Notes under the pieces: generated by a model | The model's database searches: none | Seen by the model: the letters and a program-made list of their open reading frames with translations, nothing else | Told to the model about the DNA's origin: nothing | Source of the DNA: Cyanidioschyzon merolae | Lineage: Eukaryota | DNA length: 64,000 bases | Assembly: GCA_000091205.1 (NCBI GenBank) | Contig: AP006491.2 | Direction: 5' to 3' (one strand) | Part shown: piece by piece, positions 1 through 64,000 of the stretch | Numbering within the stretch: position 1 is the stretch's first letter | Layout of the letters: each line of letters begins with the position of its first letter | Made by a program: the position numbers and the translations under genes

Positions 1-1013
1 GTACCACAATGGGAGAACGTCGAGAACGTTTGCAGAGCGTTTCAGGAAGACGTCCGATACGGACATCGTTCTTGGTAAGCGCTGGCAAGGGCACTGCTTC
101 TCTGCGGTTATAGCAGCAGCTACCCAAGAGAAGAGGGTAGGTAGTTGAACGTTGGCGTTAAACTGCGACTGGTTTTCTGTTTTTATAAAAGCAGCTACTT
201 CCGAGATGAAGGGAACTAGATGAACGTAAGCACCAGATAAAGCGACGACGCCTCTGGCGCAGTCGTAGCGCTTGCTCAGAGATAAACAGGGCTGGACACC
301 ATCACTGGAGCACCAGTCCGTATGCTGTATCTCAACAAGGCGTGCTGTTTCGATTCACAACGAACTGCGGTGTGGTGGCCCGTTTGCGCGAGACGCCTAT
401 CTGTGCACCAGCAAACGCTGCAGCGTAACAGTGCACTTGTCCGGAATACGTCTCCGCGTTGCAAGGCGCTGGTGCGGTGGCGTTGCGCCTCAGTGGAAAC
501 CTTCAGCTCAGTCGTGGTGACTTGACGTTGCCTGAAACTCATAGGCTCAGAGAGAGAGAGAGCGGAACTTGTGGGGAACAACGATCGACTTCATGGTGCT
601 CGGCTGGAGACGGTTTCCCTGCGCAGTTCCTGGTCCCGCAGAGGCCTGTGAGCATCGGCTCCGATAAAGAGCTCGTGGTACGCTCTCGGCTGCTCGCGGC
701 GAACTTCAGATGTATCCATGAGACAGGTCGTTCCTTTGCTCACTAGAAGAGACGAGCAGTTACATAACAAATTCATTTATTCGTACCTGGATAGAGGAAA
801 TGTTCAGACACACACCAGAGCGGCCGAGCAGCAAGCGCGATGACCCCGGCTGGAACAGCGTGGAACTCGTCATGCCTGTTCCAAGCGGTTTCGCAACCCA
901 AAATGCGTTTGCAGTGGCGTCATCTGCTGAATTCGAGTCGAACAGAACGCTTCTATGTTGCGGTCGATCGTCGACATGGCTCGTTCTTTGGCAGGGAATG
1001 TCAAGGAATCTCC

Positions 1014-1014
<1 letters not shown>

Positions 1015-1044
<30 letters not shown>
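1015..1044. repeat. (GCT)n trinucleotide microsatellite, about 10 units
   Basis: Perfect gctgct... run is visible directly. It creates poly-Ser, poly-Leu and poly-Ala tracts in the overlapping six-frame ORFs. Confidence 0.9.
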
Positions 1045-1614
1045 AAGATGTACCCTGCAGACAGCAAAGAAAACGTTGATAACGAACTGTATGCGTTCCG
1101 TGCAGAGAAGACACGCGGCATTGCGTGAGATCTCCGAAGCACGACGATCAACGCCAAACAAAACGGCAGGCGGGCACGGTACCGACGAATCCGACACCCT
1201 CCGCATACACGACGCTGGACAGTGATCCGCATCGGAAACGGCCACGGCACACAGATGACGTGTTCGTGAGCGAGGCATGCTCAGGTGCCCTGTGTGTAAA
1301 AATGGACATTCAATACCTATTCCACCGGAACCATGGCCTACCGCATACTGAAATCCCATATTCAGTGTGTTTTCGGCCCGGAGACCTGTATTGCTGCTCT
1401 GCAGTCGCGAGCAAAGGCGCGTGATACCCAGATGAATCGACGAGCGCATCAACTCGTCAGGGTAATGCTCACGTTGCACTTGCCGGAGCGCGTGTATGTC
1501 CAGAATCCTGGCAACCTCTTGCGTCACGCTGACTCCGCGGTGCTCACGGGTCTGTTGCGCTGCGTCCATCGCAAGTTACGCAACAAAAGACTACGCAAGC
1601 GGATGCACTCCTGC

Positions 1615-2652
1615 TCAGGGGCCTGAAAGTATCCAGATTCGAGCATGCGTGGCGGCTCGTGACTCTCGTAGACGACCAAGATGCCGAAAAACATTCATCA
1701 GCGCTCTGCCCGTAGTATCCTGCTTCAGTGATGCAAAGGACTTGATATCTGTCTCGGAGAAAAAGTAGTGCCCGCGAGTCTCGTCCGTTTCCATGTCCTC
1801 ATAGCGGCAGCGCTGATCAAGCTGCGCAGAAGTGAGCTCATGCTTTGGACGACGCAAAAGCGCATACTTATAACGCAAGATGCTCTCAATATCGCTGATC
1901 GCTCTATGCAGACGCTCTATGGTGACGCGTCCGCGTATGTGCCCCGGAACTTGCTGGAGCGTCTCCTCAGTCACTGGCTCGACGCGTGGAGCGGCGTCAA
2001 CCGCCGGCGCTGCTCGGGGAAACGAGTCTCGCTTCCGTGGAACAGGCGAGACACTGTCGTTTACCCTGCCAGTGGGTGCTCCTTCTGATCCAGGTGGCTG
2101 CTGCGCGCTCGGTGGTGAAGCGTCCTCCGTACCAGCGCAAGTGCGCCCGGCGCGTCGCCGCTGCTGGAGCGCCACCTGCAAACGACGCCACTGCTGCCGC
2201 TGCTCTCGTACTCGGCGACAAAGCTGCTTCATTTGTCCGGCATATCGCAAGTCCTCCTCTAGCGCCTCTTTCAGCCAGTAGAAGTGCGTCTCCGCTGCTT
2301 GGAGCTGCGCCTCGGTGGCGTACAAGTGCTCATCCAACGCTGGCACTGCCTCAGCTGAGCGCATCAGCGCCAACCACTTGAGAGTACGCACCCGCCGGAC
2401 AAGAGTCGCAGCATCGGCACCCAGTTGACTCCCAATACCGAGTAGTCGTTGCTCATCGGGATGACCCTCAACCGGGACCTCTGAGCGTTCCCCGCGAGTC
2501 GACAGCATATGCAAAAGGTCCGACACGCGCCAGGGATTTTGAATGTCGCGGCCGCAATGGACGGTGCTTTGTTCCAATGCCGCACACGTCGATGAAACAG
2601 TCGATGCTCCACGAGCACGCAGGGTATATGAATACCGACGTGCAGACGCCAA
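1615..2652 (-). CDS. SKA1: Spindle and kinetochore-associated protein 1 (SKA1)-like, with C-terminal microtubule-binding winged-helix region
   Basis: The 345-aa ORF has the C-terminal block IRGRVTIERLHRAISDIESILRYKYALLRRPKHELT...ETRGHYFFSETDIKSFASLKQDTTGRALMNVFRHLGRLRE. This aligns by eye to the human SKA1 C-terminus (MKSRLTYNQINDVIKEINKAVISKYKILHQPKK...DTKGRYFIVEADIKEFTTLKADKK...LNILRHCRRLSEVRGG). The N-terminal start is uncertain because the first ATG lies 6 bp from a transposon remnant. Confidence 0.6.
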   Translation of the reverse strand: MASARRYSYTLRARGASTVSSTCAALEQSTVHCGRDIQNPWRVSDLLHMLSTRGERSEVPVEGHPDEQRLLGIGSQLGADAATLVRRVRTLKWLALMRSAEAVPALDEHLYATEAQLQAAETHFYWLKEALEEDLRYAGQMKQLCRRVREQRQQWRRLQVALQQRRRAGRTCAGTEDASPPSAQQPPGSEGAPTGRVNDSVSPVPRKRDSFPRAAPAVDAAPRVEPVTEETLQQVPGHIRGRVTIERLHRAISDIESILRYKYALLRRPKHELTSAQLDQRCRYEDMETDETRGHYFFSETDIKSFASLKQDTTGRALMNVFRHLGRLRESRAATHARIWILSGP

Positions 2653-2657
2653 CCAGT

Positions 2658-2946
2658 CTATGTCGACCGGCCAGCTACTAGTAGCTCCAACTTCTCCTTA
2701 TACGCCTCGAGTATCAGAGGCTGCCCCATAAAGTTGGTTCGCGCCAGCTCCTCGGGTCTCTTCTCCAGCACTGCACATCCCCTGACATTGAAGGCGGCGT
2801 CGAAGTCCCGGTACACAAATACGATACGTTTCTTCCCGTTGTTTGCACTTACGAATGCAAGTAGGCCTCGATTTTGGGCGCTCCATTCCATTTGCTCCTA
2901 CGTCAGCGCTGCGAACTTTTCTACATGCGCAGGGCTCCGCTTGCAC
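2658..2946 (-). pseudogene. Fanzor/TnpB-like RuvC-III-containing C-terminal fragment (decayed copy a)
   Basis: The 77-aa ORF reads NNGKKRIVFVYRDFDAAFNVRGCAVLEKRPEELARTNFMGQPLILEAYKEKLELLVAGRST. It is colinear and clearly homologous with the C-terminus of the 298-aa ORF at 36367..37263 (NGKKRMEFVNRDFNAALNIRTCVVLQTRPPEWTRENFVGQPLKVELYEQKLEAVVGGRS). The D-x-N-A-A-x-N-[IV] motif is the TnpB/Cas12 RuvC-III signature. The DNA at 2870..3000 also aligns with 36760..36900. Confidence 0.6.
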
Positions 2947-3380
2947 TTCTCCGTCTCGACTTTCTGAGGTGTACGCCCCAGCTCATTCCTGATTTTCTTG
3001 AAACTGAATGTATTTGTTCAAGACTTTGGGTGAAGACCTCCCGAGAAAGAGAGAAGGGCTTGCGGAAGAGAGGCGAAATTTGCCCTGGTGTCTCATTGTG
3101 TGCTGAACGAATCAGCGGTTCGCCCAGTGGAGCGATCAGTACGTTTCACGATAGAGAACATTTCCTCGCAGAGGATGCGCCACGATGAGCATGTAGGAAT
3201 GAAAAGCATCTCTACCTCAATAGAATCGGTAAAGGCTCGAACGCAAGTGGAATGGTCAAATGCCAAGTTGTCCAATAGAAGGAACTTCGCCGGACGTCAG
3301 TGACAGGTCTTCAACGATTCGACAAAGCGGGTGGTGCTGTTGTACGGGCCTTCACTACGACCGAAACTAAGGCCGCAAAA

Positions 3381-4160
3381 TCACTCCGCTGCCTCTAGAA
3401 CAGATGATGTCGTTGGTCTCTTGGAGTTTGATTCTACATACATCTTGGTCCCTGCTCCGGGATTACTCATATCCGCTTTGACCGTTTCACCCGAGGCAAG
3501 TCTCATCGACCGAGAAAACAAACCGACGTCGCTGTGCTGTATACGGATCGCCGAGTTCCGGGAACTTTCTTGTAGTTGCGATTTCGATGGAAGATGGCCA
3601 TATGTGAACAAGGACTCTTTTTCCGACTGTATCCCAGTGGTTTCAGGACCACTCGAACCAGCTGCTAAGAAACAGAAACGCCCATGGTGGCTCCTATCAT
3701 CGTTTTGCGCTTTCCCTAAAGTGATCAACGGGTCGTTCTGTACCACTGACTGCAAGCGATCTCGAAGAATATCTGACTTTGGCGCGGGGCGCGTGATCTC
3801 CGTCCTCTCAGTGTCCCTTAGCCATCTGAGAACTGTGGTATGACTGACCTGAATGAGGAATGCAGTCCCTGTTGCACTGGTCAGTAACGCGTACGTATCC
3901 CACAGGCAATTCTTCCACGATCTATGCGGCACATTGCATCGAGATTTCGGTTTCTTTGTACTCACCGCAGCGGGGGTGAAATAATACTGAGTTGAAGGAC
4001 TTTTACGCTTCAAATACCATCTTGGATGGAAATATTCAAGCGTCATGCTGGAGGCTTCCACATCCGCATGGAGTTCGGGCCACGTGCCGTGAGACGCTCC
4101 CGTCTTTGCGGGGCCAGCACGCAAACGATTGCATAGAGCCTGTAGATGAAACCTCGGCAA
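3381..4160 (-). CDS. Hypothetical ORF inside the transposon remnant, possibly the decayed N-terminal part of the Fanzor or another element-encoded protein
   Basis: 259-aa ORF in a lower-GC island directly upstream of, and on the same strand as, the RuvC-III fragment. No confident domain assignment. Confidence 0.2.
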   Translation of the reverse strand: MPRFHLQALCNRLRAGPAKTGASHGTWPELHADVEASSMTLEYFHPRWYLKRKSPSTQYYFTPAAVSTKKPKSRCNVPHRSWKNCLWDTYALLTSATGTAFLIQVSHTTVLRWLRDTERTEITRPAPKSDILRDRLQSVVQNDPLITLGKAQNDDRSHHGRFCFLAAGSSGPETTGIQSEKESLFTYGHLPSKSQLQESSRNSAIRIQHSDVGLFSRSMRLASGETVKADMSNPGAGTKMYVESNSKRPTTSSVLEAAE

Positions 4161-5394
4161 ACGCGTGCAAAACGCTAATAAACCATGACAGTCGCCGCGG
4201 GTGGAAGTGCCTCAGCGTTCCAGCGACCCGCGAGGTGCCGAGTTCCTCGGAAGCGCTCGCCACGGCACCGGACACGTAGCGCCAGACGACGCGCGGCGTC
4301 AGCACCTCTAGGCGTTGCGTTTAGGGCCCTCGGCTCCATGCTGCACGATGCCCGTGCCGCACAGTGCGCTTCCTCGCCTGCTGCTGACGCCAGCGCTGGT
4401 GAAACAATGCCAGACATACCCACTCCGTGCCGTTACGTATTCGGTGCCCGCGGTGTTCACTGGTCAATGCATTCGATCTTCACAACAAAGCGGCTGCTGC
4501 GAATGCCAAAGGAACAGATCCAGCTTTGCACGCGACCCGTTCCGCTTGGTTGCCAATACGAGGAAACCGCTCAGGTCCGTGGCGCTGCACACTGCTAACG
4601 ATGCCTGGATGGTATGGAATGCGGGACGGCAATGCAGCCGCTTCGATAGAGTTTACATGCCCGATGCAGCTCGTACCTCAATTGATTCAGGCGCGGGGAA
4701 CCCAGGCTAGATGAATCCCTAATTGACTTCGGAATGCATCTCATTGTTCTCCAGGGGAGTTCCACGGTGTTCGTAGGAGAACGTATCGCCTCGCTGGCCG
4801 CACAGGAGCAATCCGCGGCGACTCCCCGTGCAGCTGATCCATGCTCGCCATCCAGCCTGCAATGATGGCATAAAGTGTTAGGTACCACGTTGTTTTTGGT
4901 GCGGTCTCGGTGCGAGATCGCGTTTACTCCTCTGAAACCCGGCTGTCTAGCCAACTGCGAACATTCGGCATGATCGTTCACAGGTGCTACCAAAATTCCG
5001 GCATGCGCGACGCATGTACTGTATAGGCAGCTGGCTTTCGGAAATCATCTTGCGTTTTGGAGCAGTAAGCATCGCACTCGGCCTCGGATAGAGACTGGGA
5101 ACGCTGGCATCGATACCGAATGAACAAATGGCAGCGTGCAGTCGAACACGACTGCTTCATACAAAACAGTCGATCGAACCGCACACAGAGCACACACAGA
5201 CGAGTCAAGAACGTATCGACTAGACCAGGGCGCCGGTTCCCATACACGCTGCAAGCACAGCATCGCACCCGCGGCAGACAGCTATTACAGGGTATCTCGC
5301 GCCAATGACCAGGCCACAGACCGGTGTGCAGCGCGGAATTCAGCAAGCCTGGCGGCCTTCTCATGCGTGTGGACAAAGTCGGCGGGGTTTGGAT

Positions 5395-6177
5395 TCACGC
5401 TTGGCGCCCAGCAAGCTGATCCGTGCTCTCCATCTGGACCCAAGCCTTGAAGCGTCGCCGCATCTGTGCCACAAACGCTCCGAAATCATTCGTTCGGTTC
5501 AGCGTTTCCACCATTTGTGCGAGACGTACATTCGCTGCTCCGGCCGTTGGCTTCATTACATCAATGTCAGGAACGCAGTCCTCGACTCGGAATAAATCTG
5601 CGTCCTCATCTACATACACTGTAAAAGCAAACTCGCGATCCGGCGCCCGCGAATCGATGTGTCGGAAAATCACGCGAACCTTGCCGTCAACACGCCCGGC
5701 CTCGGTCGCCGAGGCAGCGCCAACTCTCTGAAACCGCAGCCCCAGTCTATCTCGGTACCAAACAAGCGCCTTCTGGAGATGCAGCAGACGCGTGCGCCGT
5801 GCCTCTTCGCACGCATTCAAGAGCGCTCGACGGCGCTCAAACTCCTGCCGGCGCTCAGCGATCTCCTGCTCGAGTTCCTGCTGCCTCACCGGTAGCGCAG
5901 CGGCCCGTGCCTCGAGTTGCGCTATTCCACGCTCGAGGGCGTCCAGCTCCTCACGCTCTGCCTCTAAACGCTCCTGCAATCGTGCCGCTGCTGCCTCGAA
6001 TTGCGTGCGCCGCTGTACCAATGTCTCCGTTTCCCGTGACACCCGCGCCGTTGTCTCCTGCCAGGTCCGCTGTACCTCTTCCAGATTGCTCAAACGTCCT
6101 CTTGCCCAAACCTCAAACTGTGTCCTAGCGTGATGAAGGTTTTCATCGAGATGTCTCAAGTCTACAGTATCCATCAA
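5395..6177 (-). CDS. SPC25: Kinetochore protein Spc25 (Ndc80 complex subunit), with N-terminal coiled coil and C-terminal RWD domain
   Basis: The C-terminal block is YRDRLGLRFQRV...KVRVIFRHIDSRAPDREFAFTVYVDEDADLFRVEDCVPDIDVM...LNRTNDFGAFVAQMRRRFKAWV. Human SPC25 has LGLEIRKI...[37 protein letters not shown]...VRKTNNFSAFLANVRKAFT. The N-terminal half is Glu/Arg/Leu-rich coiled coil. Confidence 0.7.
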   Translation of the reverse strand: MMDTVDLRHLDENLHHARTQFEVWARGRLSNLEEVQRTWQETTARVSRETETLVQRRTQFEAAAARLQERLEAEREELDALERGIAQLEARAAALPVRQQELEQEIAERRQEFERRRALLNACEEARRTRLLHLQKALVWYRDRLGLRFQRVGAASATEAGRVDGKVRVIFRHIDSRAPDREFAFTVYVDEDADLFRVEDCVPDIDVMKPTAGAANVRLAQMVETLNRTNDFGAFVAQMRRRFKAWVQMESTDQLAGRQA

Positions 6178-6286
6178 CGGACTAAAAGCGTCGATGGCAG
6201 AAGGAGTCGCTCAGACCTGCGGCGCAGTGCTGCTTTGCGCGCCTTTCTGGTGGCGCTGATTTCAAATCGCCACGATGTGCAACGCT

Positions 6287-6287
<1 letters not shown>

Positions 6288-6322
<35 letters not shown>
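6288..6322. repeat. (ACGC)n tetranucleotide microsatellite, about 8 units
   Basis: cgcacgcacgcacgcacgcacgcacgc is visible directly. Confidence 0.9.
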
Positions 6323-6344
6323 GTTTCGCGCTTCTCAACGCCCT

Positions 6345-8036
6345 ATGCCTGGGTGTCAACCTGACGAGGATGCGCAACACATAGTGGCGAAACCTTCCAG
6401 TCCCCGCTTGCTGATGCCTTCTAGACCCCTGAGTGACATCCAGGAAAGCTGGGAGGATCGAGAGAACGCCCCACCGGCTGCAACGTGGACGCCTTTGGCG
6501 AAACATCTGCCGGCAGACGGCACGGCTGCTCCCAGTGACGGTGAGGTGGCCTCCAACACGCTTGTTCGGAAAACCGCGCGCAAGGGTTCGGAATATTCCG
6601 GTGTATCAGGTTGCATCTTCACGACGGCAGGAAGCACCACTAGCGCCGGAGTTTCCGAGTGCGGCGAGTCCACGGAGCGCACGGCTCTCGCTGAAGCGCG
6701 CCCAGTAGCTAGCCTGTCGACGAACGCTGGCGCCGTTCCGGGAACCCCAGCATCGCCTGTTGCCGCGGAGGCGTCGAAACACTCTGAAGTTAACGTTCGA
6801 CCAGACAAAGGAGACGCAGCGGCTTTCGACCAGCTGCTTCAAACAGAAGCACGAACAGCATCGCCGGCCGGCGCGGCGCAGGCGCAGGCGCGGCAACCTA
6901 CACCGCCAGCGAGGCATACAGCGGAAACGAGCGCTACTTCTCAGCTCGCATGGCGAGAGAACGATACGTCGAGAACGAGCCTAATCCGGCCCGACTGGGC
7001 TGCTCCTGATGAGTCGACACTTGACGGACAGCAGTCAGCACGCGATAGTCTACGCGGTGCGCGCACACCAGCGACACGTCGGCTCTCCGGTGGTGTGCGG
7101 ACCACCAAGAGTCGCATGCAGCATCGTCGCTCCAGTACTGCAGCGAATACGCAACTACCAGTACCGAGAATGGTTACCAACGAAGACAAGAGCGAGGCAG
7201 GGGTGCCAGCATCCAGGCAAGGCTCTGGCGCAGAGCCTCGCGCATTGCAGCAGGACACGTCGCCAGCGCAATTGCCTTCATCCGAACGAGCTGCTGGGAC
7301 ACAGGGCGCCCAGCGTTTACCAGCCACTACATTTCCGTGGAATGCAAATGGCACAATACAAGCAGCAGAGGCCACGCGTGCCTTCGAGGAATACCGTGCT
7401 AGCGTCGCAGTCCAGTTAGATGCCGCCGAACGGCTGGTCGAACGTTACAAGAGCGAAAACGAACAGCTGCGACAGCAGCTTGACCATGCAGAAGTGGCGA
7501 AACTGCGCCAACGGGTCGACGATCTCGAGCGCACCCGAACAGACCAACAGCTGCGATATCTCGAACTGCAGAAGCATGCGATTCAGCTAGAAGCTGACCT
7601 CGCGCGAGAACGTCTCGCACTCGAGCGCGAGCGATCACAACTCGCCCAGCTCGAAAACGACGCCGCACCAGCAGCAGCGCTTTTCCAACTATGTTCTGGG
7701 GCGACCCAGGTGAAACCCATACGCGTTCGCTACGAGTCCACGGGTACAACGCCAGAGACCGAAGCCAAACTCCCCGGGAACACACCGTCCACAGCGAATC
7801 GTCCACAGGCCATTTGGCTTAACGGCTACCAAATACTCCTAGAAAATAGCGCCTTGCAACGAAGAGCTCTCTTTCAACTCGTTCTCGATGACTCGGGCGA
7901 TGTCGAATACACGCCCCTGGAACTGATGCTCGGCGACGCCGCCACCGATGCACCAGACTTTCTCCAGGAGACCATCTACTTTCCGCGAAACGAGTTGCCC
8001 CTGTTCTGGCTGCGACTCGTTGGCGTTCTCTTTTAA
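6345..8036 (+). CDS. Hypothetical protein with Ala/Ser/Thr/Pro-rich disordered N-terminus and C-terminal coiled coil
   Basis: 563-aa ORF. The C-terminal segment AVQLDAAERLVERYKSENEQLRQQLDHAEVAKLRQRVDDLERTRTDQQLRYLELQKHAIQLEADLARERLALERERSQLAQLEND is a heptad-rich coiled coil. No family recognised. Its 3' end overlaps the first Met of the next long ORF, so the true boundaries are uncertain. Confidence 0.4.
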   Translation: MPGCQPDEDAQHIVAKPSSPRLLMPSRPLSDIQESWEDRENAPPAATWTPLAKHLPADGTAAPSDGEVASNTLVRKTARKGSEYSGVSGCIFTTAGSTTSAGVSECGESTERTALAEARPVASLSTNAGAVPGTPASPVAAEASKHSEVNVRPDKGDAAAFDQLLQTEARTASPAGAAQAQARQPTPPARHTAETSATSQLAWRENDTSRTSLIRPDWAAPDESTLDGQQSARDSLRGARTPATRRLSGGVRTTKSRMQHRRSSTAANTQLPVPRMVTNEDKSEAGVPASRQGSGAEPRALQQDTSPAQLPSSERAAGTQGAQRLPATTFPWNANGTIQAAEATRAFEEYRASVAVQLDAAERLVERYKSENEQLRQQLDHAEVAKLRQRVDDLERTRTDQQLRYLELQKHAIQLEADLARERLALERERSQLAQLENDAAPAAALFQLCSGATQVKPIRVRYESTGTTPETEAKLPGNTPSTANRPQAIWLNGYQILLENSALQRRALFQLVLDDSGDVEYTPLELMLGDAATDAPDFLQETIYFPRNELPLFWLRLVGVLF

Positions 8037-8142
8037 ACCACGGTTACTCCACTCGTGCCGCTTGACACGTAACGACGACACCTTCTGGACACGACCCCAG
8101 AGACGCAGCTTCCGTCAATGCTCCAACCCGGCAACCTCGACG

Positions 8143-11100
8143 ATGTCGACGTTCAAACAAACCTGCGATGCGTTCTGCTCGGGCGCGACGCGTCCTCAGA
8201 CAAGCGCACAGGGACCACGTCTTGTTCTGGATCAACCTGGTAGCGTCGCGGCTTTCGGTCAGTGTTTGGACGCCATCAGCGTCGCTGGCTTGGCACTGGT
8301 CGTTACGGTGCAACAGGACGGAAGCGTTGCGCTCTGGGTTACTAGTGGACTGCGCTTTTATCGTCAGTTTTTTTGGAGTGCGCGACGTGAACGCATCATC
8401 GATGCGGATTGTCATTCCGTAACGTCTGCTGACGATTTTGATGCTGTGCTCAGTGCACGCTTTCGGAGACCGGACGGGGCGCTGGTTCTAGGGACGCACG
8501 CTGGACACGTGGTTTGTATTGAACACGGGTCGGGGGGCGGGTTGGCGAACCTGTATCGCCGCTGGCAGCTTGTAGGTCGCCTCGACGCTCCGGTGTGGCT
8601 CGTGGGCAGTGTCGCACCAACGCCGACGACACCCGTCGACACAACTGCTGCCAACAATGGCGACGGGGATCAGGGCAGCACGGGTGCCGCTTTGTCGACG
8701 GGAGCACCCGGCGAATCGCATACCCGCCCGTTACCCGCGTCTGTGTCGGTATCTGAAGCGAGGGCGTGCTCGCCTTTGGCAGCGATCAGCACGGGTGTGG
8801 TCGTGGCGTGGACGGAGCACGCGCTCTGGTGGTATGTGCCAGCGCTCCGCCGATGGCATCGTTGCCCACATCCAGAGGATTTCGAAGCGCAGCAGCAGCA
8901 GCAGCGCATACGCGATGCTCCTGCGATCTATCTGGGGGAGGTTAGTGCCTCAGGGTGCTTTTTTGCGTGGACGTTGCGGCATAGTGACGGGTGCTGGATC
9001 GGCGCATGTCCACAGTGGCATGCAGCTACGTTCCACGCTGCATCGGATACCGATACCAACGACAGTGCTGATGACAATGTTGATCAGCGTATGCACAGTG
9101 AAGCTGTCTTCATTCATACCTCAGATCCGCTGTGCAGTCTTGCTTGGAAACCGGCACCGATTCGCGGTGGCGAGGCGCTGCTCGTGGGCGATAGATGCGG
9201 CCGCCTGAGGCTCTTCTCTGCAGCGACAACGGACTGGCGCTCGATAGCCACGGTGAGCGGCATGCCGCTCGCGACGCAGGCGGTCGATACAGCTGCCTGT
9301 TTCGTGCACCAGTACGGCAGCGGAGGCATCGCTGAAGACGAGAATGACGCTGCTCTGGTGGTTCTATCCGAGTGGCATCTCGGGGGCGCTGCAGCCTCCG
9401 GCGATACACGTCCACATGCAAAGCGAGACGCTCAGTCCGCACAGGGCATCATCGTGCATCCATATCGAGCGTCGATTGCGGTGCACTATATTGGGCAATG
9501 GATTCCGGGGATGCCCACGCTCTGGTGCGTCTCGCACCTGAACGATGAACCGGTACCCCGGGTGGTACCGTTCCATCGGGCCTCAGATGGGGCGTCAACG
9601 CCCGTGGCGCCTCCCGAGACGGACGCCAACGTTGCAAGGAACGGCCCGCCGACGCCTGTTCTCGAGTCAGTTGAGGGCGCCGCTGCATCAACAGCAGCAT
9701 GCCTTGCGGTACGTATCGAGGCAGCAGCAGAGTCGTGGCGAGCGCCGGTCAGCGCCGCGTGTGCTCCGGCAAAGGAGCTGCGGAGCCAGCAGCCGCCGGC
9801 GCAACCTGCACAACTGAACTGGATCCTGCAGAGAGGTCAGGTTGTGGAACGTTGGTACCAAAACGGTCGCCCAGGCGATGCCCTGGAGTTCTGGTCGCAC
9901 GTTGTCAGACTGGGCAACGGCGATGTGGGGTCCATCGGCGCGCTCTCCTACGGCTCTCGAGCGCGCACGCTGGTAGCACTTACGAGCACGCAACGACTTG
10001 TGTGCTGGCCGCTACCAGGCTGGCCGGCGCTGCGCTCCGGATACGGTCCCCGAACGCTGCCGACCCTGACCCAGACTAGAGTTTCGCGACCAGGGTGGGT
10101 TCACTGCGCCAACCAGCTTACCGCTTGTGTGCGTTGCGCTCAACGCGTTGAGTTGGCCTTGTTCACGATGACGGAGGCAGGTCTGCTCCAGCTGTACGGC
10201 TGGCTGTCGCCGCCCGAAGTAGACGCTCGTGAAACGCAAGCTCGGATACCGGACGAGGCCACCGCTGCGCCGCTGATGTGTGTGCTATCCGCGTCGACAC
10301 CGCCGGGGGTCCAGGTCGACGACTGTGCCGTTTGGAGTCGTCATCAGCCGCAGATGCTCGATACGCTCGAGGCGGACCAGCCGCAAGAAACAGGCTTGCT
10401 CTGCTGGAGCGCCCTCGACATGGTCTGGTACGTCTCCAGGATCATTGGTGTTCGGGACGCGAATGCAACTTCCGTGGCTCATTCGGTGCCCGCCAGCATC
10501 GATTCGGAAACCGGTGATGCTGCCATTGCGCCATTGGTGCCTTGCGGAAGCGCAACGCCCGTGCAAGCCGCTCCCGCATGCAACCAGCACCAGCCCGAAG
10601 AGGGGCAGGCGACTGCCCGCGCCAGCTCACCGGCCCGCAACTGCCGACATCTTGCCCTGCATTGCTTCGACTTGTCGCCCTGGGTACGATTATGTGTTTC
10701 GGATCCGCCGCCTTGCGCCTTTGCGGTTCGTACAGACAAGGTATTCGTATGGCGGGTGGACGGAGTCCTCGCTGTGTACCGACTCGACACCTCCAGGTCG
10801 GTACTGGAACGGATTACGGCATCGCGCCTGGTGGCGGAAACGCTTCATGAACGCGCACACTGGCACCAAAGTCGCCTGGTGGTTTCCGCTGACGCCCAAG
10901 AGGTCGCCGTCTGGGATGCAGCGTCACGTCGACTGCACCTGTGTTCATTCGACGGTGCGGATATCTACGCATTAACTACTGTGGATGTGTCGGATACGCG
11001 GCCTGATGCGGATATCTCGTTCGCACGCTACCGTAGTTGCGCTTATCTCACGGTGGACCGGTGGCTCTATTATCGCCGGGGTTGCCGCTGGATCTCGTGC

Positions 11101-13638
11101 GGTCAGTTGCCTGGCGTCGTTCACCACACGATTTCGCTGCCGGAAGGTGTCGTCGTCGCTTCGAGGAACGACCAGCTCTTTGTGTTCGATGCGAGCATGG
11201 CAATGTCAAGAGCGGATCAGGAAACCGAGGCCCTCAGCGCTGACGCGCGTTACGAGATGGCGTTGATGGCGGGCATCGGGGCTGGACTCACACCGGATGC
11301 AGCTATGCGAATCGCGCAAAGCATCGACTCGGCGGCACTGGCACCTGGCGAGGACACCGGCACTGCCGCTGATGCGACAGCGCATCCCGAGAGCGTCGCT
11401 CTCGAGCAGCTGGGTACAGCGCGTAGCGCTTCGCCGGACCCGCACGCCCACTGCGCCGTCGATCGCGAGCACGACGGAATGCCGCCAACTGTAGCACCGC
11501 TGATGCGGAGCGTAGATACAGGCGCGGATGCCGGCGCTTTCGCTCGTGCTTGCCACGAGAGCTTTGCTGCTCACGCCAGAGCCTGCGCTGCTCTGGACGC
11601 TAACGGCTCCGTTTTCGTCATCCTCGCGGATGCATATCGGCGTCTTAATCTGGAAATTCCGCCGCAGGTCCTGCAGTTCGCGTTACACGCAACTTGCGAA
11701 GAAGCGATATTGCAGGAGCTTGGACTTTTGAGCGGGTCCGTTAAATGGCACATGGCGCGCCAATACGGCTGTGGCTATTGGGTGCGCTCGGAACTGCTCA
11801 TCCACCGTCTCGTCGAGGTCATTGCTCGCGCAACCTACAACGCATCACACAAGCCGCGGGATGCAGTGCTATGGTACGTGCTGCTGCGACGACCGCGCGT
11901 GCTGAGCACGCTCTTCCGTGCAATCGGCGAGCCGCGAATCGCGGGCTTCTTCGCGCAAGACTTTGGGGATGCCGCCGTTCGAGAGCGGGCCAATAAGAAC
12001 GCATTTGCAAGACTCGCCGTCCATGACTACGAGCTGTCAGCGGCGTTCTTCATCCTGGGTGCTGACCCATCCGCAGCCATGCAAGTCATCCGGGATCGCC
12101 TCGGCGACGAGCAACTGGCGCTATTGCTGTCGCGACTTGAACCGACGCTCCAAGCAGAGCAGGCGCTGGGGAATGCCCAGGAGCACCAGCAGGCACCGGA
12201 ATGGCAACTGCTACGCGCTTGCGTCATTGGCAAATACGACCATGCTGTAGCGATCGTAGAGCGTATGGACTGGTTGCGGAACGAATCGCAGGCCAGCGCC
12301 TGGCCCGCCATGGCTGGTGCTCTGCTCCAGACGAGAGCACTGCAGGCAGCACCCTCTGTCCAGCGTAGGCCGGATTTCATCGGAGCGCATCAGCGACTCC
12401 GGTTTCGAGTCGGCCATCTTTTGGCACAGACCGACCTTCTGCCCCTGGCTCAGCGACTGGTGCATCCGGCGTGGCGTATCCAGATGCAGAGCCACGCCCT
12501 CGGCCAAGCGCTGCTGCGCAACTCCACCGCGTGCACTCTCGCGCGCCCCGCACTGCGTGCCTGGGTGCAGCAAACGATAGCCGTGTCCGAGGAGCCGCTT
12601 CCCGTGCACGCCCTCGAGAGCGTCCTCGTGGCCACGGGGCAGTGGCTCCTGCACCAGGACGCGCCCCGTCTGCTCGGCTCGCTGAACGCCTGGATCGTCA
12701 TTCGCCAACTGCTGGAGTCGCACCGCTCTCGCGTTCACCGCATCTCGTTAGATGAAGGTTTCCTGGACAGCATACTCTCTTATCTAGTCGCCACTATCCA
12801 CCGAATCGCTTTGGGTGTCAGCGATCCCGACGAAGACATCAGCGAACCTCAACAACAACAACACGTCTGGTTGATGGACGCTGCAGTGCTCACAGAACGT
12901 CTCCAAGCCGCATCACCTCCAGTGGTACCCGAGGCAACGCGAGTTGCCTTGTCACAAGCAGCACAAGTTGCGCGTTTCCTCTGGATATGGCGGCATGCGC
13001 GCTGGACACCTATCAACGCGATGCACGCATCGTGGTGCGACGCGGCGACACGCATGCAGCGGACAGCACATGTTCCCGCCAAAGCGATTGAAACGGACAC
13101 GGCGATCGAGCCCCGACCCCCATCAGTGCCGTGCCTGCCGCGTCGTCGACAGCGCGCGCACTGCCTGTCCATGCTGCATGCGCTGTGCCTCGTCGACGCC
13201 CTGGATCGCTGTGCGGTGTGCCTGCAGACGACGACGACGGCGGCGGCGGCGCTGCGCTGGGCGACGGCGCTGCGTACCGCCATCCACCTCCTGATCGAGC
13301 GCATCGCTGGAGCGCCTGGGCAAGGCGATGCGCTCGCCGGACGCCATCAGCAGCAGTTGCCCGATGGCGATGAGGAGGCAGTGGAGCAGCTGTGGCGACG
13401 CTGCTGGCTTGCTGGTGGCTGGGTGCGTACGCAACTCGCGCGAGCGCTGCTCGCGGATCACGCGGCCGAAGCGGTGCATCCAGCGTCATGTGCAGCGGCG
13501 GCGGATGGCGTCTCCGGCACGACGTATCCGCTTGAGCGGACGCTCTATCCGGTGCGATTTCCGGTGCGGGAGATTCGACGGTACGTCGCTCGCAAATCAA
13601 GACGCGCCACAGCGTCCTGCTGCGCGAAGCGACCCTGA
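8143..13638 (+). CDS. RAV1: Rav1/DMXL (rabconnectin-3 alpha)-like protein, N-terminal and central part, with N-terminal WD40-like region and Rav1p_C domain
   Basis: ORF 7948..13638 (1896 aa); the likely start is Met66 at 8143 (MSTFKQT). The central block YGCGYWVRSELLIHRLVEVIARATYNASHKPRDAVLWYVLLRRPRVLSTLFRAIGEPRIAGFFAQDFGDAAVRERANKNAFARLAVHDYELSAAFFILGADPSAAMQVIRDRLGDEQLALLLSRLEP matches the Rav1p_C signature (KNAYALLsKhRyEhAAAFFLLaG...QLAlviARLyE). It ends in TGA at 13636..13638, exactly where the next WD40 ORF begins. Confidence 0.65.
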   Translation: MSTFKQTCDAFCSGATRPQTSAQGPRLVLDQPGSVAAFGQCLDAISVAGLALVVTVQQDGSVALWVTSGLRFYRQFFWSARRERIIDADCHSVTSADDFDAVLSARFRRPDGALVLGTHAGHVVCIEHGSGGGLANLYRRWQLVGRLDAPVWLVGSVAPTPTTPVDTTAANNGDGDQGSTGAALSTGAPGESHTRPLPASVSVSEARACSPLAAISTGVVVAWTEHALWWYVPALRRWHRCPHPEDFEAQQQQQRIRDAPAIYLGEVSASGCFFAWTLRHSDGCWIGACPQWHAATFHAASDTDTNDSADDNVDQRMHSEAVFIHTSDPLCSLAWKPAPIRGGEALLVGDRCGRLRLFSAATTDWRSIATVSGMPLATQAVDTAACFVHQYGSGGIAEDENDAALVVLSEWHLGGAAASGDTRPHAKRDAQSAQGIIVHPYRASIAVHYIGQWIPGMPTLWCVSHLNDEPVPRVVPFHRASDGASTPVAPPETDANVARNGPPTPVLESVEGAAASTAACLAVRIEAAAESWRAPVSAACAPAKELRSQQPPAQPAQLNWILQRGQVVERWYQNGRPGDALEFWSHVVRLGNGDVGSIGALSYGSRARTLVALTSTQRLVCWPLPGWPALRSGYGPRTLPTLTQTRVSRPGWVHCANQLTACVRCAQRVELALFTMTEAGLLQLYGWLSPPEVDARETQARIPDEATAAPLMCVLSASTPPGVQVDDCAVWSRHQPQMLDTLEADQPQETGLLCWSALDMVWYVSRIIGVRDANATSVAHSVPASIDSETGDAAIAPLVPCGSATPVQAAPACNQHQPEEGQATARASSPARNCRHLALHCFDLSPWVRLCVSDPPPCAFAVRTDKVFVWRVDGVLAVYRLDTSRSVLERITASRLVAETLHERAHWHQSRLVVSADAQEVAVWDAASRRLHLCSFDGADIYALTTVDVSDTRPDADISFARYRSCAYLTVDRWLYYRRGCRWISCGQLPGVVHHTISLPEGVVVASRNDQLFVFDASMAMSRADQETEALSADARYEMALMAGIGAGLTPDAAMRIAQSIDSAALAPGEDTGTAADATAHPESVALEQLGTARSASPDPHAHCAVDREHDGMPPTVAPLMRSVDTGADAGAFARACHESFAAHARACAALDANGSVFVILADAYRRLNLEIPPQVLQFALHATCEEAILQELGLLSGSVKWHMARQYGCGYWVRSELLIHRLVEVIARATYNASHKPRDAVLWYVLLRRPRVLSTLFRAIGEPRIAGFFAQDFGDAAVRERANKNAFARLAVHDYELSAAFFILGADPSAAMQVIRDRLGDEQLALLLSRLEPTLQAEQALGNAQEHQQAPEWQLLRACVIGKYDHAVAIVERMDWLRNESQASAWPAMAGALLQTRALQAAPSVQRRPDFIGAHQRLRFRVGHLLAQTDLLPLAQRLVHPAWRIQMQSHALGQALLRNSTACTLARPALRAWVQQTIAVSEEPLPVHALESVLVATGQWLLHQDAPRLLGSLNAWIVIRQLLESHRSRVHRISLDEGFLDSILSYLVATIHRIALGVSDPDEDISEPQQQQHVWLMDAAVLTERLQAASPPVVPEATRVALSQAAQVARFLWIWRHARWTPINAMHASWCDAATRMQRTAHVPAKAIETDTAIEPRPPSVPCLPRRRQRAHCLSMLHALCLVDALDRCAVCLQTTTTAAAALRWATALRTAIHLLIERIAGAPGQGDALAGRHQQQLPDGDEEAVEQLWRRCWLAGGWVRTQLARALLADHAAEAVHPASCAAAADGVSGTTYPLERTLYPVRFPVREIRRYVARKSRRATASCCAKRP
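13581..13612 (+). other. Candidate 32-nt GT-AG mini-intron, or the site of a frameshift, joining the two Rav1/DMXL ORFs
   Basis: The sequence gtacgtcgctcgcaaatcaagacgcgccacag starts with a canonical GTACGT donor and ends in CAG. Its length is 2 mod 3. Removing it changes ...VREIRR (frame 1) into VLLREATLMTALAVAPHEP... (frame 0, the WD40 ORF) with no stop. This is unverified and could be coincidence. Confidence 0.25.
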
Positions 13639-14987
13639 TGACGGCGCTGGCTGTTGCGCCGCATGAGCCGACGCGGCTTGTCGTCGCCACACTGAAGCCG
13701 CATCGAGGTCTGTATGAGCTCAGCTGGGAGCCCGCTGAGGGTGTCTCCACGGACGGCGAATCAGAGCGTCTGCCTCGATCGTCACCGAGCTCGGCATCGG
13801 CCGTCGTGCGTGACCTCCGCGCCGGCAACTGGCACGGGCGTGTACCCGACGCGCGGCATGCGGAGGCTGCGGCAGCGTCGCGCGGGCTCCGCTGGCGCTC
13901 CGAGGTGCTCGCGTCGAGTCTGGCGGCGCATCCCTTCTCAAATCGGTACATTTCCGGAGATACTGAGGGTGACTTGCTTTTTTGGACTTTTGGAGAGCCG
14001 TTCGCTCTAGCCCAGCTCACATGGGCGCACGCACGCGGCCAAGTGGTGCAGCGTGTTCGCTTCGCACCTTTTGGAGATGCCGTGGTTGCTGCCTACGCCT
14101 CAGGTCTGGTGGCGCTCTGGCGCGTGCCCGATAAGCTTGCCATCTGCACGCCAAGTGAGCCGGAACAGGTCTGGCGACCTTTCGGCGATGTCTGCGTACA
14201 TGATGTCTGCTTTGTCGATCAGGAGAATGTGATTGCGACTTTTGGTCGCGCCTATGACGGCAGCAATGCGACTGGCGGCGACATAGGTCCCAGTCGAATG
14301 GACACCATTCGAGTCTTCGATCTGCGGGCGGGGGCACTGAATCCACAGCAACAACAACAACAACAACGTTACCATCATCAGCCTGTGCTGTGTTTCCGGG
14401 CCCACACGCTCCCTGGTGGAGATTCGAGCGTGCGCGGCTCTTCGAGTTGCGAATCCCTCTGCGGACTCGTACTGGGCGATGGGACGCGGCTCCTGAGTGC
14501 GTCCTCCGAAGGCCACCTAGCCGTGTGTGATATGCGAACGTCTCGCTGTGCAGCCCAGTTCAGGGCACACTCGGACGGCAGCGCCATTCGTACGCTGGTC
14601 ATGGAAGAGCCGCGGGGACGGGCGCTGATCACCGGCACCGACAGCGGCCAGGTGCGGCTCTGGGACGCGCGTTCCCTGCGTCTGCTCGAGGAACTTGGTA
14701 CGGTGCATCGGCCAACGCGTCATTTCCGCGCTCGGGCACGTGCAAGTCAACATGCCTCCAGTCTCCGTCTGAGTGGCGGCACTGCACTTTTCGGGCTCTA
14801 TGGCGTGGAGTGTGCGCTGCTCACGGATTATAGTCTGATCACTGGCGGCGGTGATGGGTACCTGTACGCACACGGGCCCGGCTGGGGCGGCACTGCGAGC
14901 CCAGCAGTCAGTGATCACGTCAGCACTTTTGCAGACGATGTGGATACGCAACTGCGACGCGTGGAGAGCGGTCTTGCGCTCTTCTGA
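13638..14987 (+). CDS. RAV1: C-terminal WD40-repeat part of the Rav1/DMXL-like gene (separate ORF because of a frame change)
   Basis: 449-aa ORF with WD40-like units (ISGDTEGDLLFWTF, VRLWDARSLRLLEEL, HLAVCDMRTS) and a poly-Gln tract. DMXL/Rav1 proteins carry C-terminal WD40 repeats. The frame-0 reading is open for about 100 nt upstream of its ATG, overlapping the end of the previous ORF. Confidence 0.6.
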   Translation: MTALAVAPHEPTRLVVATLKPHRGLYELSWEPAEGVSTDGESERLPRSSPSSASAVVRDLRAGNWHGRVPDARHAEAAAASRGLRWRSEVLASSLAAHPFSNRYISGDTEGDLLFWTFGEPFALAQLTWAHARGQVVQRVRFAPFGDAVVAAYASGLVALWRVPDKLAICTPSEPEQVWRPFGDVCVHDVCFVDQENVIATFGRAYDGSNATGGDIGPSRMDTIRVFDLRAGALNPQQQQQQQRYHHQPVLCFRAHTLPGGDSSVRGSSSCESLCGLVLGDGTRLLSASSEGHLAVCDMRTSRCAAQFRAHSDGSAIRTLVMEEPRGRALITGTDSGQVRLWDARSLRLLEELGTVHRPTRHFRARARASQHASSLRLSGGTALFGLYGVECALLTDYSLITGGGDGYLYAHGPGWGGTASPAVSDHVSTFADDVDTQLRRVESGLALF

Positions 14988-17023
14988 GTGTTCGCGCCTC
15001 GCCATGCTTTCGATCAAGTGACGTGTCTGCACTTGAAGAGAAAAAAGGATCCGCAGAGTCTAGAAACAACACCGTTCGGTGTCACGGGGTAGCTCAGTAT
15101 ACGGTACAGGGTTTGCCGTTCCCTCACGAATGTCTTGCTCCCTGATTCGCACAGGCACTGTGTCATCGTTGAAGGAGTTGCCAAGCAGCGAAACCCGCCG
15201 TTGACGTGTCGAAACCTTGCCGTCTCTATCGACGCCGGAGTAATCGCGAGCCACCCGGTACGACACATGGTCAAGTGGGCTACGTTGCTGCGCTCGTCTC
15301 TGACGCATTAGCTGTCTGACGAAGCGCGATGTCTGCTGCGTCATTACACCTTGTTCGTGGCGTTTTGTATTCCGGATCTTTGGCCAAACTGCATGCTTGC
15401 ATATCGCATACCGTACTGTGGTTCTGAACGGCGTCCAGTGCACTAGGGTCACAATTTCACGTTCCTAACGATGCACCTGTATGGGCTCTTTGGGTTCGCA
15501 TTGCAGCTGAGTCTGATCCGATGCCTTCAAATGACACCGAGGCGTGAGCACACGATCCATGCTGGTCGTCCTCTCACTGCGAAGCGCTCCGCGAGGCATT
15601 CTTGCAGCCGGCGACACGCACATGGGGGCGGAAACACGCACAAGCCGCTGCACTAGTGCTCGAATGTTACTTTTGGAGGCGTTCGCACGTACAAGCACTC
15701 CATCCCAGCTGCTGTATAGGCTCGGAGCGATATTCATGAAGCGGGAAATCGTTCGTGCAGAGCAATAGCCGACGTTGAACCTACCTGGTTTCATCCTCTG
15801 AGGGTCAATGGCTCATCTGTCATCCCTTTGCAGGTTCATTGCACCCTCGAAAGCGCCGTGGCTAGCAGCTGAGGCCACTGTCGTCGTTGCTGGCAGACGC
15901 GCGCCGCCTTCAGCGCAGCAGTACTGGCGGTAAACGTTCGATTTCGTCGCCATGATGACTGGAGGTTGCTCGCCTCGCGTGCCGCATTGCACGCTTATCG
16001 TTGCGCAGTGCACCCGTTTCCACTGCGAAGCAGAGATACGACCTCTCCTGGAACTGGGTTACATGCACTTCGTGCTTATCGCATAGACTCCTTCAGCCTC
16101 GGAGCTATCATCACACTGGTGCTGCATCTGGGGCACCTGCACGCAGTCCTGTACCGTGCAGCGCTCATTCGTAACACATCAGCCGGTGTCGACACGCTCT
16201 ATGCACGTGCTGCCCTTGTTACCGGAGGTATTTGCGGACACGTGCCTAGTTGATACCTGGATGCCCGCTTTTTTATGTTGCCGTTTTGGGGTGTACCAGG
16301 GGCCATACGCGCGCACGACGTGCCGCGCAGTCAGCAACACCGCGTCCCATCTCGAATCGGCGAGTCAGAGGCACTCCGCATCCCTTGCATGTGGTGATGA
16401 AATATCGCGAGGAAAACGAGACAGCTGTGAACACGTTTTCCATTGGTGCACATGCCCGAACGCGAGCCCCGGCGAATCTGTGTGCTCCCTGCCGGACTCG
16501 CGGCATTAATGCGTCTCTACAACGCGCTGATGGAGCGTGCTCTGTTCAGCATCGCTGCGAGCATCCCCTGGAGATTTGGTACTCGGGGCTTCACCGGATG
16601 ACGCTTCGAGCTCATGAAACGAACACTGGACTGGGGAGTCGGGGTTCAGAGGCGTTTATGACGGCAGTGAAGAAGGTTCCCCGGATGCCGGCAACATTCG
16701 CGCTGTCGGGGGATGCCCGTTCAACGCATGGATCGTGCGTCAACTACAACATATTCTGTTCAAATGTATTCACTTATGTACATGATCGTTTGATCCTGAT
16801 CACCGTCACCTGTGCTCCCTGCTCTCTGCATGATCACAACACATCCTGTCCTATTATATCCATTTATAGAACGAATTGTTTGTTCCTGTATCACGGGTAC
16901 CAAGCAGATCTGCTCAATGCCGTCTGCACCGGATATCTGCACTTGAACCTCGATGCCTGCCCGTGGTCGCTTCTTGCGATTGCTCTAACTTGTGATATCG
17001 ACACGCTCGGGTTCTTCAGGGCC

Positions 17024-18385
17024 ATGAAGCTGCGCTACGACTACCAGTACGGGTTCGGGAACCATTTTGCAACAGAGTGTGTACCCGGAGCGCTACCAGT
17101 GGGTCAGAATAATCCCCAAAAGTGTGCATATGGGCTCTATGCTGAGCAACTATCTGGGACGGCGTTCACGGCGCCGCGCAGCGCGAACCAACGAACCTGG
17201 ATGTACCGCGTTCGTCCCTCTGTAGACCACGGGGCATACCAGCGGGTATCTTTCGCAGAGCGAGCGCCAGGTCTGGGCTTTCGAGGACAGATCGCGACAC
17301 CAGAGCGGCTGCGCTGGCAACCGCGCGACGACGCGGCCCCAGACAGGACTGCCGACGCCGCCGACGCCGACACCGACACAGACTTTTTGCGGGGCCTGTT
17401 CCGTATTGGAGAAAACGGGCTTCCCGAGGACCGAAACGGTCTCTCCATATATTCGTATTGGTGTAATACGTCCATGGACGGGGAGGCATTCTACAATGCT
17501 GACGGGGACCTGCTCATCCTCCCGCAACAAGGCGAACTCGTGCTCCAAACTGAACTCGGCATGCTGGAAGTGCCCGCTGGGCACGTCGCTGTAGTGCCGC
17601 GTGGCATCCGCTTTGCTGCACGTGTCGTTCCCATGAGTGACACTACGTCGACTAGCCGCGGCTTTGTTCTTGAGGTCTACGACAGGCACTTTGAGTTGCC
17701 CGACCTTGGTCCCATTGGCGCGAACGGATGCGCTGCACCCCGCGACTTCCGCTACCCGCTCGCCTATGTGGACCGCGATACCCTCCAGAGCTCTTGGCGA
17801 ATATGGGCCAAGTTCCAAAACCAGATCTTTATGTATGAGACGGATCACTCCGTCTTCGACGTTGTCGCCTGGCACGGCAACTACGCGCCATTTGCCTACG
17901 ATCTGGACCGCTTTTGTCCGGTAAATGCGGTTCGTTTCGACCACATGGACCCATCGATTTTCACGGTGCTCACTTGTCGCAGCGATGAACCTGGAGTGGC
18001 GCTAGCTGACTTTGTTATATTTCCACCGCGCTGGAACGTTCAGGAGCACACGTTTCGACCTCCGTATTTTCATCGAAACTGCATGACGGAGTTCATGATG
18101 AACCTAGCGGGAGAATACGATGCGAAGAGTGCGGCGGGTTTCCCACCGGGTGCCTGCTCGCTCCACTCGATAATGAGTGCGCATGGGCCGGATCTCGAGT
18201 CTTTCGCCCGGGCTGCCACGGAACAACTCCGACCGAAACGCCTACCGGACTCGACGCTGGCGGCTATGTTCGAAACCAGTCGTATGTTGCGCATTACCAA
18301 AGAGGCGCTAGAGCTGCTCCCTCTTGATCGAACGTATACGAGTTGCTGGCGCGATTTTCCGCCAGCAACGATACCTTCTTCATAG
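17024..18385 (+). CDS. HGD: Homogentisate 1,2-dioxygenase (tyrosine/phenylalanine catabolism)
   Basis: 453-aa reading from MKLRYDYQYGFGNHFATECVPGALPVGQNNPQKCAYGLYAEQLSGTAFTAPR... through the cupin core (...HRNCMTEFMMNLAGEYDAKSAAGFPPGACSLHSIMSAHGPD). These are classic HGD N-terminal motifs and the length is typical for HGD. The six-frame ORF extends upstream to 16250 without a stop, but that upstream part is AT-rich and non-homologous. Confidence 0.9.
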   Translation: MKLRYDYQYGFGNHFATECVPGALPVGQNNPQKCAYGLYAEQLSGTAFTAPRSANQRTWMYRVRPSVDHGAYQRVSFAERAPGLGFRGQIATPERLRWQPRDDAAPDRTADAADADTDTDFLRGLFRIGENGLPEDRNGLSIYSYWCNTSMDGEAFYNADGDLLILPQQGELVLQTELGMLEVPAGHVAVVPRGIRFAARVVPMSDTTSTSRGFVLEVYDRHFELPDLGPIGANGCAAPRDFRYPLAYVDRDTLQSSWRIWAKFQNQIFMYETDHSVFDVVAWHGNYAPFAYDLDRFCPVNAVRFDHMDPSIFTVLTCRSDEPGVALADFVIFPPRWNVQEHTFRPPYFHRNCMTEFMMNLAGEYDAKSAAGFPPGACSLHSIMSAHGPDLESFARAATEQLRPKRLPDSTLAAMFETSRMLRITKEALELLPLDRTYTSCWRDFPPATIPSS

Positions 18386-18899
18386 CCAGTGCTGGGGAAG
18401 CATTGAAGCATGCGTCTTGAATGGCGAAGGATCGTTGCATCTAATCCGGAATCCTCCGCGTCCAGATCGACCTCTTACCGTTTGGTCGCTGCGGCAGACC
18501 GCACGAGCTGCGAAGCGCTTCACGATGGAGCACGGGAGCCAGCTGCGTCGATGCCGCCCGGACTGCACTGCCTATCGGCAAGGTGTGTTTGGTTTTTGTG
18601 CACAGCACCAGAGACTGCACGTCAGCCCCGCAGTGCGATGGGCGCACCATGCCTATTCTGTGGTGTAGCCCGCAGGGCATACGCAGAAACGTCAATACAG
18701 GACGAGAAAACACGTTCAGCTGGATGCAAATCCCCGAGCGGCAACAACCGACGCACCGCATCGCGCAAAAGCCTCGAAGCATCCACACCCGCGTACGTCT
18801 CCGATTGGAACACGCAGAACTGCTCATTCTTGTCCTAGCTGGATATTTTCGACGTTGTTTTTTCGAGTTTCGAGCATCGGCATCCAAAGCGCGCGAAAA

Positions 18900-19980
18900 A
18901 TGACGTAAAAATTCAAAAGCATTCTAGGATTCTCGGTCATCTTTTTGGAGTGGGTGTTCGGAATCTTTGCTGTTGGCACTCGTCACATTACCGGAATCAG
19001 GATGATTCAAAATGCCCTCGACCAAGCGTTCGTAACATATACGATATCATTATGCATTTCATACGTGCAAGCATCCACACTTCGTCACCGAAGCTTACGT
19101 GTAGCATGTTTGATACGCGGATGTTTCAAGTTTTCGATCGTGCTGTCTCCATGAAACTCATGGGCAGACCAATGCACGCTTGAGGATTTACGAGGCAGAA
19201 AGTCGACGTCGTCCCCAGACGACTTGTTCATAAGCTCACGCCGACGCGCACGGAACTTTTCATGTGAAATCACTGATTCCGTTCGAAATACAAATCCGAG
19301 TCGGTTTGTTGCCATCATTGAAGCGACCTACAACGGCGGCGCCGACGGCAGCAGCAGCAGCAGCAGCAGCGTACCTCTCACCAGATATGCTCGCCGAGGC
19401 ACCCGTCTCTTCTGTTTCCATGGGAAAAAAGAAGCTTTGACACGGACTTGAATCATTGCAGCAATCGCCGGAAGCAGAGCGTACGTCGCCGCTTTGCACG
19501 AAGGGGGCGTAGACGACTCGAAATTTCTCGACTTGGTCTCGAGCTTGGATTATCCTTTCGGTTTTCGTTTCATCATCAGCAACATCGTGTTGCACAAACC
19601 CTCTGTCGAATGAGAGAGCGTGCACTTGCACGCCAAGCGTAGACGCCGAGGACATCGCCCAGAAGCGGCAACAAAGGCGTGTATCGAGAGGCAAGTCTTC
19701 TGGACCAGTCGAGTGCATGTACGAAGCGATGAAGCGAACGTTCACGCACTCCAGTGCAGTCATCGGAGAAGGAGGACGCTGAGGTGCAGCGGATACACCC
19801 GGACACCTAACCACATCCACGTGTCAACGCCGCGACGGGCGCCCCGACGCCGTACGCAAAGCAGTTGAAAATGACAAGCGCAGCGTGGATCGCAACTTCC
19901 GCCTCTGCAAGAATTGCGTGGAAAGCAGCCAGAAGCAACAATCCCGTTACCTGAACGCTGCCATATCATCCTCCGGGAAC
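18900..19980 (+). mobile_element. Degenerate Fanzor-bearing transposon remnant (copy b); boundaries approximate
   Basis: The DNA is colinear with 48800..49960 (copy d). Examples: attaccggaatcaggatgattcaaaatgccctcgaccaagc...catttcatacgtgcaagcatcc aligns with attaccttgccggaatcaaaatgcttcgcgacgccctcagacaagc...caattcatacgtacaagaatcc, and catcatcagcaacatcgtgttgcacaaaccctctgtcgaatgagagagcgtgcacttgcacgcc aligns with cgtcatgaacaacatcgcgttccacaaatcctctaccgaatgggcgagcgttcacttgcgtgtgc. Its 3' part (about 19930..19975, ctgaacgctgccatatcatcctccgggaacg) is a decayed version of the RuvC-III coding segment. A lower-GC island. Starts about 500 bp after the HGD stop. Confidence 0.5.
19348..19370. repeat. (GCA)n microsatellite inside transposon remnant b
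   Basis: ggcagcagcagcagcagcagcagc is visible directly. Confidence 0.85.
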
Positions 19981-20437
19981 GTATTACGGAGCTGGGGCGA
20001 CAGGAGACCCTGACACAATTAACGCCGCAAATATGAGTGACAGAGAGGGATAGAGGAAAAGGCTGGTACTAGTGGCGATCGCAAGTAATCCGACGTTTAT
20101 TGTAGACGCCTGACTCAGGATAGTGGACTCGTTTCATTTCAGTCCGATACGGGTGTAAGATCTTTACGGTCCTTGCGTGTGAACGAAGGAGTCAGTGCTT
20201 CATTTTGGAGAAAGAATAGGCACGACCTGGCAACTTGTGCAGAGCAATGCCGCCGAGCATACCGTTCAGCTGTTGTGGGTCTTCCGGTGGCGGGCGGTAC
20301 GTGAAAGCGCCCTCAAGCAACGCGCTTTCCCTGACGAGACCGTGTACTACTCACTCTGTTCACAAATGGGAGCTTTCGAGCACTGTACTCGAGTTTGAAG
20401 GCTTGATACGCCAGAACCAGTCTCGAGCCTGCTCTGG

Positions 20438-22948
20438 ATGCGTTCCAACGGAACAATCACCACACCCGAGCGTCCGTACAGGCCATGGTGGAAAGCCGAG
20501 CAAGTCCAGCAAGCACTCGAGCGCGGTACAGTGGTGGCAGGAGAACTTCGTGTGAACGCCAAACAACCTGGGGAAGCTTTCGTGCGCAGCGTGCACCACA
20601 AAAGAGATATCTTTATCCAGCGGGAGCAGCTTCGCAACCGAGCGCTCGACGGAGACCTCGTTGCCGTGTTGGTAAAGACGCGTCCACGACGCAACAGCAA
20701 CTCAGCAGCAGTACCAGTAGCAGTTCAGGACTCGTGTTCCGAGCCGTCGACCTCTGACGGGTCGTCGCTCGGAGCCAGCGCCGAACTCGAACGTGACAAG
20801 GCGCTAGGAACACTGCCTCTGGGTCAACCGAGGACGCACCTGGAGCCGGCCGAAGGCCCAGAACCCGAACACCTATGCGGGCGAGTCGTTGCTGTTTTGG
20901 AGCGCCACCGACCCCGATACATATTTGGGCGAGTGGAACGACACGATTCACTTCTGTGTTTGTCACCAGATGATCGACGTCTACCAAGGTTTCAAATCGA
21001 GCTGGTTGGCTTCTGCGCTCGCGCTAGGGAACGCCTGTATCGAAGCGTTGGTCATCTAGCTGTCGCAACGTTCACGGGCCGTTGGCATACACACGACACC
21101 TTCCCGCGGTGTGCGCTCTTGCGACTCTGGGACGAGAGCGATGACCTCGCTGCTGGCATGTCGCTTATTCGCTACAAGTTTTCTGTACCACCGGCTACGG
21201 CCTCGTGCTGGATACCGCTTTCGAAAGCAGTTGCCTGGGATGCATCCGCTGCGGGTACCGCTTGGGATGCCTGCTCAAAAAGTCATAACATTCGTGACTG
21301 GCGCGACGCTGTTCGGGCGTTCACCATCGACCCGGAGACGAGTCGCGACCTCGACGATGCGCTGTCGGTGCGCTGGGATCCCGATGCAAATGGGTACCGC
21401 GTTGGCATCCATATCGCAGACGTGTCGGCCTATGTACAAACTGGGACCCTATTGGATGAGGAGGCAGCACGCCGAGGCACTAGTTTCTACTTTATGGACC
21501 ATGCAGTACCGATGTTGCCGCCAGCGCTTAGCGAAGACCTCTGCTCGCTGCTCCCCGGACGCGATCGACGAACCGTATCGGTAGAGATTCTGCTGACAAC
21601 AGATGGGACAGTGCAGGGTGAGCCCTGGATCGGTCGCGGGCTTATCCGGAGTTGCGCCAAGCTCTCGTATCAGCAGGTCCAGCGGATCCTGCGGGATCGG
21701 GATCCGTCTCAAGTTTCCGATCCGTTGATAGCGGACGTGCATCTCCTGTACCGTTTGGCAATGCAGAGGCGGCAACAGCGACGCGCTCGGGGCGCGCTCC
21801 TACAGTTTCAACGCCAGCTGTCGCTGGAGCGAGTGCGCGCTATTCGTTCATTCGCGAACCTGAAGAAGACGGGCGAACCAGACGGTGCACATTGGCTCGT
21901 GGAGGAATTCATGCTCCTGGCGAATGAACAGATCGCGAGGTTCCTCCAGCGGCACTGTCCCCGGGAGGCACTCCTGCGACGTCATCCGCCGTTCGATAAA
22001 ACGCTCGTGGAGCGTATTACCCAGTGGGCGACAAAGCGAGGCCTCGCATTCACAGCAAGCGATACGCAAGCGCTCCAAACGAGTCTGGATGCGCTAGCGG
22101 ACACAGCACCGATCGCAATGATCGTTCTCCGCAACAAACTTACCAAGGCGATGGCGACTGCTGAATACATCTGTGCTGGTGCCTTTGACGATGCAGCCGC
22201 TTACCGTCACACTGCACTCGACCTGGATGTGTATACGCATTTTACCAGCCCGATACGGCGCTATGCGGACATCATTGTGCACCGACAGGTGCTTTCGGTG
22301 TTGGACGCGCCAAGTGAGGCACGGTCTGGTTCCCAGAAGCCGGTTGCTCAGCAGGTCGAAGCCGTCTCCGCGATCGCTGCACACTGCAACCAGCGCAAGA
22401 AGGATGCCGACGCTGCGGAGTCGGCGGCTGCTTGGCTCCATCTCGCACAAGAGCTCCAGGTCGAGCCGCTCGAGTGCGATGCGATCATTGGGGGTTTCCC
22501 GAACAGTTGCCGTTGCTTGGATGTATATGTACCAGTTCTGGACCTGGAGGTCGTACTGGACTTTACAAGGGACCTCGGCGCTTCGGTTTGTCTGCAGACC
22601 AGGGATCCAGTGACAGGTCTGGAGGAGCTCGAACTCGAATGGCCAGTGCATATACTGAGACCGTACGGCCTGGATGAGGCGCGCACGTCGTTCATTGTGG
22701 GGCTCGGCAAGTCGAGCGGGACCCATCCCGCCGCCTCACTGGTGTCAGAGGCGTGGACGATCCGAGTGCGTCTCCGAGAACTCGATACCTGTCGAGTACT
22801 CGTTTCGGGGGAGACTCGACCCTATGTCCACGCTCGCGTGCAGCTGATTCTAGACAGATGCAGTCCAGCGGACGCGCAGCGATACGTTCTGCGAGTTGCA
22901 AGCGTGCCGTGCCTATTGACGGAAAGCGACCACGACTTGCTCGACTAG
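20438..22948 (+). CDS. DIS3L2: RNase II/RNB-family 3'-5' exoribonuclease, DIS3L2-like (no PIN domain apparent)
   Basis: 836 aa. The N-terminal cold-shock region is GELRVNAKQPGEAFVRSVHHKRDIFIQREQLRNRALDGDLVAVL. The RNB catalytic motifs are FTIDPETSRDLDDALSV and HFTSPIRRYADIIVHRQ. A C-terminal S1-like region follows. Confidence 0.85.
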   Translation: MRSNGTITTPERPYRPWWKAEQVQQALERGTVVAGELRVNAKQPGEAFVRSVHHKRDIFIQREQLRNRALDGDLVAVLVKTRPRRNSNSAAVPVAVQDSCSEPSTSDGSSLGASAELERDKALGTLPLGQPRTHLEPAEGPEPEHLCGRVVAVLERHRPRYIFGRVERHDSLLCLSPDDRRLPRFQIELVGFCARARERLYRSVGHLAVATFTGRWHTHDTFPRCALLRLWDESDDLAAGMSLIRYKFSVPPATASCWIPLSKAVAWDASAAGTAWDACSKSHNIRDWRDAVRAFTIDPETSRDLDDALSVRWDPDANGYRVGIHIADVSAYVQTGTLLDEEAARRGTSFYFMDHAVPMLPPALSEDLCSLLPGRDRRTVSVEILLTTDGTVQGEPWIGRGLIRSCAKLSYQQVQRILRDRDPSQVSDPLIADVHLLYRLAMQRRQQRRARGALLQFQRQLSLERVRAIRSFANLKKTGEPDGAHWLVEEFMLLANEQIARFLQRHCPREALLRRHPPFDKTLVERITQWATKRGLAFTASDTQALQTSLDALADTAPIAMIVLRNKLTKAMATAEYICAGAFDDAAAYRHTALDLDVYTHFTSPIRRYADIIVHRQVLSVLDAPSEARSGSQKPVAQQVEAVSAIAAHCNQRKKDADAAESAAAWLHLAQELQVEPLECDAIIGGFPNSCRCLDVYVPVLDLEVVLDFTRDLGASVCLQTRDPVTGLEELELEWPVHILRPYGLDEARTSFIVGLGKSSGTHPAASLVSEAWTIRVRLRELDTCRVLVSGETRPYVHARVQLILDRCSPADAQRYVLRVASVPCLLTESDHDLLD

Positions 22949-24017
22949 TTGCTGCTGAATGTTTGGTTCGTGTACTACTAGAACGCTGGGTGTTCAGCGG
23001 CTAGGACGCTGCTCAAGGATGCTGAAAGCGACCGCAACTCTCTCGACAAGCAGCAGTAAAAGCACCTGAGTTTGCATGTCTGACTCGTGTACCGCTGGAA
23101 TGATGTCCATTCAGCGGCTAGGGCACTGCTGCGCTACCGCATGGCGCGTACGCAGTTGCACCGGGTGCCGCGGAGCGAATTATAGACTATGTCGCCACGC
23201 TGTATGCTTGGCCGCTTGAAGCCGCTCCCTGAAAACAAGCACATACACACATACATAGACGCGTACACACACTGCGTGGTCAGGCAGGTCTGCGGCAGGT
23301 CACAAGGCGGCTGAACCGTAGAGCAAGCGCCCTTTTATTCGAGGTGCGTGCGCGCTGCACCCCAGACTTTGGCATAGACTTGTCCGACAAGCTTGGATTG
23401 CACTCCTAAGCGGAAAAGTGAGCAAGCTACGGCACCGGCTCTGCTTGAACGTAAACACACAGTACCTACTACAGCGGTCAACGTGACGCTGCAGGCCGGG
23501 GCCGCTATTTCGGGCACCGGGGGGGCTGCTGCGCGGCCCCGGGTAGCCCACAGACACCGCGGAAGCGACTCAGTTCCAGCGAAAAATTCCAACCTTTCCT
23601 CTACTATGCTTCTACTGCACAGTCTCAGTATCGATAAGAGAACAACACACTTGCCAATAGCCCTGGACACGTCCGTCTACGAAGCACCACGCAGTGCGTG
23701 TGTCTGCCAAAGTCTTCCACGGGGAGCAGCGAAACGTTGTGTCCGCTCATCAGGAAGCGTCCCTGGGTCTCGTCCGACGCTCCTGAGTGCACAGAGGCAG
23801 CCGAGCACCCACCGAGGGCAACCTCGAACACCGTCGAGAAGGCGTCGGGCGTCTCCACTGTGTTTCTCGAGTGCCCTGCCCTGGGCAGGCACTGGAAGAG
23901 CACTCACGGGCGACGCGCGGCGCGCTGTTCTCCTGTTTGAATACCCGCGGCAGCGTCAGAGGCGCCTTGTTCGCTGCTGAGCGTCCCTGACAGGCCCCTG
24001 GGAAGCAGTACGAAACG

Positions 24018-25166
24018 ATGGAAACGGACCGGCTCAAGGTCGACAGTTTAGACGCGGAGATCACTGCCACTTTGCGGATTATCGAGCTGAACTTTTTGAA
24101 TGCACTCGAGCAAGTTGACCGTATCCAGCGAGTGGCGAAACGCTACGTGCAGAGTGCAGAGAAACTGCGGGCGTTTGCCGCACCCTGGCGAAACCTCTTT
24201 CACTCCATAGCACGTGATACGTCTGGAGAGCGTCAGGTGGAGACGAGACCAGCTCCAGGCGGAGGTAGCAGTGAAAATAATCTTCACGAGAGACTCGTGA
24301 GTCTGCCTCAGTCGATGCGTGAGTCGTTGGCGCGGCTTCGCGCTTTCTTGCCGCACAAGCCGCGCACTGCGGACTGGGGAAACTTTTCAGGGCTGCTCGA
24401 GGACGATGTAGATGATGATGACGACGACGCTCCGTTTCTTTGTAGGGTTTCCGAACGCCGCGCGGATGCGGGCGACGCTTTTTGCGAGACCTCGTCGGGG
24501 CCGGTGCGAGCAGTCGGGACGCACGGACGCACGTCGTCTCTCGTGGAGGGCATAGCAGGAATGCCTGTCGCTTCACACGATGAAAGCAGTGCAGCTGCTG
24601 GGGAGCATGTTTTCTACAAGAGACCGTCGACGAACCCGAACTTGTGCGCGCGCTGGCCGCAGCAGACTGACGCCACCGGAGCAGCTAATACCCCAGCAGC
24701 CACAGTGCCGCGGCACGACCTCGTTGGTCCGGGTGTATATGAACCTATTCACGCCGATCGTGGACTTGGACGTTGTTCTCGTACGGCGGACAATAACGAA
24801 TTGGAACTCGAACGGTTTCCGGAAAAGTTTCGTGATGGTGATGGCGCTCGGCAGCTGCAACAGCTGTACGCTGTGTTTTGCCAGCATCCTTCTGTTGCAC
24901 TCAGTGCGGCGGATTTGGCCGCTATGCTGGACGGCTCACACAGTCTGGAGGTTTTGGAACTTGTCTGTGAACTACTGGCGAGCCGCAATTACCTGCTAAG
25001 CGTGCTTGGGTCGGGGTCAGTTCGGCAATGGATGCTTGCGCCACGGTATGACGAGCCGAGCTCGATAGTCACCGGCGCGCTGGGTGGTTCCAGCGAGACG
25101 CTCGACAGCATTGCCGCATCCAGTTTTTCCGTCATCGATACCGCCTTGTCGATAGACGAAATGTAA
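24018..25166 (+). CDS. Hypothetical protein with an acidic (Asp-rich) stretch
   Basis: 382-aa ORF with a clean ATG after a long intergenic gap. It contains DDVDDDDDDA. No recognisable domain. Confidence 0.4.
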   Translation: METDRLKVDSLDAEITATLRIIELNFLNALEQVDRIQRVAKRYVQSAEKLRAFAAPWRNLFHSIARDTSGERQVETRPAPGGGSSENNLHERLVSLPQSMRESLARLRAFLPHKPRTADWGNFSGLLEDDVDDDDDDAPFLCRVSERRADAGDAFCETSSGPVRAVGTHGRTSSLVEGIAGMPVASHDESSAAAGEHVFYKRPSTNPNLCARWPQQTDATGAANTPAATVPRHDLVGPGVYEPIHADRGLGRCSRTADNNELELERFPEKFRDGDGARQLQQLYAVFCQHPSVALSAADLAAMLDGSHSLEVLELVCELLASRNYLLSVLGSGSVRQWMLAPRYDEPSSIVTGALGGSSETLDSIAASSFSVIDTALSIDEM

Positions 25167-26511
25167 AAAGTGGTACACCGCAGGGCCTGTATGCACATGT
25201 AATCAAAAACATCCGGCTACAGCGTTGTTCGGTCGTTCACAGCATGATTCGGGTCTCGTGAGAAACATCTGGTGAACGACCTTTGCGGGATAATGGGGTT
25301 TCAGATAAGGTCTGTACCAAGATACGGTACAACGAAGCGTCTTGACCTGATGCAAGCGGCTTTATCATGGTCCAAATGGACAAATGGCGTGCCCGAAGTG
25401 GAATGCGCTCAAACCATGCTTCCTCCGGTGCATCATCCTGCATGAAGGACGGCATGCGTTGGAGCGTAGCGCTCGAGCACCGCACGAGACGCGCGACTGG
25501 TGCGCAGTATCTTCCAGGACTTACGCGATCCGCAACGACTGGCGGGTAGAGCTGGTGCACGGCAGAGCGGCAGCGTTCCAATTGTACTGAAGCGCGAGAC
25601 CACCCGACGGCGTACGAAGCGTCTCTACTCCGTTTATTGGCAGCGTGTGCACCCTCGCGGGAATGCTGCTTCGAACTGTGTTCCAGCAGATTTCGAAAAT
25701 GCACTGGCAACCAATCGTTCTGAGGCAACGACATCGAGTGCTGTAACAGTGGCCAAGCTATCGACACGCGCATGCAACCACGAAAGCGCACAAACGCTCA
25801 GGCGCTTCTGTGCAGAGCGGTGTACCTGCTCACGGGTCTGGGCGCTTTACTCAACCTGTCTTTAACACTTGGCGACAACTATAAACGACAAAATTACAAA
25901 CAAATGAAGGTCCAGCGGCCTCTCGTGGTGCGCGTGCACGCCTTGCACGGTGCAGCTGTGCTCGCGAGAGCGCCTTCCGGCAAACACCAGCAGCAACAGC
26001 GCAGTGCGCTGCTCTAACCTCCGTAGCCCGCTGAAGACGCGCGATCCCAGCTATCCATCCAAGACGGCCTTCGGACTCGTATCCCGTTGACGGAATGCAT
26101 GGAGGTATCGCAGGTATGCTCGTCGTAGCTGCCGCACCCAAGCGACGAACTCGAGGGCGTAGGCCGAGGCACGCGTACTCCTAGTCAGGGCTGGAAGACC
26201 CAAAAAAACAGAAATGTACAGATTACATGAGACCCCCGCCAGCGCCAGCGCCCGCGCCAGCGCCGCTCGTGACGCTGTCCCACGCTGACGCAACGTTTCC
26301 CTGCCCGAGGTACCATCGATGCGTCTCAGCGGGCATCTCGCCGCTGCGCTATGCTTATTTGGAAACGGAGAAGCAACCGCCAAACCACTCCAGAAACTCA
26401 CCCTGCCTGCTGGGGATTCTTTCAGAGAACAACCCCAGCGCGTACCCGTCGGGCGTCACGCTTGGTTCTTCAAGGCGTTCGCCAGGTGCGTGCCTTCCTG
26501 CATCACCGCTG

Positions 26512-26878
26512 CTGCTGATCTCTACTACAGATCTCTACTCATTGCTGATCTCTACTACAGATCTCTACTCATTGCTGATTGCTGATCTCTACTCATTGCT
26601 GATCTCTACTACAGATCTCTACTCGTTGCTGATTGCTGATCTCTACTCGTTGGTGATTGCTGATCTCTACTCGTTGCTGATTGCTGATCTCTACTCGTTG
26701 GTGATTGCTGATCTCTACTCATTGCTGATTGCTGATCTCTACTCATTGCTGATTGCTGATCTCTACTCATTGCTGATTGCTGATCTCTACTCGTTGCTGA
26801 TTGCTGATCTCTACTCGTTGCTGATTGCTGATCTCTACTCATTGCTGATTGCTGATCTCTACTCATTGCTGATTGCTG
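26512..26878. repeat. 24-bp tandem array, about 15 units (ctgattgctgatctctactc[a/g]ttg), preceded by a few 30-bp variant units
   Basis: Near-identical contiguous units are visible directly. The period is a multiple of 3, so the ORF stays open on both strands ((LIADLYSL)n on plus, (SRDQQSAM)n on minus). A 12-bp direct repeat, ctgcatcaccgc, flanks it at 26498..26509 and 26882..26893. Confidence 0.9.
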
Positions 26879-27441
26879 CCGCTGCATCACCGCCGGGGAT
26901 CGGCGCCGATTGGCCGACGCGATCGAGAGGCCGTCGAGTCGGCGCCGTCGACCGCTCCTCCCATACCTCCTGCAACGCCTCGTGGTACGCCTCCATTGAG
27001 GTTCAACACACAGGACGCCATTACGCTTGACAGCTTGGGTAACGAAACAGTGTTCACTGCTCTAGCGGTTCGGTGTGGTGTCCACTGGTAGTAGGTAGAG
27101 CCAAGTGGGGAAACGCACACGTCTACGTTTCTGGAGGCCTTGCTCAAACGTGCGTTTTCTCGGAACGCAGAGGCGCTCTGGGGTACGACCAGCGCAAGCC
27201 TTTCCTGAGGTTGCCCGCGGTGCCGGGAGCGCGCTCGACACACGCGTGCGTCTGAACGCACGACAACGGGTAAGTTTCGCGGAACCTCGGTGTGTGGTGA
27301 CGGGAGCTGCTGCGGCACTGGAGCGCCCGGTCACGAGGCTTCGAGGACCTGCGTCTGCGTCAGGAACCTAACTGGTGTTGGTGTTCCGCGCGGAGGGCGC
27401 CTGACTTTTGCGTCAGTCCGTCAGTCTGTTAGTCTGTACTC

Positions 27442-29109
27442 GTGACTTGGACGCGCCAGGCAAGTCGTGAAGAGAGGATGCGCCTCGCCAGCGAGAGTTA
27501 CGCGACGCACGCACTGCCCGAGAGCAGTCATCTACCCGAAGACGACACGACCTGGGAACGTGGGACCGAACCCGTATCGCTTCTGGTCGCAAAACTGGAG
27601 CCGCTTCTGAGAGCCGGTGACGAAGGCAACTGGCGTGACATGGTATGTGTCAGAAAGCTGGCCGCATTGAAAGAGCGCCTCCTGGAAGAGCGGCAACGAG
27701 AGCAACGCCAGCAGCAGGCCGCTACGGTGCCTGGTGGCTACGAAAACGACCCCACTGGTGCGCAACTGCAGGCGCAAACGCTTCACACCGTGAATGCAGC
27801 GCTTGATAAAATTAACCGGCGCTTTGAGTACATGCGTCAACAGGGACATAACTGGGGATACGGGTCACGCATTGCAGAACCGCTTGCCACTCCATGGAAT
27901 GACGTGTGGCATGCACCGCCGGTGGAGGCAGCGCTCGGCACCTCGGCATCGAGAAAAGTTCGGGTGCTGCGGCGCAACAACTCCGCGCTGCGACTCGCCC
28001 TGGCAGGATCCCTCTTTATTGATCGCTTAGATGTTGAGGGTCCACAGGGTCGCAATTCTCCGGCCGGTGAGGGCGTTCGCGATGCCGTCCTCTACGAGTA
28101 CATGGACGCAGCAGAGTTTCGACAACGTCAGCTTCTGGAAATAGAGCGAGCGCGGCGGAGTGAGAGTCTTGACCTCGATGATGACGCATCGACGCCACAA
28201 GAGACTGGTGATTCCGAAGACAGCGAACACGGAGCACATGAACACCACGAATCCGTCAGCACCCAAGCAGACGCCGGACACTCCGATCCATCGCATGTGG
28301 TGAATGCGTCGCCACCGGAGCGCGAAACGCAGTCGAACCTGCAACGTGTCGCTCCGAGTTCCGGTATATTTGCACAATCGCATCTGTCCCGAATATACGC
28401 TAGCACCGAAGAGGAGTACCGAGAACAGCTCATGGCTGCATCGTTGCTCACCAGCCTCGATCGCCGCCGACGTTTTCGAGAATCCAGCGCGCAGCGTGAG
28501 CCCGTGACACCCTCGCTGCGTTCGGAGTCCACCACGACGCATACAGACCGGAGTGCAGAAGACACACAGCAAGTGGTTTATGCGATGCGCTCACAGAGCC
28601 CGGCCCCAGATCCACTGAGCAAGGCGCCAGGATCCACAGACGCCTCGGCTTGTCGTACGTCAGGTGTCTCCAGTGGGTCCAGCACGAACTCTGCTCCACT
28701 GGGTTCCGTTCAAGAGCTGGGGGGTTCCGGACGCTATCGACCCGGCAGCAATGCGGCACCATCACGTTTCTGCCACGTCTGCGCACGCACCAAGGACTTA
28801 CAGACTTGTGCAAACCTGCCAACTGGCTGCCGCAAAGTCACCTGTGCCAAGTGCTTTGAGGACCACGGCTGGGTACGTTCCGATGCCTGGGTGTGCACAC
28901 ATTGCCGCGGTGTGTGTCCAGAACGCTCGCAATGTCAAATTTATCGATTATCCAATCGCAACCGCAGCGCCAAGAATCGACGTCATGGACAAGGCAGATA
29001 TGCTGGTGCGAGGACACCAGCCGCCGCCGCCGCCGCCACGACCGCGTCGACTACAACTACTTCTACTACCACCAGCGGTGTTCATCGCAAGCGCGTGCGG
29101 CACTCGTGA
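27442..29109 (+). CDS. CDCA7: CDCA7-like protein with C-terminal zf-4CXXC_R1 zinc finger
   Basis: 555 aa. The C-terminal segment CHVCARTKDLQTCANLPTGCRKVTCAKCFEDHGWVRSDAWVCTHCRGVCPERSQC matches the four-CXXC pattern of CDCA7/JPO1 (CHQCRQKT...C..C.G.FCG.CL.NRYGE...W.CP.CRGICNCS). Upstream is coiled coil, then an acidic and serine-rich low-complexity region. Confidence 0.6.
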   Translation: MTWTRQASREERMRLASESYATHALPESSHLPEDDTTWERGTEPVSLLVAKLEPLLRAGDEGNWRDMVCVRKLAALKERLLEERQREQRQQQAATVPGGYENDPTGAQLQAQTLHTVNAALDKINRRFEYMRQQGHNWGYGSRIAEPLATPWNDVWHAPPVEAALGTSASRKVRVLRRNNSALRLALAGSLFIDRLDVEGPQGRNSPAGEGVRDAVLYEYMDAAEFRQRQLLEIERARRSESLDLDDDASTPQETGDSEDSEHGAHEHHESVSTQADAGHSDPSHVVNASPPERETQSNLQRVAPSSGIFAQSHLSRIYASTEEEYREQLMAASLLTSLDRRRRFRESSAQREPVTPSLRSESTTTHTDRSAEDTQQVVYAMRSQSPAPDPLSKAPGSTDASACRTSGVSSGSSTNSAPLGSVQELGGSGRYRPGSNAAPSRFCHVCARTKDLQTCANLPTGCRKVTCAKCFEDHGWVRSDAWVCTHCRGVCPERSQCQIYRLSNRNRSAKNRRHGQGRYAGARTPAAAAAATTASTTTTSTTTSGVHRKRVRHS

Positions 29110-29459
29110 TACACGTCTGGGTTGTTGTGCTCGCACGACGGGTGCGTTCCTTATTTGACGCACTGTTCATGCGAATGCCTTGCGTCACGAGCGGTGCCCG
29201 ATAGATGCGCATGGGCATCGAATGCGTACGTCCGAGTCCGATATGCACGTAGCGGCCTGACGGCATATGCCAGTCTGCAAACGATCCACTGCACTGAACC
29301 GTTTTTAGAACGTCTAGATGCGTTTTGTCGCGAAAATGGTGTACGGATTCGGCTTGCATCGCTTGCACTCGTATTGGATGCGGCGGCTGCCTGTCCGAGG
29401 TTCGCGCTCCATCGCAACAGCGATAATGTTGGGTATTAAGGAGCCTGGTGACATTGGCT

Positions 29460-30983
29460 CTACTTGTTTGCTCCTGTTGCTGGTGCTTCCGCTTGCTGTG
29501 CGGCATCCACAAAGCCCGCTAGAACGTCAGCGATGCGTCGGGTTTCATCGCGAGCGCGTTCGTCATCACCAAGGAGCCGCTTGATCAGGGCCTGGAAGCC
29601 ATCATGCGCCGGGTCCGAGCCGCAAGTCGCCGCTATTCGCGCTGCGTACTCGAGCAGGCCAACCATCATCACCGCCTCGGCGGCTGCGCAGAGCGCCGGA
29701 TCCACGTCGTCAGCCGATACCTTTCCAATCCCCAGCTGCCGATACGCTCTCAACAGCGGACTCTTCTGAAGCGCGTCTAAAAGCAAACGTCTAGAGCTAG
29801 AGCACTCACAGCTCGTGTTTGCATCTTGAATCCGCAACGGGGTTACCGCCAGATGACGAGAGAGATGCAGCGTCCAGATTTGAATGAGCGTTTCCATGAA
29901 CTCGGCGAGCTGCTTCTCGTCCATTGCGATTGCATATCCCCGCATCAGGCCTCGAATCGTGATTTGTACCTCAGTTAGCGCTCTAGCGGTTTCCTGCTGC
30001 GTCGACAGACGTTTCATGTGGAGAAGACGCGGACGCCACGCACACGGGCGTACCGTGCTCGCGGAGGCATCCTCCGACGGCACCGGTGTGCGGTTTGAGG
30101 TGCCCGACGCCTCAACGACCGGCCGACGACGCACCATAGCGAGACCCCGGGGCATCCCTGTTGCCGGATCGAGGACGCTCATCGCTCGATACAGGTCCGG
30201 GAGTGCCACCCAGTGTGGTGGGTACTTGAAGCGCGCCACATCAAGGATCAGGGCACGATCCGACACCTCGTCGTATGCAGCAATCGGGGAAAAATGCCCG
30301 GTGCCTGTTTGCTGCAGGGCCTCGCGGGCGTAGCAAAGCACCAGGAACCCGCTACCGTTTCGGGGGTCCCGATCACTGCACATTCGTTGGAGAGACTCAC
30401 GGAAACGCTCGAGCGATAAATGCTGGGACGGTGCCACACCAGGTGCTGGTGGCTGTGCTGTCTCCACGAGGGCACCATTGCATTGACCCAGGCAGCGGAA
30501 CTCGTCCAGGGTGATGCCCTCGCGAGCGACGATATGCAGAGGCAGACAGCAATCGAGGAGCTCCTCAGAAAACCAGCGCCAGGGGCCTTTCCACGGACGT
30601 CCGGGATCGACCTGGAGCGCGTTGAGCACCATTGCGAGCGAGCCTAAACCGCAAAAGGCCGGCTCGCTTTGCGTAGTAAACTGGGATACCAAGGGCAGGA
30701 AAGGCTCTGCTAGGCCCGAAAAAAGGCTGCGCTCGAACAAAGCTCGACCCTCAGCAGAGTCCAGCGCGATGCACGTTGCCGGAAGCGGGCGACGATAGAA
30801 CGACACCGCCGGCGGAGGAGTTGCGCTCGGTATCCTCGTCGTCGTCGTCGTCGTCGTCACCGTTATCGTCTGTGGTGTCTGTGTACGCAGCACCGTGGCG
30901 TCATTCTCTGGTAGCGCAGGAGCAGGTTGTGTGCGACTCGACGGCGTCTGAACTGGGCACTGCTCAAGCGCTGGCGCCATGGT
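29460..30983 (-). CDS. PCS: Phytochelatin synthase (glutathione gamma-glutamylcysteinyltransferase)
   Basis: The block [86 protein letters not shown] matches the papain-like PCS catalytic domain including the catalytic Cys (plant PCS: [20 protein letters not shown].LF...[45 protein letters not shown]). The six-frame ORF extends to 31181; the start is assigned to MAPALEQ at 30983, which is inference. A (GTC)n microsatellite encodes a poly-Thr tract near the N-terminus. Confidence 0.85.
   Translation of the reverse strand, partial: [507 protein letters not shown]
30835..30858. repeat. (GTC)n microsatellite inside the PCS 5' coding region (poly-Thr on the minus strand)
   Basis: tcgtcgtcgtcgtcgtcgtcgtc is visible directly. 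Confidence 0.85.
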
Positions 30984-31389
30984 TGCTCGAGTCACCTGCG
31001 GTTGCGAACGAGTCCTCAATCTTTTAAAGCAGCCGCCACGCCCTTCGTTTTGCAGCACGCACTCAAGCGGACGCTGGAGCTTCTCGAGACGACACGCGAA
31101 CCCGTGGTAACCGCAACGTACCAACGGACGCCAAATGATCATCAGCGGCGACCAGCCTGTGAGGTGAGCACCGTCTTTCACTTGTCGTCTGCAACCCAGA
31201 CTCGGTGCTCACTAGTCAAACAAAACCCCCCTGAAGACAGTTCAACCCTTGTTTACAACACAACGACCTACAGCGCGTATCTGGCTAGGCTAGTTCGAAT
31301 CCCGTTCCCAAGTCCCGCCTGCAGACTCATGGCTTGGCCTGGGTGGTGGAGGGCGGCAGCGGCGGCGGCTGCCGCCTGGTCACGCGCGT

Positions 31390-32046
31390 CTACGAACGCA
31401 TGATGGCAAGCGCGCGTTTCGCTTCCTCCACATGGGAGAGAAAGTCCATCTGACTGTTGTGCACCTTCACAACCTTACCCTCCTTGTCAATGACGTAGGT
31501 TACTCTCCCTGGTAAAACACCTAACGTATTCGGAACGCCGTAGAGCTTGCGCACCTTGCCGCCAACATCTGCAAGCAGACGAAAGCGATATCCCTGTGCC
31601 TCGGAGAAGCGCTTCTGCTCCTCTACAGTGTTCGAGCTGATGCCCAGCACCACAGCGTCTACGGACTCGAAAGCGGCGAGATCATCTCGAAAGGCGCAAA
31701 GCTCTTTCGTGCAACCGGGACTCGACGCTGCCGGATAGAAGGCCAGTACCACGGGTTTACCACGCAGCTTGGACAGGGTCACTGCTTCTCCATTCTGATC
31801 AAGCAGCGTAAAGTCCGGCGCCATAGAACCCTCCGTGACTCCAGCACTCCGCAGCGTGAAGAGCGAACGTCGAGCAGCGGCACCGTGGGAGCGTTTAACA
31901 GTCAGCAGGGCTGCTTGTCTTCCGTACCGAACTCGAGCGGGTACAGCCTGCTCGAATCCCTGGCTCGGGTAAGCTTGTGCTTGCCTTGCACCAGCCCTGA
32001 TGCCAGCGCGCTGAAGAGATTGCGTAAGCGTTAAGGAAACAAACAT
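31390..32046 (-). CDS. BCP/PrxQ-type peroxiredoxin with about 60-aa N-terminal extension (putative organellar presequence)
   Basis: DFTLLDQNGEAVTLSKLRGKPVVLAFYPAASSPGCTKELCAFRD...GRVTYVIDKEGKV is the atypical 2-Cys PrxQ/BCP active-site motif (PGCT..xC). The N-terminal Ser/Arg/Ala-rich segment lacks acidic residues, which is typical of transit peptides. Confidence 0.85.
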   Translation of the reverse strand: MFVSLTLTQSLQRAGIRAGARQAQAYPSQGFEQAVPARVRYGRQAALLTVKRSHGAAARRSLFTLRSAGVTEGSMAPDFTLLDQNGEAVTLSKLRGKPVVLAFYPAASSPGCTKELCAFRDDLAAFESVDAVVLGISSNTVEEQKRFSEAQGYRFRLLADVGGKVRKLYGVPNTLGVLPGRVTYVIDKEGKVVKVHNSQMDFLSHVEEAKRALAIMRS

Positions 32047-32630
32047 GAAACGATATGCGCTGATAGCTTGCTCTGTGCTTGGAAAACGTCCTCTCCGCGG
32101 TACCAGCTGGACGACTGGCAGGCGCCGCGCCGATGCGATCGTGTGAATGTGAAAGCGCGCACGCCTGGCGATGATGGCAACGTGGCGACGCCTCTGCGGT
32201 ATATGCCGCAGCAGCTCGGCATGCGCTGCAGGTACGACTATCAGGCGACGCTGATGTTTCTATAGGTGCAATCGCTGTCGCGGGCTTCGAGAGCGTCTCC
32301 ATACGGACGCACGGGTAAAACGGTGGTGCATAGGGCGGGGACGTCACAAAAAAAAGTAAGAAAAGAAAAATGCGCATAATCGGAGAATGCTGGCCGAAGT
32401 CAACGTTTTGTCAATGGAAAAAAATAGGCGGGGCGTCCAGCGCCGTTCATCGTGTGTCCTGTGGATGCAGGTGCGCTGGGGGCGCGTCCGTAACGCACGC
32501 CCACGCTACGTTTAAGCGAATCTTAGAACTCCAGTTTCGTTATACCCTGGTAGTCGTCGTACTACCTGTGGCTATCGATCGAGTGCTCTGCAACGGACTC
32601 GGGTGAACCTTTTGTGGAACAGTTTTATCC
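32047..32630. promoter_or_regulatory. Divergent intergenic region shared by the two PrxQ paralogs (putative bidirectional promoter)
   Basis: 584-bp spacer between the head-to-head genes. It contains an A-rich tract, aaaaaaaagtaagaaaagaaaaatg. Regulatory function is inferred only. Confidence 0.35.
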
Positions 32631-33110
32631 ATGAGTTCGGAACAAGCTCCAACCAAGGGGCAGCTTGCTCCTGTCATCAGGGCTACAGACCATAACGGAA
32701 CGTTGGTGGACACCGAGTCTGTGCGAGGTCAACGGCCCGTCGTGGTGTTCTTCTTTCCGCGAGCGTTCACCGTGGGCTGTACCCGAGAAGCGTGCGCGTT
32801 CCGTGACTCTTATTCGGCTTTCGAAACTCTGAACGCAATGGTGGTAGGCGTATCAGCTGATTCCCCACAGGTTCTGCGGGAGTTCGCGCAGCAACATAAA
32901 CTTCCGTTCCACCTTGTTTCGGATACCGACGGGAGCCTGCGCAAACTCTTCCAAGTGCCCAGATCCCTGTTCGGTCTTCTTTCTGGGCGGGTTACCTATG
33001 TCATCGGACGGAGCGGCCGCATTCTGGATATATTTAATAGTCAGCTCAGTTGGACCGAACACGTAAACGTGGCGAAGAAGGCTATCGCTGCAGAGGAGGC
33101 CGCTACATGA
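32631..33110 (+). CDS. BCP/PrxQ-type peroxiredoxin, second paralog without N-terminal extension
   Basis: VVVFFFPRAFTVGCTREACAFRDSYSAFETLNAMVVGVSADSPQVLREFAQQHKLPFHLVSDTDGSLRKLFQVP...GRVTYVIGRSGRILDIFNSQ. It shares the GCT(K/R)ExC, GRVTYVI and NSQ blocks with the upstream paralog. Confidence 0.85.
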   Translation: MSSEQAPTKGQLAPVIRATDHNGTLVDTESVRGQRPVVVFFFPRAFTVGCTREACAFRDSYSAFETLNAMVVGVSADSPQVLREFAQQHKLPFHLVSDTDGSLRKLFQVPRSLFGLLSGRVTYVIGRSGRILDIFNSQLSWTEHVNVAKKAIAAEEAAT

Positions 33111-34049
33111 CAAGTCGAGCGCCTCCAGAGCCTCGTCTGCTGGCGGCAGCTCGAACGCCAGCGGTGTTGAAAACGTCGCTCGCCAGTGATCGCGAAAAAT
33201 GCCGTCATGTGCACGCGTGCCGGCAGTTGGTTTCCCTGAAAGCAACTGCCCAGGTGTGCCTCGGTTGGTACGTACGGTGACGTAAAGCAGGGCGTGGCCC
33301 GCTGTGAAAAGTTTTCGTAGTTGAGCTCCAAGTTCCAGCATATTTTGAAGATCGAGTCGCTGCATCGCTGTCTCTGTGGTATATGATGCGCGCGCTGCGG
33401 TCAACTCCGAATAACGTCCGACGGACACCGTCCAGCAAGTCTGCAACGACGAGCGGGAACCCAGATACCCATGCATGCGGGATACCGACTCGCTCACAGA
33501 AGCTTGGCGACAGCCGCGCTGCGCGTGGGACGTCATGCGGCAGAAGCAGCAGCGTATCGATATCGAAAAGCTGTGCCTGTGAAGCCCAGTACTCAACCTC
33601 AAGAGACGTGCGCTGACAGCGAAAACCTTTCTCTCGGACTCGCCGATAACCGATGAATGACTCGTACGCATCATCATCGATGCATCGATTATCGACACAA
33701 ACGGTATCGAATGAAGAGCGCCTGGTCGCTGCAACGCTGGCAACTGCTCGGGTTTCGATTCATGCTGCGGAGGCTGTGCACCTGCCGCCAACGAACGGTA
33801 ACACTGCACTCGTGCGAGGCAACCTCGCCATGCTGCTGCCCGAGTTGAAACCCCTGCTCATGAACCTCAGGCGAGTGTCTCGCCGCGGATCTCGTGCCGC
33901 GGCAGTCGGGTGTGCGCATGCTTCTATGTATGTCTCTGTTTTTGTCAATGGTTACCCGTTCGTGTTGCCAGCGTCGTTGTAAAAACACCTCGACTGTGCA
34001 CGTACGGTCGTCGTCGACCGATCCAAACCACAAGACGCTAGCTGCCGAG

Positions 34050-36419
34050 TCAACGATTCTCGGCAGGTCCTTGACGCCGCATGTGGCGCTCGTAGTAGAA
34101 TTGCGCAAAGGTAGGCAGCACTCGAGAGGAGACCACGGATGAAAGCGAACCTCCAGGTTCCGGATGCGTACACGACGCACCCGATGCCTGGCGGAAGACC
34201 AGCGTTAGCTCATTTAGGAGCGTTTCGTAGCGGTAGCGAACACGAATAGATGGAACATTGGACTTGTGGATATCGTTCCCCTGGTCATTGGTGAGAAACC
34301 AGCGCGGTCCGAGCCAGTGCGCCTTCACACAGGGCTCGAAACCGCTCTGTAGCGCAGAGTTTCGCGCCAGTTCACAGAGATCCGAACTGCTCAGTTTCCA
34401 TATCTGAGCGGCTACCGAGTACTCTTCCATGAGCGGCTCGCGAGAGAAATGGAACATAAGTGGATCATCGGTGCTGAGGCTCACATTCAGCCCGCGTGCA
34501 ATAAACACTGGTACCGGTGACTTGGTGTAATCGACGAATAGCAGGTTATTGCCCAGCGGAGAGACAGCGAGACCCACTTGGCACAGGTAGTAGAGGTACT
34601 GCAGCACGGGTGCTTTTTTCAAGTTAATCCCGTGATTAATACCGTGCGCGAGGAGAAACGTCACTGCCAGGTGATCGATTTCGCCGGCTTCACCAGCATG
34701 TGGGCGGAATCGAAAGGTATGCAGGCCTCGATGCTCGCGAAACCTGTTCAAAACCCATAAATTAGCGTAGATGTAGTAGGTGAAGTATGCATAGGGCATC
34801 GGTGCTGAGGTACGCCACGCTAGCGGCGGTGGCAAGGTCAACAAGTCGATGCGTGGCTGCGGTACACTCTCGTCGTCAACGGTGTCGAAGCCTACAATCT
34901 GTTGCAGAACTGTGTGCAGCTCCGGATGCGTTGATGGATCTTGCGTGACCTCAAATAGCGGGAAGAAAATATTGTTCAACATTTCCTGAAAGGATTCCAG
35001 CAACCCTGCTTCGTGGTAGGCGCCGAACAAACGCGGAATCTGGATCAACCATCGGGCGTGATCCGAGTAGATTCGATGCTTGGTGAACCAGCGAGCAAGA
35101 CGATCCCACTCGCATCGTTTTTTGCCGTATATCGAGATTCGGGGCTCGATATGGGAGTACTTGCTCTCTACAAGATCATCGAGGACCTCGCGGGTGATTT
35201 CCGCCAGAAATCGGCCTTCGATAAAGTTGTCCGTTTTCAGAAACACTTCCCGAAGACGAGATTCTCCCAGCGGGGAATACTTGTTATTGAAGCGGTCAAA
35301 GCGCTGCACGGTACGCTTATCCGCGTGCACGTCGAGCGTGTCCACCGACAGCTCATACGCCGTGATGCCGAGGGAGTCGAACACCCCGGCCAGCGTCAGA
35401 ACGCGGCCATCGCGCTCAATCACTGGGGTGTTCGGCTCGGTCTTGAGTTTCTTCTTAATAAATCGGAGCAGGTGCTTCTGGTTCATACAGGAGCTGTGAT
35501 GAATATGCGTGTCAACCTTGCGGACATTATAAAAGTCTCGATGCGGCACTGTCATCTGCTCTAGCCGCTCTGCTTCATCGTTGAGTAGCAGATGCATTTG
35601 AAAGCGCAGAGAGAGTAGTTGCAGACGCCTGTAGCAGAACGAGCGGGAGTCGGGATCGTTCATGATCCCGATCAGCGTGTTCAGATCGTGCACGAAAAGC
35701 GCATAGGAGCCAGGAACAACGAACTTGCACGGTTCGCGGCTTGTCTCGGTTGCCGGTCTTGTGACCTCCATGATGCCATCACGAACTTCGAACGCGTAAT
35801 CGCCCTTCGCCAGGGCTGGCCCTCGAAAAGGATCATACGGTGGCGGGACGTGGATACTCAGGTCACAGTCGCGGTACGGAGGTGCCGGGTTCGCATACTC
35901 TGGGACTTCAGGTAGGTAGAGGTATTTCTCGCGGAGGGCGATAGCGTTTCGGAGCAGTGCACATACCCTGCGCTCGTCGGCGTTTAACTCGACCTCGTTC
36001 GTGATGAGTACTCGCTGAAAACCTCGCTCTGTAACCGCAGATCGGAGTGAGCGGAAGGCTTGCCCAAGTTCTCGCCGGAGTTCAAGCGTCTGTAACGCAG
36101 TCAGGGTCGCCTCGTCTACCGAGGCCGTGTTGTGCACGAGTTGGGTTCCGTCGCTACGGTCACCTGAAGTGGAGGCTTCTTGCGCTCGCAGAGGATCGGT
36201 AACAGGAACCAGCAGCGCGTCCCGTGCCCTCTCGTCGGAGCGCTCACCAGCTGCCACCGACGATTGAACTAGACGACGCCAGTGAGGAGACAGGGCGCGC
36301 TGTGCAAGAACCGGTTCGGCATCCTCCTGTTCAAGGTCATGAATCCAAACGAGCTTGCCACTATCTCTACCAAATGGTTCCATGAGCGTGCACGTGCTCC
36401 AGTTCCCCGACACCGTCAC
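34050..36419 (-). CDS. AMPD: AMP deaminase
   Basis: 789 aa. It has the metal-binding motif VDTHIHHSSCMNQKHLLRFIK, SLSTDDPLMFHFSREPLMEEYSVAAQIWKLSSSDLCELARNS, and a long central block colinear with AMPD/Amd1. Start is either Met1 (36419) or Met13 (36383); Met1 overlaps the tail of the Fanzor ORF. Confidence 0.9.
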   Translation of the reverse strand: MTVSGNWSTCTLMEPFGRDSGKLVWIHDLEQEDAEPVLAQRALSPHWRRLVQSSVAAGERSDERARDALLVPVTDPLRAQEASTSGDRSDGTQLVHNTASVDEATLTALQTLELRRELGQAFRSLRSAVTERGFQRVLITNEVELNADERRVCALLRNAIALREKYLYLPEVPEYANPAPPYRDCDLSIHVPPPYDPFRGPALAKGDYAFEVRDGIMEVTRPATETSREPCKFVVPGSYALFVHDLNTLIGIMNDPDSRSFCYRRLQLLSLRFQMHLLLNDEAERLEQMTVPHRDFYNVRKVDTHIHHSSCMNQKHLLRFIKKKLKTEPNTPVIERDGRVLTLAGVFDSLGITAYELSVDTLDVHADKRTVQRFDRFNNKYSPLGESRLREVFLKTDNFIEGRFLAEITREVLDDLVESKYSHIEPRISIYGKKRCEWDRLARWFTKHRIYSDHARWLIQIPRLFGAYHEAGLLESFQEMLNNIFFPLFEVTQDPSTHPELHTVLQQIVGFDTVDDESVPQPRIDLLTLPPPLAWRTSAPMPYAYFTYYIYANLWVLNRFREHRGLHTFRFRPHAGEAGEIDHLAVTFLLAHGINHGINLKKAPVLQYLYYLCQVGLAVSPLGNNLLFVDYTKSPVPVFIARGLNVSLSTDDPLMFHFSREPLMEEYSVAAQIWKLSSSDLCELARNSALQSGFEPCVKAHWLGPRWFLTNDQGNDIHKSNVPSIRVRYRYETLLNELTLVFRQASGASCTHPEPGGSLSSVVSSRVLPTFAQFYYERHMRRQGPAENR

Positions 36420-37263
36420 ACAACAAACGCCGGTCTAAAGTCGAATGTCGCCTGCACTGTACAGTACCGGCGAGAAATTCGCCCCGGACAAGACGTCTCC
36501 AAATTATTCGCGGACGCCTCCCCGTGGTTCTCGACCGGCCACCTACTACTGCTTCCAACTTTTGCTCATATAATTCCACTTTGAGAGGTTGCCCCACAAA
36601 ATTCTCTCTTGTCCACTCTGGAGGTCTAGTCTGCAGCACTACACATGTCCTTATATTGAGAGCTGCATTAAAGTCTCGGTTCACAAACTCCATGCGTTTC
36701 TTACCGTTGGTTGTTATGCTAACCAATGCAAGGAGTCCTCGAACTTGTGCCCTCCTTTCCATCTGCTCTTCCGTCAGCTGTCCGTACTTTTTTATATCCT
36801 CAGGGCTCCTCTGGCACTTTTCCATCTCGACCCTTTGAAGTGTGCACCCCAGTTCATGATGTGTATACGATGTCCGGAACTCATCTATGGGTATCGTAAC
36901 GAAACGTTGTGCGCACTCCTTGTACGTTCGTGTCGTTGGAGCTGGCGTAGTCCTTTTTTGGGTCTTCCAGCGCCCTGCTCTGTATGCTTCTACCAGCCTC
37001 TGACTTTCATCCTCCTTCAAAGCGTTCAACTGATTGAAAACGTTCGCGAACGCGCGCCGCTTCCCACAATACAGATTCATACGCAGACTAGCCCACCGGG
37101 GCTTTGTATACTCCTCCCACAGTGCATCCCAATGCGCAACGCGAGCTTCCATGAATTTCCGGAAAGCTTCAAAGTCCGCTCCGCGGACCGTCACCTCGCT
37201 CAAAGCTTCCAGGTGCTCCTTCACCCCTGCATTCCATCTCTCAACTTTCTTCCTTGCATTCAC
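36367..37263 (-). CDS. Fanzor/TnpB-like nuclease, C-terminal half (RuvC-II region, zinc finger, RuvC-III), the most intact copy (copy c)
   Basis: 298-aa ORF. The segment ...AQRFVTIPIDEFRTSYTHHELGCTLQRVEMEKCQ... follows the TnpB pattern G..V..V.E.YTS..C..CG (RuvC-II Glu followed by the zinc finger). NRDFNAALNIRTC is the RuvC-III D-x-N-A-A-x-N-I signature. By comparison with copy a, which stops after ...VAGRST, the native stop is probably near 36520, and the last 50 or so codons are fortuitous read-through. Confidence 0.7.
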   Translation of the reverse strand: MNARKKVERWNAGVKEHLEALSEVTVRGADFEAFRKFMEARVAHWDALWEEYTKPRWASLRMNLYCGKRRAFANVFNQLNALKEDESQRLVEAYRAGRWKTQKRTTPAPTTRTYKECAQRFVTIPIDEFRTSYTHHELGCTLQRVEMEKCQRSPEDIKKYGQLTEEQMERRAQVRGLLALVSITTNGKKRMEFVNRDFNAALNIRTCVVLQTRPPEWTRENFVGQPLKVELYEQKLEAVVGGRSRTTGRRPRIIWRRLVRGEFLAGTVQCRRHSTLDRRLLCDGVGELEHVHAHGTIW

Positions 37264-40000
37264 AATACCGGATTCTCGATAGCATCTCGATCTCGAGAAA
37301 TCTCAAAAGACGCATATCTTTCTGGCGCACGTTACCGTCAATGCCATCTTCCGCACGCTTCGGTTCAGCGACGGGTATGATATTCGTGTGTCCGGGGTCC
37401 GCGCCAATGACAACGTCGTTATCCTCTACCTCCTGCGCGGCAGGACCCGGCTCCTTCTCATCTTCTTGTTTCGCCGCACCAACGATAACGTCGTTATCCT
37501 CTACCTCCTGCGTCGCAGGATCCGCCACCTTTTTTTCTTCATGCTTCGCCGAAGCGCAACTGAGGACGGAACTGGACGATCCACCTTCAAGCGCCGATAG
37601 TGTACGCACATGGCTACTCCATCGGTTTCGATCATCCCAGTGAGTACCTTTTGGTTGCTCGTCTAGACACGTATGAAATCGAAGGTATTCGTCCAATGCA
37701 ATTCCCGGTTTTCGCCCGTTAACTCCTTATCGCTGACATCGAACTCCGGACTGATCTTCTCCATGATGCTGTAAAGGACTCCGGAGTCGATTGAGACAGA
37801 GTGCGGCTTGATGTTGCACAACGGAACGACGTTGAAGCGCTTACCCATTAGGAAAGCCTTCCGTTCCTCCAACCCCGTCATTTCGTTTCCTGACTCAGCT
37901 TCATCTCCGCATTGCGTTCGAGTTCTCGGTTCAGGAGCATGAAATAGCGCAGGATGAGGGATACCATTTTTTTCATCTTTTTTCGTATATGATACGTTTT
38001 CTGCTGGATTTGACAAGCCCCATGACTGCACGGTGCTCTTGAATAGCCGCACGGATCAAAGTAGCTTCATACTTTCTCCCGCGTGATATCTTCTTGACGA
38101 CGAATTCGATCTCCTGTCCATTCTGGCGATCGCTCGTGATGCCATTGATGATGGTCCATATCCCCTGGCGGGAGAGGCCCAGGTACGTTGCAAAAACGGC
38201 GCATATCATGAAGCGTTTGAGTTTCATGGTCATACGATTCTTCAGGTTCGTGAGGTACTTGATCGTCCCGTATGAGTTAATATCTGCGACACTCTTGTAT
38301 AGAGTACCGTCGAAGCGGTATTCGGGGTGATTTTCGTGGACGGCATGCACTCTCTCATTTCTCCTCGACGCTTCCCCTGTGCCAAGCATCAGGTGGCGAA
38401 TAAAAGTCTTGTTGAAAAATTCTCTCGGAACCTCGAATGTTTTGATGTCCGTCATATCGCGATACATCTCCCTCGCCATATGCATCAGTTCAGAAGAAGT
38501 CTTTATAATTCTCAAGGAGTACGACTCGACACGGTTTCTGATGGCCTCTCGTAACTTTTTTTGTATGGATCCTTGGTATACTTTAGAAGACAGGCTTTCG
38601 CTACCATCTCATCTTACTGTCGCCTTCGTGCAGCTCCTTCATCTTCGCCTGCTCCTCTGGACTCGGCAATGTTTTTCGTTTTTCTCTGGCAGCTGGCGAC
38701 ACCGACCCTTCGAAATCCTCCACTTCCATATCAATGACTTGCTTATATTTTTTGGAAAAGAACGCACTATGAACGCTTCTGCTGGAAAGCGCGAAAACCC
38801 ACTGAGCACACTAAACTGAGGTTTGAAAAACGATCGGATTCAAAGACTATACTTTGCTATGACTTGAACGCGAATACATCTTGGACGCTATCGTAACACG
38901 CTGATGCCGCGATGCCATGCCGTTTTCGTGCATGCGACAAGTCCCCGGCAACAGTGCACGCTCCGAATGCCGCATCGCGTGTTTCCAGTCAAGTCTACGA
39001 ATAAGAAGGATGGCGCTTCCATTCGACGGCTACATGCGCTTCTTGTCTCATTTTTTGTCTGACAAACCGTTTACATTTACCATGGATCCTAGATTGCGGG
39101 ATGGGTATTGGCTTTCGGGAAAGTGTCCATCATGCTGTACCCTACGTCAAATGTCTATGACCTGTTCTCGGATATACTGGTTATTTCGCACATTCTGTTG
39201 TGCGCCGACTACCTGCTCCGAGCGCCGCCCCCTGCAGCGCGCACACTGCTGGTACGGATGCAGTATGGAAGCAGCACGGCTTTGGGATGCCGCTGAGCGC
39301 GTCAGCTCGAAGCGCTGTTCACCTACAACGGGGTCGGAGTGCATAATCATTCTGGGAGCCTGCAAACCGCGCAGGTAGAGCTTCTGCGTGCGGCAATGCG
39401 ATGCGATATACTAGGAGTCCAGTGCAACCGGGGCGACGCCCAGACGCAGCCTACCTGCCCCTAGTCCCAGAGTGAATTGCGTTGCGGACGAGCTGCACAG
39501 ATGTCACTACAGCACCCGCCACTGCAGAGGAATACGGAGCAAAAACTCCGGTGGACTCGTCCAGCTCGCGGGATCTTCCGCCTAGAAAATAATCTTTTGA
39601 AAAAACGGAAAGTTTTCCCCCTTTCGAACGCTGACGATGCAGTTCGAACGAAATTGTTATCAAGTTGCTATTTCATGGTTGGTTTCTATCCCTTTTTCCA
39701 TAGCGCGGTCGATACCCGAACTTGGGATCGCCTCGGCATGCGAACGGTGGCATCGGGAACCGCTGGCCTGTGTAGACATTTTGTCAAATAAAAAACACAA
39801 ACGCTCCCTGGATCCTTCGAAATCCAATTCCCGATACAAATACTTGTTCGACTGCGGTGCATTGCAGTACTTGCTTGCAAGGAGCATTCGTTACTTTCCG
39901 AGACGCTTCCAGTAACCGCGCGACCGGTGATTCTGGTAAGGTGCATCGGGTGCTGACCCTGAATACCCGGACCCCCGCGCGAATGGCCAGGTGCTGGCAG
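36420..40000 (-). mobile_element. Fanzor-bearing transposon (copy c), lower-GC island; boundaries approximate
   Basis: GC content drops visibly between about 36500 and 40500. Consecutive minus-strand ORFs in shifted frames (37241..37696, 37663..38052, 37973..38515) lie upstream of the RuvC ORF, indicating introns or decay of the N-terminal half. It carries modules repeated elsewhere in the window: 39330..39800 matches 47860..48290, and 39050..39140 matches 60330..60440 (reverse complement). It also has a tandem peptide repeat, QEVEDNDV(I/V)(V/I)GA. Confidence 0.5.
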
Positions 40001-40825
40001 CTCGACGTCCGCCGCTCCGAATGGCGGAGCTCTCACAGGCACTGGACAAGCGTCTGCGTTTAGGATACGGTCTGGGGGAATCGCCTGCCTCGAGAGGCCT
40101 GGAAGATGGACTCTACCATGTCAGCTGGACCCGCCAAGTCTCTTCGCTGCCCTTGTACGACCAAAGCGATTGATGTTCTGCCTAGCGAAGACGTGCTTAC
40201 AACCTAAAGTTTGTGTGTCGCTTCCCAGCGTTATCAACCTCAGTCTATATGAGGTGTTGATACAACTGTCTGCTTTTCTTCCCCATTATCTCCGAATTGA
40301 ACTATGTCGATCTCTCCGTTCCATCAAGTTCCGCTCTTAGCAGTCGACGTATGTTATAGGCAGCGTTCAAGTTCCGATTTAGCTGCTTCCGGCTGTTGCG
40401 CACGAATATCATTCCCATACGCTAGTTCCGAAACCTCGGCTTGAACGCTGCCATCAACAGAAACCGACTGCTTCAACCGGAGCTGCAAGGACAGGCCAAG
40501 GCATTGTGTTCAAAGCCGGATTTAACAGAGAAGGAAAAGAGGCAGCCGCAGGAAAATCTTTCAAACGCTTGTGCCAAGAAAGACGTCTGGCGCAACCGCA
40601 TGCAGTTCTCGTGAGTGCACTCGCCGATCGCTCAGTGGATCCGTTCCACTTTGATACTGGCATGGGTGCATTGAAATAAAATGAGACAATGCACACCTAG
40701 CAGCTGCAATCGCGATCGCCAGTCGATGCCCTGGTGAACGCCGTCGTGAGCAGGTCTCGCGAATACTGTATGTAATTGGAACATATGGACATGAGCATAC
40801 CCGAGAGGCTGCGCTCCCGTCGGGT

Positions 40826-43651
40826 TTGTGTTGCCGAACTTCGACTGGCTCGCGCTGGCGCTTTAGCCGGGCAGACGCACCTATGCGTTTGGCAGTTCTA
40901 GGCTTGCCCTCACCGAGCTTTGGAATGGAACTGGAACTCGCTTTTGTCTCTAATATACTTGGAACGGCGAGAGTAGGGAGTTTTCTAGGCAAAGACGCGA
41001 AGGACGCGCTCCTTCTGAATAGCCGGCGGTGGGTTCCGCACGCGAAGCGGTTTCGTTTAGGTCGGCGCACCGCGCTAAGCCTAGAGAGCAAAGGCAAGAA
41101 GCACCACGATAACACTGGTGCCTTTACTTCAGGATCCGCTCGTCGGGAGCTTAGTGGTCTAGCGGCAACGAGCGACGGAGGCTCATCTGGTTCTTCGTTC
41201 GTCAGCGAGGAAGAAGTTGAGGTGTTGGAAGGGTTCGAAGACCTGCTCCTAACGTCCAACAAGAAGAAAGTGACTCCGAAAACAAAACCAGCACCCACCT
41301 CTGATGCAAAGGCCCAAGCTTCTGTTAATGGGTTTGAGGTCCTCGAAGGATTCGAAGACCTTTTCACGGAGCCGAAGAAGGGGAAAAAAGGCAAAAAATC
41401 AAAGGCACAAGCTTCAACCGTGACTTCGGCGTTGCGCGCTGCAGCACCAAATGAAGGCTCAGTGAAAGCGTCGCATTCTGAAAACGCAGAGCACGGGATA
41501 GCAGCTCCGGCGGACCCTCAACGCAACGGAAAGTTAACTGCTACTACTGGTGAGACCGTGCACTCTCTTGAGAGGGAAACTCAGCGACCCGCTGCAGCCA
41601 CGGAAGAATCGAAACAAGCTTCCAGGACCGTTGCTACGGGCGACTCGCCCCCGCTGGAGACAGTGCTGGACGCGGGCTCGGAGGAATCCTCGGAGCAGGT
41701 TCCGGAAGATGATGTGAGCTCCGGAAACAATGCTCGCCAGAAGCGCCAGTCCCAGAGCACCTCAACTGCCGCGGGGCGCGCCGCCCTCAACCTCAGGGCC
41801 GACGCCGGTGATGACATCACGGCCGAGTCAGTGTTCCTTCGTCTGGAGGATGTTAGTGTGTCATATCGGGGAGAGGTCGTTGTGAAAAAGGCAGAACTTG
41901 ACATTCGCATGGGCGATCGTATTGCTATTGTGGGAAAGAACGGTTCAGGGAAAACGTCTCTTTTGCGCATCCTGGCTGGACTGCAAGAGCCGACAAAAGG
42001 CGAGGTTGTGCGCTCGCCCGCAGGCCTGCGTGTGGGTTACCTGCGTCAAGAGTTCCATGACGACCTGAATCCGACGCGAACGCTACGTGAGGAACTCTCC
42101 TCTGCTCTGACGGAGGCAAATGCGGCACTCGCCCGATATCACGAGCTGGAGAACCAAGTCGCCAGCGTTGCGCACGATCCCGATCGCCTCGGTGCGCTTC
42201 TGGAAGAGCTAGAGCGTGCCCGCATAGAATGCGAGCGGGTTGGTGCTTTCAACATAGATATGAAAGTGGATCGCGTAATGGCCGCTCTGGGCTTCGTCTC
42301 CGGGGATGATCCCGAGAAGCTGGTTGCATCTTACTCCGGTGGATGGAAAATGCGCATAGGCCTCGGCAAAGTGCTTCTCCATGAGCCGCACGTGCTGCTT
42401 CTCGACGAACCGAGCAACCATCTTGATGTAGATTCTGTGGAGTGGTTGGAAAACTACCTCTGCTCGCTCCCGATTCCCTTAGTGATTGTGTCGCATGACC
42501 GAGAATTCATCGACCGTGTATGCAACAAAGTGGTCGAGATGGAGCGAGGTGAAACTGTGAAGTACGTCGGTAACTATACGAGCTTCCTGAAACAGAAAAA
42601 AGAGCGTATAGCTGCATGGCAAGCCGCGTATGAACGCCAGATGAAGTACATCGAAGAGCAAAAGGCGTTTATCAACCGCTTCAAGAACAATGCTGCAAGG
42701 GCATCGCAAGTCAAGAGCCGTGAGAAAGCACTCGAGAAATTCATGGCCGCGGAGAAGTTCGTGTCGCCACCGCCAGGCAACGAAAAAATGCTTCGTTTCC
42801 GCTTTCCATCGGCGCCACGTTCGGCTCGCGATTTGGTTTCGCTTCGCTCGGTCACCATGCGCTACGGGGACCGTACGCTCTTCCGTAATGTCGACTTTAC
42901 GATTGAGCGGGGAGATCGCATCGCCGTTGTGGGCCCGAACGGCAGCGGCAAGTCGACGTTGCTTCGGCTGATCTGCGGGATAGAGGCTCCGACAGAAGGC
43001 GAGGTGGCGATCGCCGAGTACGGTACCAAGATCGCATACTTTGAGCAGAATCAGGCAGATGCACTGGATATGAACCTGACGATCCTTGAAACAATGCAGC
43101 GAGCCGCGCCGGCAAACATGCCCTACGAGCAGATTCGTGCGCTTCTCGGACGATTTCTGTTCAAAGGCGATGCAGTGGAGAAGAAAGTTGGTTCACTGAG
43201 TGGCGGCGAAAAAGCGCGCCTGGCGCTTTGTAAGATCCTGCTCGAGCCGGCGAATCTGCTCGTTCTCGATGAGCCAGGCAACCATGTGGACATTGAGGGT
43301 CGCGAGTGCCTCGAGGAGGCTCTCCAGGAATACGACGGTACGCTCGTTATCGTGAGCCATGACCGCTACCTTGTGTCTCAGGTGGCCACGAGTGTCATTG
43401 CCATTGAAAATGGCAAACTGGAGTTTTATGATGGTGATTATCGCTTCTACTGTGAACAGCACCTGGAGTTGCGCCAGCGACTTCGCGAGCGCGCCATCGC
43501 CGGTGTGACCGACATCAAGTCGGCGCCAGTGGAGGCCATGGCGCGGGCGGGTGACGGTCAGTTGCACGAAGAACGCAAGAAGACTTTTGGCGGATCTGGT
43601 GTGAAGAACAAGAAAGACAGCATGATGAACTCAAAGCGCTGGAATGACTAA
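40826..43651 (+). CDS. ABCF: ABC-F family ATPase with two ABC domains and no transmembrane domain, plus a long low-complexity N-terminal extension
   Basis: 941 aa. Two Walker A sites are present (GKNGSGKTSLLRILAG and GPNGSGKSTLLRLICG). Two signature motifs are present (LSGGWKMRIGLGKVLL and LSGGEKARLALCKILL). Walker B and H-loop are also present. The linker between cassettes is typical of ABCF/EttA/Uup-like proteins. The N-terminal 330 or so aa are Ser/Lys-rich with a duplicated VLEGFEDL motif. Confidence 0.85.
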   Translation: MCCRTSTGSRWRFSRADAPMRLAVLGLPSPSFGMELELAFVSNILGTARVGSFLGKDAKDALLLNSRRWVPHAKRFRLGRRTALSLESKGKKHHDNTGAFTSGSARRELSGLAATSDGGSSGSSFVSEEEVEVLEGFEDLLLTSNKKKVTPKTKPAPTSDAKAQASVNGFEVLEGFEDLFTEPKKGKKGKKSKAQASTVTSALRAAAPNEGSVKASHSENAEHGIAAPADPQRNGKLTATTGETVHSLERETQRPAAATEESKQASRTVATGDSPPLETVLDAGSEESSEQVPEDDVSSGNNARQKRQSQSTSTAAGRAALNLRADAGDDITAESVFLRLEDVSVSYRGEVVVKKAELDIRMGDRIAIVGKNGSGKTSLLRILAGLQEPTKGEVVRSPAGLRVGYLRQEFHDDLNPTRTLREELSSALTEANAALARYHELENQVASVAHDPDRLGALLEELERARIECERVGAFNIDMKVDRVMAALGFVSGDDPEKLVASYSGGWKMRIGLGKVLLHEPHVLLLDEPSNHLDVDSVEWLENYLCSLPIPLVIVSHDREFIDRVCNKVVEMERGETVKYVGNYTSFLKQKKERIAAWQAAYERQMKYIEEQKAFINRFKNNAARASQVKSREKALEKFMAAEKFVSPPPGNEKMLRFRFPSAPRSARDLVSLRSVTMRYGDRTLFRNVDFTIERGDRIAVVGPNGSGKSTLLRLICGIEAPTEGEVAIAEYGTKIAYFEQNQADALDMNLTILETMQRAAPANMPYEQIRALLGRFLFKGDAVEKKVGSLSGGEKARLALCKILLEPANLLVLDEPGNHVDIEGRECLEEALQEYDGTLVIVSHDRYLVSQVATSVIAIENGKLEFYDGDYRFYCEQHLELRQRLRERAIAGVTDIKSAPVEAMARAGDGQLHEERKKTFGGSGVKNKKDSMMNSKRWND

Positions 43652-44599
43652 GAACATTGTCAGGTCCGGTGTAAACGTCCGTTTTCTTCAAAAGGTACGC
43701 CCGGAGGGAGCGTTTTACGAACCCTGTGGCTCTGGTCGTCATGACGCCCATGCTCTGCTCAGCATCGTTGACGCATTCGCAGTTTGGGGAGCACGCTGTA
43801 CGGTGCTGGAACGGGTACCCGTGTTACCGCAGCTTGAGTGCTTGCTCGGTACGTCGAGCGCTCGCGCAACACCACAGCAACACACTCTGCATCTTCGATG
43901 AAAAATGTTGCAGCTTGTTTCCCTCATAGGACTTTCTGGAGGAATCTCTGGTGATGTTCACGCATCTTCTGTGACGAACAAGCAGGGAATTCGCAGCACC
44001 TGCATCCGAGCGTCTGCTGCATGTATGCTGGTGCTCGCACAGCGACGGCAACAGTGTCGGTGCGTCTCGGGCCGATGCCCCCAGTGGTACGGCAGAGTCG
44101 TTCTGTCTTCGTGCTGCTTCTGCACCGGCGCTAGCGGTACTATTGTGGATGCTTCTGGAAGACTCGGCGGGTCATGGAACATGGTTAGTGACCAGATTCT
44201 CCGTGGGGAAATATTGGGCAGTTCAATTTGGAGCTCGGATGTATATCGACAGATGCTTTTCCAATCGCTGATATCAAGCAAGCCGTCGGGGATCCCTAGT
44301 CAGTACACACGTTCGATCAAAGGAAACGTGAACGGCATCACTGCTGTGCATCCAAGTCGCGTGCGCCCGCGATCAGCAGCGCACATCTGCCTTCCTTTCA
44401 GTACTATACGCAAGGCATTGTTTCATGCCAGAGGATGCGCTCAGATTCATCATGGAGAGGATCTACATGTACAGTTGCAGTCAACTACGCAGCGCTCGGG
44501 TTCTACTGACGACTGACCAGCCTGCTGGCTCGCATGCAGTCGACATGTCGTGGCCCGTACCGCACCGTGCGGTCATTGGTGCGTCCCCGGGGCGATGCC

Positions 44600-45375
44600 C
44601 GCTGGCGCCATCGCATCCTGCCCCGGCTCCCGGAACCCATAAACATCCTCTTTGAATGCGTGGAGCGTTCAAGGCGTCGTCTGTTTGTCACCAGTTTTTC
44701 AGGGATGAAGCGCAGCCGCCCATTGCTGCAGGAGCCGAGCACAGTCAACATCCTCTTTGAATGCGTGGAGCGTTCAAGGCGTCGTCTGTTTGTCACCAGT
44801 TTTTCAGGGATGAAGCGCCGCCGCCCATTGCTGCAGGAGCCGAGCACAGTCAACATCCTCTTTGAATGCGTGGAGCGTTCAAGGCGTCGTCTGTTTGTCA
44901 CCAGTTTTTCAGGGATGAAGCGCCGCCGCCCATTGCTGCAGGAGCCGAGCACAGTCAACATCCTCTTTGAATGCGTGGAGCGTTCAAGGCGTCGTCTGTT
45001 TGTCACCAGTTTTTCAGGGATGAAGCGCCGCCGCCCATTGCTGCAGGAGCCGAGCACACTCAACATCCTCTTTGAATGCGTGGAGCGTTCAAGGCGTCGT
45101 CTGTTTGTCACCAGTTTTTCAGGGATGAAGCGCCGCCGCCCATTGCTGCAGGAGCCGAGCACAGTCAACATCCTCTTTGAATGCGTGGAGCGTTCAAGGC
45201 GTCGTCTGTTTGTCGCCAGTTTTTCAGGGATGAAGCGCAGCCGTCCATTGCTGCAGGAGCCGAGCACACTCAACATCCTCTTTGAATGCGTGGAGCGTTC
45301 AAGGCGTTCGTCTGTTTGTCACCAGTTTTTCAGGGATGAAGCGCAGCCGCCCATTGCTGCAGGAGCCGATCTCAG
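44600..45375. repeat. 105-bp tandem array, about 7.4 near-identical units
   Basis: The unit is catcctctttgaatgcgtggagcgttcaaggcgtcgtctgtttgtcaccagtttttcagggatgaagcgc[c/a]gccgcccattgctgcaggagccgagcaca[g/c]tcaa. Copies start at 44644, 44749, 44854, 44959, 45064, 45169 and 45274. The period is 35 codons, so ORFs stay open on both strands (plus strand: ILFECVERSRRRLFVTSFSGMKRRRPLLQEPSTVN repeated). Confidence 0.9.
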
Positions 45376-46866
45376 CACCAGTCGTACCGATTGCAGTGGT
45401 ACCCGCGTAATGCAGCTCCCCAATGTCGTTCGAGGTACACTGGGGCGCGGTGACCTCTGGGTGCCCCACCCACACTGCGAGTAGCTTATGCGTGTGTAGA
45501 CCGTGTCAAGCCGTATCAAGAGTCCTCACATAACGTGCTTTTTGAATGTCAGCAGTTGGTCCACATGACCAGGCGCTGCCTTGTCGCATAAACGAGAACT
45601 CGGGGATGTCTTCTGGGAATTCGAGACGACTTCCACGAGAATCGCGTTTGTTTGGTAACGAGTTAAAGGACCCATCCTGATCCGACCGCGACCACAACTG
45701 CGCTCTAGTGCCTGTATCAATCACCTCGCGCGCAGTTGTGTAGTTCCATGGCTCTGCAAATGTCACAACTCCTCGTACGGAAACGCAGCGACATCTTTGC
45801 ATGAACTTGACAGAATGCTGGATTTCCTGCTCACTCCCCGAAGCCTAGTCGTTCGGAGTGCTTTCGTCTCGTGGGCTGTGGCGCAGAGCTCTCCAAGGAT
45901 GCTCCTTTCTGAACTACACGCCCGTGAACAGCGGTGATCTCGTCCATGCATCCAGGTTGCTGACACGCTCGTGATATCCTGGGGGAAACTTTACCACTCA
46001 ACACTTCGTTTTGCGCACCGATCTCAATACCAGTGAGAACAATGCTGATGCGCATCAACAGAGCGCAAGGCAGCCTCCTGGTCTCGGGCGCACCATCCGT
46101 CTCGTGGAGCAGGGACGCTCCAGCATCAAAACTGCTCGCCGATAATCGGGTCCGCTATGCATTTCAGCGCAGCAGTCCATTGCGTGTCGCAAATCTCAAT
46201 GCCTGTACCCGATTCAGCTCGTGAACACGAACAGAGCAACGTGCACGATCACTAAAGCCAGACAAGTGCACGCACCACAGACCAGCACGCCTCAAGGGCA
46301 CCTTTCCCTGCCAAGTCAAAAAACGTACCACTGCCCCGAATTTCCCGTACGATGCGTCAGCACCTGTGGCGAAATGAGCTCGTGAGGCCGCACGCCTAAC
46401 CTCGACGATCAGGGCTGCATCAGCGCGCTCTATCTAATGCACTGCGCCCGCACTAGTCCAGCTGACATGGCCACTCGCTCACGAGAAGCTTCACATTGCA
46501 AATGCAGCCACGCGTCATGGAGCGTCTGCGTCCCGGGACGCACACCCGAAATGCCTAGGCGCCCGCTCGCACGCGGATGCTTCCGTGTGGGCAAGATGGT
46601 GCACGCCGCAGCGCTGCCGCGTTGCGCACGACCTCCGCTTCGTGCACGACATCGCGTGAGCATACGATCACACTAGTCCATGACACAGGCAGCAAGCAGG
46701 AAGATACCCGACCGTATCACTCTTTCCTGGAGTCGATCCAAACGATCCACCCAAGACTCGCGTATTCCGCCGTCCCAGCTCGCCGTGCTAATGCACGCCC
46801 TGGAGACACCTCTCTGTGGCACGATGGACAGATCGATCGACAAGCCTCCTGCGTTTACACAGATTC

Positions 46867-47301
46867 TTAGAAAGGAAAAACATAGGTCGGCCCATGACTT
46901 CGAGTCTTGTAAATAGGCTCCCTCTTTTTCTCCCAGTCAGGAACGTGTTCCATCACTTTGGCTTCCCAGGCCTCCCACTGCGCTTTTGCTTTCAGGTACC
47001 GCTCGTCCTCTTCTGCCTGTAGGAACGGCGCTAAAGCCGCCCGCACTTGACGACGTTCCTCGAGAAGTTCTCTTCGGTGTAAGTTATAGTTGCCCATTCG
47101 CCAAAAACCGTATGCCATAACGAGGGCGCTCCCGAGGAAGAGCGCCGTAGCCGAGGGCCCCACGTTCCGCGGCAGGTTCCGCCGAACGTCCAGCCGCGGA
47201 TAGCCGCCCGGCGGTGGACCGTCCTGCAAGTGTTGGAGCGGCGGGGGTTTTGGCGGTTCCGTCACGCCAGAGTACGGAGGCCGCTCACCAGTGAGCGACA
47301 T
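46867..47301 (-). CDS. NDUFA13: NADH dehydrogenase (ubiquinone) 1 alpha subcomplex subunit 13 (GRIM-19), a complex I accessory subunit
   Basis: PPGGYPRLDVRRNLPRNVGPSATALFLGSALVMAYGFWRMGNYNLHRRELLEERRQVRAALAPFLQAEEDERYL...VPDWEKKREPIY is colinear with human NDUFA13 ([38 protein letters not shown]...[28 protein letters not shown]...DVPDWK). Confidence 0.8.
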   Translation of the reverse strand: MSLTGERPPYSGVTEPPKPPPLQHLQDGPPPGGYPRLDVRRNLPRNVGPSATALFLGSALVMAYGFWRMGNYNLHRRELLEERRQVRAALAPFLQAEEDERYLKAKAQWEAWEAKVMEHVPDWEKKREPIYKTRSHGPTYVFPF

Positions 47302-47859
47302 GTCGAACGCGAGTTCAGGTCACTCCCTGAAGTGGGCAGTATACAGAACTCCAAAAATACCGGCCACTGTGGTTGCACGCGGTTACGCTACTCCCGCTCC
47401 ACTCTACTACCAAAGCGCAAAGCCAACTACTCTTCAGTCTTGACTTGCTTCTCAAGTAACGTCAGTGCACCGTGCCTTGCGCTTGTCCAGGGAACGTACC
47501 AAGCTCTCGCAGAAGTGTATCGCCCGTTGGGCTCGTGGCAGGAGCGCGCACGCGCACACGGCATCGATGTTTTTCCGATGACCAAATTCGTGTCCATGGA
47601 CCAGGGATCCCAGATTGTGAGATGGGTATTCGTAATTGAAAAAGCGTCCATGATGATGCACTTTACCTTCAAGTTCCATTCCTTGGCCTTCAGCTCGGAT
47701 ATACTGGTCGTTTTGTAGGTTATATTGTGTGTCAAGTGCATGCCTTGGAGCATCCACAACAGAGCCGAAACCGCTGGAGCAGATATTTCATAGAGGCAGG
47801 ACCGGATTTGCCACACCATTGACTACTTCGACTCGGGGCTTGGATCATCCGACACAGGG

Positions 47860-49960
47860 TCGGTATACACGATCATTCTGGGAGCCTGCAAATTTCGCAG
47901 ACAGACCTACTGTGTCCGACTGCGCGAAGCGATATACTACAAGTCCACTGCGACCAGGGCGATGCCCAGACGCAACATCGGCGCTCCGAGTCCCAGAATA
48001 CACTGCGTTGCGGCCGAGTTGGTCAGATCTCACTAACGCAACAGCCACAGGAGAGAGCACGAAGCACCAGCCCGGCAGACTTGTCCGGTTCGCGGGATCT
48101 TCCACCTCTAAGGTAAAGTTTCGACAAAAAGGAAACCATTTCCCCTTCTTCATGTTTGCCGTAGAGGGGCAAAGAACTCGTTCTATCGTTGCTCGTTCGT
48201 GGATAGTTTCTGATCTTTTTTCTGTGCAGTGCGGTCGATATGCGCACCTGGGAGATCTAGCACGCTCGAGGCACGACGCGCATCGACAAGTGCCACTGGC
48301 GGTGCGGCTTCATTCCATGCGCGCGTGCTGCACCGAGTTACTGGTATCGATGACCCGAGTTCGATTCTTTCATACGACACGACACGTCATCCTCTGAGGC
48401 GTACGGGGGTTTCACGCCAGCTTCCCTTTGCATCAAGGCAAGGTCAGGTGCGTATATTGTGATTCTTTCTAAATCGTATCAGGGCAGATGCACGGTGCCT
48501 GCTCCATTTTTTCACATGCAGATGGTTACCGCATCTTGAAACGGACACGTCCAAGTTTTCCAAGTGGCGTCCATACGCCCGCAATTTCGAGCGAGCAGCG
48601 AACGAACCCGCCACGGCAAGCGCTCTGGTACCACCCGCTCGATTCAGCGGTATCCAGACCAGAGCGATTCGGAGTTGAACGACAAAGACCTAGACATCAA
48701 GGCGCATCCCATAGAATAGTGTCAGATGAATATGGAACACTGAGTTGCTCGCTCCTTTCCTGAATTTCGCTCATTATCCGAAGATTTTCAGATGTTCTGC
48801 CTCGGCATTTGAATAGTTTCAAGAACGGCTTGCGCATTCATATGTAGTTCTTGGATTCTCGGTCGTTTGCACGGGGCAGGTCCAACGAAGCAACGCAGCT
48901 GGAATGAATTACCTTGCCGGAATCAAAATGCTTCGCGACGCCCTCAGACAAGCATTGGTAAAATAACCGATATCATCATCCAATTCATACGTACAAGAAT
49001 CCGCGCTTCTTTCCTGACGTGAAGCATGTTAGGGCCATGCATGCTTCAAGTTTTCCGACTCTCTATTTCACGACAACTCATGGGCGGAGCCATTTGCGCC
49101 CCCGAATGAACGACGAAAAATCACAGTCGGTGTCATCTCTCGACGACTTGTTCATGAATGCATGTTGGAAGGTCACTGAACGTTTCATAGCAAATAATCG
49201 ATTCTATTCGAAGCACAAACCTTCCTCTCCTTGTGGCCGACGACGGAATGGCATTCGAGCGCAGCAGCTTTATACCGGTCACATGAGATGCCTCCACATG
49301 CCCCCGTCGGTTCTGTTTGCGTGGAAAAGAGTTGCATCCTCGGACTTTAGTGATCGCAGCGATCGCTTCTATTTTAGGGTGCGTCAACGAGTCGCGAGTG
49401 GAGAGCTTAGACGGTTCAAATTTCTGGATTTGATCTTAAGCCAGGATTTTCCTTCCGGTACTTGATTCGTCATGAACAACATCGCGTTCCACAAATCCTC
49501 TACCGAATGGGCGAGCGTTCACTTGCGTGTGCAGCGGACTGGGTACTCGCCGACGGGATTGCCCAGAGGAAGCCCGCGTTCGTCGGGCACGACACCGGGT
49601 GCGGAATCCGAAGAAGCCACTGAGCTTAGCCTTCTGTGCCCGTCAAGGGCATGTACCGGGCGATGATGCAAGCGTTTGCGTGCCACAAGACGGCGCTCGG
49701 ACGAGCAGCTCTGCTGGCGGTCTCCAGGAACACGTGACAGCGGTCAAAAGTCACTTCTGCGATGCGAGAACCGATACTGTATAGAATAAAACGAGGAAAT
49801 GAGCACATCAAGCATAGATTGCAGCTTCCATCAGTTTGTGCAATGCACCGACAGCTGCCGAAAGTTGCAAACCGGGACCTGAACGCTGTCATCAATATTC
49901 TTCGGCTGCTGGAACGTACTCGGAGGCAAAGGGGAGACAGACGAACGCAAAGCCCTTGAC
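47860..49960 (+). mobile_element. Degenerate Fanzor-bearing transposon remnant (copy d); boundaries approximate
   Basis: 47860..48290 is homologous to 39330..39800. The shared stretches are cattctgggagcctgcaaa, gcgatatactac, cagggcgatgcccagacgcaac and tcccagaatacactgcgttgcggccgag. 48800..49560 is homologous to 18900..19650. The 49019..49465 ORF holds a decayed zinc-finger region (QQLYTGHMRC, compared with EFRTSYTHHELGC). The 49762..49959 ORF holds NRDLNAVINILRL, the RuvC-III motif. A lower-GC island. Confidence 0.5.
49762..49959 (+). pseudogene. Fanzor/TnpB-like RuvC-III fragment of copy d
   Basis: The 65-aa ORF contains KVANRDLNAVINILRLLERT, the third independent occurrence in this window of the D-x-N-A-A-x-N-I motif. 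The upstream protein context is missing. Confidence 0.5.
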
Positions 49961-50445
49961 AAAGGAGGAGGAGGAAAGGCGGCGGTCGCAAAGTCCTGCA
50001 AATACTGATGCTGACGACAAAGGAAATAGACTCAAACTCTAGCGTTAACGCCCGCGTTCAATCTGCGTACCCATTCTTATTTAGTCTGACACGGGGTAGC
50101 GCATCTGTGTAACATCTCGGCAAATGCTCCGAGCAGACGCCACTTCACATCGGTCGCCATTCGAATCGAGAGCCACGAATTCCGGGCAGCATCAGCTGCC
50201 GCTGCAGTATCCCCGGTTGGCACACCAGGGTCCCTGCAAAACAACGAGTCCATATGCGCATCAGGTATCGGGCTGGCGTCAGACGCGCCAGCGCTCGTGC
50301 TGACAACAACGATCGCTTACTGCGCCTGCATACTCACGCGCGCATGGTACCGGTCGCGTCGAGGCGCCGCTGTGCAGGGGCGCAGCTTCACTCGAATACA
50401 ACGATAAGCACGTTTGCCATCCGGTACCGTCGCCTTGGCGAAGAC

Positions 50446-53367
50446 TCACAAACAGCGCAACAGCCAGTGCAGGTCAAAGAGCGTCAACCTCGGTTGACGC
50501 ATTACATCTGGATCCCCACCAAGCACATTCTGATAAAGCGCTCTCTTCTCATGCTGAAGCTGCATGACACGTTCTTCGACGGTATCACGCACTACCAGCC
50601 GAATTACTTGCACAGACCTCTTTTGGCCCAGCCGATACACGCGATGAATCGCCTGCTCCTCCACAGCAGGGTTCCACCACGGATCCACCAGCACCACATG
50701 ATTCGCTTCCGTCAGATTGAGGCCAACCCCGCCAGCGCCCAGAGACATGAGCAAAATCGGATACTCAGGACGCTTGAATAGCGAAAGATTCAGCTCCCGT
50801 TCCTCCGGACGCATCGATCCATCGAGACGACAAACAGCTTGACCACGCGCCGTCAAGACATCTTCGCATATATCAAGAAAGCTCGGCCATTGGGAGAATA
50901 CAATCCACTTCTCGGTCGGCGCCTGGATACGACCCTGATCCAGCAGGGCCATCAGCGTGCGCAGCTTGCTCGACGATGAGCCTCCGTCGTGCGTCGAGTC
51001 GCGCAGCGCAATCGCCGTCCAGGCACGGATCAGCGCTTCCAGAAGCGTCGCGCGCCTCGCTGTCTCCGGCGCGCTGGCATCGCGTTGGTGCCAGGCCCTC
51101 GGGGCGTGTCCGTTGTCCTGCACGCAGGCTGCAGCCTCCGTGCAGGACGCATCCGGAACCTGCGCAGGGGCGTCGCACATCGAGTCGATCTCAACGTGTC
51201 CGGATCCGGATGCGACAGCGCCTCGATCCGGTGCGTCGGGGCCTTGCAGTACTGCGCTGCGAGCTTGCTGCTCCTGCATGCTGCTATCCGCGGTGCACGG
51301 AGCGGTCCGCAGACGCTCTACGTACGACTTCAACAGGGTATAGTGATCACAGATTTGTCTGAGTCGCGTGATCAGGACGAACGTGTTCACGAAACTGGAT
51401 GGATTCGCGTCGTTGGTCGAGAGATCTCGGAGAAGTTCGCGGCCAACGGACTCCATGCATTCGTAGAGATGCCGTTCGGCTGGCGAAAAGTCCACGTACT
51501 CGACGGTGTCGTGGCGCGGCTCTAGTTCGAGGATCGGTCGGCCATTGACAGTGTCGTCGCGGCAGCGGCGCAGAAGCACGGGGCACAGCAAGCGACCGAG
51601 AGAACCGGCGGCCTCTGTGTGGTCCACGTTGTCGGCAGTGCCCGAGACACTGCTCAAGATCCGCGAGTAAGCCTTCATGCTGGAACATGCCGGATGACGC
51701 AAAAATAGCAGCAACGCCAGCACGTCATGTACATTGTTCTGGACAGGGGTTCCAGTGAGGCACCATCTGGAGCGAGCTTCGACAAGGCAAGCCGAACGGG
51801 ATACCCGGGAGTTCACGTTCCGGATGTTATGCGCTTCGTCAAGAATCACGCGATACCATCGGTACTGAAACAGGGGTCCAGCGCTGCGCAGAATCTGTTC
51901 TTTTTCTGGGCTCAACTGGGGGCTCTCCGCGCACAGCACAGCATACGTCGTGAGGACGATATCCGCGCACCCCAACTGAGGCCGGAGATCAGCTCGATTG
52001 GATCCATGGTAGACGACAACGCTGGGTCCGAGGCCCTGCACGGTGCTCTTCCGAATTTCCTGCGACCACTGTCGCAGAAGCGATAACGGGCACACAACCA
52101 ACGTCGCCGGTGAAGATGCTGGCGCCTCTCGCATGTCTGCGTCAGCTTTGTTCAGTAAAATGAGAGATATCGCAGTGAGCGTTTTGCCCAGACCAGGTTC
52201 ATCGGCGAGAATCCCGCCCGCAGGGGTCGTCGGCGATCTCTCCCGCTCTCTGGCGATCATCCATGCTACTGCCTGACGCTGGTGTTCGAGAAGCTCGAGG
52301 CCCGGCGTAAACGCCACCGGGGTTCGTACGGCAGACGCGCTCCTCTTCGATTCGATCCAGGTATTCGGGTCCGCATCCAGCGCTCGATGACTCGCGACCA
52401 GCATCGACGCTCGGGGCACCGGGTCGGAAGCATCTCTGGGGTCCGCGCACGACATTTCCGATGCGTCCATCAGCGGCCGGTTTTCTGGCGTGAACAGGAC
52501 ATCACGGTCAGCAGCGGATGCACCAAGCTCCCTGCGTTCAAAGGTACCCGCTCGATGCTCATTCGCTATGAGCGATGTTTGTTGGATGCCTCGGCGCGCG
52601 CGCATGCCGTTGCCAACATAGAATGCTTTGCCGCGACGTCTACGACTCCGACCATGATCACAACTTTCTTGGTCAACAAGTTCAAGCGAAGGCGAGCTTT
52701 CCCATGACTTGGATTCCTCCTCGTCGACCGCAAGCGCTGCAAATCGTTCCAGGTACGCATCCGCGAGCGTTACTGCGCTTTCGGACGCGCACTCACAGCG
52801 CTGTATCGCCAAGCTGCCAGCAGGTGCCGCACGCAGTCCCAGACGCGTCAACTCCATGGCGATTTGGTCGCTGCTCAAAGAGGTGCGTGTATGTTGCCGC
52901 TCGGGGGTGAGCGTACCGCCATGCATTCCAGGGTACTCGCGAAGAAGCTCGTCAGTCGTTGTTGTTGTCGCAATTGAAGAGCCAGTCGATGGGCAATCAT
53001 CAATGTCAACCTCATCCATTGGACTGGGCGAATCGTATTCAATCCGTTGGGCGGCGCTGGTGCACGCCGGATCCCCGCGCAGACAGCCGCATATGTCGGG
53101 CTCCGGCAGGTCCACATGCGCACTCTTCACGCTACGGCAAGCGTTCCTACTGCTTCTGCTGACGGTGTTGTTCTTTGGTGCTCGGCACTGCGTCATCGTG
53201 CGGGTTCCAGGGAAAGGAGTCGCTGCTTCAGGTTTCCGTGGGATTCCGACGTTCAACTCCCTTTCCTCGGTGGTGCTCTCTGGCAGCTCCAGCACCACCA
53301 AGTCGCTTTCTGAGCTCTCTCCAGACGAGATCTCGACGACCAAACTATCTGAACCAGTTTTTTCCAT
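50446..53367 (-). CDS. SNF2-family DNA-dependent ATPase (Rad5/Rad16/Ris1-like helicase core; no RING finger apparent)
   Basis: 973 aa. Motif I is GGILADEPGLGKTLTAISLI, motif II is YRWYRVILDEAHNIRNVNS, and motif III is WCLTGTPVQNNVHDV. The helicase-C region is LMSLGAGGVGLNLTEANHVVLVDPWWNPAVEEQAIHRVYRLGQKRSVQVIRL. The N-terminal 330 or so aa are acidic and Ser-rich with no recognisable domain. Confidence 0.85.
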   Translation of the reverse strand: MEKTGSDSLVVEISSGESSESDLVVLELPESTTEERELNVGIPRKPEAATPFPGTRTMTQCRAPKNNTVSRSSRNACRSVKSAHVDLPEPDICGCLRGDPACTSAAQRIEYDSPSPMDEVDIDDCPSTGSSIATTTTTDELLREYPGMHGGTLTPERQHTRTSLSSDQIAMELTRLGLRAAPAGSLAIQRCECASESAVTLADAYLERFAALAVDEEESKSWESSPSLELVDQESCDHGRSRRRRGKAFYVGNGMRARRGIQQTSLIANEHRAGTFERRELGASAADRDVLFTPENRPLMDASEMSCADPRDASDPVPRASMLVASHRALDADPNTWIESKRSASAVRTPVAFTPGLELLEHQRQAVAWMIARERERSPTTPAGGILADEPGLGKTLTAISLILLNKADADMREAPASSPATLVVCPLSLLRQWSQEIRKSTVQGLGPSVVVYHGSNRADLRPQLGCADIVLTTYAVLCAESPQLSPEKEQILRSAGPLFQYRWYRVILDEAHNIRNVNSRVSRSACLVEARSRWCLTGTPVQNNVHDVLALLLFLRHPACSSMKAYSRILSSVSGTADNVDHTEAAGSLGRLLCPVLLRRCRDDTVNGRPILELEPRHDTVEYVDFSPAERHLYECMESVGRELLRDLSTNDANPSSFVNTFVLITRLRQICDHYTLLKSYVERLRTAPCTADSSMQEQQARSAVLQGPDAPDRGAVASGSGHVEIDSMCDAPAQVPDASCTEAAACVQDNGHAPRAWHQRDASAPETARRATLLEALIRAWTAIALRDSTHDGGSSSSKLRTLMALLDQGRIQAPTEKWIVFSQWPSFLDICEDVLTARGQAVCRLDGSMRPEERELNLSLFKRPEYPILLMSLGAGGVGLNLTEANHVVLVDPWWNPAVEEQAIHRVYRLGQKRSVQVIRLVVRDTVEERVMQLQHEKRALYQNVLGGDPDVMRQPRLTLFDLHWLLRCL

Positions 53368-54244
53368 TTCGATGGTAGCTTCACCACCAGATTGCCGTTT
53401 TGCTATACACGCTCGCGACTCGGTACGTCGTGTGCCAGGGACGGCACCTTTGCGAAACGTTAACCGCAGCGTGTGCCCCTGCAGGCGTCTTCGCCTCGGC
53501 TTCGGCCGTCGCGACTGTACGCGACAGCCTCAACTGCGGTGCGCCTTGCACTCGTCAAGAACGTGGCAGTCAAGCGTTGTCAGATTCGCTGGAACTGACG
53601 CTCCGGCTAAGCTGAACAGTGCGCGCAGCGGTCCACAGTGGAGACCGCAGCGGGCCACGCAAACGTTCAGAAACTTTATTTTCTTCCACGCCGTCGTTAT
53701 CGCAGCTCTTTCGGTGCAGAGGTTCCTCCAGCGTCTCCTATCGGTCAATCAATGCTCTGGATACAATAAACCCTCTTTCAAGCACTTTTGCGAGAAACAT
53801 TGGCGTGCTCCTCGCGAGCCCCTGTTCCGGCCAAGGATCGCTGAGACGCATCGCGATTCAGTAACGGATCGCTTGGCTGCGGCGCTAGCGGGAGCCGCAT
53901 GCAGCCGCCGTTTTGCCGTTGATGGGCAGGCGCGCGCCACGTGGACGGCGGATTCGCTGGGCGCAGGCGTGGCTCCAGCCATACCGGTTATCGATCGCTT
54001 GAGAGCGGGGGCGCGCGCTGCGGCAAGCGCGACCGGCTGCAGGAACTGAAGCCAGATCTCGCGGCGTCGGAAAGCCGCTGCAACGAAGTGCATTCGCGGG
54101 GCCCTGCGTCGGAGGCGCTCTGGCTTCGCGCTGGCCGCGGAGCGATCATCGCGCGGGTGCGCCCGTACGGCTCCCCGCCAGTCGCCTTATGCGGTGTGAC
54201 GCACCCGCAATATCTGGCTGACAGCGCGTACCGATGCTGCCCAC

Positions 54245-56146
54245 GTGACGGCGTCGTTTGCATCGACGAAGAGCGGCAAGAGTTATCCCGACTGGAAGCG
54301 CGATTATAGTCGTTCACAGGAAATGCGTTTGCAGCGAGAAGCTGCTCAGCTTGACGAAGAGGTTGTTTCTGTGGACTGCCTTGGTGATCCCGGCCTGGAA
54401 CCCGAAGCCGCATCACAGCCGACGCTGGCGATGGATGCACCTCCGACCTCAAGTAACGCGCCGGGACGTTCGCAGCGAGCTTCTCACCGCGTCCAGGAAA
54501 CTCCGGGGTCGCTTGCAGGTGCTTCATCAGGGTTTCAAGACGCTTTTTCGGGTTCAGAGCCGCAATCTCTATCGGCAAGTGTGGGTTTAGTGGAAACCGC
54601 GGAGTATGGGCAGGGGTCGAACAGCGTGACATGGCGGTGGCGGTTCCTCGCCGACGTCACTGCACAACCGCCGGACTGCGCCGAGCGCGTTACGCCGAGT
54701 GTTGTGTACTCCGACCTGACAGAACAGACGCCTAGCTGCAGATCATCGCTCGATCGCGAACGCTCGATAGATTTTTTGTTGGGGTCTTGCGGTACTGTAG
54801 AGGCCGAGGGTTTCGCGCACATCAAGGTAATCGACTCAGAAGATGAACGCGAGATCGCTCAGAGACGGTTGCAAATGAAGGAGTTACAGCGTTCGACGAA
54901 GCGCTGTTGGTCGACTGCTCCCTGCGACGCGGATCACGTCATCGAGGAGCCCCTCGCAACGATGACGCCCGTCGCCTCCCAGAAGCAGGCGTCGATGTTG
55001 CATTCGGCGGGGTGCTCGGCGCTCTGCACGCCGCACAAACGGCGCTCTCTGCGGAAGAAAGAGGCGAGCTGTTCAGGAGATTTCCGGTCCTTCAGTAGAA
55101 AACAGCTGCGGCCGCGCTCCACCGGTCAGGCTGCCCGAAGGCTCACGATCGATGCCCTACCAGCGGACGTTTTGGCGCTGGTGTTCCGCCATCTGAAGCT
55201 TTTGCCAGATCTGAGCCTGCACTCGTCCATGGTGAACAGGTCGTGGCGTGAAGTAGCCATGGATCCGCGACTTTGGCGAGAAGTTGACTTTGAACATTAC
55301 GAAAGGGTGAATGACGACGTCGTGTTGAACTACACTAGGCGCGCGCAAGGGCGGGTGAGCCTTCTGGACTTGTCCAAATGCCATCAGGTTTCCAATGCAA
55401 CCATCATACAGGTGGTTCGGGAGAATCGCCATCTTCGCACCATCCGCTTAGCTTGGTGTAACTCAGTGACTGATGCTGTGGTCGTTGAGATTGCGAAATG
55501 TTGCAATGAGTTGCAGGAGATCGTCCTCGCATGTTGTGTGCACGTGACCGGAGTCGCCATCGACGCCCTGGCCGAGCACTGTCCATCATTGAAAGTGGTG
55601 AACCTCGCCTGTCTCGGTAAGATAGAGTCGCAATCGCTTGTCAGGCTCTTTCGAAGATGCGGCAGTCTCGAGCAGCTCCATATCGTGAATGCTGCGGCTG
55701 TCGATGATCGCATCGTGGCACTGATGGCACGACGCTTGCCGCGCCTCAAGTACCTGGATCTCTCGTGGTGCGCACACGTCACTGACGAAGCAGTTTACCG
55801 CCTAGCCAGATACTGTCGCGATCTGGAACATCTCGAGTTGGGCGATACGAAAGTATCGTCACATGGGGCGCGAATGCTTCTGCGTTGCTGCCGCAAACTT
55901 AAGGTCTTAAGTTTACCACGGTGCGTTTTCATCGATGACGAACTTATTCACGCTATCCTCGCTTTCGCGGCAGATCGTTTGGAATCGTTGAATGTTGCCT
56001 CTTGTAACCGAGTGAGTGACGACGCATTGCAGCTTCTCGTAGAGCAGTGTACAAACTTGTGCAAGCTCGACGTCTCGAAATTGCCATGTCGTCAGCTGGG
56101 TGGCATCCTGCGCAGGGCAAGCTCGCATCTAGAGATTTTTTACTGA
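54245..56146 (+). CDS. F-box/LRR-repeat protein (FBXL/Skp2-like); the N-terminal 300 aa are uncharacterised and the start is uncertain
   Basis: The F-box LPADVLALVFRHLKLLPDLSLHSSMVNRSWREVAMDPRLWREVDF lies at about 55150..55290. It is followed by about 10 cysteine-containing leucine-rich repeats (LSKCHQVSNATI, LAWCNSVTDAVV, LACCVHVTGVAI, LSWCAHVTDEAV, VASCNRVSDDAL). Confidence 0.7.
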   Translation: MTASFASTKSGKSYPDWKRDYSRSQEMRLQREAAQLDEEVVSVDCLGDPGLEPEAASQPTLAMDAPPTSSNAPGRSQRASHRVQETPGSLAGASSGFQDAFSGSEPQSLSASVGLVETAEYGQGSNSVTWRWRFLADVTAQPPDCAERVTPSVVYSDLTEQTPSCRSSLDRERSIDFLLGSCGTVEAEGFAHIKVIDSEDEREIAQRRLQMKELQRSTKRCWSTAPCDADHVIEEPLATMTPVASQKQASMLHSAGCSALCTPHKRRSLRKKEASCSGDFRSFSRKQLRPRSTGQAARRLTIDALPADVLALVFRHLKLLPDLSLHSSMVNRSWREVAMDPRLWREVDFEHYERVNDDVVLNYTRRAQGRVSLLDLSKCHQVSNATIIQVVRENRHLRTIRLAWCNSVTDAVVVEIAKCCNELQEIVLACCVHVTGVAIDALAEHCPSLKVVNLACLGKIESQSLVRLFRRCGSLEQLHIVNAAAVDDRIVALMARRLPRLKYLDLSWCAHVTDEAVYRLARYCRDLEHLELGDTKVSSHGARMLLRCCRKLKVLSLPRCVFIDDELIHAILAFAADRLESLNVASCNRVSDDALQLLVEQCTNLCKLDVSKLPCRQLGGILRRASSHLEIFY

Positions 56147-57343
56147 AGTAGATTGGTCATGCACCCTGAATCACGGCGATGAGCCTCGACAACCTGCCGG
56201 CCGATCGGCATTCCGCACCACAGCGTTCCGTTCTTGACGTCGAGGCACTCAGCTGCTCTGCGCTTCGCTCAACTGCATTCGCTCCAACAAGCGTAAATAC
56301 TCGGCACCATTCCCTGAAAACATCACAAGTACATTCGCGCACCTATTGCAGGTCATTTTGAAGGTGTTCGCCCACCTGTGCGTCGTACGCGAAGCTTAAG
56401 ATAACGTCGAAAGACCGGCGCCCTGCGCGACGAACCCGCGCTTCAAGCACCAACGCTGGGAGAATGGTGACCACCCGTTGGACCGCGTTCACGCAGGGGC
56501 ACCGGCGTGCGCTCTCAAGTCGCCGCGAGCACGCTGGAGTGCGCCTACGATTAACGTCACCTTGGAATGCGTGCGGTGCTTTTTCTGTCCCCTGATACGT
56601 GCGAGAAGCAAAGCGCCATGCAGCAATTATTCGTTCGAAGGAGACGCATTCAATCGATGGTAGCCTGGTGGACCCACTGACCCACTCCATGGAATCTTCC
56701 GTGGATTCGCGCTTTCCGAAAAAACTCGCTTTTTACAATGCGAGCATTCGCAACAAGATGCGTTGCTTTCGCAACGCCTCCACGCGGCACGCATGCAATC
56801 ACGGCACGGATGAAGCAGCAAGTCCGGGCGAAACGCGGGAAACGATCATCACGCCGCGGGAAGGGCATCGTGAATGCGTGCACGGGAGCGATCGGCGCCT
56901 GCTGTCGGTGACTCGGACGCATTCGCATCCATGCATCCACGATGCGCCTCTGCACCGTGCACTACGTCGACGTGAAACCAGCACGCACCCCGTTGGTAGG
57001 ACTAGATATCTTCAAGGGAATGGATGCCGAATACGGTCATCGCTAGCAACATTATTGGGTTCGCTCCGAACTCAGTTTGAACACAATGATAATGTTCCCT
57101 GAGGGCTGCCAGCGGCAGCGGCCAGGTTCTCGGCGTCTTCGTGTCCTGCAGCACCTCGATACGGGGTGCTTCGTCAGAGCACACCGGAAGGCGCGCCCTT
57201 GCAGGCATGCAACGCAAACATCAACGAAAGCTTCCGATGCTGAGCAACTGCAACTCGGACACTGCACCCCATGCGTGCATGCTATCAACAGATCCACCAT
57301 TTTCGTCAAACGCACGGCGTGCGGACGCATGGTACACTCCAGC

Positions 57344-57853
57344 TCAAGAGGTCTCCGCTAGTGCGAGTACCTCGCGGCTCCGCCACACATCCTGAGCTGA
57401 AAATGGAACCCCGAGGCTTTCCAAGCGTTTCTCCAGCTTCCTTCTTCGGCAGCAGTTGCTCTGCGCAGCGCCAACAGCAGCCTGATCACGGAGAAAGCGC
57501 TGCCGTTCCACAACCCGAGTGGACACCGGTCGCGATCGCTGCAGCACTCGGAGACGTGCGGCCCGGTGTAGTCGTTCTGGGGGAAGCTCGCGCACCACGA
57601 GGCGTCTTCCAAACAGCAAGTACCCGTCCATAGTTTCCGCTACAATATGAGCCACTTTTGCGTCATCAAAGTGCACAAAAGCATACCCCCGAGAACGACA
57701 CGTTCGGCGGCTTCGTGCCAAGAACACGTGACGTACACGTCCGAACTGCGAGAAGAAGCCTTTCATCTGGCTTTCGTAAAAACCGTGCGGTATGTGACCT
57801 ATGTACAGTACACCTCCGTGGACCCGATGCCTCCGCTTCGTGGGTGCCATGTC
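57344..57853 (-). CDS. NIFK: NIFK/Nop15-like RRM protein (pre-60S ribosome biogenesis)
   Basis: GVLYIGHIPHGFYESQMKGFFSQFGRVRHVFLARSRRTCRSRGYAFVHFDDAKVAHIVAETMDGYLLFGRRLVV matches NIFK/Nop15 ([47 protein letters not shown]...VAKIVAETMNNYL). The six-frame ORF extends to 58084; the start is assigned to MAPTKRRHRV at 57853. Confidence 0.75.
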   Translation of the reverse strand, partial: DMAPTKRRHRVHGGVLYIGHIPHGFYESQMKGFFSQFGRVRHVFLARSRRTCRSRGYAFVHFDDAKVAHIVAETMDGYLLFGRRLVVRELPPERLHRAARLRVLQRSRPVSTRVVERQRFLRDQAAVGAAQSNCCRRRKLEKRLESLGVPFSAQDVWRSREVLALAETS

Positions 57854-58217
57854 GAACGTCTCTGTCACAAGGAGAGAACACGCGTCACCGAGACGCCTCC
57901 GTGACGTTTCGTTGCAGCGAAGTAGCCACGTCGACACAGCCGTTCCCAGCAGCGAATGCCTCGCCGGCACACAAGCGCCGCCACCGACGCCGCGGCGTAT
58001 GCGGGTACGCGAAAGCCATCGGCAATGGGCCGTGGGCAGCAGCCTGAACAGCACCTGGCTGCCGCATACGCCGGCCTCCCTCAAAGGTTATGTCGGTAGC
58101 GCAGCTGGACGTCTCCGAAAAGCGAGTAGCCGGGAGCTTTCGTAGACTGGGTGCAGCGTAAACAGTACCAGGCATTCTGCCCGGCAATATGCGCGTTGCC
58201 AAATACTGACTACGCCA
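57854..58217. promoter_or_regulatory. Short divergent intergenic region between the NIFK-like and ribokinase genes (putative bidirectional promoter)
   Basis: About 360 bp lie between head-to-head start codons. Regulatory function is inferred only. Confidence 0.3.
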
Positions 58218-59444
58218 GTGTGTTTGAAAATGGTTGGTAACCAAGAGAAAGAAGTTGAACGAGACCTCGTTCCATGTAGCGTCCTGGTGGTTGGTTCATC
58301 AAACACCGACTATGTGTTATCGGGACTGAATCGGCTTCCTCAGCTCGGAGAAACGGTGCTTGTACAAGGAGCTAACGTAAGTTTCCGAACCGCGGCCGGA
58401 GGAAAGTCGGCGAACGCCGCTGTCGCTGCGAGCCGGTTCTTTGCAGGTGAAGCTCAGGGCTCCGTCAGCCTCATCACCAGTGTAGGCGAGGACGAGAACG
58501 GTCGCAACGCCCTGCAGAACTATGAGCGCGAAGGCATCTTTGCGGCTCTGAGTAAGCGCTCTCCTAGTGAGGCTTCCGGAATAGCGCTCATTCTCTTATT
58601 GAGCTCCGGCGAGAACGCTATTCTCGTGGCTCCTGGGGCGAACGCGAACCTTCGACCGATGGACTTTGAAGCCACAGCAGTGGACGGGCACGGAGAGGCA
58701 CGCCTCGCAGAACTACGCGCTGCTTCAGTCGTCTTGATGCAGTTGGAAATACCCTATGAAACCGTTCGATGGGTGGCGGATGCGTTGTATGCACCACCGC
58801 TTCCCCGACAAGGGCCAGTGCTGATCGTGAACCTGGCGCCGATGGGATGCGAGTTAACAGAGCCAATGCTCCAGGAGCTCTTCTTCTATGGCCCTATTAT
58901 CGTTGTGAATGAAGTAGAATGTGGCCAGTTGCTGCGTATCCTTTGGGCAAACAGTACGGAGGTACTGGAAGAAACGCTGGAAACTGCAGCGCACGACGAC
59001 TGGCGAACGTGCCTGACGGGCTTGATGGAGCGCGCACCCGCGTTGGCTGCCATAATCCTCACTCGGGGTGCTGCCGGCGCCTGTGCAGTGCACCGTTTCG
59101 GGACGGCGTCTGGAACTGGGTCGACACTTCAGTGGATTCAGGTGGCGGCAGTACTAAGCGTTGGTTCTGCATCAGTCGTCGATACCACTGGGGCAGGTGA
59201 TTGTTTCTGTGGATATTTGGCAGCAGCGCTGGCGCAAATCCTCTACAGACGCTCAGCTCATGCCTCGCGCCATGCAGAGTCGGCAACTGCTTCGCGGAAC
59301 TTGAGTTTAGATGATGCTGATTTTTCGAGAGCGCTGCGCTACGCAACAGCAGCAGCGACGCTATCTGTGACTCGAAAAGGCGCACAGGAGAGCTACCCCA
59401 TGCGACAAGAGGTAGAGCGATTTCTGCGGCTCTGGAAAGACTGA
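58218..59444 (+). CDS. RBKS: Ribokinase (PfkB carbohydrate kinase family)
   Basis: The N-terminal substrate-binding motif is VLVVGSSNTDYVLSGLNRLPQLGETVLVQGANVSFRTAAGGKSANAAVAASR (ribokinase GG motif). The C-terminal ATP/anion-hole motif is DTTGAGDCFCGYLAAAL. Confidence 0.8.
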   Translation: MCLKMVGNQEKEVERDLVPCSVLVVGSSNTDYVLSGLNRLPQLGETVLVQGANVSFRTAAGGKSANAAVAASRFFAGEAQGSVSLITSVGEDENGRNALQNYEREGIFAALSKRSPSEASGIALILLLSSGENAILVAPGANANLRPMDFEATAVDGHGEARLAELRAASVVLMQLEIPYETVRWVADALYAPPLPRQGPVLIVNLAPMGCELTEPMLQELFFYGPIIVVNEVECGQLLRILWANSTEVLEETLETAAHDDWRTCLTGLMERAPALAAIILTRGAAGACAVHRFGTASGTGSTLQWIQVAAVLSVGSASVVDTTGAGDCFCGYLAAALAQILYRRSAHASRHAESATASRNLSLDDADFSRALRYATAAATLSVTRKGAQESYPMRQEVERFLRLWKD

Positions 59445-59580
59445 CTAGGTAGCATACGCGCACACCGATCATGATCAGAGACCGACCACGTACACCGCTG
59501 TGGAACTGCGCTCTGGTTACCCACTTGACACGATTGGGATCCCATTGACTGCTGCGAGCCCGAGGTTGCAACCCAGAGGA

Positions 59581-59840
59581 CATTGCAATGTGTGCCTAGT
59601 CGCCACGACATGCATTCGCGTGCGGGCCTATGCCCATGATCGGTGAACTGGCTTGCATATGCACAAATTCAAACATTCGATCGACATACTGCCCTTCGGT
59701 ATAGGAAAGGACATTGCAATGTGTGCCTAGTCGCCACGACATGCGTTCGCGTGCGGGCCTATGCCCATGATCGGTGAACTGGCTTGCATATGCACAAATT
59801 CAAACATTCGATCGACATACTGCCTTTCCGCATAGGTTAT
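59581..59840. repeat. Tandem duplication of a 130-bp unit, 2 copies with 3 to 4 mismatches
   Basis: gacattgcaatgtgtgcctagtcgccacgacatgc[a/g]ttcgcgtgcgggcctatgcccatgatcggtgaactggcttgcatatgcacaaattcaaacattcgatcgacatactgcc... occurs twice back to back, in the intergenic region downstream of ribokinase. Confidence 0.85.
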
Positions 59841-60249
59841 GCGATGGAACCACAAGCATGAAACACAATAGCCCCGCAACGTCATCAAAGGCGGCAGTGC
59901 GCCCTGCGAACGGCTGCTCGCTCTGGCATCTGAGTATCGCAGCACATATTGGGGTCCAAGTGAATGAGCATCACGTGGCTTCATCGTAGCTGCCAGTCAT
60001 CTACGACTTTTTTCTAAAAGCCGCACCTCGCCCCCTTGAAAGTTTGTGACTTTTATGCTTGTCGTGCCCACAAATAGACGGGTGGTGCGTAAACGCCTTT
60101 TTCGCTCCTTGAGACTGTGTGGCGCGAAAGCTACCCAGACCCGCGCCCTCAACGACAATACTTTTGCACCACGGATACGCATAAAACGTGCTATGCGCTC
60201 TTTTACCGGTCTTGCGTGTCGGGAGGAGAGATCTCTTTCTTCGTGCCGC

Positions 60250-60450
60250 CCCAGTTACGCTCACGTCCCCAGTACCGAGCTACCTGTGGAACGTCCAACG
60301 TTCCAAGCATTTCTGTGAGGAAGTATAGATGGTTGCCGGTGGACCTTGACGGTGGGATGAGATATGATTGACGCTTTCCCGAAACTCAACACCCACCCGT
60401 CTCGCAAGCTGGGATCCATGGTCCATGGAAACGTTTTTTCATCGGAAAAA
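60250..60450 (-). mobile_element. Short fragment of the same transposon family (copy e)
   Basis: The reverse complement of 60330..60440 (cgtttccatggaccatggatcccagcttgcgagacgggtgggtgttgagtttcgggaaagcgtcaatcat) aligns with 39050..39140 of copy c (cgtttacatttaccatggatcctagattgcgggatgggtattggctttcgggaaagtgtccatcat). The encoded peptides are FPWTMDPSLRDGWVLSFGK and FTFTMDPRLRDGYWLSGK. Confidence 0.45.
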
Positions 60451-60626
60451 GCATCACAAGATCCAGAATCCCGGATAGGCATCAACGCGGAGCGACGCAC
60501 TCTGCAAAATCAAGAGGAGGCTCGCTTCTGGGTACACATCAGCTGCGTAGACGCTCGGAAGCTGCTAGGATTGGATAGTATCCCTGCCACGGTTCCGCTT
60601 ATGCCCTCATCTAGGTCAAGAATAGA

Positions 60627-62117
60627 ATGTCAAGTTTTTCTGGTGTGCTCGGCCCGAAACTTGTCCTTCGAAGCGGTGACTGGGTTTGTTGCTCGGCGCC
60701 AGACTGGACGCGTCAGCGACGCGCTGGAAGTTTCGGACGCTGGCTCAGTACACCACGCGGTTCAGAGTCTACCGCCGCCGAAGAAACAGGCGATGCTCCT
60801 TCGAACCCGGAAAATGGTGGGTCCAGTGCGGACGCGGTGACCCCACCACGACAGGTTCCACCGGTGCTTGCGGTGGAGCAGATTCGCTACGGCCAGCGGG
60901 AGTACCGCATCAATAGCGCTGGTCACCTGGAGGTGGCGGAGGTACGCACTCGTCGAGCCTGGGGCCTGAAAGCCGCTGACCGCTTTAGTCGTATGTTTCT
61001 TCCAGACGGTTATCCGGACTCCGTGGGTCCAGACTACGCTGAATACACCAAGTGGCGGGGCCGTGCTTTCTTCTTCGGAGGCATGGTGGGCGTCTTCAGC
61101 ACCCAGTCTCTTCTACTTGCAGTGGGCGTCGGACGACCAAGCGCTGCCCCCATCGCTGCAGCCTTGCAATGGGTCATTCGGGACGGACTCGGAAGAGCAG
61201 GGCGCATGCTCTTCAGCCAAGTAGGCACCGGCTTCGACGCAGAGACGAAGCAGTACCGGTTGGCTGCCGCATTCGTCCTGAATGTGTCCTGTGCGCTGGA
61301 GGCACTGACGCCCCTGTTCCCTCATCTATTTCTACCGCTGGCGAGCCTTGCCAACATGGCCAAAGGCGCAAGCACTGTGGCCGCTGCGTCGACGCGGGGT
61401 GCTATTTACCGTTCCTTCATGCGGCGGGAGAATCTCGGAGATATAACTGCCAAACAGGAGACTGTGGGCGTCGCTGGAGACCTCCTGGGAACCGCCGTCG
61501 GCGTCATTCTCTCGCGAGCATCCAGCCACTCGCATCGCCTATCGGTGATCGCTTTCATTGGAGCCTCGCTTGGACATCTAATCAGCGCCTATTACGAGGT
61601 TAAAAGCGTAGAACTGCGAACGCTGAATCGTCAGAGAGCGCACATGCTCATTTGGAACTACCTGGAAGACCAGGACCGCGTCTTACCCATTCGAGACGTG
61701 AACCGGAGAGAGCGCCTCGTATATCGGCCGTGGCTGGACTCGCTGCATGCTCCAAACGTCGAGATCGGTGCACGGCTCTCGGACGCAGCACCGGATGCTG
61801 ATGCGCTGAAATTTTTGCTCCGACTTTATCGCGACGAAAAGTACATGATGAACTACGCCGGCGGACGCGTCCGAATCGTTCTGCGGAATGACGCGACCCA
61901 TCAGGATCAACTCAAAGCCTATTTCCAGTCGCGGGCCTTTTGGCGGCTGTACATGACCAGTGGTGAGCGATTCTCGCCCAACCGCGCCCTTATCGAGGAC
62001 AGCTACCGCGCAACAAACCAGCTTTTCCCCAGTTTTGTGCGCGACTGCCGAGCTGAGGGTTGGAACGTCGACTGCGTACTCTTGAGGCCACTTGCCCGCA
62101 GAGTGCAGTGGAGCTAA
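60627..62117 (+). CDS. DUF647/RUS (root UV-B sensitive, RUSF1/C16orf58-like) family protein
   Basis: RMFLPDGYPDSVGPDYAEYTKWRGRAFFFGGMVGVFSTQSLLLAVGVG... is the hallmark FLPxGYPxSVxxDYxxYxxW block of DUF647. It is followed by the conserved hydrophobic core. Confidence 0.8.
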   Translation: MSSFSGVLGPKLVLRSGDWVCCSAPDWTRQRRAGSFGRWLSTPRGSESTAAEETGDAPSNPENGGSSADAVTPPRQVPPVLAVEQIRYGQREYRINSAGHLEVAEVRTRRAWGLKAADRFSRMFLPDGYPDSVGPDYAEYTKWRGRAFFFGGMVGVFSTQSLLLAVGVGRPSAAPIAAALQWVIRDGLGRAGRMLFSQVGTGFDAETKQYRLAAAFVLNVSCALEALTPLFPHLFLPLASLANMAKGASTVAAASTRGAIYRSFMRRENLGDITAKQETVGVAGDLLGTAVGVILSRASSHSHRLSVIAFIGASLGHLISAYYEVKSVELRTLNRQRAHMLIWNYLEDQDRVLPIRDVNRRERLVYRPWLDSLHAPNVEIGARLSDAAPDADALKFLLRLYRDEKYMMNYAGGRVRIVLRNDATHQDQLKAYFQSRAFWRLYMTSGERFSPNRALIEDSYRATNQLFPSFVRDCRAEGWNVDCVLLRPLARRVQWS

Positions 62118-62544
62118 TGCCCGACGCCAGTGTCCGATTCCAATGCATGGACTGACGAGCGTCCAGTGCACGCTGCAAGTCACCACGATGTCAAGCGGAG
62201 CACTTACTTTAGTGCTGGCCCGCTCATAAGCACCTTCGCCGATGCCATCTACAAGATTGACCGTTTCATTCAGTGCAGACGCTGCGCCATCCATTCTGGT
62301 GATAATCCGCCGGGCAGCACCAGCAACAGCAACAGCAACAGCCCGCGCGCAGCCGGGGCAAGCCCATCCAGGCGACCTGAGCGCTGTCCCTGGGGAGGCA
62401 CTGCGTCACCGCAAAACGTGCGCGCACTTTCAAGAAAGCCTGGTAGCAAGCGCTCAGCGCGTCATTCCAACAGTCTTGTACGGTCCTCAGCTGAATCCAG
62501 TGTGGCACTCGCTGGGCGCTCTTCACGATGCATGAAAAACGCCC

Positions 62545-63987
62545 TCACAAGATGCCATTCGAATAGAACTGAAATCGATCATATTGCCTGGTGCGCCAGT
62601 TATCGATGCTTTCGTCAATCAGATCCAGCACCGCCCGAATGCATTCTCGTTCAGGGAGCGATAACATGAGCCGCTGCCTGAGTCCATCGACCACAGCCAT
62701 GCCGCCGGCCATACAAGGAAGTCGAGTACCCTCGAGCATGATCTCGATGAGAGTGGTGAGCTTTTCGTGGTGCTTGCGGCACGCCAGAAATCCGCTCACA
62801 AAAAGCTCTCTGAAATAGCAGAATGTCTCACTCTGCACATCACCCATCACCTGGAGATACTCTGGGGATAACTTAAACGGAGCCGCTTCGAAACGGATTG
62901 AACCGGGTGAGTTGCCCAGCATGAATCCAAAATCAATATGAATAACATGCCCGCTAGCCGCTAGCATAATGTTCCCGTTGTGTCGATCGCGCACCTGGAA
63001 CAGATACGTCACCAGGGAATAGCCTGCCATGCTTTCCGTGAAGTTGCGCACTGCTTTGGCCAAAGCAGGCGACGGTGGTGCTCCGTACGCTCGCTCGAAA
63101 TATTCACGCAGCGAGATAAAATTTGGCGTCCGCTTCTTCAATGCGTGCACGCTCACAGCGTCGGGAATCGTCTCCACCAGTCCCGCATTATTGCCAAGAC
63201 ATACGATGGTGAACGGCCGTAACCACAGAGGCAACGACTCTTCTTCAAAAATCCGCAACATCTGCTCGATCAGCTGCACAGCTAATTGCTCTTGGCGCAG
63301 ATCATCACCTGCTTTCACAATAAATGACGCCAGTCGCCAAGTAGGCAGATGCCCGAACGGCGATGCGAGTCGAACACGTGCCTCCTTCCATGCCCACATC
63401 TCGCCGTAGACAGAGAGGAGCGTCGCCTCTCGCGCTCGCCGCTCCGATGCCTCATCCAGTGGCGCCTTCATCTGTTCACGGAAATTGACGCCGCGCGGTA
63501 CGTGCGCCGCTGCATGCATGAAGCCGCTGGCACGGATCGTCGGGCGATTTCCCGCGGATGCTGTATGCGTGTCGCTCGTTCGATGCCTTGAAGCGCCATA
63601 CTTTTCGAGCATTTTCTCTGCAATTGCTTCACGAACGAGTTTCCTTTGGAGCTCTTGCAGATCTACGCGGTGTGTGTTTGGCCCGCTTGACGCTCGGGCA
63701 GCGGTGGCTGCTTCTGGGTCTGTCCCTGGATGCCGCTGGTTGTTGTTCACAGTGTTGGTCTCTGTCGCGAGGCACGAGTCCGACGCTACTGCCGCTTCCG
63801 TATCCGGGTGTGTTGTGTGCTGCAGGCGACGAAGCGTACCGCTGCTGAGCGAGCGTGCGCGTTGGAGGTGTGCACCACTCGCTCCGACAAGATCTGAATA
63901 TGACGTGATGGTCAAGCTGGCGCTGCCGTTACCGCCGAGGCCGGTTCCGAGGTCGGCAGATGCGAGACGATGTGCGTAACGAGGCAA
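62545..63987 (-). CDS. PI4KB: Phosphatidylinositol 4-kinase, type III beta (Pik1-like), C-terminal catalytic part only; the gene continues beyond the window end
   Basis: The PI3/4-kinase catalytic motifs are ESMAGYSLVTYLFQVRDRHNGNIMLAASGHVIHIDFGFMLGNSPGSIRFEAAPFKLSPEYLQVMGD. GLVETIPDAVSVHALKK matches PI4K-beta (GLIEVV.NSVSIH.LKK). Full PI4K-beta proteins are 800 aa or more, so the N-terminus lies past position 64000. Confidence 0.85.
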   Translation of the reverse strand: MPRYAHRLASADLGTGLGGNGSASLTITSYSDLVGASGAHLQRARSLSSGTLRRLQHTTHPDTEAAVASDSCLATETNTVNNNQRHPGTDPEAATAARASSGPNTHRVDLQELQRKLVREAIAEKMLEKYGASRHRTSDTHTASAGNRPTIRASGFMHAAAHVPRGVNFREQMKAPLDEASERRAREATLLSVYGEMWAWKEARVRLASPFGHLPTWRLASFIVKAGDDLRQEQLAVQLIEQMLRIFEEESLPLWLRPFTIVCLGNNAGLVETIPDAVSVHALKKRTPNFISLREYFERAYGAPPSPALAKAVRNFTESMAGYSLVTYLFQVRDRHNGNIMLAASGHVIHIDFGFMLGNSPGSIRFEAAPFKLSPEYLQVMGDVQSETFCYFRELFVSGFLACRKHHEKLTTLIEIMLEGTRLPCMAGGMAVVDGLRQRLMLSLPERECIRAVLDLIDESIDNWRTRQYDRFQFYSNGIL

Positions 63988-64000
63988 GAGACGAGACGGG

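What the first reader, a model, noticed from the sequence alone, without database searches (positions are those of the whole stretch)
29460..33110. Metal/redox stress cluster: phytochelatin synthase next to a divergent pair of BCP/PrxQ peroxiredoxin paralogs
Phytochelatin synthase (heavy-metal detoxification via glutathione oligomers) lies 400 bp from two thiol peroxidases of the atypical 2-Cys BCP/PrxQ class. The two peroxidases are arranged head to head and share GCT(K/R)ExC, GRVTYVI and NSQ blocks, so they derive from an old local duplication. Only the upstream paralog (31390..32046) has an N-terminal extension of about 60 aa that is Ser/Arg/Ala-rich and free of acidic residues, which is presequence-like. 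This suggests one organellar and one cytosolic isoform. All three enzymes depend on the glutathione/thioredoxin thiol pool, so co-localisation may reflect co-regulation.
Basis: partly seen in the sequence, partly recalled or inferred. Interest (0 to 1): 0.5.

Follow-up and report, generated by a model that had tools for sequence, protein, structure and literature searches.

The report
Known red-alga antioxidant and metal genes
This stretch of the red alga Cyanidioschyzon merolae holds three already annotated genes, a characterised phytochelatin synthase, a chloroplast-type peroxiredoxin Q and a second peroxiredoxin without a targeting peptide, and I found no positive evidence that they work as a co-regulated stress cluster.

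Summary
The three ORFs are real. They are a phytochelatin synthase (PCS; PF05023, 1e-81) and two BCP/PrxQ peroxiredoxins that are 42% identical and lie head to head 584 bp apart. Only the upstream copy has an N-terminal extension.

The window is C. merolae 10D. Both peroxiredoxins are identical to annotated proteins, "peroxiredoxin Q" (XP_005536288.1) and "similar to peroxiredoxin Q". Reviews cite published characterisation of CmPCS (Osaki 2008, 2009).

The 70-aa extension (11 basic, 1 acidic residue) looks like a red-algal plastid transit peptide. Phe sits at residues 2-4 in four Cyanidiaceae lineages, in Galdieria and in Cyanophora. The extension is 34% conserved against 91% for the mature domain. 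So "one organellar, one extension-less isoform" is supported, and the organelle is most likely the plastid.

The evidence offered for a local duplication fails. GRVTYVI, NSQ and GCTxxxC occur across the whole family. The paralogs were never sisters in 600 NJ bootstraps, although those trees lack power. Adjacency, which is tandem in Cyanidium, is the only remaining argument.

The order PCS-PrxQ-PrxQ is kept in three Cyanidiaceae genera, but so are unrelated neighbours. PrxQ-A is inverted between genera, and the intergenic DNA is not conserved. Galdieria PrxQ and a fourth lineage's PCS are unlinked. Co-regulation has no support. This is ordinary and already known.

The parts
29460..31142 (-). 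Phytochelatin synthase gene (CmPCS), 560 aa from the ATG at codon 14 of the listed ORF. About 113 aa of N-terminal extension precede the catalytic domain.
   Evidence: ORF. PF05023 at 1e-81. Public 560-aa gene call P0268 differs at one residue. Orthologue start codons align with Met14. CmPCS is cited as cloned and characterised by Osaki 2008/2009 in PMC8234872 and PMC9265389.
30144..30800 (-). PCS catalytic (papain-like) domain, residues 128-346 of the 573-codon ORF. The Cys-His-Asp triad candidates are C177, H296 and D314 in ORF numbering.
   Evidence: Pfam envelope. C177, H296 and D314 are invariant in the 8-sequence alignment that includes a bacterial (Nannocystis) and a Naegleria PCS.
31390..32046 (-). 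PrxQ-A, the annotated 'peroxiredoxin Q' (XP_005536288.1/BAM80002.1), 218 aa.
   Evidence: Exact identity to P0267. AhpC-TSA at 2.7e-37. Closest solved structures are BCPs.
31837..32046 (-). Putative plastid transit peptide of PrxQ-A (codons 1-70, MFVSLTLTQ...RSAGV). Phe is at position 2; there are 11 basic residues and 1 acidic residue.
   Evidence: Composition, and 34% identity against 91% for the mature part versus Cyanidiococcus. N-terminal Phe in orthologues. F-based plastid targeting in rhodophytes and glaucophytes is described in PMC7038456. Met75 is Ile in Cyanidiococcus, so it is not a conserved alternative start.
31390..31836 (-). Mature PrxQ-A peroxidase domain. It has P-x3-S-x2-C with peroxidatic Cys112, resolving Cys117 (GCTKELC) and Arg181 (GRVTYVI).
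   Evidence: Invariant columns C42, C47 and R111 of alignment A3, in mature numbering. Pfam.
32047..32630 (.). 584-bp divergent intergenic region between PrxQ-A and PrxQ-B. It is presumed to hold both promoters. No conserved element was found.
   Evidence: Sequence. Alignment to the equivalent Cyanidiococcus region shows only scattered matches. No Rfam or tRNA hit in the window.
32631..33110 (+). PrxQ-B, annotated 'similar to peroxiredoxin Q', 159 aa, no N-terminal extension. It has PRAFTVGC with peroxidatic Cys50 and resolving Cys55.
   Evidence: Exact identity to P0121. AhpC-TSA at 1.1e-28. The ORF starts at the first start codon after a stop. Orthologues are 160-162 aa.
27442..29109 (+). 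Conserved gene of unknown function, convergent with PCS. It is a syntenic neighbour and not part of any redox function.
   Evidence: No Pfam hit. tblastn matches to the PCS-adjacent genes of Cyanidiococcus (63% identity) and Cyanidium.
34050..36419 (-). AMP deaminase, the syntenic neighbour on the other side of PrxQ-B.
   Evidence: PF19326 at 4e-248. It holds the same position in Cyanidiococcus and Cyanidium.

Best explanation
This is a piece of the nuclear genome of Cyanidioschyzon merolae 10D. It carries three independently transcribed, already annotated genes.

**1. CmPCS.** This is a papain-like gamma-glutamylcysteine transpeptidase that makes phytochelatins from glutathione. Published characterisation of it is cited in reviews. 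It has a lineage-specific N-terminal extension of about 113 aa.

**2. PrxQ-A.** This is an atypical 2-Cys BCP/PrxQ peroxiredoxin made as a 218-aa precursor.
- Its 70-aa basic presequence has Phe at position 2. I infer that this presequence directs import into the plastid through the Phe-dependent Toc/Tic route of red algae.
- I infer that the presequence is removed near ...LRSAGV/TEGS.
- I infer that the mature enzyme reduces H2O2 and organic hydroperoxides. Cys112 would act as the peroxidatic Cys and form an intramolecular disulfide with Cys117, which plastid thioredoxin would then re-reduce.

**3. PrxQ-B.** This has the same catalytic motifs (Cys50, Cys55) but no presequence. By default I infer that it is cytosolic, possibly nucleo-cytosolic.

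**Origin and linkage.** The two peroxiredoxins most likely descend from an ancient tandem duplication that predates the split of Cyanidium from Cyanidioschyzon and Cyanidiococcus. One copy lost or never had the transit peptide and evolved faster. Later, PrxQ-A alone was inverted in one lineage. Their position next to PCS is inherited synteny in a compact, slowly rearranging genome, not a regulated metal/redox cluster.

**Shown here:** gene identities, catalytic motifs, conservation of the presequence and its Phe, and the synteny pattern.

**Inferred:** localisation, the cleavage site, the reductant, the duplication, and the absence of co-regulation.
For: **Identity**
- PrxQ-A and PrxQ-B are 100% identical to the C. 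merolae 10D proteins XP_005536288.1 'peroxiredoxin Q' and 'similar to peroxiredoxin Q'.
- PCS hits PF05023 at 1e-81, and C177, H296 and D314 are invariant.
- CmPCS characterisation is cited.

**Catalysis**
- CP-x4-CR and the conserved Arg are invariant across both clades.
- The best PDB relatives are BCPs.

**Transit peptide**
- The extension is kept at 60-70 aa in Cyanidiococcus and Cyanidium while its sequence drifts (34% identity against 91% for the mature part).
- N-termini read MFVSL, MFASS, MAFVSP and MLFFASS. The last is an open upstream frame in L005.
- Galdieria partita PrxQ starts MVFVRS and Cyanophora PrxQ starts MAFVAG.
- An F-based plastid motif at the very N-terminus of rhodophyte and glaucophyte precursors is described in PMC7038456.
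- Small internal control: of the 10 neighbour-gene N-termini printed, Phe at positions 2-4 occurs only in a thioredoxin (MFVIIS) and a 2Fe-2S ferredoxin-domain protein (MAFVVQ).
- Met75 is Ile in Cyanidiococcus.
- All four B orthologues lack an extension.

**Duplication**
- The paralogs are adjacent in three genera and tandem on one strand in Cyanidium.
- B evolves faster: Cm-Cyanidium identity is 64% for B and 74% for A.

**No evidence for a functional cluster**
- Unrelated neighbours are equally syntenic.
- PrxQ-A orientation differs between genera.
- The intergenic region is not conserved.
- Galdieria PrxQ has no PCS or BCP within 10 kb.
- PCS in locus L004 has no PrxQ neighbour.
- The thioredoxin gene that sits nearby in relatives is absent from the whole window.
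Against: - No targeting predictor or localisation data were available. An Arg-rich presequence with net charge +10 could also serve mitochondrial or dual import.
- The paralogs are never sisters in NJ bootstraps (0/300 in each of two taxon samplings). Each is more similar to some bacterial BCPs than to the other: A is 55-59% identical to them, B is 47-55%, and A to B is 40-42%. That fits separate origins as well as an old duplication with rate acceleration.
- The PCS-A-B linkage does persist across the deepest split I could sample within Cyanidiaceae. Weak selection for linkage therefore cannot be excluded.
- No expression data were examined.
Confidence: 0.75

Rival explanations
1. The three genes form a selected, co-regulated metal/oxidative-stress cluster. 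Physical linkage would be maintained because the genes are induced together from shared or neighbouring promoters.
For: The order PCS, PrxQ-A, PrxQ-B is kept in Cyanidioschyzon, Cyanidiococcus and Cyanidium. In two of these genera a thioredoxin gene, which encodes the likely PrxQ reductant, lies two genes further on. The divergent A/B pair is only 584 bp apart.
Against: - Neighbours of unrelated function (AMP deaminase, isocitrate/isopropylmalate dehydrogenase, ABC-F, an unknown gene) are conserved in the same block.
- The divergent promoter pair is A/B in C. merolae but PCS/A in Cyanidium.
- There is no conserved intergenic block.
- The thioredoxin is absent from this 64-kb window.
- Linkage is absent in Galdieria and in L004.
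- PCS uses glutathione as substrate, whereas PrxQ uses thioredoxin (general knowledge of the families).
Confidence: 0.1
2. The two peroxiredoxins are not local duplicates. They descend from different prokaryotic BCP lineages, for example one by endosymbiotic and one by horizontal transfer, and came to lie side by side secondarily.
For: - A and B are only 40-42% identical, yet A reaches 55-59% and B 47-55% identity to different bacterial BCPs.
- A+B monophyly appears in 0/300 bootstraps in both samplings.
- Most of B's bacterial relatives lack the CP+5 Cys (33/116), whereas A's have it (110/114).
- Rossoni et al. 2019 list a Cyanidioschyzon-lineage peroxiredoxin among their HGT candidates. I could not verify whether it is one of these genes.
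Against: - Chance adjacency of two members of a very small gene family among several thousand genes is improbable (my inference). The tandem orientation in Cyanidium is the classic signature of duplication.
- The trees have no resolving power. Even A plus Galdieria PrxQ is recovered in only 1/300 replicates.
- Picking the best hits for each paralog from billions of sequences biases each towards its own hits.
- B is a fast-evolving long branch.
- B keeps the CP-x4-CR arrangement of A.
Confidence: 0.3
3. The N-terminal extension of PrxQ-A is a mitochondrial or dual-targeting presequence rather than a plastid transit peptide.
For: It has 11 basic residues against 1 acidic residue, and it is Ala/Arg-rich, like mitochondrial presequences.
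Against: - Phe at position 2-4 is conserved in every Cyanidiophyceae orthologue and in Cyanophora PrxQ. This matches the F-based plastid motif, which the cited paper argues distinguishes plastid from mitochondrial precursors in these lineages.
- By general knowledge, which I did not check here, plant PrxQ is a plastid protein.
Confidence: 0.08
4. The extension is not translated. The real start would be Met75 (MAPDF...), and the upstream open frame would be an accident.
For: Met75 lies just at the domain border. GC by codon position in the extension (0.69/0.59/0.49) does not look like that of the mature part (0.64/0.41/0.62).
Against: - The frame stays open with an upstream Met-Phe start in four lineages, although the sequence has diverged.
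- The residue equivalent to Met75 is Ile in Cyanidiococcus.
- Starting at Met75 would remove the first residues of the Pfam domain, which begins at residue 72-73.
Confidence: 0.03

Closest known systems
Plastid peroxiredoxin Q of plants and algae (PrxQ, the BCP subfamily of peroxiredoxins)
   Same: PrxQ-A has an AhpC-TSA fold, a peroxidatic Cys with a resolving Cys five residues downstream, and a conserved Arg. It is nuclear-encoded with an N-terminal presequence of 55-70 aa. Galdieria and Cyanophora PrxQ are among the best hits of a joint profile, at 49-52% identity.
   Different: The presequence is the red-algal and glaucophyte Phe-type rather than the green-lineage type. The active-site motif has Ser instead of Thr (PAASSPGC). 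Orthology to plant PrxQ could not be resolved by the trees built here.
Bacterial and archaeal bacterioferritin comigratory proteins (BCP), e.g. Sulfolobus solfataricus Bcp1 (PDB 3DRN) and E. coli Bcp
   Same: These are the best structural relatives of both paralogs (E = 3e-29 and 6e-26). They share the GR(V/I)T(Y/F)VI and NSQ blocks. Domain length is about 150-160 aa, as in PrxQ-B.
   Different: Both algal proteins score below the NCBIfam equivalog cut-off for E. coli-type Bcp (92 and 84 bits against a cut-off of 140). They are eukaryotic nuclear genes, and A carries a transit peptide.
Eukaryotic phytochelatin synthases (Arabidopsis AtPCS1 type) and the published CmPCS
   Same: Full PF05023 catalytic domain with an invariant Cys-His-Asp. 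This is the same gene as the CmPCS cited as characterised by Osaki et al. 2008 and 2009.
   Different: There is an extra N-terminal module of about 113 aa in front of the catalytic domain. PMC9265389 also notes it, and it is basic over its first 40 residues. The C-terminal region gives no hit to the plant Phytochelatin_C domain in Pfam.
Tandemly duplicated gene pairs with subfunctionalised localisation (one organellar copy, one cytosolic copy)
   Same: Two adjacent family members, tandem in Cyanidium. One has a presequence and one does not, and the extension-less copy evolves faster.
   Different: Sister relationship is not recoverable from the sequences. In C. merolae the pair is head to head because PrxQ-A alone is inverted.

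Membership tests
BCP/PrxQ peroxiredoxin subfamily | Thioredoxin-fold AhpC/TSA domain | tested here: met
   PF00578 at 2.7e-37 (A) and 1.1e-28 (B), both above the gathering score.
BCP/PrxQ peroxiredoxin subfamily | Active-site P-x3-(T/S)-x2-C with peroxidatic Cys, plus the conserved Arg | tested here: met
   A has PAASSPGC (Cys112) and B has PRAFTVGC (Cys50). The Cys and the Arg of GRVTY are invariant in alignment A3.
BCP/PrxQ peroxiredoxin subfamily | Atypical 2-Cys arrangement: resolving Cys five residues after the peroxidatic Cys | tested here: met
   GCTKELC in A and GCTREAC in B. Both Cys are invariant in all eight Cyanidiaceae sequences.
BCP/PrxQ peroxiredoxin subfamily | Thioredoxin-dependent peroxidase activity | not testable with these tools
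   This needs an enzyme assay.
E. coli-type Bcp equivalog (NCBIfam NF006960) | Score above the curated equivalog cut-off (140 bits) | tested here: not met
   92 bits (A) and 84 bits (B). Both belong to the broader subfamily but not to this narrow equivalog.
Plastid-targeted PrxQ of Archaeplastida | N-terminal transit peptide of the lineage-appropriate type (Phe near the N-terminus in red algae) | tested here: met
   Cm starts MFVSL. Orthologues start MFASS, MAFVSP, MLFFASS, MVFVRS (Galdieria) and MAFVAG (Cyanophora). The motif is described in PMC7038456. Sequence evidence only.
Plastid-targeted PrxQ of Archaeplastida | Experimentally plastid-localised | not testable with these tools
   No localisation data were found for the C. 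merolae protein.
Plastid-targeted PrxQ of Archaeplastida | Orthology (monophyly) with other algal and plant PrxQ | tested here: inconclusive
   The NJ trees have no power: A plus Galdieria is recovered in 1/300 replicates.
Phytochelatin synthase (PF05023, papain-like) | Catalytic domain with Cys-His-Asp triad | tested here: met
   273.7 bits against a cut-off of 24.9. C177, H296 and D314 are invariant.
Phytochelatin synthase (PF05023, papain-like) | Metal-activated synthesis of phytochelatins from glutathione | not tested
   Reported for CmPCS by Osaki et al. 2008 and 2009. I know these only through citations in PMC8234872 and PMC9265389, because the papers themselves are not held.
Tandem (local) gene duplicates | Adjacent members of one family | tested here: met
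   A and B are adjacent in all three Cyanidiaceae genera, and on the same strand in Cyanidium.
Tandem (local) gene duplicates | Paralogs are each other's closest relatives | tested here: not met
   0/300 bootstraps in two samplings. A-B identity is 40-42%, below each paralog's identity to bacterial BCPs. The test has low power.
Functional (co-regulated) gene cluster | Linkage conserved beyond background synteny | tested here: inconclusive
   The genes are linked in three genera, but unrelated neighbours are equally conserved. Linkage is broken in Galdieria and in L004. No genome-wide background was computed.
Functional (co-regulated) gene cluster | Conserved orientation, shared promoter or cis element | tested here: not met
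   PrxQ-A is inverted between Cyanidium and Cyanidioschyzon/Cyanidiococcus. The intergenic alignment shows no conserved block.
Functional (co-regulated) gene cluster | Co-expression under stress | not testable with these tools
   No expression data are accessible here.

The most novel reading that the evidence does not exclude
PCS, the two PrxQ genes and, ancestrally, a plastid-type thioredoxin form a Cyanidiaceae-specific, selectively maintained thiol-stress gene neighbourhood. Its members would be co-induced by metals or peroxide. Alternatively, the two adjacent PrxQ genes were acquired from different bacterial donors and assembled side by side. Either reading would be an example of functional gene clustering in a minimal eukaryotic genome.
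Probability: 0.1. Interest if true: 0.4.

Novelty: already known. Interest (0 to 1): 0.12.

Why it matters
It matters little. All three genes are annotated in the reference C. merolae genome, and published biochemical characterisation of the PCS is cited in reviews.

The modest additions from this work are:
- A sequence-based case that C. merolae peroxiredoxin Q is plastid-targeted through a Phe-type transit peptide, while its neighbour is an extension-less, presumably cytosolic paralog.
- A record that the gene order is kept in Cyanidiaceae, with a single-gene inversion.
- A caution that family-wide motifs cannot be used as evidence for a local duplication.

The region would become mildly interesting for how compact eukaryotic genomes organise stress genes only if co-expression, or separate bacterial origins of the two paralogs, were demonstrated.

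Tried and rejected
1. **Taxonomic origin of PrxQ-A's closest bacterial relatives.**
   - The neighbourhoods of two relatives at 56-57% identity were bacterial but not diagnostic.
   - The names of cluster members were uninformative.
2. **Phylogeny.** I ran NJ with Kimura distances and 300 bootstraps on two samplings. One used the best hits of each paralog. The other used the best hits of a joint A+B profile from 1.84 billion representatives. No deep node was resolved. I therefore treat the result as 'no support', not as rejection. A first attempt with Biopython distances timed out.
3. **Literature on CmPCS localisation and C. merolae PrxQ.** The Osaki papers are not held. A search for 'CmPCS' returned unrelated fields. 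No paper combines C. merolae with 'peroxiredoxin Q'.
4. **The Rossoni 2019 HGT candidate.** 'Peroxiredoxin-6 OG0005984' could not be mapped to either gene because no supplements are held.
5. **GC by codon position as a coding test for the extension.** The result was inconclusive.
6. **A twin-arginine (lumen) signal in '...AAARRSLFTL...'.** I considered and rejected this. No hydrophobic h-region follows, and the RR is not conserved in Cyanidiococcus.
7. **RNA genes.** There are no Rfam or tRNA hits in the window.
8. **The TnpB-like ORF at 36367-37263.** It gave no hit in Pfam, NCBIfam or plasmids, and only non-significant PDB matches (E of 1.5 or more). Its identification rests on motif reading plus the literature.

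Full report
**1. What is in the sequence**

- The first ORF hits the phytochelatin synthase domain PF05023 at 1e-81. The other two hit AhpC-TSA/Redoxin at 2.7e-37 and 1.1e-28.
- The two peroxiredoxins are 42% identical over 139 residues. They are transcribed divergently, with 584 bp between their start codons.
- Both carry P-x3-(S/T)-x2-C, a second Cys five residues later (GCTKELC and GCTREAC) and the Arg of GRVTYVI. These residues are invariant in all eight Cyanidiaceae sequences aligned.
- Their best solved relatives are bacterial and archaeal BCPs.

- The extension of the 218-aa protein is about 70 aa. It contains one Glu and 11 basic residues.
- The PCS most likely starts at the ATG of codon 14. 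Public gene calls give 560 aa, and the orthologues' first Met aligns with it.
- With that start, PCS begins 247 bp from the PrxQ stop codon. The distance is about 409 bp only from Met68.

**2. Where it comes from, and what is already known**

- The 159-aa protein is identical to 'similar to peroxiredoxin Q' of Cyanidioschyzon merolae 10D.
- The 218-aa protein is identical to 'peroxiredoxin Q' (BAM80002.1/XP_005536288.1).
- Both lie on a chromosome of 810,151 bp.
- The PCS differs at one residue from a 560-aa public gene call.
- Reviews cite two papers by Osaki and colleagues (2008, 2009) on cloning and characterising the C. merolae PCS. [quoted passage not shown] I could not read the primary papers.

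None of the three genes is new.

**3. The N-terminal extension**

Several results point to a real targeting sequence.

- *Length and drift.* Orthologues in Cyanidiococcus yangmingshanensis (208 and 218 aa) and Cyanidium caldarium (213 aa) keep an extension of 60-70 aa. It is only about 34% identical to that of C. merolae, while the mature domain is 91% (Cyanidiococcus) and 75% (Cyanidium) identical. That pattern is typical of targeting peptides.
- *A fourth lineage.* A short metagenomic contig had been called from an internal Met. The frame is open upstream to a Met that gives a 66-aa extension.
- *The Phe motif.* The N-termini read MFVSL, MFASS, MAFVSP and MLFFASS. Galdieria partita PrxQ starts MVFVRS and Cyanophora paradoxa PrxQ starts MAFVAG. 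Several other extended homologues also begin MAFV.
- *What the motif means.* Rhodophytes and glaucophytes use a Phe-based motif 'at the very N-terminus' to mark plastid precursors. The cited paper argues that it distinguishes plastid from mitochondrial precursors (PMC7038456).
- *Informal control.* Among the ten neighbour-gene N-termini printed, only a thioredoxin (MFVIIS) and a 2Fe-2S ferredoxin-domain protein (MAFVVQ) have Phe at positions 2-4.
- *The alternative start.* Met75 is Ile in Cyanidiococcus, so it is not a conserved start.
- *Paralog B.* It begins at the first start codon after a stop. Its orthologues are 160-162 aa with acidic residues among the first six.

I conclude that A is very probably imported into the plastid and that B stays outside organelles. 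It remains an inference from sequence, because no predictor or localisation data were available.

**4. Are the paralogs an old local duplication?**

- GRVTYVI occurs in 96/114 and 105/116 of the bacterial best hits of A and B.
- NSQ occurs in 23/114 and 37/116 of them, and also in Sulfolobus Bcp1.
- GCTxxxC occurs in 110/114 of A's hits.

Pairwise identity does not favour a sister relationship either.

| Comparison | Identity |
|---|---|
| A-clade to B-clade | 40-42% |
| A to its bacterial hits | about 55% (up to 59%) |
| B to its bacterial hits | about 47% (up to 55%) |
| B to A's bacterial hits | about 43% |

NJ bootstraps never joined A and B (0/300). This held with the best hits of each paralog and with the best hits of a joint A+B profile searched against 1.84 billion representatives.

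The trees have no power, however. Even A plus Galdieria PrxQ appears in only 1/300 replicates. B is also a fast-evolving branch: C. merolae to Cyanidium identity is 64% for B against 74% for A.

The positive evidence for duplication is positional. The two genes are adjacent in all three genera, and they are tandem on one strand in Cyanidium. Chance adjacency of two members of such a small family is unlikely.

I put an ancient tandem duplication with accelerated evolution of B at about 0.65. I put independent prokaryotic origins at about 0.3.

**5. Is this a functional metal/redox cluster?**

The gene order differs between lineages as follows.

- *Cyanidiococcus:* ABC-F, thioredoxin, isocitrate/isopropylmalate-type dehydrogenase, AMP deaminase, PrxQ-B, PrxQ-A, PCS, then an unknown gene.
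- *Cyanidium:* the same block, from two assemblies.
- *C. merolae:* the core from the unknown gene through PCS, A and B to AMP deaminase is kept.

The linkage is therefore old. But it is shared with neighbours of unrelated function, so it looks like background synteny in compact genomes. Several details argue against a selected regulatory unit.

- PrxQ-A alone is inverted. The divergent pair is A/B in Cyanidioschyzon and Cyanidiococcus, but PCS/A in Cyanidium.
- The A-B intergenic regions of C. merolae and Cyanidiococcus align no better than unrelated sequence.
- The thioredoxin and dehydrogenase genes of the relatives are absent from the whole 64-kb window.
- In Galdieria partita, no PCS or second BCP gene lies within 10 kb either side of the PrxQ gene.
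- In a high-GC relative (L004), PCS sits next to the dehydrogenase and thioredoxin genes with no PrxQ nearby.
- By general family knowledge, PCS consumes glutathione as a substrate, whereas PrxQ-type enzymes are recycled by thioredoxin. The 'common thiol pool' link is loose.

No expression data could be examined. Co-regulation is therefore unsupported rather than disproved, and I give it about 0.1.

**6. Comparison with known families, and verdict**

- A meets every sequence criterion of the BCP/PrxQ subfamily and of a red-algal plastid precursor.
- B meets the BCP criteria and lacks a presequence.
- Both fall below the narrow NCBIfam equivalog cut-off for E. coli-type Bcp.
- The PCS meets the domain and catalytic-triad criteria. 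It is the published CmPCS.

The finding is correct as an observation and partly correct as an interpretation. Biologically it is ordinary and already annotated. I score interest at 0.12 and novelty as 'already known'.

**7. Things seen in passing**

- *A decayed transposon where relatives have two genes.* In C. merolae the interval 36.4-40.8 kb has lower GC and a chain of frame-shifted minus-strand ORFs. The last ORF contains '...IPIDEFRTSYTHH...NRDFNAALNI...'. From memory, this resembles the TnpB/Fanzor RuvC motifs, but it gave no Pfam, NCBIfam or plasmid hit and only non-significant PDB matches (E of 1.5 or more). Bao and Jurka (2013) report one Fanzor1 family in C. merolae, carried by about 150 diverged copies of a roughly 3-kb element, CMe-1A. 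This is most likely a decayed copy of it.
- *PCS presequence.* All Cyanidiaceae PCS orthologues have an N-terminal module of 113-125 aa that is basic over its first 40 residues. The PCS itself may be organelle-targeted.
- *Repeats.* Tandem and dispersed repeats occur elsewhere in the window.

Noticed in passing
window 36367-38515 (-), within the low-GC interval 36.4-40.8 kb: A chain of overlapping minus-strand ORFs in different frames (37973-38515, 37663-38052, 37241-37696, 36367-37263). The last contains '...IPIDEFRTSYTHH...NRDFNAALNI...', which from memory resembles TnpB/Fanzor RuvC motifs. There was no Pfam, NCBIfam or plasmid hit, and only non-significant PDB matches. It is probably a decayed copy of the Fanzor1-bearing CMe-1A element that Bao & Jurka 2013 reported at about 150 copies in C. 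merolae.
   Followed up: partly
window 36.4-40.8 kb compared with L001 2309-4619 and L003 13075-14753: Cyanidiococcus and Cyanidium carry a thioredoxin gene and an Iso_dh-family dehydrogenase gene between AMP deaminase and ABC-F. In C. merolae these two genes are absent from the entire 64-kb window, and the transposon-like sequence occupies the interval. The Cyanidiococcus thioredoxin starts MFVIIS, a plastid-type Phe motif.
   Followed up: partly
window 30804-31142 (-), PCS codons 1-113 counted from Met14: All Cyanidiaceae PCS orthologues have an N-terminal module of 113-125 aa ahead of the catalytic domain. It is basic and nearly free of acidic residues over the first 40 residues (Cm MIIWRPLV..., Ccya MFVRAVVPLS... 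and MLLRVAPSF..., Cyanidium MSVVHSNTPSF...). The PCS itself may be organelle-targeted. PMC9265389 mentions the extra module.
   Followed up: partly
L002 4239-7889 and L003 6840-10489, compared with window 29460-33110: A single-gene inversion. In Cyanidium caldarium, PrxQ-A and PrxQ-B are tandem on one strand and PCS is divergent from PrxQ-A. In Cyanidioschyzon and Cyanidiococcus only PrxQ-A is flipped.
   Followed up: yes
L004 (Logan SRR31152685 contig, 11.8 kb): This is an unidentified relative with about 70% GC. Its PCS is 47% identical to CmPCS and sits between an Iso_dh/thioredoxin pair and an unknown gene, with no PrxQ or AMP deaminase beside it. Part of the Cyanidiaceae block is recognisable but rearranged. 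The frame upstream of the called PCS start is open for about 95 codons.
   Followed up: partly
window 26566-26926: A tandem repeat with a 24-nt period and about 15 copies. It produces the repetitive 'ADLYSLLI' peptide in the mechanical ORF 26227-27030.
   Followed up: no
window 44537-45466: A tandem repeat with a 105-nt period and about 9 copies, up to 100% identical, lying inside overlapping ORFs on both strands (44534-45484 + and 44503-45276 -).
   Followed up: no
window 39277-39623 and 47803-48147: A dispersed direct repeat of about 350 nt, 71-75% identical, 8.5 kb apart. It may be part of the same transposable-element family as the Fanzor-like ORFs.
   Followed up: no
window 59577-59836: Two adjacent copies of a repeat of about 130 nt, 97% identical.
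   Followed up: no
PMC6629376 (Rossoni et al. 2019): [quoted passage not shown] Whether this orthogroup is PrxQ-A, PrxQ-B or another gene could not be checked, because no supplements are held.
   Followed up: partly

What the first reader, a model, noticed from the sequence alone, without database searches (positions are those of the whole stretch)
36367..40000. Candidate eukaryotic TnpB-like (Fanzor) RNA-guided nuclease on a lower-GC transposon inserted about 100 bp upstream of AMP deaminase
The 298-aa minus-strand ORF carries, in the right order and spacing, the C-terminal catalytic signature of TnpB/Cas12-type RuvC nucleases. There is a conserved acidic residue before an (E/D)xxTS..C..C zinc finger (IDEFRTSYTHHELGC...KC). 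After it comes the RuvC-III motif NRDFNAALNI. All flanking genes are unambiguously eukaryotic, so this is a Fanzor-type protein, not a bacterial IS element. Its N-terminal half is spread over three consecutive ORFs in shifted frames (37241..38515), which fits either spliceosomal introns, as seen in many Fanzors, or early decay. The element forms a sharply lower-GC island. It also contains a plus-strand ORF (38917..39378) whose peptide recurs at 60330, so it may encode a second protein. If the RuvC ORF is intact after splicing, this is a candidate programmable nuclease from an uncharacterised family.
Basis: partly seen in the sequence, partly recalled or inferred. Interest (0 to 1): 0.82.

Follow-up and report, generated by a model that had tools for sequence, protein, structure and literature searches.

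The report
Decayed copy of known Fanzor1 transposon
This is a broken, non-functional copy of CMe-1A, a Fanzor1 (eukaryotic TnpB-like nuclease) transposable element already described in 2013 in this same red alga, Cyanidioschyzon merolae, so the Fanzor call is right but the find is ordinary.

Summary
A diverse profile of the family hits only solved Fanzor1 structures (E=7.6e-20, 2.6e-11, 2.2e-5). A high-confidence AlphaFold model of a full-length relative matches Fanzor1 folds (TM 0.62/0.73).

The family is not uncharacterised. The window is Cyanidioschyzon merolae 10D: its AMP deaminase is 777/777 identical to that strain's protein. The element is a copy of CMe-1A, the roughly 150-copy, 3.2-kb, TIR-less Fanzor1 element published by Bao & Jurka in 2013. 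Their consensus protein aligns to 38735..36502 at 76.6% identity.

This copy is dead. It has 7 frameshifts and 2 in-frame stops, with no intervening DNA, so the shifted ORFs reflect decay and not introns.

The proposed second protein (38917..39378) is not a gene. It lies in an inverted copy of TE-N2_CMe, the known noncoding 5' module of CMe-1A, which recurs at 47576..48212 and as a fragment at 60364..60444.

At family level the protein is under purifying selection (dN/dS about 0.2). A conserved noncoding 3' tail of about 100 nt with three stem-loops ends at the element boundary, 37-43 bp upstream of the AMP deaminase ATG. It is a plausible but unproven guide-RNA scaffold.

The parts
36420..38950 (-). 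Gene unit of a CMe-1A-family Fanzor1 transposable element. It is a decayed copy of about 2.5 kb with no terminal inverted repeats and no transposase gene.
   Evidence: blastn against 80 related loci: similarity starts abruptly at 36420-36426 and runs to about 38882-38916. The 5' alignment suggests weak similarity extends to about 38950-39000, so the 5' limit is approximate. No TIRs were found. It matches the published CMe-1 consensus.
36502..38735 (-). Fanzor1 (CMe-1) pseudogene. It aligns to the published 734-aa single-exon consensus at 76.6% amino-acid identity. It is interrupted by frameshifts at 38633, 38562, 38020, 37974, 37886, 37563 and 37300, and by in-frame stops at 38616-38614 and 37665-37663.
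   Evidence: Frameshift-aware protein-to-DNA alignment, three-frame translation, tblastn frame switches.
37376..37405 (-). RuvC-I motif GADPGHTNII, containing the catalytic Asp.
   Evidence: The column is invariant in the 47-member diverse alignment (D421 of P0122). It aligns to the DPGR/DPNK/DPGK motifs of solved Fanzor1 structures.
36967..36987 (-). Canonical RuvC-II strand, AYRAGRW (family consensus VVAYGAGRW), with no glutamate. This is the Fanzor-type rearranged active site.
   Evidence: PMC10530073 states that all Fanzors lack the canonical RuvC-II Glu.
36868..36888 (-). IDEFRTS motif carrying the alternative catalytic Glu, about 37 residues downstream of the canonical RuvC-II position.
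   Evidence: The Glu is invariant in the diverse alignment (E592). It aligns to DEFRTS / DEYKTS / PEHYTS of PpFz1 / SpuFz1 / GtFz1. The alternative Glu is described in PMC10530073.
36652..36681 (-). RuvC-III motif NRDFNAALNI, containing the catalytic Asp.
   Evidence: R657, D658, N660, A662 and N664 are invariant. There is a marginal Pfam PF07282 hit at this position (E=0.2).
37399..37551 (-). A 75-bp x 2 tandem repeat encoding an acidic 25-aa unit (about AKHEEKKxADPATQEVEDNDVxxG) immediately N-terminal to the RuvC-I strand. Unit copy number varies from 1 to about 7 among relatives.
   Evidence: TRF, protein alignment, self-hit in blastn.
36420..36530 (-). Conserved 3' tail with three predicted stem-loops, overlapping the last codons of the family ORF and mostly noncoding. 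It ends at the element boundary and is a candidate omega-RNA (fRNA) scaffold / right end. The window copy's terminal hairpin is degraded (CGACATTCGA-CTTT-AGACCGGCG).
   Evidence: 50-copy alignment A4. alifold on the trimmed tail gives 3 helices. 85.3% of cells pair, against 32-65% in slid registers; 1-6 of 500 shuffles reach the observed covariation measures. Support is modest. There is no Rfam match.
39060..39687 (+). Copy of TE-N2_CMe, which is the 5' 635-bp module of CMe-1A. It is 78% identical to the published consensus. It lies in inverted orientation relative to the Fanzor gene when compared with the CMe-1A consensus.
   Evidence: blastn with the published CMe-1A 5' sequence, orientation analysis against 30 loci, ORF not conserved and no codon periodicity, no Pfam hit.
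47576..48212 (+). Solo TE-N2_CMe copy, 78% identical to the consensus, with no adjacent Fanzor gene.
60364..60444 (-). 81-bp fragment of the 5' end of TE-N2_CMe (83% identity).
2637..3014 (-). More diverged fragment of the same Fanzor1 family, covering about 127 C-terminal residues (RuvC-II region to RuvC-III) at 52-58% amino-acid and 72% DNA identity.
   Evidence: tblastn, blastn.
34050..36383 (-). Host AMP deaminase gene, not part of the element. Its ATG lies 37-43 bp downstream of the element's 3' end on the same strand.
   Evidence: Pfam AMP_deaminase E=4e-248. 777/777 identical to C. merolae 10D XP_005536290.1.

Best explanation
Window 36420..~38950 (minus strand) is an old, inactivated copy of CMe-1A. 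CMe-1A is the Fanzor1-encoding, transposase-less, TIR-less transposable element of Cyanidioschyzon merolae.

At family level the element encodes a single-exon protein of about 734 aa with the TnpB/Cas12-type split RuvC domain in its Fanzor form. The parts are a RuvC-I Asp (DPG), no Glu at the canonical RuvC-II strand, a compensating Glu in the DEFRTS motif, and a RuvC-III Asp (NRDxNAAxNI).

By homology with characterised Fanzor1 enzymes, an intact protein would bind a guide RNA transcribed from the conserved 3' end of its own element and cut matching DNA. This step is inferred and was not shown here.

The copy in the window cannot make that protein. Its reading frame is broken by 7 frameshifts and 2 stop codons. 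What remains is a relic, sitting 37-43 bp upstream of the AMP deaminase start codon and in the same orientation. Next to it lies an inverted copy of the short noncoding TE-N2_CMe element.
For: Family identity:
- The window ORF has 204 or more close homologues.
- An exhaustive HMMER search with the subfamily profile finds 1,331 cluster representatives.
- A 47-member diverse profile hits only Fanzor1 chains in the PDB: PpFz1 7.6e-20, SpuFz1 2.6e-11, GtFz1 2.2e-5.
- The subfamily profile matches the diverse profile with hhalign probability 100%, E=8e-75.
- The AF2 model (pLDDT 85.3) gives Fanzor1 structures as its top 7 Foldseek hits, E about 1e-16, TM 0.62/0.73.
- The catalytic D/E/D columns are invariant.

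Known element:
- The host is C. merolae 10D.
- The published CMe-1 protein and the CMe-1A 5' DNA align directly to the window.
- Copy number, roughly 80% identity, about 3 kb length, absence of TIRs and the TE-N2 module all match the paper.

Pseudogene:
- 7 frameshifts and 2 stops.
- Relatives read straight through these positions.

Family-level function:
- dN/dS is 0.20 among 21 uninterrupted C-terminal halves.
- The 3' tail is conserved and contains stem-loops.
Against: - No single-sequence Pfam, NCBIfam or PDB hit reaches significance for the window ORF itself. The assignment rests on transitive profile and fold evidence plus the direct match to the published consensus.
- Covariation in the 3' tail is only modest. 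RNAalifold on the full alignment predicts nothing, so the guide-RNA role is unproven.
- No biochemical data exist for CMe-1 in the papers I searched.
- The clade lacks the C4 zinc finger that is part of the original Fanzor/TnpB motif definition, so activity of intact copies cannot be assumed.
Confidence: 0.93

Rival explanations
1. The gene is intact, and the shifted ORFs are exons joined by spliceosomal introns.
For: Many Fanzor genes in other eukaryotes do contain introns (PMC10530073). The ORFs are consecutive and lie on one strand.
Against: - At every junction the homologous protein sequence continues without a gap in a different frame, so there is no intervening DNA to splice out.
- Two breaks are plain nonsense codons inside conserved sequence (38616-38614 and 37665-37663).
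- Other copies and the published consensus are single uninterrupted ORFs ('734 (1)' exon).
Confidence: 0.01
2. The frameshifts are sequencing or assembly errors, and the copy is actually intact and active.
For: Repeats are error-prone in assemblies. Metagenome contigs of the same strain break inside this element, so they offer no independent check of the interior.
Against: - The flanking host genes are long and uninterrupted. The AMP deaminase is 100% identical to the reference protein.
- Nine independent disruptions fall within 2.2 kb.
- The copy is also about 23% diverged at the protein level from the consensus, as expected for an old decaying copy.
- The paper reports that most copies are only about 80% identical to the consensus.
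Confidence: 0.03
3. The RuvC-like motifs are a chance resemblance, and the protein family is something other than TnpB/Fanzor. Pfam calls part of it DUF8286.
For: The single-sequence searches are non-significant: PF07282 E=0.2, and nothing in the PDB. The shallow profile also found nothing. The zinc finger is absent.
Against: - Profile hits go exclusively to three independent Fanzor1 structures, at up to E=7.6e-20.
- The whole-length fold matches at TM 0.62-0.73, with Cas12 families next in the list.
- The catalytic columns are invariant.
- The family was already classified as Fanzor1 by its discoverers.
Confidence: 0.01
4. The relic has been co-opted. Its 3' end, 37-43 bp upstream of the ATG and in the same orientation, now supplies promoter or 5'-UTR sequence for AMP deaminase, or it still yields a guide-like RNA used in trans by intact CMe-1 proteins.
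For: - Position and orientation fit.
- The insertion is present in all same-strain contigs found.
- It is absent from the orthologous locus of a sister lineage.
- The 3' tail is conserved across the family.
Against: - There are no expression data.
- The compact C. merolae genome forces repeats into short intergenic regions, so proximity alone is expected.
- The window copy's terminal hairpin is degraded relative to the consensus.
Confidence: 0.1

Closest known systems
CMe-1A / CMe-1 Fanzor1 element of Cyanidioschyzon merolae (Bao & Jurka 2013, Mobile DNA 4:12; PMC3627910)
   Same: - Same genome.
- The published protein consensus aligns over 717 codons at 76.6% identity.
- The published 5' 635-bp module matches 39060..39687 at 78%.
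- No TIRs, and about 2.5 kb of gene unit.
- The copy's roughly 77-78% identity to the consensus (76.6% protein, 78% for the 5' module) is in line with the roughly 80% the paper reports for copies.
- Solo TE-N2_CMe copies lie nearby.
   Different: - This copy is a pseudogene with 7 frameshifts and 2 stops.
- Its 5' TE-N2-like module is inverted relative to the consensus arrangement, so it is either an independent TE-N2 insertion beside a 5'-truncated CMe-1A or a local inversion.
- It has one extra 25-aa acidic repeat unit.
Structurally and biochemically characterised Fanzor1 nucleases: SpuFz1 (8GKH), PpFz1 (9CF0), GtFz1 (9CER)
   Same: - Same overall fold for a full-length family member (TM 0.62/0.73).
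- Same order of RuvC-I, alternative-Glu (DEFRTS) and RuvC-III motifs.
- Rearranged active site lacking the canonical RuvC-II Glu.
   Different: - Only 12-15% sequence identity.
- The CMe-1 clade lacks the Cys-rich zinc finger in the TNB region: 0-3 Cys against 4-6, and 0 of 37 members with two CxxC.
- It carries a variable acidic tandem repeat before RuvC-I.
- No guide RNA or activity has been demonstrated.
Prokaryotic TnpB (IS200/IS605, IS607) and Cas12f
   Same: Split RuvC nuclease with a guide RNA encoded at the 3' end of the element. Weak PF07282 (Cas12f1-like TNB) hits occur at the RuvC-III region. Cas12f, Cas12o and CasPhi appear as distant fold hits.
   Different: - Eukaryotic nuclear host.
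- About 730 aa against about 400 aa.
- Rearranged catalytic Glu.
- No TnpA partner.
- No HTH or OrfB_IS605 Pfam hits.

Membership tests
Fanzor1 (eukaryotic TnpB homologues) | Significant sequence-profile similarity to established Fanzor1 proteins | tested here: met
   The diverse family profile A3 hits PpFz1 at 7.6e-20, SpuFz1 at 2.6e-11 and GtFz1 at 2.2e-5, with no other PDB family. The window subfamily matches A3 with hhalign probability 100%, E=8e-75. The single sequence alone is not significant.
Fanzor1 (eukaryotic TnpB homologues) | Fanzor1 / TnpB-Cas12 fold (WED-REC-RuvC-TNB) over the full length | tested here: met
   An AF2 model of the full-length relative P0122 (pLDDT 85.3, pTM 0.83) gives SpuFz, GtFz and PpFz as its top 7 Foldseek PDB hits (E about 1e-16, TM 0.51-0.73), followed by Cas12o, Cas12f and CasPhi. 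This was tested on a relative about 50% identical, not on the broken window copy.
Fanzor1 (eukaryotic TnpB homologues) | RuvC-I Asp, and RuvC-III Asp within an RD motif | tested here: met
   GADPGHTNII at 37405..37376 and NRDFNAALNI at 36681..36652. Both Asp columns are invariant in 47 diverse members.
Fanzor1 (eukaryotic TnpB homologues) | Rearranged RuvC-II: canonical Glu lost, alternative conserved Glu about 45 residues downstream (PMC10530073) | tested here: met
   The canonical strand VVAYGAGRW (window AYRAGRW) has no Glu. An invariant Glu sits in DEFRTS about 37 residues later and aligns with the same motif in three solved Fanzor1s.
Fanzor1 (eukaryotic TnpB homologues) | C4 zinc finger between the [TS][TS] motif and RD (motif of Bao & Jurka 2013) | tested here: not met
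   The window segment has 2 Cys, 2 His and no CxxC. Across 37 diverse clade members, none has two CxxC, and Cys counts are 0-3. Solved Fanzor1s have 4-6 Cys. The discoverers nevertheless classed CMe-1 as Fanzor1, so the feature is degenerate in this clade rather than excluding it.
Fanzor1 (eukaryotic TnpB homologues) | RNA-guided DNA endonuclease activity with an omega/fRNA from the element's 3' end | not testable with these tools
   Only indirect evidence is available: a conserved noncoding 3' tail of about 100 nt with 3 stem-loops and modest covariation support, and no Rfam family.
CMe-1A transposable element family (C. merolae) | Direct sequence match to the published CMe-1 protein and CMe-1A DNA consensus | tested here: met
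   The protein consensus aligns to 38735..36502 at 76.6% identity. The 5' 630 nt match 39060..39687 and 47576..48212 at 78%. Only the first 630 aa and first 630 nt of the published sequences were available in the excerpt.
CMe-1A transposable element family (C. merolae) | Host genome is Cyanidioschyzon merolae | tested here: met
   The adjacent AMP deaminase is 777/777 identical to XP_005536290.1 of strain 10D.
CMe-1A transposable element family (C. merolae) | About 3.17-kb element: 5' 635-bp TE-N2-like module in the same orientation as the Fanzor ORF, no TIRs | tested here: inconclusive
   No TIRs, and a gene unit of about 2.5 kb is present. The adjacent TE-N2-like module is inverted relative to the consensus arrangement seen in about 30 related loci. 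This copy is therefore rearranged or 5'-truncated.
Functional protein-coding gene | Uninterrupted reading frame | tested here: not met
   7 frameshifts and 2 in-frame stops.

The most novel reading that the evidence does not exclude
The CMe-1-type lineage (at least 1,331 clusters at 50% identity) may be a distinct Fanzor1 clade that lacks the zinc finger. Its intact members, including some in thermoacidophilic Cyanidiophyceae, could be active RNA-guided nucleases. They would use the conserved three-stem-loop 3' tail defined here as their guide scaffold, and tolerate a variable acidic repeat inserted next to RuvC-I. This particular window copy would still be dead.
Probability: 0.3. Interest if true: 0.4.

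Novelty: already known. Interest (0 to 1): 0.12.

Why it matters
It matters little as a discovery. Both the family (Fanzor1) and this specific element family (CMe-1A in C. merolae) were published in 2013, Fanzor1 nucleases have been characterised biochemically and structurally since 2023, and the copy here is a pseudogene.

Some points are of modest value:
- It shows that a motif-only reading correctly recognised a Fanzor where single-sequence Pfam and PDB searches fail.
- It gives exact coordinates of the decay events.
- It identifies a candidate guide-RNA tail for the CMe-1 family.
- It records that the whole CMe-1-like clade lacks the canonical zinc finger and carries a copy-number-variable acidic repeat.

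If intact copies from these heat- and acid-adapted algae were active, they could be of some interest as genome-editing enzymes.

Tried and rejected
- Single-sequence Pfam and NCBIfam scans of the four ORFs gave only PF07282 at E=0.2.
- phmmer of the 298-aa ORF against the PDB found nothing.
- A shallow profile (A1, members about 75% identical) against the PDB found nothing relevant.
- AlphaFold on P0036 with the shallow alignment gave pLDDT 39.6. It was unusable, so no fold search was run on it.
- Pfam on long close relatives found nothing. PF26935 turned out to be DUF8286, which is absent from the local Pfam copy.
- RNAalifold on the whole 295-column 3' alignment predicted 0 pairs. Only the trimmed tail gave a structure.
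- Rfam on the whole window gave 0 hits.
- A search for TIRs at the element ends found none.
- I tested whether segment 39060..39727 and a downstream inverted copy form long terminal repeats of a larger transposon. This was rejected, because host genes (SNF2 helicase, ATP synthase beta) lie between them in L012.
- I looked for an empty site. Same-strain contigs all break inside the element, and the sister-lineage locus is rearranged, so no precise empty site or TSD was obtained.
- The exact-sequence lookup of the window ORF in the contig index found nothing on record.

Full report
**Observation.** The minus-strand ORFs exist as described: 36367..37263 (298 aa), 37241..37696, 37663..38052 and 37973..38515. 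The region is moderately GC-poorer than its flanks, at 0.47-0.53 against 0.55-0.60. The ORF downstream on the same strand is an AMP deaminase (Pfam E=4e-248).

**First tests of the Fanzor idea were weak.** Pfam gave only a sub-threshold hit of the 298-aa ORF to PF07282 (Cas12f1-like TNB; E=0.2, 11 residues over NRDFNAALNI). NCBIfam and a single-sequence PDB search gave nothing. A homology search found 204 or more close relatives at 54-92% identity, all unnamed metagenome proteins, some tagged DUF8286. A profile built from these shallow relatives again found nothing in the PDB. AlphaFold on that alignment failed, with pLDDT 39.6.

**Deeper search established the family.**
- I trimmed 17 relatives to the span from RuvC-I to the C-terminus and ran an exhaustive HMMER search. 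It found 1,331 cluster representatives at E<=1e-3, many of them 600-700 aa long.
- A 47-member alignment of these (27-44% identity) hit only Fanzor1 chains when searched against the PDB: Parasitella parasitica Fanzor1 (E=7.6e-20), Spizellomyces punctatus Fanzor1 (2.6e-11) and Guillardia theta Fanzor1 (2.2e-5). The DPG(R), DEFRTS and NRDxNAAxNI motifs were aligned.
- The window's subfamily profile matches this diverse profile at 100% probability, E=8e-75.
- AlphaFold on the diverse alignment gave a confident model (pLDDT 85.3, pTM 0.83). Its top seven Foldseek PDB hits are all Fanzor1 structures (E about 1e-16, TM up to 0.62/0.73). Cas12o, Cas12f and CasPhi follow far behind.
- The RuvC-I Asp, the Glu of DEFRTS and the RuvC-III Asp are invariant across the 47 sequences.
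- The literature states that all Fanzors lack the canonical RuvC-II Glu and use an alternative Glu about 45 residues downstream (PMC10530073). Here the canonical strand reads VVAYGAGRW and the invariant Glu lies about 37 residues later.

**The copy in the window is a pseudogene, not a spliced gene.**
- Relatives read straight through the points where the window's ORFs break.
- tblastn shows frame switches with no intervening DNA, and the three-frame translation shows the same.
- A frameshift-aware alignment of the published consensus protein to the window covers 38735..36502 (717 codons, 76.6% identity). It has seven frameshifts (38633, 38562, 38020, 37974, 37886, 37563, 37300) and two in-frame stops (38616-38614, 37665-37663).
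- All three catalytic motifs are still recognisable: 37405..37376, 36888..36868 and 36681..36652.

**Extent and ends of the element.**
- blastn against 80 related loci shows similarity beginning abruptly at 36420-36426 and running to about 38880-38916. Weaker similarity continues a little further.
- There are no terminal inverted repeats, and no shared sequence beyond the element in other loci.
- Only one of the 80 loci retains a near full-length ORF (722 aa, L008).
- Among 21 copies with uninterrupted C-terminal halves the median dN/dS is 0.20. The family's protein has therefore been under purifying selection.

**3' tail.**
- Conservation continues for about 100 nt past the usual stop and ends at the element boundary.
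- On the trimmed tail, alifold predicts three stem-loops.
- 85.3% of cells pair, against 32-65% in slid registers. Only 1-6 of 500 shuffles reach the observed covariation measures.
- Some subfamilies replace the terminal hairpin with unrelated perfect palindromes.
- This fits the 3' noncoding guide-RNA region described for Fanzors. The support is modest, however: RNAalifold on the full alignment gives nothing and Rfam has no match.

**The 'second protein'.**
- The plus-strand ORF 38917..39378 overlaps a 630-670-bp dispersed repeat (39060..39727). This repeat recurs at 47589..48253 and, as a fragment, at 60364..60441.
- In 15 of 18 other copies the ORF's frame contains stops, and in the remaining three the segment length is not a multiple of three. 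Variability is flat across codon positions, at 0.19 / 0.19 / 0.17.
- It has no Pfam hit. It is not a conserved gene.

**Host and prior knowledge.**
- The AMP deaminase is 777/777 identical to C. merolae 10D XP_005536290.1.
- Bao & Jurka (2013, PMC3627910) described CMe-1A in this genome. It has about 150 copies, each about 80% identical to a consensus of about 3 kb (3,169 bp), no TIRs, undetermined TSDs and a single-exon 734-aa Fanzor1. Some copies are intact. Its 5' 635 bp is 95% identical to a separate element of about 70 copies, TE-N2_CMe.
- The published CMe-1 protein and the CMe-1A 5' DNA, taken from the paper's supplementary files, align directly to the window. The protein matches 38726..36799, and the 5' module matches 39060..39687 and 47576..48212 at 78%, and 60364..60444 at 83%.
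- In the window the TE-N2-like module is inverted relative to the gene when compared with the consensus and with about 30 metagenome loci.

**Context.**
- Same-strain metagenome contigs (99.4-99.5% identical) all break inside the element's 3' end.
- A sister lineage (74% DNA identity) has a rearranged locus without the element.
- The element's 3' end lies 37-43 bp upstream of the AMP deaminase ATG (36383), on the same strand.

**Deviations worth noting.**
- The CMe-1-like clade lacks the C4 zinc finger of the original Fanzor/TnpB motif. None of 37 diverse members has two CxxC and Cys counts are 0-3, whereas solved Fanzor1s have 4-6 Cys.
- A 75-bp tandem repeat (37399..37551, two units here) encodes an acidic 25-aa unit just before the RuvC-I strand. 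The number of units ranges from one to about seven among relatives.

**Verdict.** The Fanzor assignment is correct, but the element is a decayed copy of an already published family in its type genome. The intron and second-protein suggestions are refuted. Novelty: already known. Interest: low.

Noticed in passing
window 39060..39687 (+), relative to the gene at 38735..36502 (-): The TE-N2_CMe-like module next to the Fanzor pseudogene is in the opposite orientation to its position in the CMe-1A consensus and in about 30 related loci. It is either an independent TE-N2 insertion beside a 5'-truncated CMe-1A or a local inversion.
   Followed up: partly
window 47576..48212 (+) and 60364..60444 (-): A solo TE-N2_CMe copy (78% identical to the consensus) and an 81-bp 5' fragment (83%), neither with an adjacent Fanzor gene. 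A 17-nt imperfect inverted repeat (47548-47564 / 48312-48328) brackets the solo copy and may be chance.
   Followed up: partly
window 2637..3014 (-): A second, more diverged fragment of the same Fanzor1 family. It covers about 127 C-terminal residues at 52-58% amino-acid and 72% DNA identity to the main copy.
   Followed up: no
window 37399..37551 (-); alignment A1 columns about 240-390: A 75-bp tandem repeat encodes an acidic 25-aa unit immediately N-terminal to the RuvC-I beta-strand. The window has 2 units, the published consensus has 1, and hot-spring relatives have up to about 7. The repeat includes the NDFVVG strand sequence itself.
   Followed up: partly
window 36868..36700 (-), the TNB region; alignment A3: The whole CMe-1-like clade lacks the C4 zinc finger that is part of the original Fanzor/TnpB motif. 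The C. merolae subfamily has H-H-x3-C...C instead, and most diverse members have 0-2 Cys there.
   Followed up: partly
A4 columns 223-265; e.g. L059:2201-2456, L025:8043-8298: The terminal 3' hairpin of the element is replaced in some subfamilies by unrelated but perfectly palindromic GC-rich sequences. Two common variants form hairpins in registers shifted by one base. This suggests selection for a hairpin rather than for a particular sequence.
   Followed up: partly
loci L002-L081 (JGI metagenomes Ga0078972, Ga0080006, Ga0207433, Ga0123519 and others): At least 384 related stretches occur in a handful of metagenomes. Only 1 of the best 80 loci keeps a near full-length ORF (L008 3351..5519, 722 aa).
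   Followed up: partly
L088-L090 (sister lineage, 74% DNA identity) versus window 36383..40826: In the sister lineage a thioredoxin gene and an Iso_dh gene lie between the divergent ABC-F and AMP deaminase genes. In the window that interval holds only the CMe-1A relic, the TE-N2 copy and unassigned sequence at 39730..40825.
   Followed up: no
window 36367..36501 (-): The 298-aa ORF runs past the family's usual stop, through the conserved noncoding tail and 17 nt into the AMP deaminase coding region. This tail of the ORF is read-through and is not conserved protein.
   Followed up: yes

What the first reader, a model, noticed from the sequence alone, without database searches (positions are those of the whole stretch)
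36300..36620. Likely position of the omega-RNA / element right end, overlapping the AMPD 5' region
In TnpB and Fanzor systems the guide (omega) RNA is transcribed from the 3' end of the nuclease ORF and runs to the transposon right end. Here the conserved C-terminus ends about 36520, judged by where copy a terminates (...VAGRST stop). The six-frame ORF then reads through about 50 more codons into the AMPD start codon at 36419. So the omega-RNA scaffold and the element boundary should lie at about 36400..36560, exactly in the AMPD promoter and 5' UTR. The element could therefore supply transcription signals or an antisense RNA to AMPD.
Basis: inference. Interest (0 to 1): 0.55.

Follow-up and report, generated by a model that had tools for sequence, protein, structure and literature searches.

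The report
Dead Fanzor transposon end abutting AMPD
The interval is the right-hand end of a long-dead copy of a known Fanzor1 transposon of the red alga Cyanidioschyzon merolae. It stops about 30 bases before the AMP deaminase start codon, and many sister copies sit the same way in front of other genes.

Summary
The window is from C. merolae 10D. On the minus strand, 38916 to about 36416 is one decayed copy of the CMe-1A Fanzor1 family described by Bao and Jurka in 2013.

- **Right end.** Comparison with 49 independent insertion loci puts the right end (RE) at 36411-36421.
- **AMPD start.** The AMPD start codon is the ATG at 36383, not 36419. It lies 27-37 nt past the RE on the same strand.
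- **3' RNA domain.** The family consensus for the last 132 nt folds into a stable RNA on the sense strand only (z -5.3, against -0.8 for the antisense strand). This fits an ancestral omega-RNA scaffold, but covariation is weak and there are no expression data.
- **State of this copy.**
  - The ORF is split over at least four frame changes.
  - The family stop codon (36486-36484) is lost.
  - 11 of 52 model pairs are broken, and the terminal hairpin is degraded.
  - A working omega-RNA complex encoded entirely by this copy is therefore very unlikely.
- **Antisense idea.** It fails, because any RE transcript would be sense to AMPD.
- **Transcription-signal idea.** It gains indirect support. In 10 of 31 loci with a recognisable RE, a co-oriented host ORF starts 14-42 nt after the RE motif (expected 2.3%, p about 1e-9).

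The element family is known. The RE mapping and the start-codon adjacency pattern appear new.

The parts
36411..38916 (-). Decayed CMe-1A-type Fanzor1 element body. The right end is at 36411-36421. Left-side homology to other copies ends at 38882-38916.
   Evidence: blastn to L002-L004. Coverage profile of 80 loci. Conservation drop at about 36420.
36484..38729 (-). Fanzor1 pseudogene. Coding remnants are spread over at least 4 frame changes. RuvC motifs are still readable: GADPGHTN 37405-37382, IDEFRTS 36888-36868, VNRDFNAALNI 36684-36652.
   Evidence: Three-frame translation. tblastn of P0001, P0009, P0014 and P0005 shows frame switches near 38625, 38560, 37960-37870, 37550 and 37280. Motif coordinates. 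D484, E656 and D725 are invariant in the 80-sequence alignment A4.
36484..36486 (-). Position of the family stop codon. It is CGG in this copy, so the ORF reads on to 36367.
   Evidence: TAG in 23, TAA in 4 and TGA in 1 of 42 aligned copies; the window is the only CGG. Consensus compared with window.
36420..36552 (-). Remnant of the family's structured 3' RNA domain, the candidate ancestral omega-RNA scaffold. It overlaps the last 23 codons of the ORF, the stop position and the non-coding tail.
   Evidence: Covariance model R1, built from 33 other copies, matches here only: 91.3 bits, E 2e-19, model positions 1-133. The consensus 132-nt fold is -63.6 kcal/mol, z -5.3. The window fold has z -1.7.
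36411..36460 (-). Degraded terminal (subterminal) hairpin and G/T-rich tail marking the right end.
   Evidence: Consensus GCGTCGTTCGA-CTT-TCGAACGGCGT. A second subfamily has a different sequence but also a hairpin. Terminal ~40 nt MFE: median -13.3, best copies -16 to -23, window -7.1 kcal/mol. By inspection of the alignment, 4 of the 9 core pairs are broken here.
36469..36485 (-). Small GGCG...CGCC hairpin of the 3' domain. It is retained in this copy.
   Evidence: RNAalifold's only consensus helix. Stem conserved and loop hypervariable among copies.
36384..36410 (-). Unique spacer between the right end and the AMPD ATG. This is where a guide segment would have been read out, and it is now the AMPD 5' leader.
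   Evidence: No homology to other copies. Invariant among 9 strain and assembly sequences.
34050..36383 (-). AMP deaminase CDS (777 aa). The first and only usable ATG is at 36383.
   Evidence: Pfam AMP_deaminase 4.4e-248. Exact match to BAM80004.1 / XP_005536290.1. There is no other in-frame ATG before the conserved domain (sequence).
2642..2986 (-).
   Evidence: tblastn, blastn, alignment A1. The covariance model gives no significant hit there (8.3 bits).
39068..39727 (+). TE-N2_CMe-like repeat next to the element's left side. It is inverted relative to the arrangement seen in most other loci that carry it, so it is probably a separate insertion.
   Evidence: Repeat at 47589-48253, 68% identical. 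Orientation in other loci. Bao and Jurka 2013 (PMC3627910) describe the 5' 635 bp of CMe-1A as equal to TE-N2_CMe.

Best explanation
The interval 36411-36560 is the right-end region of a dead, fixed copy of the CMe-1A Fanzor1 transposon family of Cyanidioschyzon merolae.

**Ancestral state (inferred).** In the active ancestor, the last ~133 nt of the element were transcribed in the sense direction. This stretch covers the final 23 codons, the stop codon and a 65-75 nt tail. It folded into a compact RNA: a closing helix (GCAGUAGU.../...ACUACUGU), an internal stem-loop, a small GGCG/CGCC hairpin, and a 12-17 bp terminal hairpin ending at the transposon end. By analogy with TnpB and Fanzor systems, this would be the omega-RNA scaffold. 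The ~20 nt of flanking DNA read through after it would be the guide.

**Present state (shown).**
- The nuclease gene is broken by several frameshifts.
- The stop codon is mutated.
- About a fifth of the RNA pairs, including the terminal hairpin, are disrupted.
- The copy therefore no longer encodes a working RNA-guided nuclease complex of its own.

**Consequence for AMPD (geometry shown, effect inferred).** The AMPD ATG lies 27-37 nt beyond the element end on the same strand. The AMPD transcription start and most of its 5' leader and core promoter must therefore lie inside the relic. The alternative is that AMPD is transcribed through the relic.
For: **Organism and gene.** Exact matches to C. 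merolae 10D proteins.

**Family.** Bao and Jurka 2013 (PMC3627910) describe CMe-1A: about 150 copies, about 80% identical to their consensus, no TIRs, TSDs undetermined. Here 363 related stretches were found.

**Fanzor1 membership.**
- Profile hits to PpFz, SpuFz and GtFz.
- An AF2 model at pLDDT 83.6 with Foldseek top hits SpuFz1, PpFz and GtFz.
- An invariant D-E-D triad.

**Right end.** Sharp loss of conservation at about 36420 across 49 independent loci.

**RNA domain.**
- Consensus z -3.3 over 209 nt and -5.3 over 132 nt on the sense strand, against -0.8 on the antisense strand.
- G-U is the commonest pair at 11 of 52 positions.
- A second subfamily keeps a terminal hairpin with a different sequence.
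- One model hit per element, and no hit away from an element.

**Decay of this copy.**. The same indels are present in independent metagenome assemblies that are 99.4% identical over 8.7 kb, so they are not sequencing errors.

**AMPD geometry.**
Against: - No transcript or small-RNA data were available, so neither an omega-RNA nor an AMPD start site inside the relic was observed.
- Covariation support is weak: 0.116 against 0.105, reached by 12 of 500 shuffles, on A6; 0.140 against 0.125, reached by 2 of 500, on A3. The structure was derived from the consensus of these same sequences.
- RNAalifold alone recovered only 3 pairs.
- Most helix-1 pairs hardly vary, so they say nothing either way.
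- The terminal 200 nt are not better preserved in copies that abut genes than in those that do not (0.864 against 0.859, p 0.85). The 3' end is also the least conserved part of the element. So no post-insertion constraint on a promoter was detected.
- No Rfam family matches, although no Fanzor omega-RNA family is expected there.
Confidence: 0.6

Rival explanations
1. The conserved 3' structure is a DNA-level transposition signal, not a guide-RNA scaffold. It would be a subterminal hairpin recognised by the unknown transposase, like the right-end hairpin of IS200/IS605 elements or the 3' hairpin of Helitrons.
For: The element has no TIRs and no detectable TSDs (PMC3627910; 0 inverted repeats). 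It carries a strong hairpin a few nt from its end, and that hairpin is kept in two subfamilies with different sequences. This layout resembles IS200/IS605 ends.
Against: The fold is strongly strand-asymmetric: sense z -5.3 and -3.3, antisense z -0.8. It also depends on many G-U pairs, which points to an RNA read from the sense strand. The structured domain is 133 nt, far more than a recognition hairpin. The end (...GGTG) is not the CTRR of Helitrons. The two roles are not mutually exclusive; in IS200/IS605 elements the right-end hairpin lies within the omega-RNA region.
Confidence: 0.2
2. The closeness of the right end to the AMPD ATG reflects insertion-site targeting rather than promoter donation. 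The family would integrate preferentially, and in sense orientation, into the first nucleotides upstream of start codons (5' UTRs or start sites with open or single-stranded DNA). The host genes would keep a very short native leader or initiator.
For: A co-oriented ATG lies 14-42 nt after the RE motif in 10 of 31 loci and within 130 nt in 16 of 31. The expected rates are 2.3% and 6.9%. The left side never abuts a gene (148-1621 nt), and 12 of 13 upstream neighbours are divergent. There is no extra conservation of the 3' end in gene-abutting copies.
Against: In some loci only about 6-15 nt separate the element from the ATG (PCCB, hydrolase, HCO3- transporter), which leaves little room for a native start site. 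Three or four loci abut the stop codon of a convergent gene instead. The transposition mechanism is unknown.
Confidence: 0.3
3. The 3' conservation and fold carry no function. They would be by-products of coding sequence, recent common ancestry and G+C-rich composition, and AMPD adjacency would be chance.
For: Copies decay neutrally, so conservation alone proves nothing. Covariation is weak. More than half of the 133-nt domain overlaps or adjoins coding sequence.
Against: Dinucleotide-shuffle z of -5.3 with none of 200 shuffles as stable, and only on one strand. The hairpin is retained with a changed sequence in a second subfamily. Start-codon adjacency recurs at independent loci with p about 1e-9.
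Confidence: 0.1

Closest known systems
CMe-1A Fanzor1 element family of Cyanidioschyzon merolae (Bao and Jurka 2013, Mob DNA 4:12, PMC3627910)
   Same: Same organism. Multi-copy (hundreds of related stretches). No TIRs. A single Fanzor1 ORF. Copies roughly 10-20% diverged from their consensus. Association with a TE-N2_CMe-like ~650-bp repeat.
   Different: In this copy the adjacent TE-N2-like block is inverted relative to most other loci that carry it. Almost all copies examined here have broken ORFs. The paper did not map the right end, describe a 3' RNA structure, or report the position of copies relative to host start codons.
Fanzor1 RNA-guided nucleases with solved structures: SpuFz1 (8GKH, 9CEU), PpFz (9CF0), GtFz (9CER); Saito et al. 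2023 (PMC10432273)
   Same: Profile and fold similarity over the whole protein. RuvC D-E-D triad. A non-coding RNA expected from the transposon end, which may overlap the ORF's stop codon (the PMC10432273 figure legend notes this overlap).
   Different: About 15% sequence identity. The family carries an acidic 25-aa tandem-repeat insertion, modelled at low confidence, before RuvC-I. No RNA, TAM or cleavage data exist for this family. The window copy is a pseudogene.
TnpB omega-RNA (reRNA) of IS200/IS605 elements such as ISDra2
   Same: The scaffold is encoded at the 3' end of the nuclease gene and runs to the right end. The guide is read from flanking DNA. The element lacks TIRs and TSDs and has a subterminal hairpin.
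   Different: Eukaryotic host. No TnpA-like transposase in the element. No TAM identified. RNA not observed.
Transposable-element-derived promoters and 5' leaders of host genes (TE exaptation in general)
   Same: A fixed TE relic occupies the position where the host gene's core promoter and leader must be.
   Different: Here the pattern is family-wide, specific to the right end and biased in orientation. No expression evidence or sequence constraint was found.

Membership tests
Fanzor1 (eukaryotic TnpB-like RNA-guided nuclease) | Significant sequence-profile similarity to experimentally characterised Fanzor1 proteins | tested here: met
   The A4 profile (80 sequences) against PDB gives PpFz 9cf0 at 2.7e-21, SpuFz 8gkh at 3.8e-14 and GtFz 9cer at 1.2e-5. 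A shallow profile of close paralogues alone gave no hit, and Pfam gave none.
Fanzor1 (eukaryotic TnpB-like RNA-guided nuclease) | Fanzor/TnpB fold | tested here: met
   AF2 model of homologue P0001: pLDDT 83.6, pTM 0.81. The top 7 Foldseek PDB hits are all Fanzor1 (E 7e-17 to 5e-14, TM up to 0.73), followed by Cas12 proteins. The model is of a paralogue, not of the window's broken ORF.
Fanzor1 (eukaryotic TnpB-like RNA-guided nuclease) | Split RuvC domain with a catalytic D-E-D triad | tested here: met
   D484, E656 and D725 are invariant in A4. The window copy keeps GADPG, DEFRTS and NRDFNAA, but these lie in different reading frames.
Fanzor1 (eukaryotic TnpB-like RNA-guided nuclease) | Intact ORF able to produce the nuclease | tested here: not met
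   At least 4 frame changes and a lost stop codon. The same sequence is present in independent assemblies. The window copy is a pseudogene of the family.
Omega-RNA / OMEGA guide RNA | Structured non-coding RNA encoded at the 3' end of the nuclease gene and running to the transposon right end | tested here: inconclusive
   Position and size fit. The consensus fold has z -5.3 on the sense strand only. A covariance model gives one hit per element. Covariation is weak. There is no Rfam match.
Omega-RNA / OMEGA guide RNA | The RNA is expressed, binds the nuclease and carries a flank-derived guide; a TAM lies next to the target | not testable with these tools
   No RNA-seq or biochemical data are accessible. 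The left-end flank (TAM) was not analysed because the 5' regions of copies are variable.
CMe-1A (Repbase family of Bao and Jurka 2013) | C. merolae, high copy number, about 80% identity to consensus, about 3 kb, no TIRs | tested here: met
   Organism. 363 related stretches. Column identity to consensus 0.88-0.93 among the best 43 copies. No inverted repeats. The Repbase consensus itself was not available for comparison.
CMe-1A (Repbase family of Bao and Jurka 2013) | 5' 635 bp identical to TE-N2_CMe, in the same orientation as the Fanzor gene | tested here: not met
   The TE-N2-like block at 39068-39727 is inverted relative to its orientation in most loci that carry it, and 150 bp of unique DNA separate it from the body. 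Many other copies lack the block altogether.
Helitron | 3' end CTRR preceded by a hairpin; 5' TC; insertion between A and T | tested here: not met
   A hairpin is present, but the consensus end is ...GGCGTT(T)GGTG, not CTRR. The 5' end was not examined.

The most novel reading that the evidence does not exclude
CMe-1A Fanzor1 right ends are not randomly placed. About a third of copies end within a few tens of nucleotides of the start codon of a co-oriented host gene. Examples are AMPD, propionyl-CoA carboxylase beta, an HCO3- transporter and a POT1-like protein; FtsZ2-1 and GGPP synthase lie within ~100 nt. Two readings remain open. Either the outward-reading transcription unit at the element's 3' end (the putative omega-RNA promoter) now serves as promoter and leader for a set of C. 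merolae genes, or the family integrates by an orientation-specific mechanism aimed at the first bases upstream of start codons.
Probability: 0.4. Interest if true: 0.75.

Novelty: new member of a known kind. Interest (0 to 1): 0.5.

Why it matters
The element family and its Fanzor1 nature have been known since 2013, so the window copy itself is an ordinary dead transposon. Three things are added here.

1. **A base-level right end** for a family whose termini were described as undetermined.
2. **A candidate omega-RNA scaffold** of 133 nt that is stable only on the sense strand. This could guide experiments on a red-algal Fanzor1.
3. **A statistical pattern.** Right ends of this family abut the start codons of co-oriented host genes far more often than chance would give.

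If the pattern reflects promoter donation, it would be a case of guide-RNA transcription signals being co-opted for host gene expression in a very compact eukaryotic genome. If it reflects targeting, it gives a clue to the unknown transposition mechanism of Fanzor1 elements that have no TIRs and no TSDs. Both readings can be tested with existing C. merolae RNA-seq data and with its genetic tools.

Tried and rejected
- **Pfam.** Scans of the ORF fragments and of close homologues found no family. Only a weak precomputed DUF8286 tag and one sub-threshold Cas12f1-like TNB hit in a distant relative appeared.
- **PDB with a shallow profile.** The profile of close paralogues gave no Fanzor hit, and phmmer with one distant relative gave none. 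A deeper 80-sequence alignment was needed.
- **AF2 with the shallow alignment.** It failed at pLDDT 32.
- **RNAalifold on 42 copies.** It returned only 3 pairs. A naive all-pairs stem scan gave mostly chance stems.
- **Rfam.** Nothing relevant in the window or in a well-preserved copy.
- **Bacterial promoter and terminator scan.** Not applicable to a eukaryote, and empty.
- **Kinetoplastid origin.** This was my first guess, from the long intronless ORFs and a weak snoRNA hit. It was rejected by exact protein matches to C. merolae.
- **Empty site.** All nine strain and assembly sequences of the AMPD locus carry the insertion, so no TSD could be read.
- **Extra purifying selection on the 3' end of gene-abutting copies.** The test was negative.
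- **Literature on C. merolae start sites or 5' UTR lengths.** Nothing usable was found.
Full report
**What is at the coordinates.** On the minus strand a mechanical ORF (36367..37263, 298 aa) carries the motifs IDEFRTS and VNRDFNAALNI. It runs into the 5' edge of a long ORF (34050..36419) that Pfam identifies as AMP deaminase at 4.4e-248. From its first ATG at 36383 the AMPD product (777 aa) is identical to C. merolae 10D BAM80004.1 / XP_005536290.1. Two neighbouring window proteins also match 10D proteins exactly. The window is therefore from the finished C. merolae 10D genome. No other in-frame ATG precedes the conserved deaminase domain, so 36383 is the start.

**The nuclease gene is a Fanzor1 pseudogene.**
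- Upstream of the 298-aa ORF, further homologous pieces lie in other frames, up to about 38729.
- A reconstructed 793-aa query found 18 close homologues in metagenomes. tblastn of four of them back onto the window shows at least four frame switches, near 38625, 38560, 37960-37870, 37550 and 37280.
- Independent metagenome assemblies of the same locus (L005, L006) are 99.4% identical over 8.7 kb without indels. The frameshifts are therefore real.
- Pfam and a shallow PDB profile gave nothing, and AF2 on the shallow alignment failed.
- An exhaustive HMMER search found 1400 relatives. An 80-sequence alignment (A4) has invariant D484, E656 and D725.
- The A4 profile hits the solved Fanzor1 proteins of Parasitella (2.7e-21), Spizellomyces (3.8e-14) and Guillardia (1.2e-5).
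- With that alignment AF2 gave pLDDT 83.6. Foldseek's seven best PDB hits are all Fanzor1, followed by Cas12 proteins.
- Bao and Jurka (2013, PMC3627910) already described this family as CMe-1A. They reported about 150 copies, about 80% identity to consensus, about 3 kb, no TIRs, TSDs undetermined, and a 5' 635 bp equal to TE-N2_CMe.

**Where the element ends.**
- A scan of metagenome contigs returned 363 related stretches, of which 80 loci were kept. Clustering by flanking sequence gave 49 independent insertion sites.
- Column conservation is 0.8-0.93 up to window position 36431, 0.67 at 36430-36421, and at background level (about 0.35-0.45) beyond that.
- In the best-preserved copies the 3' arm of the terminal hairpin continues into a short G/T-rich tail ending ...GGTG, which pairs with an upstream CACC.
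- This places the right end at 36411-36421, which is 27-37 nt before the AMPD ATG.
- The family stop codon aligns to 36486-36484. It is a stop in 28 of 42 copies and is CGG here, which explains the read-through to 36367.
- All nine strain and assembly sequences of the AMPD locus carry the insertion, so no empty site was available.

**Is there an omega-RNA?**
- The family consensus for the last 209 nt folds at -76 kcal/mol, z -3.3.
- The last 132 nt alone fold at -63.6 kcal/mol, z -5.3, with none of 200 shuffles as stable. The fold has a closing helix, an internal stem-loop, a small GGCG/CGCC hairpin and a long terminal hairpin.
- The reverse complement is not unusual, at z -0.8. G-U is the commonest pair at 11 of 52 positions. 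Both points favour an RNA read in the sense direction over a DNA hairpin.
- A second subfamily has a terminal hairpin of different sequence and register.
- Covariation is only weak. On A3 it is 0.140 against 0.125, reached by 2 of 500 shuffles. On A6 it is 0.116 against 0.105, reached by 12 of 500. RNAalifold found three pairs. This is expected if most differences are neutral decay after insertion, but it means the structure is not proven.
- A covariance model built from 33 other copies finds exactly one hit in the window, 36420-36552 (-), at 91.3 bits and E 2e-19, with 11 of 52 pairs broken.
- Across 46 sources the model finds one hit per element and none outside an element. The window copy ranks 36th of 49.
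- The window's own fold has z -1.7. Its terminal hairpin (-7.1 kcal/mol) is among the three weakest of 42.
- Rfam has no match.
- Conclusion: the family very plausibly had an omega-RNA scaffold of about 133 nt ending at the right end, as in other Fanzor and TnpB systems (PMC10432273, PMC10530073). The window copy is a decayed remnant of it.

**Relation to AMPD.**
- The element and AMPD are on the same strand, so any RE transcript is sense, not antisense.
- Only 27-37 nt separate the element from the ATG. The AMPD core promoter and most of its leader must lie inside the relic, unless the gene uses an extremely short leader or is transcribed through 2.5 kb of dead transposon.
- This is inference from geometry. 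No transcript data were available.

**A family-wide pattern (found in passing).**
- Among 31 loci with a recognisable right-end motif, a co-oriented ORF of at least 150 aa starts 14-42 nt after the motif in 10 loci, and 64-126 nt after it in 6 more.
- From the window's own intergenic DNA the expected rates are 2.3% for 42 nt or less and 6.9% for 130 nt or less. That gives binomial p of 1.3e-9 and 2.8e-11.
- The ORFs are real genes. Five that were looked up have the same length as annotated 10D proteins: a hydrolase and an MLO2-like protein (within 42 nt), PCC beta (14 nt), and GGPP synthase and FtsZ2-1 (81 and 103 nt). Two others carry HCO3-transporter and POT1 domains.
- In a separate pass over all 49 loci with a 200-aa threshold, the nearest downstream ORF is co-oriented in 29 cases and convergent in 14.
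- On the left side the nearest ORF is 148-1621 nt away, and it is divergent in 12 of 13 loci.
- The 3' ends of gene-abutting copies are no better preserved than those of other copies. So I cannot separate promoter donation followed by selection from orientation-specific targeting of sites next to start codons.

**Verdict.**
It is a Fanzor1 right end with an ancestral omega-RNA-like domain directly in front of AMPD. But this copy is dead, the antisense idea is wrong, and the transcription-signal idea remains an untested inference that the family-wide pattern makes more credible.
- The element is a known family. The right-end mapping, the candidate scaffold and the start-codon adjacency appear to be new.

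Noticed in passing
31 independent loci (e.g. L050:856-1010, L022:1530-1690, L019:2522-2680, L024:4706-4860) and window 36383-36421: Right ends of CMe-1A Fanzor1 copies abut the start codons of co-oriented host genes. The ATG lies 14-42 nt after the RE motif in 10 of 31 loci and within 130 nt in 16 of 31. Expected rates are 2.3% and 6.9% (p about 1e-9 and 3e-11). The left ends never abut genes.
   Followed up: partly
window 37399-37548 (minus-strand ORF): A 75-nt tandem repeat encoding an acidic 25-aa unit (..ATQEVEDNDVV..) just before the RuvC-I motif. Copy number varies between family members, from 2 here to 4-5 elsewhere. The region is modelled at low confidence (pLDDT below 50, residues 377-469 of P0001).
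   Followed up: partly
window 39068-39727 and 47589-48253 (plus a fragment at 60364-60441): A ~660-bp repeat, probably TE-N2_CMe, 68% identical between the two window copies and present in about 25 of the fetched loci. Next to the Fanzor relic it lies in the opposite orientation to that seen in most other loci that carry it.
   Followed up: partly
window 2642-2986 and the ORF starting at 2508 (minus strand): The second Fanzor fragment ('copy a'), which lacks its right end, also lies about 130 nt upstream of a co-oriented ORF (297 aa from the ATG at 2508).
   Followed up: no
window 44537-45466: About nine tandem copies of a 105-nt unit, up to 100% identical, inside an ORF (44534-45484). It is a repetitive protein-coding gene.
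   Followed up: no
window 26500-26926: Tandem 24-nt repeats (about 15 units) and 54-nt repeats inside the ORF 26227-27030.
   Followed up: no
window 36559-36576 (minus strand; TATA-like core 36566-36574): A TATA-like string (CTATATGAG in the family consensus, TTATATGAG here) about 150 nt upstream of the right end. It is nearly invariant among the 42 aligned copies. It lies in coding sequence (ELYEKK), so the conservation may be incidental. It is a possible internal promoter element for an outward transcript.
   Followed up: no
L001, L087-L092 (contig starts at window-equivalent 36445-36581): Short-read contigs carrying AMPD all break inside the last ~170 nt of the element. This is the behaviour expected at the edge of a high-copy repeat.
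   Followed up: yes
window 36370-36540 compared across 9 strain and assembly sequences (alignment A5): No SNPs in the ~75 nt before and around the AMPD ATG, against 6 variable sites in the ~95 nt further upstream. The numbers are too small to call this constraint.
   Followed up: no

Follow-up and report, generated by a model that had tools for sequence, protein, structure and literature searches.

Tandem Repeats as Minisatellites and as Genes

The intergenic minisatellites, or VNTR loci, of eukaryotes are built of units of about 10 to more than 100 bp, and their copy number is altered by slippage, unequal exchange, and gene conversion. Identical units in the interior of an array together with divergent units at its edges are the usual mark of slippage or unequal exchange accompanied by homogenization. 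Coding tandem repeats, such as those of yeast adhesins, the "megasatellites" of Candida glabrata, and solenoid proteins, keep their reading frame across alleles, lie in recognizable genes, and have homologs.

The genome of Cyanidioschyzon merolae has been noted for very little repetitive DNA, and carries an interspersed element of about 3.2 kb in 253 copies with a truncated WSV486-like ORF (Nozaki et al., 2007, PMC1955436). The array described here is located on chromosome 9 of C. merolae 10D, in a stretch of 64,000 nucleotides that was analyzed as a whole and is called the window below. A reading of this DNA made from the letters alone (hereafter, the sequence-only reading) had proposed that the array might be a repeat-protein gene. 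The evidence collected below indicates that it is very probably a non-coding, single-locus minisatellite of the VNTR type, situated between convergent genes for an ABC-F ATPase and GRIM-19. A survey of the literature on tandem repeats and minisatellites of C. merolae returned nothing about this locus.

Structure of the Array

The array (Table 1) was found by TRF with a period of 105, 6.9 copies, 98% matches, a score of 1398, and zero indels counted. It measures 728 bp, has the same GC content as its surroundings (0.556), and has housekeeping genes on both flanks. An array of near-perfect 105-bp units is far beyond chance expectation, and indeed a 41-mer taken from the unit occurs six times in the window against zero expected; in this respect the sequence-only reading was correct. 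When listed in register, six 105-bp units start at 44642, 44747, 44852, 44957, 45062, and 45167, and a truncated seventh unit, starting at 45272, departs from the consensus after about 97 nt. The array had been described as starting at 44600 and comprising seven and a half units; its real start is 44642, as the preceding 105 nt (44537–44641) resemble the unit no better than shuffled sequence does. The 105 nt on the other side of the array likewise match the unit no better than shuffles do, and the presence of a degenerate half-unit up- or downstream was rejected on this ground.

The units differ at four substitution sites in 10D (49 A/G, 73 C/A, 78 C/T, and 103 G/C) and by one insertion, rather than at two positions as initially noticed. 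Units 2, 3, and 5 share one sequence, and divergence is greatest at the edges: 73A is found in unit 1, 103C in unit 4, the variants 49G, 73A, 78T, and 103C together in unit 6, and 73A plus an extra T at 45307/45308 in unit 7. The extra T is a 1-bp insertion and makes unit 7 a unit of the 106-bp type. According to our reading of the unit listing, the four substitutions would change T to A, R to S, and V to L in the plus-strand frame, with one being synonymous.

Table 1. Positions of the array, of the reading frames that it creates, and of the neighboring features in the window.
Feature	Position	Strand	Basis or assessment
ABC-F ATPase gene, left neighbor	40883..43651	+	Pfam ABC_tran (two matches) and ABC_tran_Xtn
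Spacer holding the array	43652..46866	.	Between the ends of the convergent genes; mean codon scores negative in six frames
203-aa ORF (ORF203) just upstream of the array	43905..44516	+	Judged non-coding
257-aa antisense ORF made by the array	44503..45276	-	Judged not a gene
316-aa ORF made by the array	44534..45484	+	Judged not a gene
Tandem array (minisatellite)	44642..45369	.	TRF, unit listing, 41-mer matches
Last unit with 1-bp insertion	45272..45369	.	Unit listing; +T type common in wild haplotypes
GRIM-19/NDUFA13 gene, right neighbor	46867..47301	-	144-aa ORF

Locus and Neighboring Genes

The array occupies a 3.2-kb spacer on which the 3′ ends of the ABC-F and GRIM-19/NDUFA13 genes converge; the stop codon of the former (43651) lies 991 bp before the array and that of the latter (46867) about 1.5 kb past its end. 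The ABC-F product is identical over 922 of 922 residues to a C. merolae 10D protein (BAM80005.1/XP_005536291.1), and the product of the GRIM-19 gene, identical in metagenome contigs, matches PF06212 (GRIM-19) there. The other large ORFs of the window are also eukaryotic housekeeping genes, including those for RAVE, AMP deaminase, SNF2, F-box/LRR, and PfkB proteins.

The spacer has no similar sequence elsewhere in the 64-kb window, and none of its ORFs displays a coding signal or a homolog. The DNA around the array evolves fast, with 17–20 SNPs/kb versus about 5/kb in genes. ORF203, for example, has neither a Pfam match nor a homolog, its codon score is -0.087 versus 0.09–0.19 in 14 real genes, and it contains 19.6 SNPs/kb versus 5.4/kb in the ABC-F gene in the same set of 17 haplotype sequences. 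Of the 12 SNPs in ORF203, nine are non-synonymous, and real genes likewise showed little third-position bias in their SNP counts. Only the contrast in SNP density was used, and the variants among array units are too few for decisive tests of the dN/dS type. A search with five concatenated spacer and intergenic ORFs (ORF203, ORF98, ORF162, ORF222, and ORF153) found no homolog, which weighs little, since the database probably omits these ORFs, Prodigal-called copies of some of them being present on JGI contigs.

In Cyanidium caldarium (JANCYW010000001.1), the gene order of the C. merolae window from 34 to 60 kb is kept: AMP deaminase, ABC-F, GRIM-19, SNF2, F-box/LRR, and PfkB. The spacer between ABC-F and GRIM-19 is, however, only 76 bp long in that species and holds neither an array nor a gene, indicating that the array is not needed for this gene pair. 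The C. merolae spacer showed no similarity to this locus or to a second, distant Cyanidiales locus. The spacers among these syntenic genes are generally 76–190 bp in Cyanidium versus about 3 kb in C. merolae, and the thioredoxin and isocitrate/isopropylmalate dehydrogenase genes found upstream of ABC-F in Cyanidium are missing from that place in C. merolae.

Array Alleles in Wild Haplotypes

Hot-spring metagenome contigs that are about 99% identical to the window bear the array at the same locus. Units of 106 bp are frequent among these wild haplotypes and reflect two distinct insertions of 1 bp: L006, L007, L012, L019, and L023, together with the contigs that have a single unit (L025, L029, and L030), carry a T added behind unit position 36, and an A has been added at the unit junction in L020. 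In L006, the plus-strand ORF that starts from the same ATG is reduced to 75 aa and the array is broken into short overlapping ORFs; in the one-unit contigs, the corresponding ORF has 81 aa with a different C-terminus. A protein that differs in frame, length, and C-terminus among haplotypes diverged by 1% would be under no coding constraint.

The copy number also differs, with 0.9, 1.9, and 2.9 assembled copies in wild alleles versus 6.9 in 10D, although short-read assemblies can collapse arrays. Many of the metagenome contigs stop at or within the array, and the 0.9-copy alleles may be artifacts of such collapse; in the 2.9-copy alleles, the units are distinguishable from one another and were seen in at least three samples. 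The evidence from 106-bp units is unaffected by collapse, because the length of a unit is independent of the number of copies. The three-unit alleles (L006, L007, and L023) have in common with 10D a penultimate unit with 49G and 73A and a last unit with 73A. Comparison of these units suggests that 10D has gained about four interior units of the consensus type relative to the three-unit wild alleles. The recent expansion or homogenization that had been proposed for the array thus agrees with the copy numbers as well as with the identity of units 2, 3, and 5 and the divergence at the edges.

A 24-mer of the unit matched four metagenome contigs, all four at this syntenic locus. No match to the unit was obtained in viral or prokaryotic collections or elsewhere in the window, leaving a viral, prokaryotic, or dispersed-element origin unsupported. 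The sequence-only reading had stated that dispersal of the unit over many loci would speak against a gene; the unit was instead found at a single locus only, and even so the gene reading is not rescued.

Coding Capacity of the Unit

Both long ORFs created by the array exist as the sequence-only reading had described them: they are rich in Arg and composed of 35-aa units, and the plus-strand ORF begins with ATG. Its broader statement that the array keeps both strands open holds only in part. The insertion in unit 7 breaks the repeat frame, so that the plus-strand ORF leaves this frame for its last ~60 residues and the minus-strand ORF is bounded at its 5′ end; as a result, no single frame is open from end to end of the array.

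On either strand, the unit leaves one frame free of stops, a feature previously regarded as less likely for a satellite. However, when dinucleotide-shuffled versions of the unit or random pieces of 105 bp from the window were tandemized, frames were open on both strands in 77% of cases with each control, cautioning that GC-rich tandem units ordinarily show such frames. Because the dinucleotide TA does not occur in the unit, TGA is the only stop codon available on its plus strand. A period that is a multiple of three, also taken earlier as a sign of coding, has a prior of 1/3, and the 106-bp units common in wild haplotypes do not preserve it; a 106-bp unit, when tandemized, has stops in all six frames.

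Codon usage was scored against the 14 real genes, whose scores range from 0.09 to 0.19. The whole plus-strand ORF scored 0.012 and the whole minus-strand ORF -0.136, both below every gene tested. The plus-strand frame of the repeat unit alone scored 0.022, the best of the six frames and at the 13th percentile of real coding pieces, whereas that of the minus strand was at the 1st percentile of real in-frame pieces. Codon usage by itself is therefore ambiguous and leaves room for coding in the plus-strand frame. Nevertheless, the plus-strand ORF had zero homologs among 5.8e9 proteins, and both ORFs appear to be absent from the annotated proteins of 10D, because the 10D proteome is represented in the protein database searched.

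Alternative Explanations

It is very unlikely that the 316-aa ORF is a strain-specific newborn protein, the expansion in 10D having given rise to an ORF that is expressed at the RNA and protein levels as an Arg-rich repeat, possibly a β-solenoid. Such a protein would agree with the uninterrupted, ATG-initiated ORF of 10D and with the top rank of its repeat frame among the six in codon score, and the best single-sequence AF2 model of this ORF is a β-solenoid-like stack with a pLDDT of 62 overall and 70–89 across the repeats and a pTM of 0.69. This model, which would be the sole hint pointing to a protein, was accompanied by four others with pLDDT of 36–52, and Foldseek searches of the PDB with it found only insignificant matches to parallel β-helices (E≥0.16, TM≤0.33). 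When random sequences were repeated perfectly, AF2 produced confident β-solenoids for 32 of 78 (Pratt et al., 2025, PMC11795689), and the predicted solenoid falls in this known class of artifacts for perfect repeats. Besides, the frame is broken by 106-bp units both in wild haplotypes and in the last unit of 10D, the C-terminus varies between alleles, the codon score of the whole ORF is under that of every real gene, homologous and annotated proteins are lacking, and no gene occupies this position in the syntenic relative. Even less credence can be given to a de novo gene in the full sense, in which the expansion would have turned the plus-strand ORF into an Arg-rich β-solenoid-like protein that wild alleles, having 106-bp units or fewer copies, cannot make; if true, gene birth through tandem-repeat expansion could be observed here. 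The 257-aa minus-strand ORF has been compared with ankyrin or TPR repeats and with the Ntox17 toxin domain, and this possibility is close to refuted. A phmmer search of 1.8e9 representative proteins did return nine proteins with E-values down to 1.8e-21, some with repeats of 33–35 aa, and Pfam Ntox17 (PF15524) reached 30.1 bits for the whole sequence, over the cut-off of 25 bits. However, the nine proteins are only 19–35% identical, and the four inspected by eye were two ankyrin-like proteins and one TPR-like protein, with periods of 33–34 aa against 35, and one anonymous protein with a 35-aa period. Their E-values are inflated because about six copies that are not independent each add the same weak match to the score, and after their sequences had been read the matches were rejected as artifacts of periodicity rather than homologs. 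The Ntox17 score is also a sum over repeats: no single stretch is significant, the best one covers positions 14–35 of the 98 profile positions (22 positions), and a query of 1.5 units had no match to Ntox17, ankyrin, or TPR at E≤10, so that assignment to this domain was rejected as well. The codon score at the 1st percentile, an AF2 pLDDT of 44.7, and the broken frame in the 106-bp alleles point the same way. Altogether, the proposal of a repeat-protein gene did not survive the lack of a credible homolog, of an annotated protein, and of a gene in the syntenic relative, combined with weak codon usage. These results also caution that perfect repeats inflate HMMER and Pfam scores as well as the confidence of AlphaFold2.

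The main rival to neutrality is a spacer or cis-acting role, in which the array would be a functional non-coding element such as an array of protein-binding sites, a termination or insulator buffer, or a repeated small RNA. We consider it improbable, though less so than either of the proteins. The array is located midway between two converging genes, the locus and the unit sequence are kept in all wild haplotypes seen, and all folds contain a short hairpin or palindrome; each unit contains an imperfect palindrome, TTGAATGC-N5-GCGTTCAA, as a candidate binding site. Retention of the array says little, however, because divergence of the wild haplotypes amounts to only about 1%, and the units tolerate indels and substitutions within a spacer that itself evolves fast. 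The absence of the array from the short spacer of Cyanidium caldarium is a further argument against such a role. As to RNA, the array had no Rfam match at the gathering score or at E≤5 and no tRNA, and folding z-scores of the unit were +0.41 to +0.77 in four registers and strands, a stability no better than that of shuffles. Inspection by eye found no pair of C and D boxes on either strand of the unit. Repeated small-RNA genes, for instance a snoRNA cluster, were thus rejected in view of the missing Rfam family and the ordinary folding. Most likely, the array has no sequence-specific function and serves at most as length-variable spacer DNA between converging transcription units.

Among the proteins inspected for the minus-strand ORF, the anonymous one (P0143, 187 aa, from the representative library) has a 35-aa (105-nt) tandem repeat, ...MCPNRQRRTIPEC..., which is about 34% identical per unit to the minus-strand unit CSNGRRRFIPEK with E=2e-4. 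This likeness is most likely due to chance amplified by repetition.

Other Repeats in the Window

Several other repeats were observed in the window. Two pairs of diverged dispersed repeats (47589–48253 versus 39068–39727, and 48911–49526 versus 18985–19629) are 66–68% identical over about 650 bp, and an inverted pair (47566–47627 versus 60455–60395) is 84% identical over 63 bp. These dispersed repeats are restricted to intergenic spacers, including the GRIM-19/SNF2 spacer that adjoins the spacer of the array, and many 5–6-kb metagenome contigs start upstream of GRIM-19 by a few hundred bp, near the start of a dispersed repeat. The pieces may belong to the 253-copy element of about 3.2 kb (PMC1955436).

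A second tandem array is present at 26500–26926 (26560–26878 by TRF, with a period of 24 and 13 copies; periods of 30 and 17 were also found). Its 24- and 30-bp units hold one frame open and produce a 267-aa ORF (26227–27030) containing (ADLYSLLI)n/(STTDLYSLLI)n, which has no Pfam match and a codon score that is high in the repeat part (0.38) but not in the unique N-terminus (-0.03). It may be another minisatellite that mimics an ORF. A 75-bp sequence is tandemly duplicated (two copies, 83% identical) at 37399–37551, inside a minus-strand ORF (37241–37696) that encodes an acidic peptide, ...QEVEDNDV(I/V)..., with a gene-like codon score of 0.146. This ORF is overlapped in another frame by the ORF at 36367–37263, which could reflect a frameshift, an intron, or a problem of the gene model. 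A 131-bp sequence in two tandem copies (59577–59836; 96–97% identical), just downstream of the ORF for a PfkB-family kinase (58218–59444), may be a very young minisatellite. Perfect microsatellites, (GCT)10 at 1015–1044 and (CGCA)8.8 at 6288–6322, were detected by TRF.

Origin and Significance of the Array

The minisatellite, as which the array is best explained, would have begun with head-to-tail duplication of a segment of about 105 bp. Its copy number would then have been altered by replication slippage or by unequal sister-chromatid exchange together with gene conversion, and these processes would hold the interior units identical and leave the edge units divergent. The allele of 10D probably represents a recent expansion, with about four extra interior units compared with the three-unit wild alleles. 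Both long ORFs are due to a unit that is by chance free of stops in one frame per strand and, in most of its 10D copies, 105 bp long. In keeping with a neutral minisatellite, the units are arranged head to tail, without constraint on the reading frame and outside genes; selective neutrality is, in our judgment, about as probable as the minisatellite itself.

The two long ORFs are therefore unfit for gene annotation. The locus could be used as a PCR-typable VNTR marker to separate laboratory strains and hot-spring populations of C. merolae. Its biological weight is otherwise small, as it adds one further minisatellite to a repeat-poor genome.

Comparison with Known Systems

Like the 253-copy interspersed element of C. 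merolae, the array is intergenic. That element is dispersed, whereas neither the array nor its spacer recurs in the 64-kb window and the unit has a single locus in the metagenome contigs; within this range, membership in the element is unsupported for want of the many dispersed copies that characterize it.

With coding tandem repeats, the array shares a long unit whose length in the reference strain is divisible by three, and a long ORF of perfect peptide repeats. It differs from them in its frame-breaking 106-bp units and in having no surrounding gene, no homologs, and no gene in the syntenic relative; a frame kept across the array and its alleles, homologous or annotated proteins, and host-like codon usage were all looked for and are not found here.

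The array corresponds most closely to the minisatellites of eukaryotes, with which it shares near-identical head-to-tail units, an identical interior with divergent edges, and indels of unit length, as well as a single locus, a copy number that appears to differ among isolates or assemblies, and the absence of coding and RNA signals. There is no essential difference between the two, the unit of 105 bp standing at the long end of their range.
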